A stretch of DNA of 64,000 bases, taken from the NCBI GenBank assembly GCA_963924565.1, contig OZ004608.1:12710001-12774000 (forward strand), read 5' to 3'. The notes under the pieces were generated by a model, which saw only the letters and a program-made list of their open reading frames with translations, searched no databases and was not told the DNA's origin. Source of the DNA: Ascidiella aspersa. Taxonomy: Eukaryota. This document shows positions 1 to 64,000 of the stretch, piece by piece (position 1 is the stretch's first letter; every line of letters begins with the position of its first letter). The translations under genes and the position numbers were made by a program.

Positions 1-9730
<9,730 letters not shown>

Positions 9731-10049
9731 TACTTTATTTGCATGTAATTGTAAAGTATTGCCTTACCACTTAACTGCGAATAACGTACTGTGAAAACAA
9801 GTTACAGCTATTTCGGTTGTGCATGACACATTGAGAACAACTTTTTTTAAGTCTTTGCTTATTGCCCAAATCCAAAGCACAGATTGTAATTTTTTAACTT
9901 GGCGAGCTATGCTATTCAACAAATATAGGGCGTTATAGCTATGTAAATGTTACTTATTTGATTTTGGTTCATTTAGCACCACAGATAGTCAAAAATGTGC
10001 ACAAAGTATAAATCGTTTTGATCCAAATTTAATTTCTCTTCAGTCACAA

Positions 10050-13000
10050 CTAGCTATAAATTTAAACTTTACCTTCCTTACTAACTCAGTTGAAACTTAA
10101 TAGTTCACCCTCGCTGGATAGTAAAACAAATCGAGCTGTGAGCGCGATAGAATATATGTTAGCAACGTTTTACCTGTCTATTTTAAGGTACTTTATTATT
10201 TATACTAATTCAATAACTTATATTTACAGCAACAGCCAACAACTTGCATGGATATAGCACCCAGATGAACACATTACGTTTGTTTATTGTTTTAACGATA
10301 ATCTTGATAGTGTTTTTAGACTAAAGAGCATTTGCCGAGTCCTGTAAATTTTTTCCCAAAGTTTTTACTAGTTTTGAAATGCTGTTAGCTAAATTGATCA
10401 TTTAGTCAGCCATTTTTTGTTTAAGTTAAATGTGTTTGTTGCGTGTTGTAAAAATGCATGTTTAGCCAACACATGCTTGTAAATGGCATGTTTTCTTCTC
10501 TTGTCAAAACTGCATTTTATTTTGAGTGATTTTTGTTCAGTGCACATTTAATGTGTGAGTCGTTAATGCATGTTTGTACAGTATACTGTTGAAACAAGTG
10601 AACAACACTGAAGATATATAAATGTATAACCTTTTCCTATGTTTTAAACATGACAAAGTCGCATGAAAAACGTGTTTTTGAGTATACTTGTTTTGCTTAT
10701 CTTAACTGACCAAACCTGCTATGTCATCCGCAGCACCAACGATTGGTAATAGTGCACAAGGTGAGATGCCCAATATATGGCTACACATCTAGTTTAGCAT
10801 GAGTCGAAATACGAAAAGAAACAACTTTACTAGGGCATGTCAACGTTGTTATAAATATATTATGGTGCAAATGCATCTTGGAAGCATTAACGAGTTATTT
10901 GGAAGCATAAAGGCTGGTTCACACTAGGCGCGTTTACGTCTAGCATTAGCGTCTGGCGTCTAACAGCTAACGTCGTCCAGTTCACACATAACGCGTTGCC
11001 GGCGATGACGGCAATTTTCCTCGCTTCTAACCGAAAGCGTCAAAGTTAAAATATTTCAACTTTTCCGCAACCGAAAGTGTTTTTTAAAAACGTTTTACCG
11101 TAACGCTAGACGCGTCAAGGATGAACCAGCCTTAAGGTGAGATAAATGAGCTTGTGGGAGAATGTGCTATTTTTCCAGTTTCGCAAAAACGCCACCTAAT
11201 CTAATCGAAAAGTATAGTTAATCACTTTTTTTATTAAATTGTACATTATTGAGTTCAATATTCAATACTTACGAACAGTGGTTGGCCAGCTTAGCAGCTC
11301 TGTCCTAGATTATTATCTGATACCGATGCCCGACGCCAATGGGTAGTAGCATATTGGTAACTCCATCAATTACTACAGTACCGTATTACCATTTTAGAAT
11401 AAAGCGAATTACTTTTATCTTCAGTGCCTTTCACTTATACCGTTTTTTACGCTATTTTTTCAAACTTTTTTGTTATTTACAACAAGCGAACCTGTAGCAC
11501 CATCTGCGGCGGTAATACAAGTATCGCCTCCTCAAGTAAACAGCTCTCCTGGCGACGATAAAAAACGCCACCTAATCGTATAGAAAAGTATAGTTAATCA
11601 CTTTGTCAGCAAATTTTACATTACTAAGGTCAGCGTTCAATACGCTGTCCTAGAATATCGGATGCCAATGGTAGACTGCAAGGTAGTATCGGTAGTAGTT
11701 CAAATACTAGACTGGCTTCGATGTCGATTCGATAATAAATCGATATAGTTATTTTCAGTTACACTGTTTTCCTTGAAGGACATTTGGCATTGGTCGGATT
11801 GCCCATACTTGGCTTAAAGTATCTGGTATTGGTATCTTAAAAAAATACTGGGCAACCCTATATACACAATCCACTGATTAGTTCTTTCAAGTTAATTTTA
11901 TAAATAAGACAGAGTTTAAATCAATTATCTTAAATCGTTGAGTTAGTGTCCTGTTATCACCTGACCTTAATTAGACATGTTACCAAAAGTAAGTGTGACA
12001 TTATCCAAAAAGAAAACTCTAATCGTAAAGGAATATTCTGATAGGTTAGATTTTGATAACGCAATACTGCTGTTATAGTTTAATGGGGTAATTAGGTGGC
12101 ACTATATAAAAACAAAATAAAAAAATAAATATAGCTTAATGGTGCACGTCACACCTATAAATATGGAATTCCTTTAACGTTTTTGTCTGGCATGTGATTA
12201 AAGTAATTCAGATCAGCACCGATCAACTAAACTTGACATTACACAATAGGGTGAACAAACAAATATATTACACCAAGCTGCATTACATGAATCGATTTGA
12301 TTTTACTTGCTCCTATAAAAAAGGCACTCTGTCAACACGTAAAGAGCAACTTGGTCCTACACGATATTTTTGGCCTTTTTACGTCTACACTGTATCTAAC
12401 TTAGTTAAGACATATAAGTAAAGCTGTTTGAGTAAACTTACGCCAATGAAATATATTGTCAATAAAGAAAACCAAAGTAAAGTTGGTCATCAATGCAGGG
12501 TATTACTTGCACACTACACAACTCAGCTATATTTAATCCAATCCTCAAGATAAACTCTGACATATCGCATCCTTACGCTACCCCTACCTCTATACTGTAG
12601 ACCAGGGGTGGGTAACATGCGGCCCTTTTCCATTAAAATACCCTAGCACAGCTAGCAGTTCAGGTCAGACACAATTTAATTTGTTTCCAGATAGGTTTTG
12701 TATAGAAACACCCTACGCGTAGACTTTACAGAATTCGCGACTTCATTTCAGCAAGTTACTGGATTATTTATTTTTAACCTTGTGTCCGACAACACTTAGC
12801 TTTAAACTTTACCTTACTTTCCTAACCAACCAAATTAAAACTTAACACTTTGCCCTCGCTGGATAGCACTATAAACTAGAAGCGTCGATAGCATACATGT
12901 TAGCAACGTTTACTAGCCTCTTTTGATGTATTTTATTATTTATGCTAATTCATTAATTTATATTTACAGCAACGGCCAATCTGCACGGATATGGTACTCA

Positions 13001-13570
13001 GATGAACATATTACGTTGTTTATGTTTTTAACGATACTTTTGATACTGTTTTAGGCTAATCACTAAAGAGACTTTGCCGAATCATGAGTGTAAGCAGTAT
13101 AAACATTTTCCTAACGTTTTTTTCTACTTTTAAGCATCTGTTAGCTAAATCAATCATTTCGTCAGCTATTTTATATCTAAATTGAACGTGTTCATTGCGT
13201 GTGGTGAAAAAATGAGTGTTGAAATAACACGTGCGTTTAAATGGACTGTTTTGTTTCTTTATTTGCAGTAAAATTGAGTTAAATTTCGATTGATTTTTGT
13301 TTACTGCCCATTTAATGTGCAATACATTGATACATGTTATTACATTATGCTGCACAAATGTACAACGTTGTAGATATGTTAATGTGTAACCTTGTCAAAA
13401 TTTTTAAACAAGGCAAAGTCGTATTAAACTTGCTTTGAAGTACACTAGTTTTGCTTTTACTCACTGGCAAAACTGCCCAGGCGTTTTTCAAACAATTGGC
13501 AATCGCAGCACAAATGATTGGTAATAGTCCACAGATTTATGGGTACCATTTCATATGACTATACTCTTCT
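10050..13570 (+). repeat. Two diverged direct copies of an approximately 750-bp sequence (about 10050-10790 and 12797-13570)
   Basis: Collinear shared blocks, e.g. tttaaactttacctt, ccctcgctggatag, atgttagcaacgttt, tatatttacagcaac, cagatgaaca, gattggtaatagt. Confidence 0.75.
10911..11132. mobile_element. PIF/Harbinger-type MITE
   Basis: TIRs aggctggttca / tgaaccagcct flanked by a TAA 3-bp TSD; a related end lies at about 36163. Confidence 0.8.
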
Positions 13571-13681
13571 AGTTTGTAATGGTTTAATATATTTAGATTT
13601 CAGTAATAATTAAAAATTCCCCTTGTATGTAATAACGCTCTAAAATTTTCCAAACCGTTTTTTTTATATATATATATCCAG

Positions 13682-16600
13682 CTTGTGAAGAAACAAACTT
13701 AACCGGTGCTTCGGGGGTTGTACAATCCCCCGGCTACCCTGGGAACTACCCACTATCAACTAATTGTGTGTGGAATATTACAACAAACGCTGACAAGGTC
13801 AGAATATTTTTTTCATAAGTCAGTTGATTTTTTCTAACAAGGGAAATTTAAAAATATAAAAATGGTTTCTAACATAATTTAAGTATCATACGGTCGTACA
13901 AACAACTTTACATTCTCTATCTTTATCGGAATTACTCTATAGGTGATAACGATTACATTCGCGACTATTGATCTGGAAGTTCACGACTCATGCGGATACG
14001 ATTACATCAAGGTCTATGGTGGAGATGAGTTGGTAAGTGGTTTGTATGTTACAACGTTTCTTTTAAGTGAAGTCACCGCCTGTATGCAGTGCTATTCTAT
14101 TCGATTAATGACATAGAAATCAACTAAGAAACATAAAATAATCACCTAACATGTTTTGGACGTCTATCTAGACCTATACCTTTGCTAATTCTTCCTTTAA
14201 ATTTCAGTACACTGGACAAGCATTCTGTGGAACCCAAAAGCCAAAAACGTTTGCCGCTGTCTCAACGACTGTTAGAATTGAATGTCTTTGCGATTCATCT
14301 AGCTCCGGAACCGGTTTTGAAATACAGTGGAACACTATTGGTAATAATTAAAAATTGGGTGATAATTCTAAAGCTAAAATCGATAAATTATGTCAAATAA
14401 GGCTAATAATATTAATCATAATTTATTTAGAGCAGTGTTTTTCAAACTTTAAAAAAAAATTTTTACGCAACGGTCCCCCCAATTTTTTTAAAATTGCTCA
14501 CGGTCCTTATAAAAAATAAACATATAAAAACAAAATAACACATTGTTTTTAATGGCATCAAAATGGAACGGGTGCACTTGCTTCCTTGCTATCAGCTCGG
14601 CTATATTACCCTTAACGCAGGGGTGTTCAAATGATTTCTGCCATGATCCAACACAGCCAAACTGGACAACATGATGATCCACCACATAATAACAGTAAAC
14701 ATATTGGACACGCTTTAATTTTTATGGTGCTTTATTTATGTAAACGCGATAACTAATATTTAATCTCGTGTAGTGTTTGTTAACCTTTCTAAGTCAGGGC
14801 GCGATTTTTTTTAGGTATACCTGCATTTCTTTTAAATTTCTTTCAAGTTTTTATTACATTGTCAGAAATACAAAATGTTAAAAAATATATATGTCCAATA
14901 TTTTTGAATAAGTTTTCCATTAACGGTAACGAAGCGCTGATCTAGTTCAAAAGACCGCATCAAAACGTAAACAAGCCGGGCGTAGAGAGATGATTCGCGC
15001 GAAGCTGGAAATTTTTTCGCACTTACGTATTTAAAATAGTCAAAAAGTATTTGAAATTGGCTCGAGTTTGTGGTATCGGATCGGCACAGATACCAACCTA
15101 GTATCGGACCAGTACCGATACTATCACTTAGTATCGGTTATCGGCTCCGGTCTGATATTTTAGGATATTCCTAGTCGACATAAGACAAAAACTCTTCTTG
15201 TTTAGGATAACCGCATAGTGGGCGGCAACGAGGCTGCTGTGGACTCATGGTCCTGGCAAGTTTCGATCTCCAACACACTTGGTGGAAACCCCAGTTGCGG
15301 AGGAACAGTCATCGGCAAAGAGTGGATACTAAGTGCTGCACATTGCCTGCAATCGTTTGTGTAAGTTAAGAAGCGTTTTTTTGTTTGCCTAAAAAGACGG
15401 TGTTTTTTTTATCAATATTGTTCTGCATGTTTTTACGAAATAGCTTGCCATATTGCCGTGTATATTTAATTGTTAAGGATTTAAAGTGGAGTAGATCACC
15501 ATGTAAAAAACGCAACCTATTAACCCGTTCTTAAGATGGTTTATATCAATTGACTTAAGAAAAATCTTCGAGAAACACATGTGGCCCCAACTGTTCAAAA
15601 TTATTTATTTCATTACAGAGCAAGTGGAACATTTATATCAGCAGGGAGAAATTCGCTCAACGAAGTCGCTCCACAAACTTCAATTGCCCACGAGATTCAC
15701 ATTTACGAGTCCTACACTAGGTAAAATATTTTATTGTTTTGCTTATGTCTTTTATTGAGGTCTTTCGGTTCAATTTTGGTCTTATAATATGTTAACTTTG
15801 TTGAATAAAAATACAAAAATTAAGAAGTAAAAAGGTATATTTTATGTTTTATCTAAGATTTAAAGTAGTACTATCACCACGAACTAAAATGATGTCCGGG
15901 AATATAAAACACCTTGCGCAAAACAATTGCTATATACGCCGCGAACAAGAGTCCAAAAACGTGCATTTATTAAAGAAGAGGTTAAATAGTAAAAAATATG
16001 GGTTATGAGCTCGTGTCCAATTTGTATTAGAGATCGCCAGCTCGATTATTTACATTGGTGGGTCGGATCCGGCATGTGGGCTTTAGGTTGCCGACCCCAG
16101 AATAATGCCAAACAATCGTTTCATTTTATGCCTTTGCTTTTTAGCTTTGAACTCGGCTTCGATATTGCATTGGTAAGGCTGGCGACACCACTGGTGTTTA
16201 ACGAACAAGTTCGCCCCATATGTCTCCCAACATCTGCATCACAAATCGACGGAATTGCATTTGGAGTTGCCACTGGGTGGGGAAGTTTAAGTAAGTGATT
16301 CAGAATCCAAAATTTGTCGAACAGCTGCTAACAAGTATGACAGCTATAGAGTAGGACCCGTCTGAAAGGGCTTTGTTATAATGTCTGCCCACTTTGAAGC
16401 GCCGAAAAAGAAGGCCACAACATTTTTTAAACATTATAGGGAGAGCAATGTTATATACTGAATAAGGATATTTCCAGGACATCTGAAAATTAAAAACGCG
16501 ACTAAGGGGAAAATAAAACAAGCACTAAGGGGGGAAAATAAAACAAGCATGTTGATGACAAGGGATGTATCAATTTTTGTTGCAAAATTTTTAAGCATTA

Positions 16601-18438
16601 AAAACCTTTTAAACAATTTAGAGCAATCCGGACCGACGCCTACCAAACTTTACCAAGTTCGACTCCCGATCCTTACCAATACTGATTGCGCGGCGACGTT
16701 GCAAAATGCCACCATTCTTTCGTCACAAGTGTGCGCCGGTGACGTAACAAACGGAGGAATCGATACTTGCCGGGTAGAATTTATTTTTTAATAACTGAAA
16801 TGGCAGCGTGTCTTTTAGTGCAGACCAGGTAAGAGGTAATGCTTATAAAGCAAAGTGATAAAGATAAAGAAAAAAGATTTGTTAATATTAATCTCGCTTT
16901 ACAGTACTATAAATTTAGTGATACTTCATACGAGGATCAGTAACCATATCACAAATGTCCGTCGTCCTTGTACAAAAATATCCATGAATTTTAGTTGGCT
17001 ACCCTTGCTTTTTGACAACGAGTTGTTTATTGTCCTCTCGTAAAGTTGTTTTAAGCCGTACTTAGCGACAAAATGTAGGCAATCACAATTAAGCAACTAT
17101 AGCATTGAAATTTTAAAAGGTGTACTAAACCTTACAGATATCGCTACTAATTAACAAAGCTTCTGATTTCAAACAGCAAATGACTCAGGATGTCAGGATG
17201 ATGCTAATAAATTAAAAAAACGTATCAATTCACGAAGCATACCGAAGATAAGGAATCAATATGCTACTTCTAGGCTAGCTTCGAATTAGCAGTTAATCTG
17301 AACTAGGAAAGTAGACAGAATATTACAGAATATTTCTGTCCCGTCAACTGATGTGGATATTTTGATTGAAAGCTCATTAACCCCTAAAACGCCTACTGGG
17401 GAAATTTACCCCACGTTAAGAAAGGCAGATATAGACCATGGGGCGTAATATATCCCTTTTCTTTGATACATTTTTTAACGAAATTGCTTACAAAGGGCGA
17501 CTCCGGAGGACCACTCGCTGTTCTTGATGATGAAAGTTCTTGGACACAGGTTGGCATCACATCGTACGGTTACGGGTGCGCCGGTGTCAGAGCTCCCGGA
17601 ATCTACACAAGGGTTTCTTCCTATACAGGTGGGATCAACGGTAAGTGCAGACTTGGCGAACACAACACCTCGTTTTAGGGTGTTGACAGTTTTTCACAAA
17701 TCTTTGTTTTTACTAGCAGTGGTAAACGCCAGAACAAACTGTCCAATGACTAGAAAGTTTTAAACAGGTTAATACAAATAAGTTAAGAAATTCGTTTTTG
17801 CGCAGCGCAGCTTTTTAAAGTTGATAGCAGTGCTGTAAACAAGTCTTTTCAAGCTGACTAAAGTCCCAGTCAAGTCATTCGTAAAATAACTTAAGTCCAA
17901 GTCAAGTCAGTTGTAAAATTACTCTGGTCCTGGTCAAGTCTTTTTTAATAAATCACAAGTCAAGCCCTAGTCATAAAAAGTATACGTTAAACTGCTAAAA
18001 TTGGTAAACTAGCTCGATTACGGGCAATAAAAAAACTAAACTATAACAAAAAACGCAACATATAGCAAGGAAATTGCTTTATGTAGAAAAATTGGGATAT
18101 ATAGTGAAAACTTTTTATTTTAACCCAAGTCAGTTGTCCGAAAGACTTAAGTCAAGTCAAGTAATTTGCCCAAAAGACTTAAGTCAAGTCATTTGAAAAC
18201 AGTGACTTAAGTACACTTAAGTCAAGTCAATGACTTTAGTCATTATAACACTGGTTAATAGATAAACCAATGTGTATCAAGTAAACTGAAGTATGTGAAA
18301 TTGTGTTTCTCAGGAATAATGTCGGAAGCCACCACAACAACCTCAAGCAGTGCTCGGCCTTCCGCATCAGCGACACCCTCTACCAGGGAATGGTCGGCTT
18401 CTGGCTGGCGGTGCGCATCGGACGCATCTTTTTTTTAA
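13682..18438 (+). pseudogene. Degenerating CUB-(LDLa missing)-trypsin module with a frameshifted hydrophobic tail; either the 3' end of the polyprotease gene or a separate paralog
   Basis: CUB exons 13682-13797, 13943-14032, 14208-14340; protease exons 15206-15360, 15619-15720, 16145-16290, 16622-16773, 17496-17640; terminal exon 18314-18438. The triad motifs (AAHC, DIAL, GDSGGP) remain, but the CUB exon ends in phase 1 and the DNR-IVGG exon starts in phase 0 with no LDLa or linker exon between. Also WPWQ to WSWQ, terminal WI to GI, and the hydrophobic tail is out of frame. Confidence 0.7.
17828..18253. mobile_element. GACTT MITE family copy, reverse orientation
   Basis: cagtgctgtaa...ttataacactg; TSD gttgatag/gttaatag (7/8). 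Confidence 0.82.
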
Positions 18439-21400
18439 TTTTATCGCGCCCACATATAGGAATATCGTTACATTGTTTTCTGTATTTAAAAGTATAGGAT
18501 ACCTTATTGCGCCTCGTCGGCAAACTTCAAATGATAACCTTTAATGAAAATAAATTAGGCAGACAATTCACAAAAAAAAATTTTTCGTCATGTTTGTTTT
18601 TACTTTTATGACGACACTTGACATCAGGAAAGCGACTTATTAAATGTTGCATGATAGATGTCCTCAGGTTAATCATGTTGAAAGTTTTGCCTTATTTATA
18701 TGTATATACATGATTAACCTTTATATATATATATATTGAATTCGTCAGCTTGTTGCGAATGATTTATGTACTTTTAAACAATATTTAGACACTTAATAAA
18801 ATGTAAAGTGGCTGTGAGGCTGGAGATGGATATTTTTTGGATTGCAGGATTTTCGATAATTATAAATCGGGACCTTTGGCTGATGCCAAGTGGCTGGATC
18901 GGTACACGTTCGATACGAGGGTGGGATCGGTTCCGATAACTAATTAACTTAGGCCACTATTCTTGACCCTGAGCAGTAATTATACCTTTAAAGCTAAATT
19001 TATCAAAGAAGTAGTAGGGTTACCAACTGGTGGCAACCCCTAATCCTGATAACCTGAAAAAAGAAATACCTAGAGTTTTTAAAGTTTTATCGACAGTCTT
19101 TTATTTAAGCAAAGTAATGACGTGATTTCTTATCGGATCGAACACGATACTGTTTACCCAAAATATCGCGTATTGGTATCGAAATGAAATGTCAAGTATC
19201 GAACATCCCTAGTTCTAAGTGCTTGTCTTTCGATTCAATTTGAATAATAACTTTTAAACTTCTGTAACTTTTCATTATAAGAAGCCCAAAATGTCTTCAC
19301 TGGTTTTCGATTATCGAAAAGGCGCCCCAACAAATTATACTAAGGTCCACTTTAATTTTCGGTCACTTACTAAGAAATAAGATAATATTTTTAAATTAAA
19401 CTGTGTTGTTGGGTACTTTGAACCCGAAAAAATTATTTCCTAAGTTTGCTCATTTTCCAATAATTTATTAAATAATTTGGAAAATTCCTTCTTTAATGTA
19501 GTCATTTACTAATGATTTATTAACTTAGGCTCATGCAATCTTTCGTGGGTTGCTCGCTGCAGGCCTATCACTCGAATTGGCTTAAGTGTGCTTGTTCATC
19601 AGTAAGACGTTGTTTAATATTGTTACGATTAATTTTGGATAATTTTTGCTTAACGAAGTAACGAGTTTATAAAACATCAATGTGTTTCCTTGCACTAATA
19701 CCGATACTGCTGAGCACCAAAACTGTTGCATTTCATCCACATATAATATGTACTGTATAGTTTAAATGCCAACACCAGTTCTCATACAGTTGTTTACTTA
19801 AGTCATGTGTGAAGCCATAATACGTACAAGTTTCACATCACGTCATGGCGCTCACCGGGAGCGGTAAAGTCCCAATAGGATCATACGTTACAAATATTAT
19901 CCAAACAAGCAACAACCTTTATATGCGGATTATCGCATCGTTGGGTTTCATGTGTTTCTCTTCATAACCAAATTTGATTCGTTAAGCAAATAATGTTCCG
20001 TTACCTGGGACACGCTCATTGGTTTTCAAAACCAATTTATTTTTTAGGTGCTCTTTTTTAGTATTCTATAAGCACCGACTTACAACAATTTAAGTAATGG
20101 GTTGAAATGTCTTATAACAAAACATGAACGTGCTTCAAAATGGTTTATTGTAGTTCTATCTTTTAACATCATCGTTGAAGTTGATTTAAAAGCAGTCAGC
20201 CCTTTGTTAATCGTTTGACGTTCGTCTAACAATTATTATTAGCGATTTTGTGAGTGTAGAGCAAACACTGTCACTGTTCCACACCCTTATATTCAATTGT
20301 AGCCTGACTTGTTAAGGAAACAATGGCGCGGTGTTTTGTTCAGCCCGGTCAGAGCGTTGAGCGTCAATGTAGGGGGCAAACTTTAATGCCAATGAAAGAT
20401 GTTGCTGTTAAAGGGTGTACTGGAACTCTTGTTTAATTTAGACTGGTAGCGTTTTAAGTTTTACTGATGTTTGTGGTTCAGTCGAATAAACGGCTTACGC
20501 AACACCGGTCAGACATTTCAGTTGTAGTTTTTCACTTTTTATGTCAGACTAAATTAGAAGGACATCGCTTCGAATTAAGGCTGAAATTGTTGTTTTACAA
20601 GAACAGCAGTAATAAATGGTTGTTGTCAGGATTTAACAAACGGTTTAGCAAAGATTGGTAACAATACGTCTTTGCCCGGCGACTACTTATTCACGAATAT
20701 GATGCATGTTAATTTCACCATTTATCCCTGGTTTAAATTTGATCATTACTCTGCAATCATTGTTTTAGAAATTCCCTGTAGTAACGTTTCTTAGCATTTA
20801 AAAAAACTGCCAATTTTGTTTAAAAAAGGCGTTTAACTTAACCCAGACTTAGCAGTGTTTACCGCGCAACGCTCGTTCTTATTTTCTTAGCACTAGCAAC
20901 CGAGACAACGCCTTTTGAAAAATATGTAACCTAACGCTGTCGATCCTTTGAAACCAATGCTGTGGATCTAGCTTACGCATTGTTCGCTGTTGGTACCTGT
21001 TAACAGAAATACCAGAGGTTTGGAAAAGACTACTGACTGATGGTCAGCCTACAAAATAAAAATGCTCTTCCTATAATAAGTGTACAGTCAACTATATCTG
21101 ACTTAATGGTTGAATTGCGTGCACTTTACTAACGGTGTGGTGGTGTGGTGTCATATATAGACTTTTATTTAGGAGTTGCCGAATAAACATAATGTATCAT
21201 TTAGGAAAAAATGTTAATCTCAAGAGAGGCAAAATTAATTAAAATATGCTTTTTGTCTGAAATTGCTTGTTTTTTATAGGTCCTATGTTCCCATATCTTT
21301 AAAGTACTGTATGTTCAATACGTTAAACCAAAAGAAAAGAAGACATATGTGTTTATTATTCATGTTCTTTTACTTTTGTTCGCGCTGACAACCTTTCATG

Positions 21401-21501
21401 GCGTACGGGTTAAGAAGCGCTGTAATTGATTTATTGTACAATACTGTAGGTGACTCGTGCGGAATTAACTTTTTTTTAACCCAGGAGATTTGAATAGGAT
21501 A

Positions 21502-24500
21502 ATGCTGAGTTTAATTTTATGCATTGGACTTCAAATTTTGGCCACCTACGGTAAGTAGAATATGCAATAAGGTGAACCTAATTTTATGTCAAAAGAGCTC
21601 ATTGGACGCCGTATTGACCATCTTGTGGGTCTCAGAACGAACTTCTTATTTATTTGTTGAATTTATGGAAATAATACAACCACTGCCACAAAACGACTAC
21701 ACGCCCAACAAAAAAATAAAATTTAGACTGACGTTGACATTTTAGAATAAAGCTAAATTATTTTTTGTTAAACGATACCTGATGAGTGATGACAATATAA
21801 TCTTGTCATTCATGTTTTTGACTTTTCAGATATCTTTGCATCCGGTCAAACCACGGAAACAACGAGTAATTCAACATTACTTAACAGTAAGATTGTGTGT
21901 TTTCCGACTCTGCGATAAAGTCACTGTTTTAAACAATTTAAGGAGCAAACTCTTCGTTCAGTGGTCTGCCATTTTTTTGTATTTAGACATATCGCAGGAA
22001 TTGAATTATAATGTTTAGTCAAAGACCGTCTACTTTTAAGAACATGTTTAACCAAAACGAAATTTAGACGTCAAGTTTAGTGGAATTTACAGTTTAACAT
22101 CAACTTTTTAACAACTCATTTGATAACTTTCCTGGCGAAATATGTGAGCTATTGATGTATTATTGTGAATTTAAAAGATATTTCGTAAATATCTGACAAT
22201 TTTGTGAAACAAATTTATTTTTTATTGGTATTATTAATAATTTTACGCTGGTAGTGGCTATAACAGAGGCAGGCCTATGGCATTTGAAAGAAGCCAAGCT
22301 AGGGAGAATAGAAAATAAGGATACAAAATAAATTTCGGCAGGATAGCAAAACATGCAGTGTAGCATATATGGCCAACCTTTTAAATTCGCCACTTTCTAA
22401 ATCCAGTTAAATTATTGTTGTTATAATATTAAGCCTCATTTTATGTGAAAACCACCCGTTGTATCGCTTTTAGTAACGTGCCTACATTTGGTAACTGATA
22501 TCATTCCAGTAACGCAGAAAAAATATACAACCGACAATAGTGTCGGGTAACGCCAACGATTGGCTATTGTCGGACATCGCTAACATTCAACAGGATTTTT
22601 TACTACTTATCTGGAATCGAAGTTTAAAGTCAAGCGTTCTAAAATGAAATGTATTTGCCTATGCAGTTTAGAATTTTAAGTATGGTTATTGCACACTTAC
22701 CTTTAAAAGTGTGAAAATGGCATTATTGCAATTTCCCCACTGTTCCTAAAATTAGGTTTTTACCGATCATAAGTTTTTGCAACAACTGTTTTTACACGCT
22801 TTGTTTTAACTACACCAGGGCAACATACGTCAGCGTATAGTTTACTTTTTAAATATGAATGACAACGAAAAAGGTAATACGATAGCAGCACAATGGTGAG
22901 AATACAAAACACGAAAAAAAGAAATAAGTCTATAGGCCTATCTCCTTTCTTTTCAATCAAATCGTTGGAGGCAGCAAAACTATTGTTATCTGCAGCTATC
23001 ATTTTAAACCGCTGAGAAAAACTTGTTTACTGGCTTCTAACCTAACTTGTTTAAACAAAACAATATTCCAGCTCTTATCAAGTTATGTTTTCCACATTCA
23101 CTTATAAAGTTGAATTAATGCATTTTTGTTTTAGCTTGTGGGGCAAACATTATATCTACTTCTGCGTCAGGAAACGTATCTACACCAGGTTATCCCAGCA
23201 GCTATGCATCCAATTTAAATTGCAACTGGACGATACAAACGACATCAGATAAGGTATTTTATTTCGCATACAGATCGAATTTAGAAAAACATCAACGTCG
23301 GAATTAAACGCAGTTCCAATAAAACCAAAATAGGACTAGTATATTATTGCGAGAATAAGATTTATTCGGAATAAGACTTATACCCGCGACTAAAGACCCA
23401 AAGTGCCAGAAAAGATTTTAAACAGCTTAACTTTATCACTAACTATCCCAATAGTTTTAACCTTAATTCTAATCCCATCCATTATTCACTCTAGAACAGT
23501 GGTTCTCAACCCTTTTTCTTTCGTGGCCCATTTACGTTGCAAAAAAATTCTGTGGCCCAATAAATTTGTATGAAAGAAAAACTGTAAAATAGGTTTAGAA
23601 CAAAACACAGCAGAAAATATTTCTAAACAAATTATTTATTCAACCGTGCATTAGTGAGATACTTGCTAAACAATAAATTTACATTCCTTTTTAATTCCTC
23701 CCCAAGCCATTATTCCTGTAAAGTTAAATATAGTGAAACAAATGTAACTGAATCTAGTTTTTTTAATTGGTCTGGCCCACCTCAAATGTTTTTATGGCCC
23801 ACCAGTGAGCCATGGCCCACTGGTTGAGAACCGCTGTTTTAAAGATATTAGGCCTACTGCTTATTCGGTTTTGTTATGTCGTTGGTCTTAATGCTATGGT
23901 ATTATAGAGAACTCTGCGTCAGAATTGTTGCCTTAGAAATTTAATCATGAGATCCCGTGCACATTTTTTACGGAGCTTTCAGAAATCCAAATGGGGTTTC
24001 CAGCACTTTATCAGTCACTGGATAGGCCTGATGTTATGTTGGTGTTTAATATTGGACCTACAATTAATCATGATAATGATGTGTCTTTAGATTTTGCCTA
24101 TTTCCCCGAACAAGTATAGCGATGGGTTACATTTTCCTTATTTTATACAGGTGTTTCTAATAACATTCTTGGGATTTAACATCGAAAGCCACACAACATG
24201 CGAATATGACTATGTGCAAATCTTTGACGGAACAGAGCAGGTGTGGATTTTTTTACTTTTTTAAACTTTGGTTTATTATTCCGACATACATATATATATA
24301 TAATATATATAAACAAACAGGCAGCGATCATAAAACTTGTCTTGACTTGGCTGTATACTTGATTTTTGGCAACCGCACCTATAAACTTAGTTGTAATAGT
24401 TTGTTACAAATACATAGAATCAAACTGGTTACATTTATGTTTTTAGTACACAGGAAAGAAATTTTGCGGCATCCAGAAACCGCGCAACTTTGCAGCTCTA

Positions 24501-27500
24501 TCAACTTCTGTTTTAATTAACTTTGTTAGCGATACATCTACGGGATATTCTGGGATTCTTATCCAGTGGACCACAGTCGGTAAATTACGTAGGCTAATAG
24601 TTAATTCATCGTTTAATAATTATAAGCCGGGCCAGAAGGAAAGCGTCCAAAGCACAATTAAAAAACATATGAGATTATATTTCGTATCCATATTTCTACC
24701 GTAACTGTTGTAACTAAATTGGATTTAGTAGAATTTAATGAAAGTTTAAATTACGTGGGTCAGCATGGGCACCGGGTGACTTCAGCATTTTGCCCTGTTT
24801 TTCCTTTCTTATTATGGCGGCATCATAATTTCGTGCATGCGTCGTACAATTACAATAGGAGACTTTTCAATGAATATAGCCGCGATGCAGGAAAAATAAA
24901 ATTAGAAAATGTGTTTTTGTAGATCGCTGCACTAGCAATGAGTACACATGCTGGGATGGAACTTGCATACCGTTAAGTCAAAAATGCGACGGCACCAAAC
25001 ATTGCTCGGACGACAGCGACGAAATTGAATGCGGTAATTAAACGTGTTTCTTGGTTCTGTCAATATTACGATAGTTATAATTTAAATTAGGTCCTTCGTA
25101 TTAGTGATTTATTCTTGTTTTTCTCAGAGCAGCCAGTGATGTTATTAAAAAAATACATTTTCAATGCCACCTACCAGAAACTACCTAAATGCTTGTTTCT
25201 TTTTATTAGTCCAAACATCTACCACAAGCGATCAGTGCGGCAAAGTTCAAGTTGCGCCACAGTTTTCTTGGGTAAGTGAGTAAGCTCATAAGTTTTTATC
25301 TTCTTGTTGGTTGCAAAACTCTTGTTGAAAGAGAATACGAACCAAAGCAAAGCGAAAGTAAAATAACGGCAATAAAAAGTAGACAACCTTTTACGCAACG
25401 TATAAAGTATGTAGACTATACCATACCTTCGGAACCGCAAAGGTAAGTCACATGCCAAATGGATATATTTTGTCGGGCTTTGTATAGGCCTGACATTAGG
25501 AAATAAGGAGTGTGCGGTACAATGTTAAGCAAGGGTGTGTAACCTTGATATTCACTCGTCAAAATGTATTTCTTATCGACCATTTCCTTATGGATTCATC
25601 TCAAGTAAAGTACTGGAAACCCAAAGTAAATTTTGTGAACCCGACTTTGGAAAAAAAGCTGCTGTTTAAAACCTTATACTAAAGCGCCAACATATTTAAA
25701 CAGGTTTAGTTTTTTTCGGCAGTTTTGCAGATAAAATGCTTGACAGATTACCTGTACGACTAACACAGTTTGTTTAATGTTCCATAAAGCTATGCGTTTT
25801 AGAGCAGGTCTGAACAACATAAGGCCCACAACCTTTAAATGCGGCCCGCCTGAGTCCCACAATGGAATAACAATTTTTCGAATTTTTCGGATAATCGACT
25901 ATGTTTTAAATTCGGCCCATGTGTCATTCTGAGTTGTGCACGCCTGCTTTAGCGTATTCGTGTTGCAGGCTTGAAACTTAACCCTGGCCCGTTCGACATA
26001 TGTTCGCTGCGATTTAAAGCACCAAGTCAAATCAAAGACCCTTGCGTGTTTCTTTAAAAGCTTTTAATTTGGTGCGCGTAGGATCCACGAATCGTCGGCG
26101 GTAACCAGGCGATCGCCAACTCTTGGCCCTGGCAGGCGGCCCTTATCAAACCTTCAACCGGGACTTTATTTTGCGGAGGCGCCATCATTAAAGAAAGGTG
26201 GATTCTGACCGCTGCTCACTGCATTGACAGCGTATCAACGACCGGCATTTTCAGGTTACTACAAATCTTAAAATTGTAACGTTCTAACCTAACAGTGTTT
26301 GTAGCGGTAAGCCGGAAACACACAATAAGAACTAAAAGGAGCTATACCTAAAGCATAAAAATCTACAAAACCATAGTATTAAGACCAACGACATAATAAA
26401 GCCAAATACGCAGTAATATCCAGTACAGAATAAGATCGAAATCGTATGAATAAGACATGAATCTGTCAGAATACGTCCTAAATTCGTAGGAATAATACCT
26501 AAATGGCCAAAATAACGCCTAAAACTGCAGGTGGAGGGTATGGGACGGTCGGGAGCCGTCGGTCTGACATCGTTCGTTTTGGTGTTGACGTTAGGACGCC
26601 TTAGTTTGACTGGCGCCGTTAGGGCGCCACTGTGTCAGCACAGGATTTTTATTGTCGGCCCTGTTTGCATGGGGTCATTGGTTGATTTTATTCCGAACTG
26701 CGTTTTATTACGACGTCGATGTGGTTCTTATTTCGGTTTTATGGGTGGAGTTCGGTAAGCCGTTTTTAAATTCATTTGTTCTCTTTTTAAAGCTGCTGAT
26801 ATTATATGAAATCATTATCTTGAATATTACATAGAATAAAGTAAATTCCGTCGAATATTGCCGAGGAAAACAAATAATACTATAGAAATCGAAATAAGTT
26901 AATAAAAGATACTTCATAAAGCTCACTAGCTTTTGTTTAGTTTTTCTGGATATCGAGGTTTGCTCACCGATTAAAAATTACGTTTTATCTTTACGTTTCA
27001 CTGTAGTACATTGGATTTGACTGTTGAAGTTGGAAAGCATTCATCTACAAATCCTGGAGAACAATCCATTGTAGCCGACCAAGTCATAATTCATTCTTCT
27101 TACACAACGTAAGTTTTACTCAGCCGGTTATACCTAAAAATCGCATTTGTTTGTTTTATTTTGATTACCTTGTCGGTTGTTAGCTATATGTAAACATTTT
27201 AATTTTACACTTATTAAAGTTCATGATTGTGTTTTCAATTGAGAACTTGTTCGATCAAAAAATTATTTGAGTGAGACCGAATGAACAAGAGGGTTCGGTT
27301 GTTTTTTGCATCATTTTTTTAATACGTTCTTTTCGCAGAGTTTCCAAGGGTTTTGATATTGGTGTAGTAAAGCTAACGACAAGTATTAGTTACGGCACCA
27401 ACGTCCGTCCCATTTGCATACCCACGGTCAATGATGGAGCCGATTCCAGTCAACAAGGAATAGCCACAGGATGGGGTTATCTGGGTGAGTTGGAAATCGA

Positions 27501-30420
27501 TATTTTTAAACACTACATCAACTAACCATGCATTAATACACTTCGGTTTCTTCGTTTAATGATTATGGCCGCTATTACAAAGGCCGTCTACCAATAAAAG
27601 GTGTATTGAACCACTTGTTTGCCGCGAACATCTTGGATCAAAGGCGTAAAAATTGAAGTTTGATTTATTTACCTTTTTCGGCAATCTTTTTTAAACCACT
27701 ATAGTTGTTTTTCAAAATCGCCGCGTTTTTGTTTTCTTAAAGTTTTATTTAACATTTAATCTATTACAATTCAATAATTTTCAATGTTATTGATGGCATA
27801 ACTACAAAACGTATTTTGTAAAAACCAAACCACCTTGGAAGTTACCCAAGCATTGAATACTGTAATGCGCAGACAAAGGAAACACGTAAAATTATTCAAC
27901 TTTAATAATAATAAATAGATGTAAACTCAACATTTAAGCTTATTGAAATATACTATGTTGGATACCAGGTAATGTAAACCGTGTTCACTGCCTTTTAGTA
28001 AACATAATTGCCGAGTCCTTTATAATACAACCAACACGCCATAATAAAGTGTAGGACAGATATCATTTTCTTATGTGCCCCAGTCTAGAGGTTGTGGTTC
28101 CGAAAGGTTTCATAACGTTTTGTTCCTTACTGCACAGCTTCGGACGGCGCCCAGCCCGATTACCTAAACCAGGTCCGACTTCCGATCCTGACAAACACGG
28201 AATGCGCAGCGGCGATCCCCGCCGTCACCATTTTGTCGTCGCAATTATGCGCCGGCAGCATCGCCTATGGTGGCGTGGACACATGCCAGGTGAAATGTCG
28301 ATATTGGGTTAATCCGTATAGGCCTAGTTGTTTGTAACTGCCAGTGTTGTAAAAGAGTTTTTTGAAAATGACTTAAGACCCAGTCACGTTACTCGTAAAA
28401 TAACTTAAGTCCAAGTCAAGTCTTTTTCAATAAATGACAAGTCAACTCCCAGTCTAAGTCATCGGTTGCCAAAGTCAAGTCCCAGTCAGTTAATAGTTAG
28501 CAAGACCCCTTCAAGTCGCACCCTTATCACAAAAATAAAACTCTGAATTATGAAAACTGGCAAACTCCTCCGATTATGAGCAATTCCTCAAGTAAAACAC
28601 ATAGACGCAACATATAGCAAGCAAATTGCAGTGTTGTAAACAAGTCATTTTGAAATAACTTAAGTCCCAGTCAAGTCATTCGTAAAATAACTTAAGTCCA
28701 AGTTAAGTATTTTTGAATAAATAACAAGTGAAGTCCCATTCCAAGTCATCGGTTGCCCAAGTCAAGTCCCAGTCAAGTCATAATTAGAGCAAGTCAACTT
28801 CAAGTCCAGCCCTTGTCAAAAAAAATAAAACTTTAAATTATGAAAACCAGCAAACTCCTCCGATTATTATGAACAACTCAAGTAAAAAATAACATAAAAG
28901 CAGCATATTACAAGCAAATTCTTTTATGTTCAAAGATTGGGATAAATAACGCAATTTTATAAATAATTGCTTAATTAAAACAAATTATTTTAACCCAAGT
29001 CATTTATCCAAATGACTTAAGTCAAGTCAAGTCATTTGCCCAAAAGACTTAAGTCAAGTCAAGTCATTCTGCTCAAAAGACTTAAGTCAAGTCAAGTCAT
29101 TTAAAAACAGTGACTTAAGTGCACTTAAGTCAAGTCATTGACTTAAGTCATTACAACACTGGCAAATTGTTTTATTTGCAAAGATTAGGATAAATAACGC
29201 AATTTTATAAATAATTGCCTAATGAGAACAATTTATTTTAACCCAAGTCATTTGTCCAAATGACTTAAGTCAAGTAATTTTGCCAAAAGTCATTTGAAAA
29301 CCGACGCACTTAGTTCAAGTCATTGGAAACCAATTTTTAATTAAATTGTTTCTTTCTTACGCTGGATGGTTTAGCCAGTTTTGACGATGTAGGTTTTACG
29401 ATATTTTCAGTAGAACCAAAAAGCGACGCCGCATCGTAACCTCACGTCTACAACTCCTCACTTTAAACGTAAATGCATTTAGACAAAAAATGCCTTTCTG
29501 GGATAAATAATATGAAAACAAACTCTCAAAGCTTAAAATATTTATAGGGAGGTATTTTATGTTTTTAATTCTTGCGGTAACCCTAATGGGAATATTTTGG
29601 CCCATCAAGGCACTTGAAAACTATATTTTTTACCTCGTTACAGAGTTTTAAGGGTATTAGCAAAACGCGCGAACATTGGCTCTGGCTATCTACAACAGGT
29701 CTGTTAGCGTAATTTATCTTAAAACCAATATGCAAAAATGTTTAGGGCGATTCCGGCGGACCTTTAGTTGTTCTTGTTGGTGAAACAACGTGGTACATAC
29801 TTGGAATTACGTCATATGGTTCGGGTTGTGCATCACCGAATAGCCCAGGTGTCTACACACGAGTCTCGTCGTATAACTCTTGGATTGAAAGTAGGTTGAC
29901 AAAAATTGATTTAAAGCGGCTTCGATATTGCAAGTAAAGTTATTTACAAGACTTCTCTAGTATTACAGATAGTGTACAAAAAGAGTCAAAGGGTTTGACA
30001 CTTAATTTATTTTTTTAATCTAATTAAGGATTTCCGAACCTTGACATTTTTTTCCAATATCAACTTTTTTAAAAAAAGTATCGTAATCCTAAAAAAAAAA
30101 AACGACTTCTCTTTCTATGCTCAAATAAGCGAAATGAAAAATTAAAACCTTCAAAGCTAATTTGTCCGTGTTATCAACACAAAACTGGCTTTTTGATGAA
30201 TTAACCTTTTAATGTAAATATCTTAGCGTTAGATCGCAAACCATGACTGATATTCTTTCTATCCGATATAACCGGACATCCTCAAATTTAAATGTAATTT
30301 TTACTTACCTTTAATTTCTTTTCAGCCGCCACATCGAACGCATCTACCACTCGCAAAGCGGTGTGTTTTTGGTTGGCAGAAGTTTTGCTGTTCCTAGCAT
30401 TGTTTAGTTTCAGTCTCTAA
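21502..30420 (+). CDS. Complete secretory-pathway CUB-LDLa-trypsin-like serine protease with a predicted GPI-anchor signal (about 477 aa, 13 coding exons)
   Basis: Exons 21502-21550 ([16 protein letters not shown] signal), 21830-21886, 23135-23253, 24151-24240, 24447-24579 (CUB), 24923-25033 (LDLa), 25210-25271 (QCGK..FSW), 26082-26254 (DPR-IVGG..WPWQ..AAHC), 27007-27108, 27339-27484 (FDIGVV), 28138-28289 (VDTCQ), 29746-29890 (GDSGGP), 30326-30420 ([31 protein letters not shown]). All phases match; total 1434 nt. Confidence 0.92.
23497..23836. mobile_element. hAT-type MITE
   Basis: TIRs cagtggttctcaacc / ggttgagaaccgctg. Confidence 0.75.
28342..29325. mobile_element. Older GACTT MITE with a younger copy of the same family nested at 28629-29161
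   Basis: The inner copy has TIRs cagtgttgtaa / ttacaacactg and perfect TSD gcaaattg; the host sequence resumes collinearly after it. Confidence 0.85.
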
Positions 30421-30744
30421 TATATTTGTCCGTTAAAGAAATTTGTGAAATGCGTGACTTGTGCCTATTAAAAAATGTTTTTGAGCAAGCAACGCTTTTT
30501 TTTGTATTGTGGTCCACGGGTTTACCTTCAACTCCACTTGTTGTACGACTGTGTTTATTATTCGATACTTTTACAACTATTGTGACTTTTATCGGATGTC
30601 TATGCATGTATACATAGTGTTTTGTGAACATCTCTTTCATTTTTATTGATTCTTTTGTAATACGAAAAGTTCAGTTCATGTCTTAAGCATATGCACTGTG
30701 ATGTTAGTAAATATATATATAACATAATGTAATACCGTGATGCA

Positions 30745-30750
30745 AATAAA
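30745..30750 (+). promoter_or_regulatory. Candidate polyadenylation signal of the GPI-type protease gene
   Basis: AATAAA about 325 nt downstream of the stop codon; the hexamer is common in AT-rich DNA. Confidence 0.35.
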
Positions 30751-31330
30751 TCTAAATTAATCATTACTGTTTTTTTATTACTGTGTCGGGATGGCGAGAG
30801 CATAAAACTATTTCTTATTGACTTTAAATTATTGTGAAATCGCGTTAAGTTTTATCTAATTTAAATAGATAAAACGTTGTTTGATATCTTTCTCGGAGAA
30901 AATGTATTTATCGTTCCAACTTGAACTGAATTTACATTATATTATATTCCGCTTTACAGAAATATTTTTATTATAGGCCTATACTTGTTAACTGTGTAGC
31001 CAAAAGATCATGAGTATCGTAGACTTATCTTATGTATGTCGCCTTTTAAACCAGATAAATACTCTTTTTTTATCAGATACACAATCAAATGGTTTAAAGT
31101 TTTATTTTAAATTCATGAGAGAAAGGTCATTAATTGACCAAAAAAAATATTATTTTTACTAAAATAAAGTACTTTTTCGTATTTTTATTATACCCCCTGT
31201 TAGTCTTTAAATGATCATAATTATGTTGTACAGTTGTAGTTTATATATATGACAATATTTTACAGAATAATTATTTTTGTTATGAATGGCCGATATATTT
31301 GGATTCTTGTATATTAAATTTTAAATCACT

Positions 31331-31710
31331 AGGCGTAAGTGCACTTAAGTCACTGCTTTAACAGACTTTACTACGTTTTACGCAAAATAACTTGGTTTGA
31401 CTTTAGTAAATTGGATAAATGGCCTGACACTTTAAGCCATTTACGCAAATACCTTGACTGAAATATAAGTGCTTTAATTGACTACATTTTAGCAGATATT
31501 GTCTCTCATTTGCGTTTTAAATGTTTGCCAAGCAATTTTTTTCTCAGAATGGAACGTATCCACCGATTTTCTAAGTATAATTTTATTTTGTAAGATAATA
31601 ACGTGTGTTGAAATTGACTTGTTTCGTAATGATTAAAGTTTGACTTGCTATTTTTATGAAAATGACTTGACTGGCACATTATTAATTTCAAATCGACTTT
31701 ACAGAACTGT
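31331..31710. mobile_element. Highly degenerate GACTT MITE copy between the convergent genes
   Basis: taagtgcacttaagtcactg and scattered gacttg units; no intact termini. Confidence 0.55.
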
Positions 31711-32325
31711 ACATTTGTACCAAGTTTTTAACAAAGAGTGTGTCACCTTGCTAATCAGCCAGTTTCATGGCTGGTTGGCTGCATTTCTGTTCTGTCTTGT
31801 AAAAAACGTCAATACATAATTAACCCTTAAACAAATAAACAAGTTTAGCTGCTTGGAATATTTTTATTCTTATAATATTAGGCAGAAACGAACTATGCTG
31901 AAGGCAAACTGCAATTGTAAGTGCAACAAAGCCGGCAAAAAAACAATATCAACATCAGTGACATGTAGCTCATTGGTTTTTGGCGCAATGCTCAGTTAAA
32001 ATAGTTTTTGTATTGCAGTAAATACGCATTAAGCATAAAATAAAGCGAACGTAAAGCCATAAATGCGATATTGCTGATACACTCCTACATTTTTGCTCGA
32101 CCGGCCGTGTTTGGAAACGTTTAAAGTTAATGAAAAAAAATATTTTAAAAACATTGTCTTGGTGATACAAAAATGGTTTTAGATGACCTTAGAAACTCCA
32201 TTGATGTCGTGTCAAATTTTTCAAAAAAATTTAATCTTTCCATATTTTAAATAAAATTTATTGTTTGCTTGTTTAAAGGCTATACTGCGGCTACACGTCA
32301 ATCGTTGTGCGAATTCTGTATATTC

Positions 32326-35300
32326 TTATAATATTTCCCTGCCCGAACCACCTTCCGTTAAATCATCGTCGTCGAAAAAGATATCTTTGAATCCTTTCGG
32401 TTTGATCATGTCTTTGAGTGCACGAACAAACACGTCATCCACGTTTTCGGTCGGTTCAACCTGGTCATGTATGTCCAGGTGAGGGTCGATGGCGTTTTTA
32501 TCGCTGGAGTGAGAGTTCTGCGACTGGTAAACGACGCTTTCATCACCCTGGCCATCTAAACAACACATCGATAGAGCAAGTTTAAACAAGGTAAAAGCAG
32601 CACAACCACCGTTATTTTATGAAACTTTATGAAGGTTTGAAACACAAAACACGTTTTTTTAGTCATTTCAATAAAAATATTAAAAACACTGTTGATGACA
32701 CGAGGTGATGCCGAAACGTCTGTAAACTGTAAAATGTCGACTGTATCGAATATTATGGCTTTAATATTTTTATTGAAATTTGTGAACGTGCACCATTACA
32801 AAAACGAACAAATAAGGCGAATAAAGCAAAATTAGTGAATTAACATTTTTTTTTAATTTTTAATGCCCGAGTTTGTATAAGTTCGAACAAATTTACCGTA
32901 GAGGGTGTGCGATCTCAGGTATGCAGCATCTTGCGACTTCGGTTTCGCTGCGTTTTCTTTTCTCAGATTTTCACCAGCAGAGAAATCGTAATTTCTCTTA
33001 CGATACACGTAATAGCTGTTTCCCAAATCGTTTTCGCCTGGAGGAAGAAAACATTTAATGTCGCACGCTGCTTATTTAGGATAAGTTAAGAAAATATTAA
33101 AAAAAAATTCCGAGGACCACATTTGTTATATCACTATGTAAAGTTTTCAGTCTGTTAAGTTAGTTGTAGTTATAAAATATTTTACCTGGTATCACCTCTA
33201 GGCTTGCTGAAGCGCTTGCAACACCGTACATGTTTTTCGCTATGCATTGATACGAGCCTGCGTGGACCGGTAAGACTCCCCCAATCTCGAGCCAGCTGGT
33301 TACCTGATACTTAAGGGGTCCACTGCGTATCTACAAACAATTTAAACATGTAAAACCTAGAAGATTAAACTCTCTGTCAATCAAATGCAACTTTTCTAAG
33401 AAATCACTTTAACAGCAAGATTTTTTGCTGCTCTAAACCCCGACAGACGTTTAAAGGTATTATTTAAATACCGGCACCTTCTCGCTTTGCATTTGAGTAG
33501 GATAAATCTCTTAGATCCTAATGTAAAATATATTACGTTAAATAAAATGTACGTCGTCGTTGCAAAGCAACTTTAGCATGGTTGATGAATAAAGCAAAAC
33601 TCCGATCAACTGTATATTCATCAGAGGTATTACATATTACAAAACAAAAGATACAAATGATTGTATAGAATGAATTTTCGTACCTATATGTAGTTTATGT
33701 ATATATATATATACAACATCCTCACCTGTATCGTTATGTCGTCGCTGATGCCCGGTTTAAAGACGCTTTCCCCGTTTACGAGCCACTCGAACCAAGCCAG
33801 TGGGTAGCCAGACACGGAGCAACTATACACGGCCGTGGTTCCCATTTCTGCTGTTTGATTCATGGGAGGGATCTCCACTGCTGGCGCTGCAGAGCAAAAA
33901 AATGACATAAGCTTAAGGTCACTGATGGTTACATTGCTTTCTTGAAACCTAACATTGCGCTTGAACCTAAATTCTTGCTTATTGTGATAGGTCGTTGTTT
34001 GGACCTATTCGCTGCCCAACATTAGCTTTAGCAATCGGATCCATAATATTTCCCTAAAATATCACATTTAACAGTATCAGTACAGTATAAGACCGAAGCA
34101 CGGTCATTTTCTGGCCTGAAATTTTGTCCACTATCTTTAAAGTGCCCTTTTGTAAGTAGTTGGTCGAAAACTCACGAAAAAAAAATTGGCCCAGGGTTGT
34201 TCGTAGGGTAAATGCACATTTTTTTATCTGCTGTGCATCGAAGTGTAACCCTGTGGCCTAATTGGTCATCGGCAGCTTCATTCGGGTAGGCCGCGAGTCT
34301 AACCCGTGTTTACCAATTTGTAGTGATGCAGGTCGGTCGCACGAAAAGTGATTTTCTTCTAAACCTCGATGTTTATCGATACATTACTGTGTCCTAACGA
34401 CAAAAAAGTGAAGGGCGTTGTTTGCTCTTATACCTGAAATTGCGTTATTTGTGGCTAAACAATGTTGTTTGTGGCCGAGTCCGAAAATTTAAACTATGCT
34501 CAGCGGTTTGCCGTGAAAAGGAAAATGCGCAATATTGTTTACCTCGTAGCAAAGTGTTCTCAACCTATGCACCCGATCCGTCAGAAATAAGTGCAGTTCT
34601 AAGTAAAAAGTTCTACGACAATTAGGGCAGCACCCTAACCCAAATAATGTGCGTTGATTTAGTAATTAGGCTACATGAACGCTTTAGGTCCCAATACCTC
34701 AATTTGTGACGTAACAATCTTTTCACCTTGGACGAGAAACTATCTTATGCCCATCGATTTTGGGCTTTTTCCCCAGCGTTAAAATAATTATTACGTTAAC
34801 GTAAATTATTTCAGTTAGGGTTCGGGTTAGCGTTTGGGTTAAGGTGGGTCAAGTGTTATTAATTCCATCTAACACTTTTTGTAATCTTTTGTGAATGTTC
34901 AACGAATATTTTCAATTTATCTACACCGGGAGTTTACCCCATGGGCCAAATTAGTGCATTGCCACGACCTCAAAGTCTAAAAGTCGGACTTTTCTGCGCT
35001 TGTATGCCCTAATTATCGTAGACCTTTTTGCTTAGAAATGAACTAATTTCTGACGGATCGGGTGACCGACCAAAATATGGCGAACTAAAATTGGGTCGCC
35101 GTTTGATCTGGTTGGGTCCCTGTATTCGAACTTGTTTATGCTAATGTATAATGCTATGTTCGCTTACAAGAAGTTCAGCGAAGAGAATTGGGTTATCAAA
35201 GCTTTGTTGTTATACTTAGGCTCCGCCGTCGGGGTTGAGAAGCACCATCGTGGAATAAAGGGCACACAAATGTAAAACTGAGTAGATTTTTTTCAAAATG

Positions 35301-38300
35301 TAATTTTTTAAACATTCCTCAGTACCCTTGTTATCTTAAATCTGAATATCTTATAAAAAATGTTTTAAAGGGGTGTGTAAACCTTCAGCGTGGGATTCGC
35401 CGCAGAATCTTCACTCACGCGTTTTAGCGATCGTGGAGGTTCCGCCGCGTTGGGAACGCGTCTCCGCTTTGACACGCGCCCCAAGCTCGGAATGTAAATA
35501 ATCCGCCGGCTAAACTGTGTAAACTGGGGCGTCTCACGCGTTTGCACGCACCCAAGGATGCCAGTCGACAGCTGTTCAGTACCTCGCCGCACGCCATGTG
35601 ACGAACGGGATTCAGATTTGCTCTAACCAAAATATCGCATCTGAGCGTATTAATCTAGCATCCTTGCTGCATAACCTGTAAGTGTAAAAGGTAAAGGAAT
35701 AATCAAAATCGCTGTTGGCAAATGCCGACGGAAAATAAACGGAAAAGCTTGTCAATAAAAAGATATTATCAATACAAGCCACGTGACAAAATCCGCCCGG
35801 TACATTATTTTCTGAATTGCAGCAACAGCCAAATTATTTCTTCTAAAATATTTTTGACAAATACATTTTTAGTTCAAAAATTTAGCCTATCGAACGACCA
35901 CCGTTAATTTCAGAAGTGAAAACTTATTTGTTGCGCTATATGCATCTAATATACCGAAGCATGTTTTTCTGTGATTTTTTATGTCATCGCATCTGACCGT
36001 AAGACCGTAACGGCTTCAACCGTGCCACAGATACACAAGGAAATATATAGCGTGTCTGGAATCACATACGGTTCGAGTCATACTGACCAACCAACGATAA
36101 GTGGCATGTGATAATGAGTCAGTTAGGACTAGCTCCAACACAAATATTAAACCTGTCCGTTAAGGTTGGTTCACACTATAGACGCGACTGGCGTTAACGT
36201 AAACGTTTTTTTAAAGTTAACGTAAACGTTTTTTAAAATTTGCTCTAACTGAAATATCGCACCTGATCGTATTAGACCGTAACGGCCACAGCCGTACCAC
36301 GGATACACAAGGAAATATAGCGCATCTGGAATGAGATGCATTATGCGCCGTATGATTAAAGTATACAGCGTCGCTAAAACACAAACATCACGTCTGTCCC
36401 CAAAAGCTTGAACAATACCACCGATACACAAGCCCCTCTGTATTCCATAACTTTTGGCCGCTAAGTTAAACGCCAATTATTTCGGCCGAAGGTCTTACTC
36501 CAAAGTTGTGCAATGTACGCTAGAAGGTGTTGGAATATCACGGGTCGGCAACTTTCCACTCCAGATGACACTGGCGCTTTTGCAAGTTTTCCTGCCAGAG
36601 ATGGTTAGCTGTAATAAACTGGGAGTCTCATGAATCTGAAATGACAAACCTTAGAAGTAAAATAAATTCGATTTCGGTACACCTGATGATAGGACAGTGT
36701 ATACACTTTTGGAGGACGAACCGAAATCATTCTCTGTTTGAATACAACCAGAGAACCCTTAAAAGTGCTTGTCCGACGTGGCTTCCTGTCAAATCCAGGT
36801 TTAGATAAGTCTTCCCGAGGATATTTATTTAACAAAGTACAAAAAGATCCTTCAAAGATACAAAAGTTAAAATGGTATATGCGCAGTAGGCGGAAGTGGC
36901 CAGTGACGCGTATGTTCTTTTGAGTACGGCGTGTTTCTTTCGAAGTTTTTGTTTCCGGCATGTTATGAAAATGCGATTAAGGCACGTTCCTCGATCGCTC
37001 GTATGCAAACATCGCAGTTTGCCGAGGCCGGTTGTAAAGCGGCGTTCGCTCTGTGAAGGTTCGTCGAAGTCAATATTGGTGCGCACCTGATGCCACAGCG
37101 CGCGCGTTCAAAGCAAAGGGTTTTGCGCCCTCGATCATGTAAACCGCCTTACGTTGTGTAATGTACCCAAGACAAACACTCGTCGGACCCAAACCACAAA
37201 ACACGAGGTCAAAACCCGGCGATTCACTTTTTGCACGAAAGCAATGTAAGCAGGTTGAAACCATTACAAATGAAAAAGCATTACACGTGGAAAGGATTAC
37301 AATGTAAGCATTACAAATCGTTTTTTGGCAAAGGTCGCGTGCGCCTTTACGGACAGTCGGACATGCACGAAATGAGTCACGATGGCTTGCAAGATTTTCT
37401 CACAATGCCTACCCAGATCGAATGACGGTATAAGTGCTCGACGAGCGAAATGAAGCGCCCGTGAGCGGCGGCAAACTTTTACCCGTTTATGATCAGATTA
37501 CGCCGCAACCCGTAACCGCCAGACCGTGGCCAGAGTCTGTCCGATGATCGACCGAGCGTAAAAGAAACATGGCGGCTTTGCCCTGAGCCGTTTTACCTGT
37601 TTGTCTTTTTATCGCCGCGCCGATTACGATCGGAACAGGGTAAATGTGGCGCGGGTCAAAGTTTGCGATCCAAAATTGGCCGCGCCCATGTGATAAGAGA
37701 TCGACATGCAGAAAGGCCGCTGGTTCTTGTACGAAAAATCTCTCAGATATGTTTAACGTAATGCTGGGAATCTTTGCCCACCAAACGAAATGGAAGACAA
37801 AAACACGAACACTTAAAGCGACTTTGGCGAAAGCGACCGGCGCAGGACAATTGGAAATAGGTCGTAAAAACTGCTTTAACAAATAAAATGTAACGTATAT
37901 GTTGCTAATGATGCATAATTCAAGTCTTTCAAAACACCTCCTCAGAAGCAAAAGGTTGTAGGCATTGTGTGGTGTAACTTTAGTAATATAATCAAAACAA
38001 AGGCCAAAAGCTCGGCTCTTCTATTTCCCACCGACTGAAAACGTTCACACGCAGGGTGATTTCTAGTATTAATTTAGCATCCGTATTGTATAACCTGTAT
38101 AGGAATAATTGAAAACGCTTTAGGGAAATGACGACGGAATTTAAACGGAAAAGCTTGTTATTGAAAAGATATTAACAAAACACGCCACGTGACAAAATCC
38201 GTCCGATAAGTTATCTTCTGAATTGCAGTAAAAGTCGAATTATTCCTTCTATAAAACAACTGTTACAGATATATTTTTGTAGTTCAACAGTTTAGCCTGA

Positions 38301-41300
38301 CGGACGACCAGTCGACCACCATTCATTTGAGAAATGAAAACTTTTTTGTTGCGCTGTACGAATCCAATACTGAAGTATGTACTTCTGGGATTTTTCCGGA
38401 AGTGTTCGAAGGTTTTTGAAATAAAACAGACAAACGTGAACACATACGTAAGCCTACAAAGCAACGATATCTTGAGCAGAATAATCTGCAATGCCATAGT
38501 ATTAAGACCAACAGCATAATATCCACGACAGAAGAAGATCTAAAATCGTCTAAACTAAAGATGTCCGATAATATCACATTTTTACTTCGAAAGGTAAATT
38601 TATCAAAAAACGTCACTAACAATGGGATGTAACTTAACTTCTTAAAGCTGAACAAATGTTATCCAATAACACAGGTAAAAATGAATTATCTTTAACTTTT
38701 TAATTCCATCTGTTTGCTTATTAACGACGTCCTTTGGTATCCGATCCGATCGCGATACTTTTTGTCAAAAATATCGGGTATCAGTATCGGAATAAAATGT
38801 GATTCATCGGGCATCCTTGTCCTAATAAGATCTAAACCTGTCGGAATAAGTCCTATACGTTCATTGGAATAAATAACGCCTGAAACTCTAGGGAGGAGGT
38901 ATCGGACGATCGGGGGCCATGGGTCCGGCATCGGCCGTTTTGGTGTCATCGTTTTGGCGTCCTAGTTTAAACGCCGCCGTTGTAGGATCGCAGTTTTGGC
39001 ACCGGATGTTTTGCCTCTATTTGAGATTAGTTTTGGGTAATGGTTGGGTTAGAAGTTGGTTTAGGGTTAAAATTATTGGGGGAGTTAGTAATGAATTAAG
39101 GGGTGGGTTTGTGGTTAGGTAAAAGGTTCTATAGACCATATTCTGGCCCTTTAGGGCTTATTCCGGCGTGTTTATGACTTATTCCTTTTTAGACGTTAGA
39201 CGTTAGTAGGACTATTACTATTAGTCCTGTATTGGTTTTATGAAAAGTGTATGTTTATATATTTTGTTTTTCCAGACAATCAACGAGCTAATTTGTGAAT
39301 GTTTCACCCTATAAAGAACAAACGCTATTATCGATAAACATAGTTCGGGTCACTCAACCGCTATAGGACATCTCACGAAACAAATCGGAAAAAGGTCCCA
39401 TCAAAGGTGGAAAATTGTAACAAACATCTATATACAAATAAAATAAATAAATCATTGATCATGTTTTCTGCTTTGGAATATAGTCACAAATTTATCAGGC
39501 GGTGTCAACAACGATACTGACTAAACAATACCTCTTTTAGAATCTTAAACTTGTAACCATAAATTCGAATATTTTAAACTTTATTATTCTTACAAGCGTA
39601 TCTAAAGCAAATCCCCTGCCAATTTCGTTGATATGACAAAAGTGGCCCATTGCAATTTAACATTGTATTTCGGGTTACATGTATTCAATTTACCGTTGCG
39701 CAGTAAACCGATACATCTACGATTTGTTGCAGGTGAAAGTGGTCTGTAGGTTTGTTTCGATTCGTTTCGGATAAAGGAAAATAAAAACGTTTCATCTGAC
39801 CTTTTACATGTTTCTAGATAACTAAGTAAACGTGCTGAAGTTCAGGGTAAAAATGTGAATGTAATGTTGAGCTGGCTTTCTCGGGTATGGATATGGAAAC
39901 ACCAATTTGCGGTAAGTTCATGTCCTCAGCTTAAAACAGATTTCCTGAATTTTACAGCGTGTAATAAAACGTAAAATATCTGCCTGAACGAAAAGCAGTT
40001 GGTTCTGCTCGCAAAAGAGTGTGTGAGAATGTTGTTGTGGAACAACCCATGGCAAGCAAATATTGCGCTTCTCTCAATGTAACACCGTAACCGAAGTGTT
40101 ACATGTAAGACAAATTAAGACGCGTAAATTAACCAAAACTATCCCGGCGACCAGGACAATTCACAAAGTTTCCCAAGTTGGTAATTTATTTTGACCGACG
40201 AAAGATTAAGCTTCGTTCGCAAATACGCGATTAGCAGCTATATTAAGAGTTCTGAAGGCCCTACCCGAAACTTAATTTTTTTGAAATCCACTTGACCAAA
40301 AACTAACAACTAATCCAGTAAAAAAAATGCCTCTTTTAACTTCTCAACGTAAAACACCTTTATTGTAAAATGATACCCGTCCAGACAGTCTAATTGAATT
40401 TGCGGTGTCAGTTTTAAGAGGTAAAGTGGTAATGATGCCTCATGAGGTAAATGCCAAATAAACATTTGTTGAACGAAACGCACCTTTAAATAAATGCTAA
40501 TAATATCGTTCAGTAATCAAACGGTATTTTCGTAAAAACCTTAAAGCGATGCATAATATCCACAGAAGACCAACTGAGGTGGTTTCACATCATAACCTAG
40601 ATCAGTGGTTCTCAACCTTTTTGTACCCGTGACCCCTTTTTGATGCTTTCAAATATTCGCGGACCCCTTACATTTTTCTGGTGATCACCGAAGTAAGTCT
40701 TAAAACGCGTGATTGTGGTTTTGAAAATGCTAGACCAGGGGTCCGCAACCCAAAATGTTACAACGACTGTGAATCAGGCGGGCGTAAAACGTGTTTAATT
40801 ACATTTAAGGCGGCAGTAAAGGCACAAAGCGCAAATAAATGCGTTTGTTTGGCTCAAAATTCGAATCCATACGTAGTCATTCATATTACCAATGAATAGT
40901 ATAATGAAACAACCTTAAGACCCCCCGATAACTTTGAATAGTTAATCTAGTTGTGTGTTTGTTAACCTTTGTAGGTCGTAAGAATTTCTGGGCGAGCGAA
41001 GCGAGCGCGATTTTTTTTTGTTATACAGGGCATTTCTTTAAAATTAAAATTTTTTGCAAGTTTTTATTTAGACAAAAAAGGTTAAAAAACATATGTCCAA
41101 TATTTTTGAATACGTTTTCCGTTTGTCCGCGACGCAATTCACGGCGCAATGGTAAAGAAGCGCTGATATAAAAAAAATTGATTTTTGCTCTTAGTTAAAA
41201 TCATAGACACCTTAAACAGAAGGACTGGTATCTTCTATGCTCGGTATATGGAACTTGGGTCCCAAGTTGGAACTTGGGTCCCACCATAATTTGTGTCAAA

Positions 41301-44300
41301 TACATGGTAGAACCTTCATTCTGGTGTCTCTTTGGGGGTTTTGAAGGGTGAGGAATTACTTTTTCATACTTTAACCTTCTACCAGGTCATATCAAGGTCA
41401 TTTAAAGGTCAAATCACATAAAAATAGCGCAAAATCACTCAAAATATTGCATATTTTCTCACTTAAACAACTGAAACACACAGTATTACCCTGTGACTGA
41501 ATTAAAATCTATACATGGACAGTTTAGCCTGGATAGTTCAACAGAAATATATCTTAGACGAACAACTTAGTTATTCTTGAAATAACATAATTACAAGTTA
41601 ATATTGCTACAATATATATTTAACATTTTTAGGTAAAAATTGCTAGAACAATGTTATTTCAAGGGACTCATCACAATGAAATTTGAAGAAATGAGTAATC
41701 AAACTACTTGTTGGCATTCTAAAGATACTCGTTCAGTTTTTAGTAGAGGGTTTTTCTTTTCTTCTCAAACAGCCGAGTTGTCTTTCTTTGTCACTGTTGT
41801 CAAGCACAAATTCTTTCAAAAGAATGTCTGATAAAGTAAGACATGAATTACAACATTGGAATATCGATACGAAGCATAGCATGGCTGAGATGAGCTCGGC
41901 AGCAATGCAAGTTGCACTTATCAAACGGTTTATAGGCTGAGTGTACGAAATGTACTGTTGAGAGTAAGAGGACTAGGGGTACAGTTAGTCCACCTCTATT
42001 TAAGTTTGCGAGAAACTCCGAATTAATCCGATGGTCGTCGTCATTTTCAGTTTCGATACGCAAGATATTAGCTCGATATTTGTGTTCCTAATATGCTTCT
42101 GCAGTTTGATTGGTAAGCTTCTGCGTCCGACATCGACCACCTGACCATACACATCGACCACCTGTCACAAGAGGCTATAATGTCACAAGTATCATTAAGT
42201 TTCTTGAAACTAGTGCAGTTCTTGGTCCATGATATTAACGACTCTCATCACGCATGTTAATACCGGAATATCGACCTTTCACATTCATCATGTGAAACCA
42301 ATCAGTGATAAGTTTGACAAAAATGATGGTGTTAATGCCAAGTTTATCCTTTAGAGTTGAAAGAGCAGCAACTGTCTTGTCATTGAAGATCTGGCATACA
42401 AAAGGAACGCTTTGTCTCTGCAAAGGTTTTGGGTACACAGCTGTGTATGTGATCTTGGTAAGACGGATGCTGTTTTTCCGGTCTTCATTGTACAGTGCTT
42501 CTATGTCCTTCCATCGTGCAATATATGTGTTTCCATCTTTTGTGAAGGAAAGTTCCTTAACATGCACCGTTATCAAGTTAATTCTTATATTTTTAAAAGA
42601 ATAAACGTAGTCAAAAACGAGGAAAGCATAAGAATTTATAGCGTCAATAAAGACTGTACCAGGGCCATGTAATTTACCATTACCTGCAACATTTGAATTG
42701 CATTTATCACCTACACAAGAAATTATACTACCACCAGCATTGTTTTCCGCTACTAGAGCTTCCAGTAGAATTTTCTTGAGTTGATCTGAATTAAGTTTTT
42801 TATCAGGGTCGTACCAAAACATCAAAAAAGGGGGTCCTAAATTTCAACTTAGGGAATTCCCCTATCTTCCATCTGACGTTCATGAATAATGACGTCATAA
42901 AACAGTGACAGGATGACGTCATAAAATGGTAGTTGCAAGACGTCATAAACCACTAATCAGAAACAGCCAAAGAACGACCAGCAAAAGCGAACCTTTAGAC
43001 GCAAAGCGAACACGTGCGTCGTCGACAATCCTGCCAGGCGCCAGCTGCGAAATCACAGTGTGCAATCGTTAACTTCAGGCGAAAAAATAAACCAAAACCG
43101 TGAAATATGTTTGATTAATTGTGGTAGAAACATACATAATTCGACTATCAGCAGCGTAGTTTCCTAAGTTCCATGAACGGAACTTACAAGCACGCGTTTC
43201 GCCACCTGCAAGGGGCAAGAGCCCCAACCCCCTTGGATATGCCCCTCGGGGCAATAGATAATAATGTATAATATTTTTAACCTTCATAATAAATACATAT
43301 AACACACTTACAAATATTACTAATAATCGCATTTTGAAATTCCAGGAATTCCAGGGGCAAGTGCCCCCCCCCCCTGCCTCTCTGCCTCCCAATTCACAAT
43401 ATATTTGTGTTAGATCACAATGGAAGTGTTACGTCACACTCAACGCGATTTACAACATATTACAATGTGATTTTATCACTTACCAAGATTGTGATTAAGC
43501 ATGCTTCCCAGCGTTTAAAACGGTATATTTAGACATTTTTGCGGCCCCCTGAAAACCTTTTGCGGACCCCCGGTTGAGAACCACTGACCTAGATGCTTCA
43601 GAGAGTGGCCCTGGAAGCATCTGTCACAGTCGAGGTCGTATTTTGGGGAATCGACCAGTTTAAGCGCACACAACCATCACTTTTCACAAAACTTGCTTCT
43701 CATGACTCTGGATATGTCGCTAATTAAATAACCGACGCGCTTCTTGCACTTCTACAGCATTGGCGATTACGGTTGCTGCTACGCTGCCTTTACGCTCATT
43801 CTACATGTCACGAATTACAGCTCGTCCATTTATTGGGTGGTCGACCGGCAAAACGACCGGACTATGGCCGGTGTGGAATGCGTCGTATGGATGGCTGGGT
43901 CTGTCTTAGTGCATTTCGCAGTCTTTGCTTGTTATCGTTTGCGGCATTTCGTCGCGCAAAAAATACGGCGCGAATTTAAAGCGGGGCTGAAAAGGACTGA
44001 AGACAGTCTAATGACATTCGTGAATCTAAACGCTTATTTGCCATAATCTAAGACTGGAAAATTTTAGTTGATTTCGTCGACCGCTCTGGTATTCGATTCA
44101 CGAACCTGGGTATGAAAATATGAACACTCTGATATCAATATGAAGTTGTTTGTACTATAACGTTTACAACAAGTAATGGTTTTATAGGTGTTTATCGATG
44201 GCTTCGCTCTGAACCTGTGTAGCTTAGTTGGTAGAGCGACTGTTCCGGTACGGATAAAATCGTGATCACCCCACCACAGGCTAGTTGTTTTTGTACAATA

Positions 44301-47300
44301 GCCTCTTGTTTGAATTAAAATGGGTTTAATAATTCAGTCAGCCCTTTGAAGGATCCCGGCTTACTACTATATGTGTTACACAAGGTGCCTTCGGAAAGGA
44401 TTACCGAAATCAGCCTAATCAGGATTTTCGTGCAAGCAAGGCCAGGCTATAGAATCACAAATTATATACATTATGTGTATGAATATTTCGATTGCCGATA
44501 AGTGTTTATTTGTTTTACCATGCCGTCGAGTGTTGTTTTTACATAGTGTTCCTTAACTTTGTTAAGTCGCCATGTTTCATTACATTAAGACTTTCTTTTC
44601 TTTCTTCTTTTTTCTTTTTTTTAAAGCGATGTGTGCAACTAATAAAATGCAAAACAACAGCAACCTGAGGTCTCCAACTTTCCAGCAGTCGCTCCTTTGC
44701 TTAGCGAAAGTTATCCAATGCAGCATCGGCAGCTCTCTGCAGTTCAGCGTTTGCGCAGCGCCCACACATATGACTTCGGGGGGGTTTCCCGCTCTCTACT
44801 GGGCGACATGTGTTTAAGCTGGAGAGCTACAGGCGTTGACCGATGGCTGGGCACGTGACAGTTCTTAAGCAGGTCATCTCTGCAAGCTTAACGCACCGCC
44901 GGGCGCCTGCGCACAAACCTAAAGCCTTCGTAGATGACGAGAGATAGCGCGAGAGGCGAACGTCGAGGCCCATAAAGCAACGCACGCAATCGCGAAGTAC
45001 GGAATGCGGTAGAGGAAAATTCCGTAGATTTTGCAGACTGCGAACGATGCGACTGACATGTGACGAAAATCATCCGAAATGGTCCAGCGCTGATTGATTT
45101 TGAATTGATAATCACCTCATTTATATAGTCCAGTAATGATTGACCCGCTTCTATTTTATGGGAAAAGTCAAATTCAGTGTGCGATCTAACTTTTGAGTTA
45201 AGTACAGATGTCACCGTTAGGTTGTTGTACACCAATAAACCATGGCAAACAACAACTATACTGCGGCGACGTCGTGTTAATGCCCCCTGCCCGTGAGAAA
45301 TAAGAAACGCCTTGGAAACAAAAGAGTCGCCTATATGTAAAAACCTATTTTTTTAAGTTTATAACCGAAATGCTGTTTTAATCTACAAAACAAGCACAAT
45401 ATTTTCCTACTTTTCAATGTTTGTTCATGGAAATAAAATATTTATAAGTCCAATTCAAAATGCAGTTCAAAATGCACCTGCGTTCGCATTCCGAAACAGG
45501 CGCCAAACCAGCAAAAGAGTGTATATAACAATTTCCAAGGCTTGCCATATAACCACGTTTACAAAACAAATATACGGCGGGAAGTGGTGCTGTTCAGCAG
45601 TTTTCTTATCTGAAGTTCAATCTAAAACTATGAGGTTTTTCTGGAATAATTATTATCGTACGCATGATTCTCCTATTTAATTTCGTGTATAATTTTAACA
45701 ATCTTCGGCGTAACTGATATATCACTTTTTGCCAGTTGGACAACAGTGCCATACCGAATGTGATAAACGCATACACTAAGATATCAAATACTTTGTCGGT
45801 TCAATATAATATCCACCCCAATAGACTGATAAAAATATGACGACAAACCTCGACATTGAGTCAATATAAGTAATTGCCATTTCTGAAAAAAACTTATTGT
45901 CACCTTACTTCGTTATACCAATATGGCAATTATAGGATGTGGTCGGGAAACAAAACCATATACTTAACGAGATTCGCCCACATCGGGTGTAATTACGCCC
46001 CGAAAAGATCCGATTTTGTTGCTGCGATGTCACCTTGCGGTAACACGTCGGATAAAATAAGTTAATTATAAGAGAATGGAGGACTAACCAACTAGACAAG
46101 GTCCGTCGTGCTGCTTCTGGAGTCCCCGTTTTCGTCCGCTTGCTCTCCTGAATTGGCACGGATTCGAGTAAGTTCGGTCGTCGCTTCCGCATATCACAGT
46201 GTTGTCTGCGCACGCGCAGTACGAGTCGGACTCCCCCGACCCGACTTCGTTAGGGGGGACCGGCACGCACTCGAGACCTCGTCCGCACTCTCCGAACCTG
46301 TACGAAAAAGGTATAATTTGTGTTTCCTGCGGGAGTTCAAGAAAAAAAGTTCCAAGGCGGACCCCAAAACGTCATAAGGGCAAAATGTGAGTTGGTTGGA
46401 TACAAATATTATCTCGTGAAGTGTCCCATACGTGAAAACCGGCGGGTATAAACTTACCGAACGACACTTTTCCGCGGGCGAAAAACAGAAGCAATTTTTT
46501 TGTCAAACATTTTTTTTTAACTGGAGAAACGGAGAAGAAATACCACACACGTTTTTTTGCGAAACTGGTGATTTTGAAATATAGGTAAGGTAAGCATACA
46601 AGACTGAATGCACATTATCCATAATAAAACTGATAAGTTTATCGTATTTGCCTCCAGCAGTTTATTAGGGACAATTGTCAAGTTATGTTATTAACGAAAA
46701 AAGTATGCCGTTTTTTTTAATTTCCTTATACCTATAGTATGCCCCAAGCTAAAAAAAGTTTTCGAACCACTGATATTAGGGGACTATAAGGGAACTGAGG
46801 TATGTACTTTCACACAGTTGTATACTGTTTGCCATATACCCAATGTATTTTGCCTTAACCTTCACTCTTCCGAATAGTCTCTTTGTGTTAAGTCAATTTC
46901 CCTTATTATAATACGACCTGACCGTGGGCACAATACTTGACCATCCCGCTATTGTGCACCTATAGAGTCAGGAGCGCGCAAAATACTCGCGTTTAAACGC
47001 AAAACACAGCATATAGCCCGCCAAAGACCCTTGCTTGCATGGTATACCTGAAGGCCTGCTCGGGCATGTCGCACGGCGTGTCCTCCAGGTTGCCGCACAC
47101 GTAGCAGCAGTCGCAGGCGTCCCTTATCAGTCCGCTGGGGCAGTTGGCGGGCGGCTCCTCGCATTGCTCCGGTTCGCAGTCGCCGCACGACGTTGTCCAG
47201 TCGAAGAGCAGCGGATGCCTGCGCGCGAGATTCGTCGATTATTACAAAACGCGGGATTGGGCAGCCATAGCAGGACGCGAAAACACAGGTGATAATGACA

Positions 47301-49082
47301 AACGGTCGGCATTGACCGCCTTTTTTTCTTGAACTTACCGTTATAGACCTAATATAAATATCGGTGTGTTACTTAACCGCAGTGGTTCTCAACCGGGGTG
47401 CCGCGGCGCCTTGGTGTACCATTTGTAATGCTCAAGGGTATACCGATAGGTACTTGACAATTTTTAAGAATCTGATTTTTGCAATTGGTAAGTTTCTTGA
47501 TACAACTATTTGTGTACGTTTAGAGACCATTGTATTAAATGACATTTTTCTACATGTTTTAAGTTGAATGTGTTGTTCCTTCAGTAAAACACTCAAGAAA
47601 AATTCCAGTGGGGGTGCCGTAAATCTATTTATTATTTTTAAGCGGTGCTGTAAGCCATAAAAGGTCGAGAATCAATGATTTAGCTCGTTTATCGTGGGTT
47701 GTATTACTAAATAAAATACCTTAATCGTGTTAAAGTTTATATCTAAATTGGAGTATTCCAGTGAGACGTTACAGGAATATCAAAGCCCATACATAAGCAG
47801 GTAGCATTTTGAACGTTTGGAATAACTCTGTTTTTTGTATTCAACATCAATTTAAATGCAAAAGTGTGCTAAAACACAAAAGTTTCGAGTACAATAAAAT
47901 AAATACAAAAACGCAGTTTTGTGAACCCAAACTGAAACTATTACATAATAAATAATGGTAAATAGTATACGTACTTTGTATCTCTCTCTTGTTACTATTC
48001 ATTAATTCTCACCTTTTTATTATACTGTTTGTATACAAAAGTTAAAACAAACTTCAAGTTCGTTTAAATACTTGCTTATCTATAATTTTGGTTTTAGTTC
48101 AGAACTTCGCTAAACCCTTTTTACTTACAAATCGACAATAATTGTAAAAAGAAAGTAGCCTATTGTTCTGTGTGTTTCTCTTAAGCCTTGTGGAAGTACA
48201 CATGCTTATCACCTTAAATAAATTGGCACTTGCCAGACAGGTGAAACGCCCTGCAATATAAACTGTGGTTTTTCAAGCCGGTGAACACGACCTTCGAATT
48301 GCCCATGGCGATATTTGTATATTGGAACGAAGCAAGCATTATTCCATGATGAAATCATATTGCTGCTGGTATAGAAACCGGTCATTTTATCTACCAAACA
48401 AACTGGCTCTATTTTATGTTTGTTTTACTCCGTTTGAGGACATTCCTTATAATTGGTTTTAGGTCAGAATCACCGAGTAATAATACAGTGTTAAATTATC
48501 CTGTTAAAATCAATTCACTGTAATTGTCGTTATACAACACACCAAGGGTTAATAAATTTCATTTACCGCGGACTTTTATTTTTTTTTGCTTCGCGTTAAC
48601 CACGGTAGGCAGAAAATTTCAAAAAGGACGTTATAAATTGACGTCACAATACAAAAGACTACATAAATCTGCTGATTTCGGTCAAAAGAGTGAAAGTGGA
48701 ATGAAGTCAAAATACTCCGTTATATTTGTAATTAAACTGATTTCTATGACAAATTGATTACATCTTAAATATACACTAATAATAATCAATCAAGCCTTTA
48801 TGGACCCCCTAAAACTAGTTCACGGACCCCAAAGGCGTTCACGTACCCCAGTTTAAGAACCCCCGTAACACACCTTTTAGCTGATTGCTGTCGAACTTGT
48901 TTAGGTTGGCCGTCGCTGCTTGTACCGTTTGGCCACGTGTTTCGAATCCGATGCGTTAAGCCCGCAGCCGTGTCTGTGAGCTTTCTGTTGTGTGGTGGGC
49001 TGGAGGACGCCCCGGCAATAAATATCGCCAACATGATCAGGAAAATACTTCCAAGCCAGACGAACTGGGAACGTGCTGACAT
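32326..49082 (-). CDS. KAZALD1: KAZALD1-like / IGFBP-related protein (signal peptide, IGFBP N-terminal domain, Kazal, Ig I-set, acidic tail), about 374 aa
   Basis: Minus-strand exons 49082-48874 (MSARSQFVWLGSIFLIMLAIFIAGASS..AKR), 47218-47048 (CGDCEPEQC..CPSGLIRDACDCCYVCGNLEDTPCD), 46297-46089 (FGECGRGLEC..CAC..ICGSDDRTYSNPC..HDGPC), 33886-33726 and 33330-33186 (Ig: YSCSVSGYPLAWFEW..IRSGPLKYQVTSWLEI..GSYQCIAKN), 32555-32326. Phases are consistent; 1125 nt. Motifs resemble vertebrate KAZALD1 (RDACGCC..NLEG, GPQRFEVTGWLQI). Confidence 0.88.
40603..43586. mobile_element. Non-autonomous hAT element (about 3 kb) with nested inserts
   Basis: TIRs cagtggttctcaacc / ggttgagaaccactg; perfect 8-bp TSD acctagat at 40595-40602 and 43587-43594. 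Confidence 0.9.
41700..42825 (-). mobile_element. P-element/THAP9-type transposase relic
   Basis: ORF 42235..42825 has ISCVGDK..N, FDYVYSFKNIR, YPKPLQRQSV..IF and WFHMMNVK; the downstream fragment has NLNRGGLTVP. Broken by stops and frameshifts, and the expected His of the D..H..KN motif reads Tyr. Confidence 0.75.
44213..44250 (+). repeat. tRNA-derived SINE-like head remnant
   Basis: gtagcttagttggtagagcg resembles a tRNA A-box/D-arm; no intact B box or cloverleaf follows. Confidence 0.4.
47380..47677. mobile_element. hAT-type MITE, degenerate
   Basis: cagtggttctcaacc ... ggtcgagaatcaatg. Confidence 0.6.
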
Positions 49083-52000
49083 CGCCAAGTCTCCTTTTCA
49101 AGTGGCACAGGTGGAACTCGACTATACGTGGACTGCGCGCTGCCTCTCACGTAACGCTTATTTTGCGTGACCGGCACATTTCATGTTCACCGGTTATGGT
49201 TGTTAGAATTACCTACGGCTTTCCTATGGTTGGTAACAATAACGAAGGTAAAAGAACATGTTTAGAATATTCCTGACGTTGCGCAAAACACGCCATAACG
49301 TTAAATAACTAAATTATAGGCTTCGGTTTAACAAGAAGGGATGATGGTGTATTTATCTTTTCAACATATCTATTTGTCCTTTAATTCCGCCCTCCTCATC
49401 TTAAAGCCAATGCTACAACACTAAAAACAATGGTATAATTGCTGTTTAAACGCGCGTAAGCAATTTTTGGAATTCCTATCCGTACTAATTTGTAATGGTT
49501 GTTAAAGCTTACCTTTATACAGTTTGCGAATGTTAAATACTTTGATTGTAAAACACGTTTTATTCACAACATGAATTACAAGCGTTAAACAAGCATTTAA
49601 CTATTCTGTGTAGTATCACGTTGGTAAATTCAGTAAAAGCTAGGTAAATAACTGTTTTCGATATGCAATAACTAAACGCAACACGCCATAATAAAGCTTA
49701 AAACCGGCGCTTTATCGATACTTGGTCTATTCTGCCTTTTACGACATGTAAAGAGCCTGGATTAAGCAAGGGCTAGCACCTTTTTAAACTGGGTTCAATA
49801 ATTGTGTTTAATTTGACACCGACAAAAAATGAAAACAAACAAAACATCTTATAGCTTTCCTGTATATCCTGCAAATATCAACTATAATCGGTATAAAGCA
49901 TATTCTGCAGTCAACAAGAGTCGAATTGAGAAGCTTCGTCAGTTTAAGAAAGATTCTGCATCGCTGATATTCCACCGGAACAAATTAAAGCCGTTAACGA
50001 AGCATACCATGTTCGATTGTTCGTGCCAATCGCCTCTTCGGTTTTGAGCTTTCCGAAAGCTGTGAATGCTTGTACGCCACGGTTTACTCTTGTCTGTCCA
50101 CAAACAGAAAAACGCTCTCTCGAAAAAAAATTAGTGAAAAAAGTCTTGCCAATGCCAAAGCGAAGTGAAAAAGAGAATTTGAAACAAATGAAGGTTCGAT
50201 AGTATGCTAAAATTTGCAGTTTCTTAGACAGGTTTGCTTGGCAATATTAATTTGAAAATCCAAATTTTATCATTAATTTATCCTTGTTTACATACAACAC
50301 AAATCTTTATATTTTAAACGGCCCAAGGGCGAGCCAAGAACTTTTAAGACTAAGTCATGCGAAATTTCCGATTTCTGACAAGCTCCTTGATTACTCCTGG
50401 CGGTATTCTTTGTGCAGGAAGGAAAGCCTTGACCTGCAAATGACGTAGGTTACGCGATCCACAAAGGCTTTCGTCCGCTTGCTAGTGTTAAGTTTCACCC
50501 AATGTCCTGCCCATCGCAATGAAACAAAGTGCAACAAAAGTGTTTACAAAGCACTGCTGGGCTAATCATATAGCCTGGTGGTCGCCTCCGCCTGATATGT
50601 AAAATCTTGTAGTAGTTACGAATGTAAATCCATCAGTAAGTCCTTTGAATTTGTTTGACTTGTCAAGGCTCGCCAAATACCAGTTTTGCACGCACCCTGA
50701 TGTCGACCAAAGTTTTGTGTTGTGTTTTTGCATTTTTGTAATGTGTATTTTTAGCGCAGCCTCGGGTTTTTAATGTCAGTCTCGTTGGTCCTAGCTGGCG
50801 ACTTATTAAATATGCACAAGTAGGCTACAGAACACTTGGAAAGCACATATCTGTAATTCCAATGTTTGCTAAAAAGCATATTTGGAGATCTTTAAAAACG
50901 TTACTTTTTTAAGGATTTGCTTTTCTACCTCTAGACAAGTCTCGTTTTTAATATTTGCAATCTAAACTAGTAAACTAAAAGATCTGCTATAATTGTCATA
51001 TGGTACCCGATACAAACAGTCTTTTGTTCGAAGCCGTGTTAAGTGTAGTAAAACAAATCACACTTAGTCACTTAACTTAGCGAGATCGCGACAAGAAAAC
51101 CTATACTATGTTTCGTATTTAGATAAATGAAACATTAAACATAAACGATTTACATTGTATTTGAGCATTTCCGTTTTGTGTCTAGAAAAATATCTTTATT
51201 ACTCCTTTTTTACTGCAGCAATTAGTATACACATGAAACGCTACTAAATAACCCAGTTTTCCACGCAGGTGTTGAATTTAGGGTAGTTCACATGGTTTTA
51301 AACCTGAATGTGAGCTGTTTTTTCAAAAAAAAATTGAGTATGAAGCGTCTTTTAGTTTTCTGTCATAGTTAGTATAATTAACAGAACGGACAATCTATAA
51401 AAGTCATAAAAGATAAAAGGGGCAACAGAACATGCCTAATGAAGCGGCAATGTGAACCTGAAATTATGTATCCATACTAGACAAACTACTTGCGTTAGAC
51501 AGGTTTAATAGGGCGTTTACCAAGTTTTAAAACTCATTATATAGAGTAAATTTAGCCTGGTACTTGAAAGTTACGCAGCTCTTTATCTTCGGTATAGGCT
51601 TAATCCTCTTATATAGCGATTATATTGGTCGCCGATGCGGCATCAAACGTATATTGCCAAATTAGTGCTATAATGCGTAACAGTAGGGGGAATTTGTCAA
51701 GAAATATATATGAAACTTGCTTAAATCTAATGCCAAAGCACTGTAAAGTATACAGGTGATTTATATTATTTAAATTGTTACTATACGAGGGTGGGTAACA
51801 ACACATTATGCTCTTGTGGTCCGTTAACCGTGTGTATCATTGAATGTCGAAACCGACTATTTTTATCCGAATGGAATTGCCGCCAATTCGATTGAGCTAA
51901 CACAGGAATGCAATGACCGAATACCCTGTAACATTAATACCAACTAATGCTTAGCATCGTTAAAGTAAAGGCGAAAGCCCATATCGATAAGTTTCGTTTA

Positions 52001-53725
52001 AACACACAGACACGGCACAGGTCACGGGGGCAACCTTGTGAAATTATGCGTTAGATCTTTGCATAAAGACCATACTATATGCCACAGACGTAGGCTCAAT
52101 AGTCAAACGTTTATCCTTTAAGGACACCTAGCGGTATTATATACAATTTCATCTTCCCGCCTGGCGATTTACTCAGAGTCACAGTTATTGTATTTAGTCA
52201 CTGCATACAAAAATGTATACAAAAATAAAAAAAATAAAACAGCGGCGTTATGATAATTTCATCATAACGTAACGCACAATCAATTTTCAAAAACAATCAA
52301 TTTTCAAAACACTTGGGTTCTGGGGCGAACCCTTCGCGCAAATATTAACATGCATTTATTTGGTTGAAGTTGGCAAAAAGTTAAATTAAAACGATCCATT
52401 TATTTCCAGTAAAGGCACATATATGAGATTCATATATTGCTTGAAAGAACGGTATAAATAGTCCAATTTACCATAAACATTTCAAAGAGATATCCTGCCA
52501 TTGTATTAGGCATGGCACATGTGGACTGAATAGATTTCCAAAATCGACAAATCATAGTATTAAACCATTTAAAGTTTGCGAGAATTTGTTTTTTTCGGTG
52601 GCCTTTTATAGTTTACGCACCTGGTCAACATTGGTACTTGTCAGTTTAGCAAAGCAAATCTAAATAAATGCAACTTTTAATTACTTTGACGCAAACAACT
52701 CATTTGTGTGCGGACACGATTTTATTGCGTAGCAGTTTAACAAGGCACATACATCTTCTCCTTATAACTACAGTAACAAGTTTTATAACGCCACGTTATG
52801 ACGAGTTTGTGCCATTTAACCAAAACAAAACCTCCGTTTAACCAAACAAATGTCTTGATCAGGTTCGGTTAGACTACCACAGTTTAACAAATTTGAGAAC
52901 CAAGTTAAAAACCATAGCGTCCCAAAACAAAAATGACAGTACAAAATTATATTTCGCGCAAATCCGTTAGCTGAGATATACATTTGCTGGAAAACAATAG
53001 ATCAAAAGGTTTGGGTCTGATAGGCAACCAGCTAAAGTTCCTTTTAAAAACACATATGAAACATTTCCTTACGATTGTGACAATGCCAACGGTGTTACTT
53101 TATTTCCCGACAACCATTTGTCACCAAAGCAAACATATGGAAAGCTTTGTGTTTAAATTTTGTGAATCATAAAAACAGGAGATCCCTAATAAAAAGGCTT
53201 TTGACCTGATAAAGAGACCGAGGTTGGGCTTTGCGTTGCAATGACTGTGACGGCGCTTAGCGCTAAGGAATTTTAGGGCATTCCGCAAATGAAGGACTAG
53301 TTGTAAACTGCAAGGGTGGCCTAAATCGTACAGAATAATTTATTTTAAGCAGCGTATAGTATAAAAAAAAACATTTAAAACTTGTATAAAATTTATTGTC
53401 GCTGGGGTTAAATAACGTGCACAGTCAGGACACAATGGACAAGCAGAACCGTAACACAAAAAGCTTCTGTTGGGCTACTCGACAACCGTTGGTGTCAAGT
53501 TGCATTGAATGGGATACGAAGCGGTGTGAGTGTTACGGCAGCGTTATGACGACGAGGTAACCTTCCACAAGGATATTTGGAAAAGATAAATTACCTGACT
53601 GATCAATTCGTGTGCCGCAGTAAATGTATTACAAAGTTTCAGTACGTTTCTAGTTTTTAAAGTGTGCTGGTGACAAGATCTTATCTAAAGTGTATACCTT
53701 TTCAGAAAGTCTAATAAATTTCAAA

Positions 53726-56700
53726 ATGGCTAATTGTTGTTCGTCTGAATTTAAGGCGAAATACTTTCTGTACAAAGACTGCGCGCCGTCTAAGTTTTAC
53801 ACCACGCAGGTAAGGTTGTATTCTAACATGCCTTGAAATCGTTTTTCTATTAAATTAAAAAAAAAAACTCTCTAACTTAGACCGATGACTTATCTCTGTA
53901 ACAACAACAGGTGTGTCGTGCAGCGCTGTAGATTATTGGTGAAGGTGTTTTGTAAATTAATAAACTTTGTGAAGAAATGTGTTTGTTAAAAGTGAAAACA
54001 GTATATCGCTCACCGAAAAACATAAAGTATTGTACCCAGTGTGGGTGCTTTTTACATATGTCCAAAATATAGAATCGATGATCTATTTTTTTGTTTTGTG
54101 ATGTTACTAGTCATGACGTAATTTTTCGACATTTTTTTGTTAAAACATTTTCCGAAGCCCTTTTATTTTTTTCACAACCACTATGCCAGACCGTGCGGGG
54201 CTAACACATTGCTATGTTGACATAATATATTTTCTAGTTGAATTCATCTCCTAAAACGCTTCGCTACCTCTGTAACAATGCACCGTTCCCAAACCAGTTG
54301 TAACTATCTAAATAAATGTGCGTGTAAGTTCATATTAAATACAGAAATTGAGCTGGTGAATGTTTCTTATACAAGTAGGATGCACTTTTGCATACTTCGC
54401 AGTCAAAAGTGCAGAAATGCTAAACCTTATGTGCTTGAGGCCTGCGTAATCCATAAGTATATCATTCAAGTAAAGTTTCTAAAATATATTATACCTTGTA
54501 AAAAAAGAGCAACGTTGTTTTACGACAGGGGTGTGCAATCTTATAGTAACAGGGGGTTGCACCGCGGCCAATATTTGTATGCGGATTGAACCACAAGCAA
54601 ATCACATTTTTATCGTCGACCGAATACACCAGAGTGCGGCTTCGACAGCATATCAAATGTTCCACTATTTTGTGATTCTGTCTGCAGATCATATCTTGGG
54701 AAACTAAATTTGTGGTCATTACACTTTAATAATAAATTAAACATAATTTAGTCTGTATTCTTGTCGTGGGCCTGAAAATAAAACATGTCGCCGGTCACAC
54801 ATTTTTGCTCTGCAGGCCACAGGTTGCACATCGCTGCTTTAGACAAACAAACTTTGTTTCACGCTACAACGACTAAGACATGGGTGAATGTGGAAAAGTT
54901 CTCTTACCTAAACGATGAAAAATTTTCAGAAATACCGCCACAAAGTTACATCTTAACAGGGTGTTTGAAACAAGCTTATCGAAAACCTGGTGTTATCGTT
55001 CAATGTCGAACGCAAATATGCAACCGTATTCTTCGTTTAAATTTTTTTAATTGAAAAGGGAAAAATAACGGCATATAAGCCTTTAAAAATTGTTTATTGC
55101 AAGCCTTTAAATATTGTTTTTTTGAAACGATTAGGGTGTTGGCTTAGCTTAAAACTAAATATTACTATAATCCAATTTTTCCCCCAATTTCATGCCCTGT
55201 TGGACACTAAACGCTATGTCAGGGGTTCTTAAATTGGGGCACATGTACCCCTTGGGGGTACGTAGACTACTTTTAAGGGGTAAAGGGCCTAATTAAAAGT
55301 GTAGTGGATAAATCAAAACAAAATTAATTATACGAGCGTTTAAAATTTTAAATAAAAACAACATTTTTGTTTTTTTTCTCTTAAACGCATTTAGACTTTA
55401 ACATTTTTCGGATCGAACATAAGTATTTTTGTTTATTGACATTACTCTATGACAGGGCCGGATTAAGGTTTTCATGGACCTGGGGCTGTATGGTAGTCAG
55501 AGGCCTATTGTTCTTTTTTCATTTTGTTTATTGTTTCATTCATAGGCGTAGTCAGGGGGGCGCAGGGGTCATGTCCCCCCCAAAATTAATAAATATTTTA
55601 TTCCTAATAATTTGTTTTGTAGCATTTATGAGCAGTGCCACAACAGTCGATCACAGGCATGTCACACCTTCAATTGTCATGCACTGTTACGTCATAAACG
55701 ATCTAGTTATTATTACTTTTGCTATACATTAATGCAGTTTTACTACTTTTAGTCAGTTTTTGCTCTTTGAAGTTTGAATGGTTTGTGAGCATTGCGAACA
55801 CTAAGTTAGCTGCTGCTCGAAACGGTTTGCTAGCATTGTTATTTGTGTTCGTTACGGCAGTTAATACACGGGTAAAAGCTAAACAAAAAAGTTCAAACTT
55901 TTTGGCGCCCCTAAAAAATTTTTTCGGCTGGCCACTACCACAATTACCATAAAATAACATTGCTTTATTCACTTATCAAACTGATCAAATTAACGTGTTT
56001 TTCCAGCTGTTTGTAACGTCATCGCTGTATATTTTTTCTCCAAAATCTCGTTTTTTATACAAAAGTAGAGCTAAGGAATGCAACCTACTTAGACAAACGC
56101 ATTTGATTCTTTAGTCTTTTAAGGACTGAAAATAGGCGTTTGCCTAAACAATTAGTCATCATCAGACACAGATACATTCTTAAAACAACAGATAGCCCAT
56201 TTTCATTAATAAATCTAAACTAGTGTTTCTTAAAGTTTTTTTCATATTTCTCCCCTTAAAGACTCAAACACTGTTAATTCCTCCAAAAAAAATCGCAGAA
56301 AGGAATATTGCCAAAATTCCATAGTATATGGATATGATGTGCAAGGTGCGTTTTTATGATTTATCTCAGAGATAACAGTGAACATTACAAAAGTCGAGTA
56401 CAATTCAAAAACAATTGCAAAAATGCAAAGAAGAATTTTACGGAACGGAATTTACATAACGTATTTACAAAGTGTTATTCATGGTTAATGTGAACCACGA
56501 GCTTCTTGTTTAAATAAAAACAATGAAAATTGAAGAGAAAAGCATCTCAGTTTTGCCCGAAGATCTCTGCGTTTGAAAATGTCAAGTGTTCCTTTTTCTT
56601 GGTCAAAATATTTGTAATGGCACTAAAACCTCATTTAAATAAATATGTAGTCGAAAATGAAAGAAGTGTTTGCTTTACAACCGTTAATTTGGCATACTTA

Positions 56701-59700
56701 GCACAAAATTGTGGATTCAACCATATTAGCTGTTTTTTAAACGAATGGATTCGTAAAAGTCGCTGTCCAGCATTTGCTTTGGTATTTTGCAGAATTTAAA
56801 ATATATACTGGACCTACATTGAACTATTTATTTAGCACTACTAAGACTAAGTCTACAAAAAATTCAACTAAAAGTTTGCTAAAACAAACAAACAGTGTGA
56901 AACAGACATCTGGTGCTAGTTAACTTTACTTACTATGATGAAACAAAAGAGATTGTAAACCAAACAGACTATATTATGACGTAGTTTATCACAGTTAATG
57001 CAGCATAACATTGTCTTTCATAGTTTTCAAGTCTTATAGTAAGTGGACGTTCCCATTTCAAGTTGTGCAGTTATAGTTATATGTGTTAAATATCAAATAA
57101 TGAAAAGGTGATCCTTTTTCACCCACTTTTCCTCCCCAATTCCTCACTGAAATAAATTTCCTCCCCAAAATTTCAAATTCCCCACAAAGCGAGCCAAGTG
57201 GCTCCCTTTGAGAACCACTGATCTAAACGTTTTAGATATTTTGCTACTTTTGACATGGAAAGGGTGGTATTTTAGCGCTGCAAAAAATGAATCATCCCTT
57301 CAGGCATTGATTTTTCCAGTTCATCTGGGTAATACTATAGCAAGGTTTTAGCACCTTCTCTAATGCAGTGTTTCTTAACCTTTTTTACTTGGGGGCGCAC
57401 CTAGAGACGTATGCAAAACGTGGCGGCGCACCTTACGAGTGAAGCGAGCGCGAAATTTTTGAGGTGTACCGATATTTCTCTCAAATTGCCTGCATTTTTT
57501 ATTATATGGGTTTTACAGTTGCATATCTTTAAAGGGACTTAACGCATTTGGGACTAAAAACGCTATGTTGTCCATTAAAGTCTTATTCCGATTAATTTTG
57601 GACTTATTTCGACATGCTTTCTCCCTTCGCTCGCGGCGCACCTAGCAGCCTTCCATGGCGCACCAGTGCGCCGCGGCGCACCGGTTGAGAAACGCTGCTC
57701 TAATGGTTGAGACGTGGTATCTAAAATCAGTCCAACTTTAATATTACCTCACATTCTTACATGTTTTTTGTAATTTATTTGAACGTATAGGCTACTAATC
57801 ATTGCTATACCTTTTGCTCACACAGCATCGCAATTATTTTTCGAAGCATTCACGAAATTTAGATATTGTGACAATCTGGCTAAGCAAATGTACTGTCTTT
57901 AAACAAATTAATGTAGATCGTTGTGATTTTTTTTAGCATATAGCCTAGTCTTCTCATAGTAGATTCATTTTGTGTAATAACAAACACGCACTGACGTCAA
58001 AAGCTAGTCGTCTTATAAAAGCCTCAAAATAAGTATGATGGATATTTCTTTAAACCAGGGGTCGACAACCTAAGGTCCGCGGGCCAGATCTTGCCCGACC
58101 ATGAAAATCATCCGGTCCGCGACCTGATTTTACAAGCTGGACACAAAGTCATCCCCAGTTTAACTAACTATGTTTAAAATACTTGAAAGCCACACGTTTT
58201 ATAAACCTGTTTTATTACGGCCCGCCGAGAACTTACTGAGTTTGCTGCCTGGCACCAGTGGCGATAACACTAGATTTTAGCTTTACAGTTATTTTACAAA
58301 GATATCGTCGGTTGGTCCTATTAAATTGTTAGTGATGGGCCTATTTTTTGTGGTGGGCCTGGGGCTGCAGCCCCCTCAGACCCGCATCAATTCGCCCCTG
58401 CTCTATGACGTCAGCTTTCAAATTTAATGCTGACCTTGTCTATGCGCATAAAAACAATTTTAAGTGTCAGCGTTAAAAAGTTAAGAACCACTGCTCTACG
58501 TTATCTTGTAAGACTTTCTAAAGCAGTGGTTCCCAACCTGGGGTCCACGAAACCCTTGGGGGTCCGTGAGAAAGCATTTGGGGGTCAGGGGTGGGCCACA
58601 CGGACCCACGGTTGGTAACCACACCACAAGTATATAAAGTGAGCAACATCACCAACCACTCATGGTAATTATACAAGCTGTGTTCACTTTTAGTATTCGG
58701 ATTTTACACATCTCGCAAATTATTTAAGGTATCATTTAAACTAGTAATATTTACGCTATTGCAATAAAATTACAAATACGAAAACATCAATATTCTTTAC
58801 AGTACTTGTAAGAAAACCTATAATCCGCTATGTGCCTTTTTATGACAAAAACGCGGGTGGTGAAAATATTTAATGAGCTTTATTTTAGGAGCAGTATTTC
58901 TGTAGAATCGAAGTGCACTACTTTGGCTTGACGCAAAACAGCGACACATAAATGTTTTCAAACCATCAGGCTGCAATGATCAACCGATAAAACTCGCACA
59001 TACGTAACTTGTTTTTCTGCTGCAGTACAACTTTTTAACATGGAAATTTAGGCTTATACATTTATAAGATGATTTTGCTATCTTAGGCGAAATTTTATCT
59101 CCTAATGAAAAAGGTAAAATCGAGCACGTCAGAATGCCATACGCTTCGAATGCCATAAGAGTGCAGAAATGCCGCAGAATCAAAAAGCTGATAAAATCTA
59201 AACGAAACGCTGCTTCAGTTTTTGTTTACATATGTTATATTTAGGGCTGCGGAGTCGGAGTCTGACTCGGGACTAGGACTCGTCGGAGCTTTTGGTAGAA
59301 TGTCTTATGGTGGAATATTTTTCAATCACGTATTGTGGGTGAATGAGTTGTATTTCCTATAATTAATTTGCTGTATATCCACCTTATTTTAGTTACGTGA
59401 TGGGTTAAAGAGAGGCTAAAGGGTCAAAGACTCCAGGACATAAAGTTCGACTTTTTTTCTGCTGGAGTCGGACTATAGGATGATATTGACCGACTCCGCA
59501 GTTTTATGAGTTTCAAAATAAATCAGTGACCGGCAAAATGTGGGGCGCGGCCCAAATGTCGGCCATCTAGCCATTTTTACTGAGTCGCGAGCTGCTTGTT
59601 ATTATTTCAGTTTATCACGTAGTTGTGGGCCGCACGATGGCCATACACCTATTGTAATGCAATTAAAACGATTTTATCTGTTTATTTTAGCATATTATTA

Positions 59701-62014
59701 CATCTTAAGGCCGCCAAGCCATTCCCTTTAAGTATACGGTTAGCCAAGTCTAACTAGTTTAATGCAATATTTTTCGCATTTCGAGCAAACTTTAACCCAT
59801 TTTAAACTCATCTGTATTCAACATAAAGGATGCTGCATACTATGGCATGTCGCGCCGCGTGACTCATAAAAGTTCCTAAGGCTATTTTTTTTTATTAATA
59901 AAAGTGGCATTATGTCCAGCAATATTCGAGTCACTTTGAGTGCCTCTTGTGTCACGTAACATTTCAATCGACATTTCTCAAATTAAAACAAATAAACGGA
60001 ATCGATTAAAATGGTTTTCAGATTTGCACACAAGTTTGCTCTAGAACAAATATTGTTTTGTGTTTTATGACGTCACATCATAACATATATTTTTTTTGGC
60101 CGTTCAAAGAGCATTTTGGGCCGTCATAAAAAGATTGACCACCGATATTAATAATAATTCATATACCTGGTATTATCTTGCCTTTGTGCAATTTTTATCG
60201 GTATCTGTCTTCAGCAACATATCTTCTGCAATAATGAATTGTCTAAAATGCGTAATACCACTTGTAGGCTACCTCCATTGCAATTTATATTTGTTAAGTT
60301 TGGACAAACATACAAATATCTCTCATTGCATTTTTTTCCGAGTAAAGGCACAATTCGGACAATATTAAGCGGTTGTCTTCGAGATAGCTCGCCTTGATTC
60401 AACTGGACTGCAAGGAAATGATTTACCGTGAGATGTAGATGCCTAGCGGTTACAGCTAAAAACCTATTGATTTTCTAAAATCGGTATACTTATAGAGCAT
60501 GAACAACATACCGCACTGCTCAACATTAAACTTTTCGTGGAGCAAAAGTCAATGTTTTGTTTACAGATATGCGCTTGAATACATTCATGTCTAAAAACTT
60601 TGTTTTTTTATTCATATAGTGGTCAAATTGCGTATGGCATCTTCTACCAGTCCGTATTTTTCTCTGCTGCTATTGGCTCGGGTGGTGGCTAGCTTCAGCC
60701 ATTACTGGTGGCACGGAATACTGGACCTTTCTCACGAATTGGTCGGCTACGACGACGACCTTTTACTTCAGCTGGTCGCTTGGTGTTTGCATTTATGGCA
60801 TAGCGACTCGAGATCAGTGGCAAACGACCGGAAACTTCAAGAAATCGACAGTGAATACTGTCACCGACAGCGCTGAAAATGGAAAACCGGTTACGTCTGT
60901 TGCAGGTTAGTCCGTACAACGCTCTACGTCATTAAAACTAAACAAACCAAAATATTTATAAGAACATTTATTTTAAGTGTAAAAGGGTTGGATTTTTATT
61001 AAACAAAGTCCTTTTCTTATAACCTATACTTGCACGTCAGTCCGTCACAAAGTTCGCACAAGGCGCGAAAAAATGCGTTTCTTTCGTTCAATTCAGAAAA
61101 CCTTTAATTTAGAACAAGGCGTCAATCATTTAGTTTAGAGCACAGCAACATTTTTCGAATGGCATTTATTAAGGTGATTTTACAATTTATAAGTGTTATA
61201 AGGGCCAATGAGTCATAATCGTATGGCTTCAGCAATGAAAAGTCAACATGTTCTTTTATGCAAATTATTTTAATATCCTATGTTGACCAGTTTTTAAATG
61301 GCCCTAAATTTCGCGTCATTAACAAACCACGATACGCATGTGGGTATTTCATTCTATACTATTTGTATGCACATACCAACCTGAGGACTCCCGATGAAAG
61401 CCCCTAAACCACAGTTGGCAATCGCTATGGCTTAGTTGGAAAAGCCCTGGCTTAGTTGGAGCAGTATTCCACGATAGGGACTTACTATAAATACGGTAAT
61501 TATTTTCTTTTCGTATTTAGGAGAAGGAGAGCTGAGGTGGTTTCACATCATCAATTGGATTTTCCAGGCTGTCGCTCTTGATGTTGCCATTACAGTCGTC
61601 GTCCTGTTCTGGGCACTTTTTACGCCGATTATTAATCCGATAAGCATTCACACTCACGGTATAATCCTTGTTCTTTTGCTCTTTGACTTGTTTATTATTG
61701 CTTTTCCCACCCGCCTCTTGCACGTTTACCACGTGGCACTGTATGCACTTGTATACACCGTGTTTCTGCTTATCCTACACGGTGCCCAATATAACTCAGC
61801 AGTTTATTCTTTTGTTAATTGGTCAACTAATCCCGGTATAGCAGCCGGAATTGGTGTGGGTCTCGTATTCGTTGGCTCTGTTATTGTGCATTCCATTGTT
61901 TTTGGTCTCTACCAACTGAGATTGTTGATTGCAAAGAAAACTGTGTTCAAAAACTCCGAAGCAACTGGCGTTACTTTGGCTATGGAATCAGACAACCCTG
62001 CCTTCACACAATAA
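53726..62014 (+). CDS. rost: Protein rolling stone-like multipass membrane protein (about 287 aa, 3 coding exons)
   Basis: Exons 53726-53809 (MANCCSSEFKAKYFLYKDCAPSKFYTTQ), 60620-60905 (WSNC..YWTFLTNWS..) and 61521-62014 (LRWFHIINW..VVVLFWAL..IHTHG..D..P.RLLHVY..Y..F..Y..W..P). Phases 0 and 1 fit; 864 nt. Motifs are typical of Rost-family proteins. Confidence 0.85.
56221..57220. mobile_element. 1-kb non-autonomous hAT element
   Basis: Ends tagtgtttcttaaag / ctttgagaaccactg; perfect TSD atctaaac. Confidence 0.85.
57366..57697. mobile_element. hAT MITE (related fragments at about 8165-8355, 14795-14945 and 40989-41167)
   Basis: TIRs cagtgtttcttaacc / ggttgagaaacgctg; perfect TSD ctctaatg; shared gaagcgagcgcga core. 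Confidence 0.88.
59242..59506. mobile_element. Degenerate MITE with GGAGTC repeats
   Basis: tagggctgcggagtcgg ... ccgactccgcag inverted ends. Confidence 0.55.
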
Positions 62015-64000
62015 CGTGCATGGGATATTATTCAAGGGGTGTCTATTTAACTGATTTGTACAGTCACTTGAGTGGTTCTTTATTTTTTAAAACAGTTTGC
62101 TTTCTAAAAAATTCACATATTTTCATTTCCTTGTTTAAAACGGAGATGAAAATGTTCTTTAAGTGTACTTATAAGCAAATTCAAAATGTTTTTTTTACAT
62201 TACATAAATGCTTGCCAAGTGAAGCTTTTCGAACACTTCGGTGTTGGCTAAAAGGCAAATTATCAATTTTTAAAGGATTTTTTTGTGTTTTTACATTTTT
62301 GTTCATTTCTATTTAAAGCTGATTGCACACTCATTTTCCCTGTAGCAAATTACAATCGTTACAAACCTTTGTAATTATAAAAATTGACATAATAGCAGAT
62401 TTTGCATCCCCGAAAATTAAATGTCTTGGTGTCACTTCATTTTATATGAATTACCTTATATTAAAATTAACCACTGCTTTGTAGTATTTGCTTTGTATAG
62501 AAAACTATATACCTCTCCATATTTCGTGGAGAAATAAGTATTTTCGCCTAACATACGTTATTTTTTTAAATTCACCAACAATAAAATGTCCTTGAATGTT
62601 CTTTTGAACAACCCTGTTTAAACTGTTTACTGTTAAAGAACAGTGATATTAAAAGTTAAGTGAATACTAAAATTGTGTTACAGTGTTTTAAATAACTTAA
62701 TATTTTTTGTGTTCGACACCTTTCCACGTCGGATTATTAGGCACGCCAGACGCTTGCATAAAATAAATACACGTTAGACAAGCGCATAAACTGTTGTTGC
62801 ACTTTATAAACCATTTGCGTTGGCCATATGCAGGGACGGCTGCACGATTTTCGTTTGTGGATGGGGTGATAACATTTAAAGAATGTCGTCAAAAAATTAC
62901 GTCATAATGTTGGAAATTCGTCCGATGATGAACAATATAAAGTTATATTAATCTCAGTAAATCTTGCCTCCTTTATATTCAACAAGTCGGTGTCTATGCT
63001 TGATGAACGTGGTGCAAATAAACATATATACGTATAGGCTTGCCCTTTTTTAGAAACGTAAATCCGGGACGCATATTGAAAACTGCAAATAAACTTAATG
63101 TAGACCTAATACAAAATAATTTAATGCAAATAATTAAGTCAACGGGGTTGCGCTTATTTTATATTTTGTCAGGGGGTATTTTTCAGGGCCGTATTTTTAA
63201 GGGTGGTTTGTGTAATTTAAATTGTAACCGAAAGTAATGTTCCGTATTGTGTGTAAAACGGGTAGAGTAAATACTTTCTCACAGTTAAAGTAGTATGCGG
63301 CCCTTGTGCAAGCAGTAACAATATTAGGCTGTACATTGGCAAAGGTGCTGTGCCCATAACAAATTCGTATTTCCCGGGCCAAATCATTCTCAAGCATATG
63401 TTAAACAAAATGTAAGATTCAATCAAGCTGGCCTCTTAAAACTATTATGGTACTTATTATGTTGTACTCTGCGTCTTTTGCTTGTTATTGCTGATGATTT
63501 AAAAAGGTAAAATTTACCATGTTACTAAATAGTGTCACGGATAGCGTAATATCATTTCTTAAGTGCTAAATAGTGTGTAAAGTCGTAAATATTTAACATT
63601 TTCTAAGCAAAACTTATAATTTCTCTAATCGTTAATTATTATACAGAATATATGTTGGTCTTCCTTCCCTTGGCTATTTTTGTCTGATTTGATGAAATGG
63701 GTTCACCGTAAATGATTCCCCACAAATGGAGTCACATTTTAGCATTTAATCAGATGGCTTGTTATAAATTATCGCATTTATCTGCGTGACTGTGAAACAT
63801 CTAATTGTTCGTCTTGGCAAACTAAGATTTTACAATTTGTTGAAACAAAATTGCAAATAATTTGTTCTTATTTGAAATGAAACGACTAAATACCCAACGG
63901 ATAAGCACGTAAAACATCTGTTATGTAACGAAAACCAGTAACATATATTAAATAGAGAACCACTAACAAATGTAAAACCCTGTAGTTGTAGCAGCCAATG

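What the first reader, a model, noticed from the sequence alone, without database searches (positions are those of the whole stretch)
40566..44046. Hidden antisense rost pseudogene exon in the KAZALD1 intron; its nonsense codon lies inside the transposon TSD
Seen: removing the 40603-43586 hAT element rejoins a paralog of the rost last exon, with an acceptor at the same phase-1 position. The Trp codon of the intact gene (IIN-W-IF) is TAG here, and this TAG is present in both TSD copies (acc TAG at; 40598-40600 and 43590-43592). A second stop (43729-43731) and frameshifts follow. Established: Buster-type hATs prefer nnnTAnnn targets. Inference: the TGG to TAG mutation came first and created the preferred target, so the gene was already dead before the insertion. 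It also implies the rost cluster once interleaved with KAZALD1. I could not locate the upstream exons.
Basis: partly seen in the sequence, partly recalled or inferred. Interest (0 to 1): 0.72.

Follow-up and report, generated by a model that had tools for sequence, protein, structure and literature searches.

The report
Dead rost exon split by transposon
A lone, broken last exon of a rolling stone (rost) gene copy lies backwards in an intron of an IGFBP-Kazal-Ig gene and is split by a hAT-type mini-transposon whose duplicated landing site carries a stop codon on both sides, so the stop very likely came before the insertion; this is a tidy but ordinary case of gene decay.

Summary
Removing 40603-43586 and one ACCTAGAT copy rejoins a rost last-exon paralog (E 1e-22). 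It has TAG in both target-site copies, a second stop and one net frameshift. The column is Trp in 116 of 128 non-gap homologs. All 26 perfect duplications of this hAT family have TA at positions 4-5, so stop-before-insertion is well supported. Hitting this codon is only about an 11% event within the exon, and nothing shows TAG was the first lesion. Corrections: the 3-kb element is a composite of an approximately 1-kb non-autonomous Buster-type hAT and a nested approximately 2.2-kb P-like element. The acceptor is weak and one codon shifted. One nested paralog is supported, not an interleaved cluster. Upstream exons were not found. Read data gave no empty-site allele, but suggest the exon is missing from some haplotypes, with one breakpoint near a 12-bp direct repeat that brackets most of it. 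Earlier scan notes held no matching case. Verdict: ordinary pseudogene relic, low interest.

The parts
40564..40565 (+). Putative phase-1 splice acceptor AG of the dead exon; weak, one codon downstream of the intact gene's acceptor
40566..40602 (+). 5' piece of the rost pseudo-exon (DQLRWFHIIT-stop-M); 20 of 20 bases identical to the intact exon at its core
40595..40602 (.). Left target-site copy ACCTAGAT, with in-frame TAG at 40598-40600 in the conserved Trp column
40603..41201 (.). Left arm of a non-autonomous Buster-type hAT element (related copies 1053-1054 bp)
41202..43372 (-). Nested P-like element: left terminal repeat present, transposase fragment (PF21788, 24.1 bits, just under the 24.8 cut-off) at 42238-42843, right terminal repeat lost together with about 150 bp of the host hAT; right boundary approximate
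43382..43586 (.). Right arm of the hAT element, ending in the terminal inverted repeat
43587..43594 (.). Right target-site copy ACCTAGAT, TAG at 43590-43592
43595..44046 (+). 3' piece of the rost pseudo-exon: net frameshift near 43655, TAA at 43729-43731, then 104 open codons to TAA at 44044-44046; single copy in G000
40383..40394 (.). Left copy of a 12-bp direct repeat bracketing the acceptor and most of the exon
44001..44012 (.). Right copy of the 12-bp direct repeat; near where a second haplotype of run X1 appears to rejoin (inferred, about 44010)
33887..46088 (-). 12.2-kb phase-1 intron between the Kazal and first Ig exon of the IGFBP-Kazal-Ig (KAZALD1/IGFBP7-like) host gene; inferred from GT-AG and phase, not from RNA
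53726..62014 (+). Intact three-exon rost gene (287 aa), nearest paralog of the dead exon and first gene of a four-gene tandem cluster continuing past the window

Best explanation
This is the last exon of a rost paralog, antisense in an intron of an IGFBP-Kazal-Ig gene, carrying an in-frame TAG that likely arose from TGG and was very likely already present when a Buster-type hAT mini-element inserted on it and duplicated it. Shown: the exon homology, both TAG copies, the second stop, the frameshift, the TA-core target rule of the family and the composite element. Inferred: the paralog arose by an old tandem duplication with the intact neighbour, evolved fast while still open, died fairly recently (about 0.04 substitutions per site, wide range), received the hAT (about 0.03 per lineage), then a P-like element landed inside the hAT and a deletion removed one P-like end; the upstream exons were lost by deletion, and further deletions are probably removing the relic from some haplotypes. 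The relic most likely does nothing.
For: E 1e-22 rejoined alignment; profile score 123.8 vs 14-21 in 8 shuffles. Codon-position identity to the intact exon 0.60/0.68/0.35 with only 2 stops and 1 net frameshift over 130 aligned codons, so most divergence happened under coding constraint. Highest identity is to the neighbouring intact gene (42%), above 8 other paralogs and 151 public homologs; sister on a quick tree with SH-aLRT 90. TA core in 26 of 26 perfect duplications (two are one duplicated insertion); site weight 57 with TAG against about 1 with TGG. Mismatch rate between target copies 1.6% per site, so two independent changes are at most 2.6e-4. Distances to related copies: hAT arms 0.03-0.085, P-like 0.03-0.065. 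RNA run X7 showed zero depth on the unique exon bins, in 6% of one run.
Against: No upstream exon was found, so a once-complete nested gene is not demonstrated. The acceptor is weak. The tree was the quick version and the sister grouping is unstarred, on a long branch of 1.4. The Trp column is not invariant among own paralogs (4 of 9 differ). A 12-bp direct repeat brackets most of the exon (1 of 500 shuffles) and contig data suggest the exon is missing from other haplotypes, which also fits an insertion. The dating rests on an indel rate taken from transposon copies that may be too high; stops alone allow 0.04-0.4.
Confidence: 0.72

Rival explanations
1. The exon never belonged to a gene at this place: about 0.63 kb of intron tail plus exon was copied from a since-lost rost paralog into the intron with a 12-bp target duplication, decayed, and then received the hAT. 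It would still be a presence/absence polymorphism. The stop-before-hAT order would still hold.
For: 12-bp direct repeat at 40383-40394 and 44001-44012 (1 of 500 mononucleotide shuffles reach 12). In X1 the exon lies on one contig at depth 32.1 with no second contig over 43616-43933, and contig ends imply the other haplotype rejoins near 44010; X2 has zero depth over 43616-43933. No upstream exons; few lesions despite deep divergence.
Against: No donor: one DNA match in G000 and no extra depth over the exon in X1, X2 or X6. The 11 codons beyond the repeat weakly resemble rost tails (101 of 3676 null peptides score as high). The inferred rejoin point is about 9 bp off what a clean empty site predicts. 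Contig holes prove nothing by the tool's own caveat. The nearest relative is the neighbouring gene, as tandem duplication predicts.
Confidence: 0.15
2. The hAT inserted into a live TGG codon and killed the gene; TAG arose afterwards in both copies by double mutation or conversion.
For: Estimated ages of death and insertion overlap.
Against: 0 of 26 perfect family duplications lack the TA core; a double change is at most 2.6e-4; conversion between 8-bp tracts 3 kb apart is not a known efficient process (own knowledge).
Confidence: 0.02
3. The stop came first but from a codon other than TGG (for example a Tyr, Gln, Leu or Ser codon), possibly with the TA already present, so the nonsense change did not create the target.
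For: 4 of 9 own paralogs have a non-Trp residue here; the dead lineage evolved fast.
Against: Trp in 116 of 128 non-gap homologs and Tyr in none; the nearest paralog has TGG, one transition from TAG.
Confidence: 0.08
4. The relic works as an antisense RNA or regulatory element for the host gene.
For: Only its position, antisense in an intron.
Against: No promoter or upstream exon found; zero RNA depth on unique exon bins in the one RNA run laid (weak); apparently absent from some haplotypes.
Confidence: 0.03

Closest known systems
Buster-family hAT MITEs such as Drosophila Mar (PMC3517528, passages read)
   Same: Non-coding, short terminal inverted repeats beginning CAG, 8-bp duplication with nnnTAnnn consensus, many copies.
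   Different: Host element about 1 kb, and this copy carries a nested P-like element; no autonomous partner identified.
P-element/THAP9-like transposons (Pfam PF21788 TNP-like_GBD; general features from own knowledge)
   Same: 8-bp duplications in 4 of 4 full copies examined (3 perfect, 1 with one mismatch), long terminal repeats starting CAT, transposase fragment.
   Different: Internally deleted, broken frames, right end lost in this copy; domain score just below the curated cut-off.
Rolling stone (Rost) membrane proteins, Pfam PF21534; Drosophila rost (PMC2138187, abstract and outline seen)
   Same: Homologous C-terminal half; hydrophobic protein; at least 9 apparently intact last exons in this genome, all on contig C2.
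   Different: This copy is a single disabled exon; the function of the family in this animal is untested.
Duplicated (non-processed) pseudogenes of tandem gene families and nested intronic genes (own knowledge)
   Same: Splice acceptor retained, beside its parent cluster, stops, frameshift and transposon insertions, opposite strand to the host.
   Different: Only the last exon remains, and the target duplication happens to preserve a nonsense codon, fixing the order of two lesions.

Membership tests
Buster-type hAT non-autonomous element | 8-bp target-site duplication | tested here: met
   ACCTAGAT on both sides; 35 further pairs with at most one mismatch
Buster-type hAT non-autonomous element | nnnTAnnn target consensus | tested here: met
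   26 of 26 perfect pairs, selected without requiring TA; two are one duplicated insertion; consensus as stated in PMC3517528
Buster-type hAT non-autonomous element | Short terminal inverted repeats, multiple dispersed copies | tested here: met
   15-bp perfect repeats; 40 of 40 scored candidates match for each end
Buster-type hAT non-autonomous element | Cognate transposase falls in the Buster clade | tested here: inconclusive
   No hAT transposase in the element; 0 of the 30 best PF05699 loci (of 150 matches) aligned to its ends, with only 1.5 kb flanks; no transposase tree built
P-like transposon (nested part) | 8-bp duplication and terminal repeats | tested here: met
   4 of 4 full copies elsewhere; in this copy only the left end survives
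P-like transposon (nested part) | P/THAP9-type transposase | tested here: inconclusive
   PF21788 E 5e-5, 24.1 bits vs cut-off 24.8; E 0.036 in another copy
Rost family (PF21534) | Significant homology to Rost | tested here: met
   E 1e-22 to the intact exon; 74.5 bits to a profile of 52 full-length homologs; genome search E 5e-14. The 104-codon piece alone had no Pfam hit
Duplicated pseudogene | Disabling lesions in a frame that was formerly under coding constraint | tested here: met
   2 stops, 1 net frameshift, position identities 0.60/0.68/0.35
Duplicated pseudogene | Remnant of a complete gene in place (upstream exons) | tested here: inconclusive
   None found; the profile recovers 9 of 9 intact exon 2 copies but only 10 of 20 heavily decayed controls beat the null
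KAZALD1 ortholog (host gene) | IGFBP + Kazal + Ig domain order | tested here: met
   PF00219, PF00050 above cut-off; Ig_3/I-set below cut-off on a half-domain exon
KAZALD1 ortholog (host gene) | Groups with KAZALD1 rather than IGFBP7 or IGFBPL1 | not tested
   No tree built; IGFBP exon is single-copy in G000

The most novel reading that the evidence does not exclude
The orphan exon is a still-segregating, 12-bp-duplication-flanked DNA copy captured from a rost gene now lost from the species, an exon-capture event caught in a population, in which a later nonsense change built the landing site for a Buster element and the target duplication froze the order of events.
Probability: 0.12. Interest if true: 0.45.

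Novelty: new member of a known kind. Interest (0 to 1): 0.22.

Why it matters
Little on its own. It is a clean teaching case of using a target-site duplication as a time stamp: the duplicated 8 bases record the allele as it was at insertion, so the stop is older than the transposon. Because about half of possible nonsense changes create a TA (24 of 46 in the intact exon), a genome-wide count could test whether Buster elements are drawn to fresh stop codons in dying genes, but one case at an 11% chance level does not show that. If the exon proved to be a polymorphic insertion it would be an example of exon capture in an animal population.

Tried and rejected
Empty-site allele: four runs laid on 39800-44560. 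No 40602-to-43595 joint among the 15 joints shown (229 not shown) and no difference at the TAG among the 40 rows shown (503 not shown); inconclusive. Intact ortholog of the dead copy: none at E <= 0.01 among 15 candidates in the longer-protein search (weak), and none of 151 homologs is closer than the neighbouring gene; no relative genomes are held for G000. Upstream exons: tblastn, profile HMMs and a frameshift-aware scan (best 19.3 in 33890-40565 against 24.1 on the opposite strand) found nothing; exon 1 is too short to detect reliably; DNA upstream of the window was not scanned for exons 1-2. A repeat search of 33900-40565 was swamped by one MITE family and did not map the rest. Autonomous hAT partner not found in 30 loci. 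The careful tree did not finish; the quick tree used 55 rows (45 of 151 homologs, 9 paralogs, the pseudo-exon). 'One 3-kb hAT' rejected. Literature: four searches, listings only apart from three papers; the listing showed no title describing a nonsense codon preserved in a target duplication, which does not show that none is in print. A recalled doubt about the Drosophila rost phenotype was not confirmed and is not used. No supplements were read. Earlier scan notes: none near this place and none matching all words.
Full report
Setting. The window is G000:C2:12710001-12774000 of a 308.6-Mb, 75-contig genome with no relatives held. A minus-strand gene has IGFBP (46996-47238, PF00219 above cut-off), Kazal (46089-46371, PF00050) and Ig exons; donor and acceptor phases fit a 12.2-kb intron at 33887-46088. 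That intron is inferred from sequence, not RNA. An intact rost gene lies on the plus strand at 53726-62014, three exons, 287 aa, followed by three more last exons within 28 kb; 10 last-exon matches in all were found, all on C2, one of them the dead exon.

Observation. ACCTAGAT flanks a 2984-bp element on both sides, with 15-bp perfect terminal inverted repeats. Removing it gives DQLRWFHIIT-stop-MLQRVALEASVTVEVVFWG against ELRWFHIINWIFQAVALDVAITVVVLFWA in the intact gene; combined E 1e-22. A frameshift-aware alignment to a 9-paralog profile scores 123.8 against 14-21 in 8 shuffles and finds TAG (40598-40600), one net frameshift (about 43655) and TAA (43729-43731). The DNA alignment allows up to three small indels around the frameshift. 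The exon is single-copy at DNA level (1 match). The acceptor is phase 1 but a codon downstream of the intact one and lacks a pyrimidine tract.

The exon was once coding. Identity to the intact neighbour by codon position is 0.60, 0.68, 0.35 over 130 codons. The neighbour is the best match (42%), ahead of 8 other paralogs (23-31%) and 151 public homologs (best 39%). A quick tree of 55 rows makes them sisters at SH-aLRT 90, unstarred, with branches 0.43 and 1.4. A simulation of neutral decay puts two stops plus one frameshift best near 0.04 substitutions per site; stops alone allow 0.04-0.4. So most divergence predates death, and the long branch suggests relaxed constraint before it (inference).

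The element is composite. Its ends match a family with 1053-1054-bp members that lack the middle. The middle, 41202 to about 43372, is a separate dispersed repeat with a PF21788 fragment just under cut-off; 4 of 4 full copies have long terminal repeats and 8-bp duplications. Here its right end and about 150 bp of the host are gone. Distances to related copies are 0.03-0.085 for the hAT arms and 0.03-0.065 (mean 0.046) for the insert, in line with the nesting order.

Order of stop and insertion. In 102 loci plus the window I found 35 other repeat pairs with target copies differing by at most one base, without asking for TA; 26 were perfect and all 26 have TA at positions 4-5 (two of them are one segmentally duplicated insertion). 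An earlier stricter scan listed 3 of 29 pairs with two or more mismatches, which the census excludes. This matches the Buster consensus given in PMC3517528 (passages). The site scores 57 with TAG and about 1 with TGG, a value limited by pseudocounts. Target copies differ at 1.6% of sites, so two independent changes are at most 2.6e-4. The stop therefore almost surely predates the insertion. The column is Trp in 116 of 128 non-gap homologs (23 of 151 gapped) and TGG in 5 of 9 own paralogs including the nearest, so TGG to TAG is likely but not shown. A stop ten codons into the last exon removes about 150 of some 287 residues, so that allele was null (inference).

How surprising. Modestly. The site is the third strongest of 24 TA sites and holds 11% of the exon's target weight; 24 of 46 possible stop-gain changes in the intact exon create a new TA. 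Insertions also survive best in genes already dead (own knowledge). The ages of death and insertion overlap, so TAG could be an early lesion, but nothing orders it against the second stop, the frameshift or the loss of upstream exons.

Upstream exons. An exon-2 profile recovers 9 of 9 intact copies, 2 of them held out, and nothing above 5.4 bits in the window upstream of the intact gene. A frameshift-aware scan peaks at 19.3 in 33890-40565 against 24.1 on the opposite strand; 10 of 20 heavily decayed controls beat that level. Absence is likely, not proven. 'Interleaved cluster' is more than the data show; one nested paralog is the plain reading.

Other haplotypes. Four runs were laid on 39800-44560. 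X1 holds 43565-44039 as one identical contig at depth 32.1, neighbours run at 48-49, and no second contig covers 43616-43933. X2 has zero depth there. X6 covers it at 3.7-6.0. RNA run X7 has none on the unique exon bins (6% of one run). X1 may be the assembled individual and is not independent. From contig ends I infer that X1's other haplotype rejoins near 44010, beside a 12-bp direct repeat (40383-40394, 44001-44012; 1 of 500 shuffles; noticed after looking near the breakpoints). This fits deletion of the relic in some haplotypes or insertion of an exon fragment. Against insertion: no donor, a weakly rost-like tail beyond the repeat (101 of 3676), and kinship with the neighbour. The tool warns that contig holes prove nothing.

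Comparison and verdict. The parts are all of known kinds: a Buster-type MITE, a P-like element, a duplicated pseudogene fragment of the Rost family (Drosophila rost is described as a putative transmembrane protein needed for myoblast fusion; PMC2138187, abstract and outline). Four paper searches were read as listings; no supplements were seen. Earlier scan notes held no matching case. The finding is real and neatly reasoned but ordinary: interest 0.22.

Noticed in passing
window 40383-40394 and 44001-44012: 12-bp direct repeat bracketing the acceptor and most of the dead exon, near an inferred haplotype breakpoint at about 44010.
   Followed up: partly
window 41202-43372: P-like element nested in the hAT; family with long terminal repeats starting CATAGAC, 8-bp duplications and many dispersed copies at 85-95% identity.
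   Followed up: partly
window 47200-47420, minus strand: The 5' end of the IGFBP-Kazal-Ig gene is unresolved: no in-frame ATG before the IGFBP exon, a signal-peptide-like stretch in another frame, and a Buster-type terminal repeat just upstream. It may have an unseen upstream exon or be damaged.
   Followed up: no
G000:C2 12.77-12.80 Mb, 14.84-14.87 Mb, 15.34 Mb, 5.67 Mb, 34.76 Mb: At least nine apparently intact, deeply diverged rost paralogs, all on one contig, four in tandem.
   Followed up: partly
G000:C2 35.4-35.8 Mb (L014, L015, L050): hAT copies share one target site and flanks, so one insertion was multiplied by segmental duplication; one copy is reduced to 201 bp.
   Followed up: no
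window 34570-35064: High-copy MITE of about 500 bp with 60-bp inverted repeats.
   Followed up: no
window 35682-35848 and 38088-38254: 167-bp direct repeats (81%) around a 2.2-kb stretch richer in G+C than its surroundings; unidentified element in the same intron.
   Followed up: no
window 2600-17700: Trypsin-like serine protease exons on the plus strand with Thr-rich repeat stretches at about 6300 and 9550.
   Followed up: no
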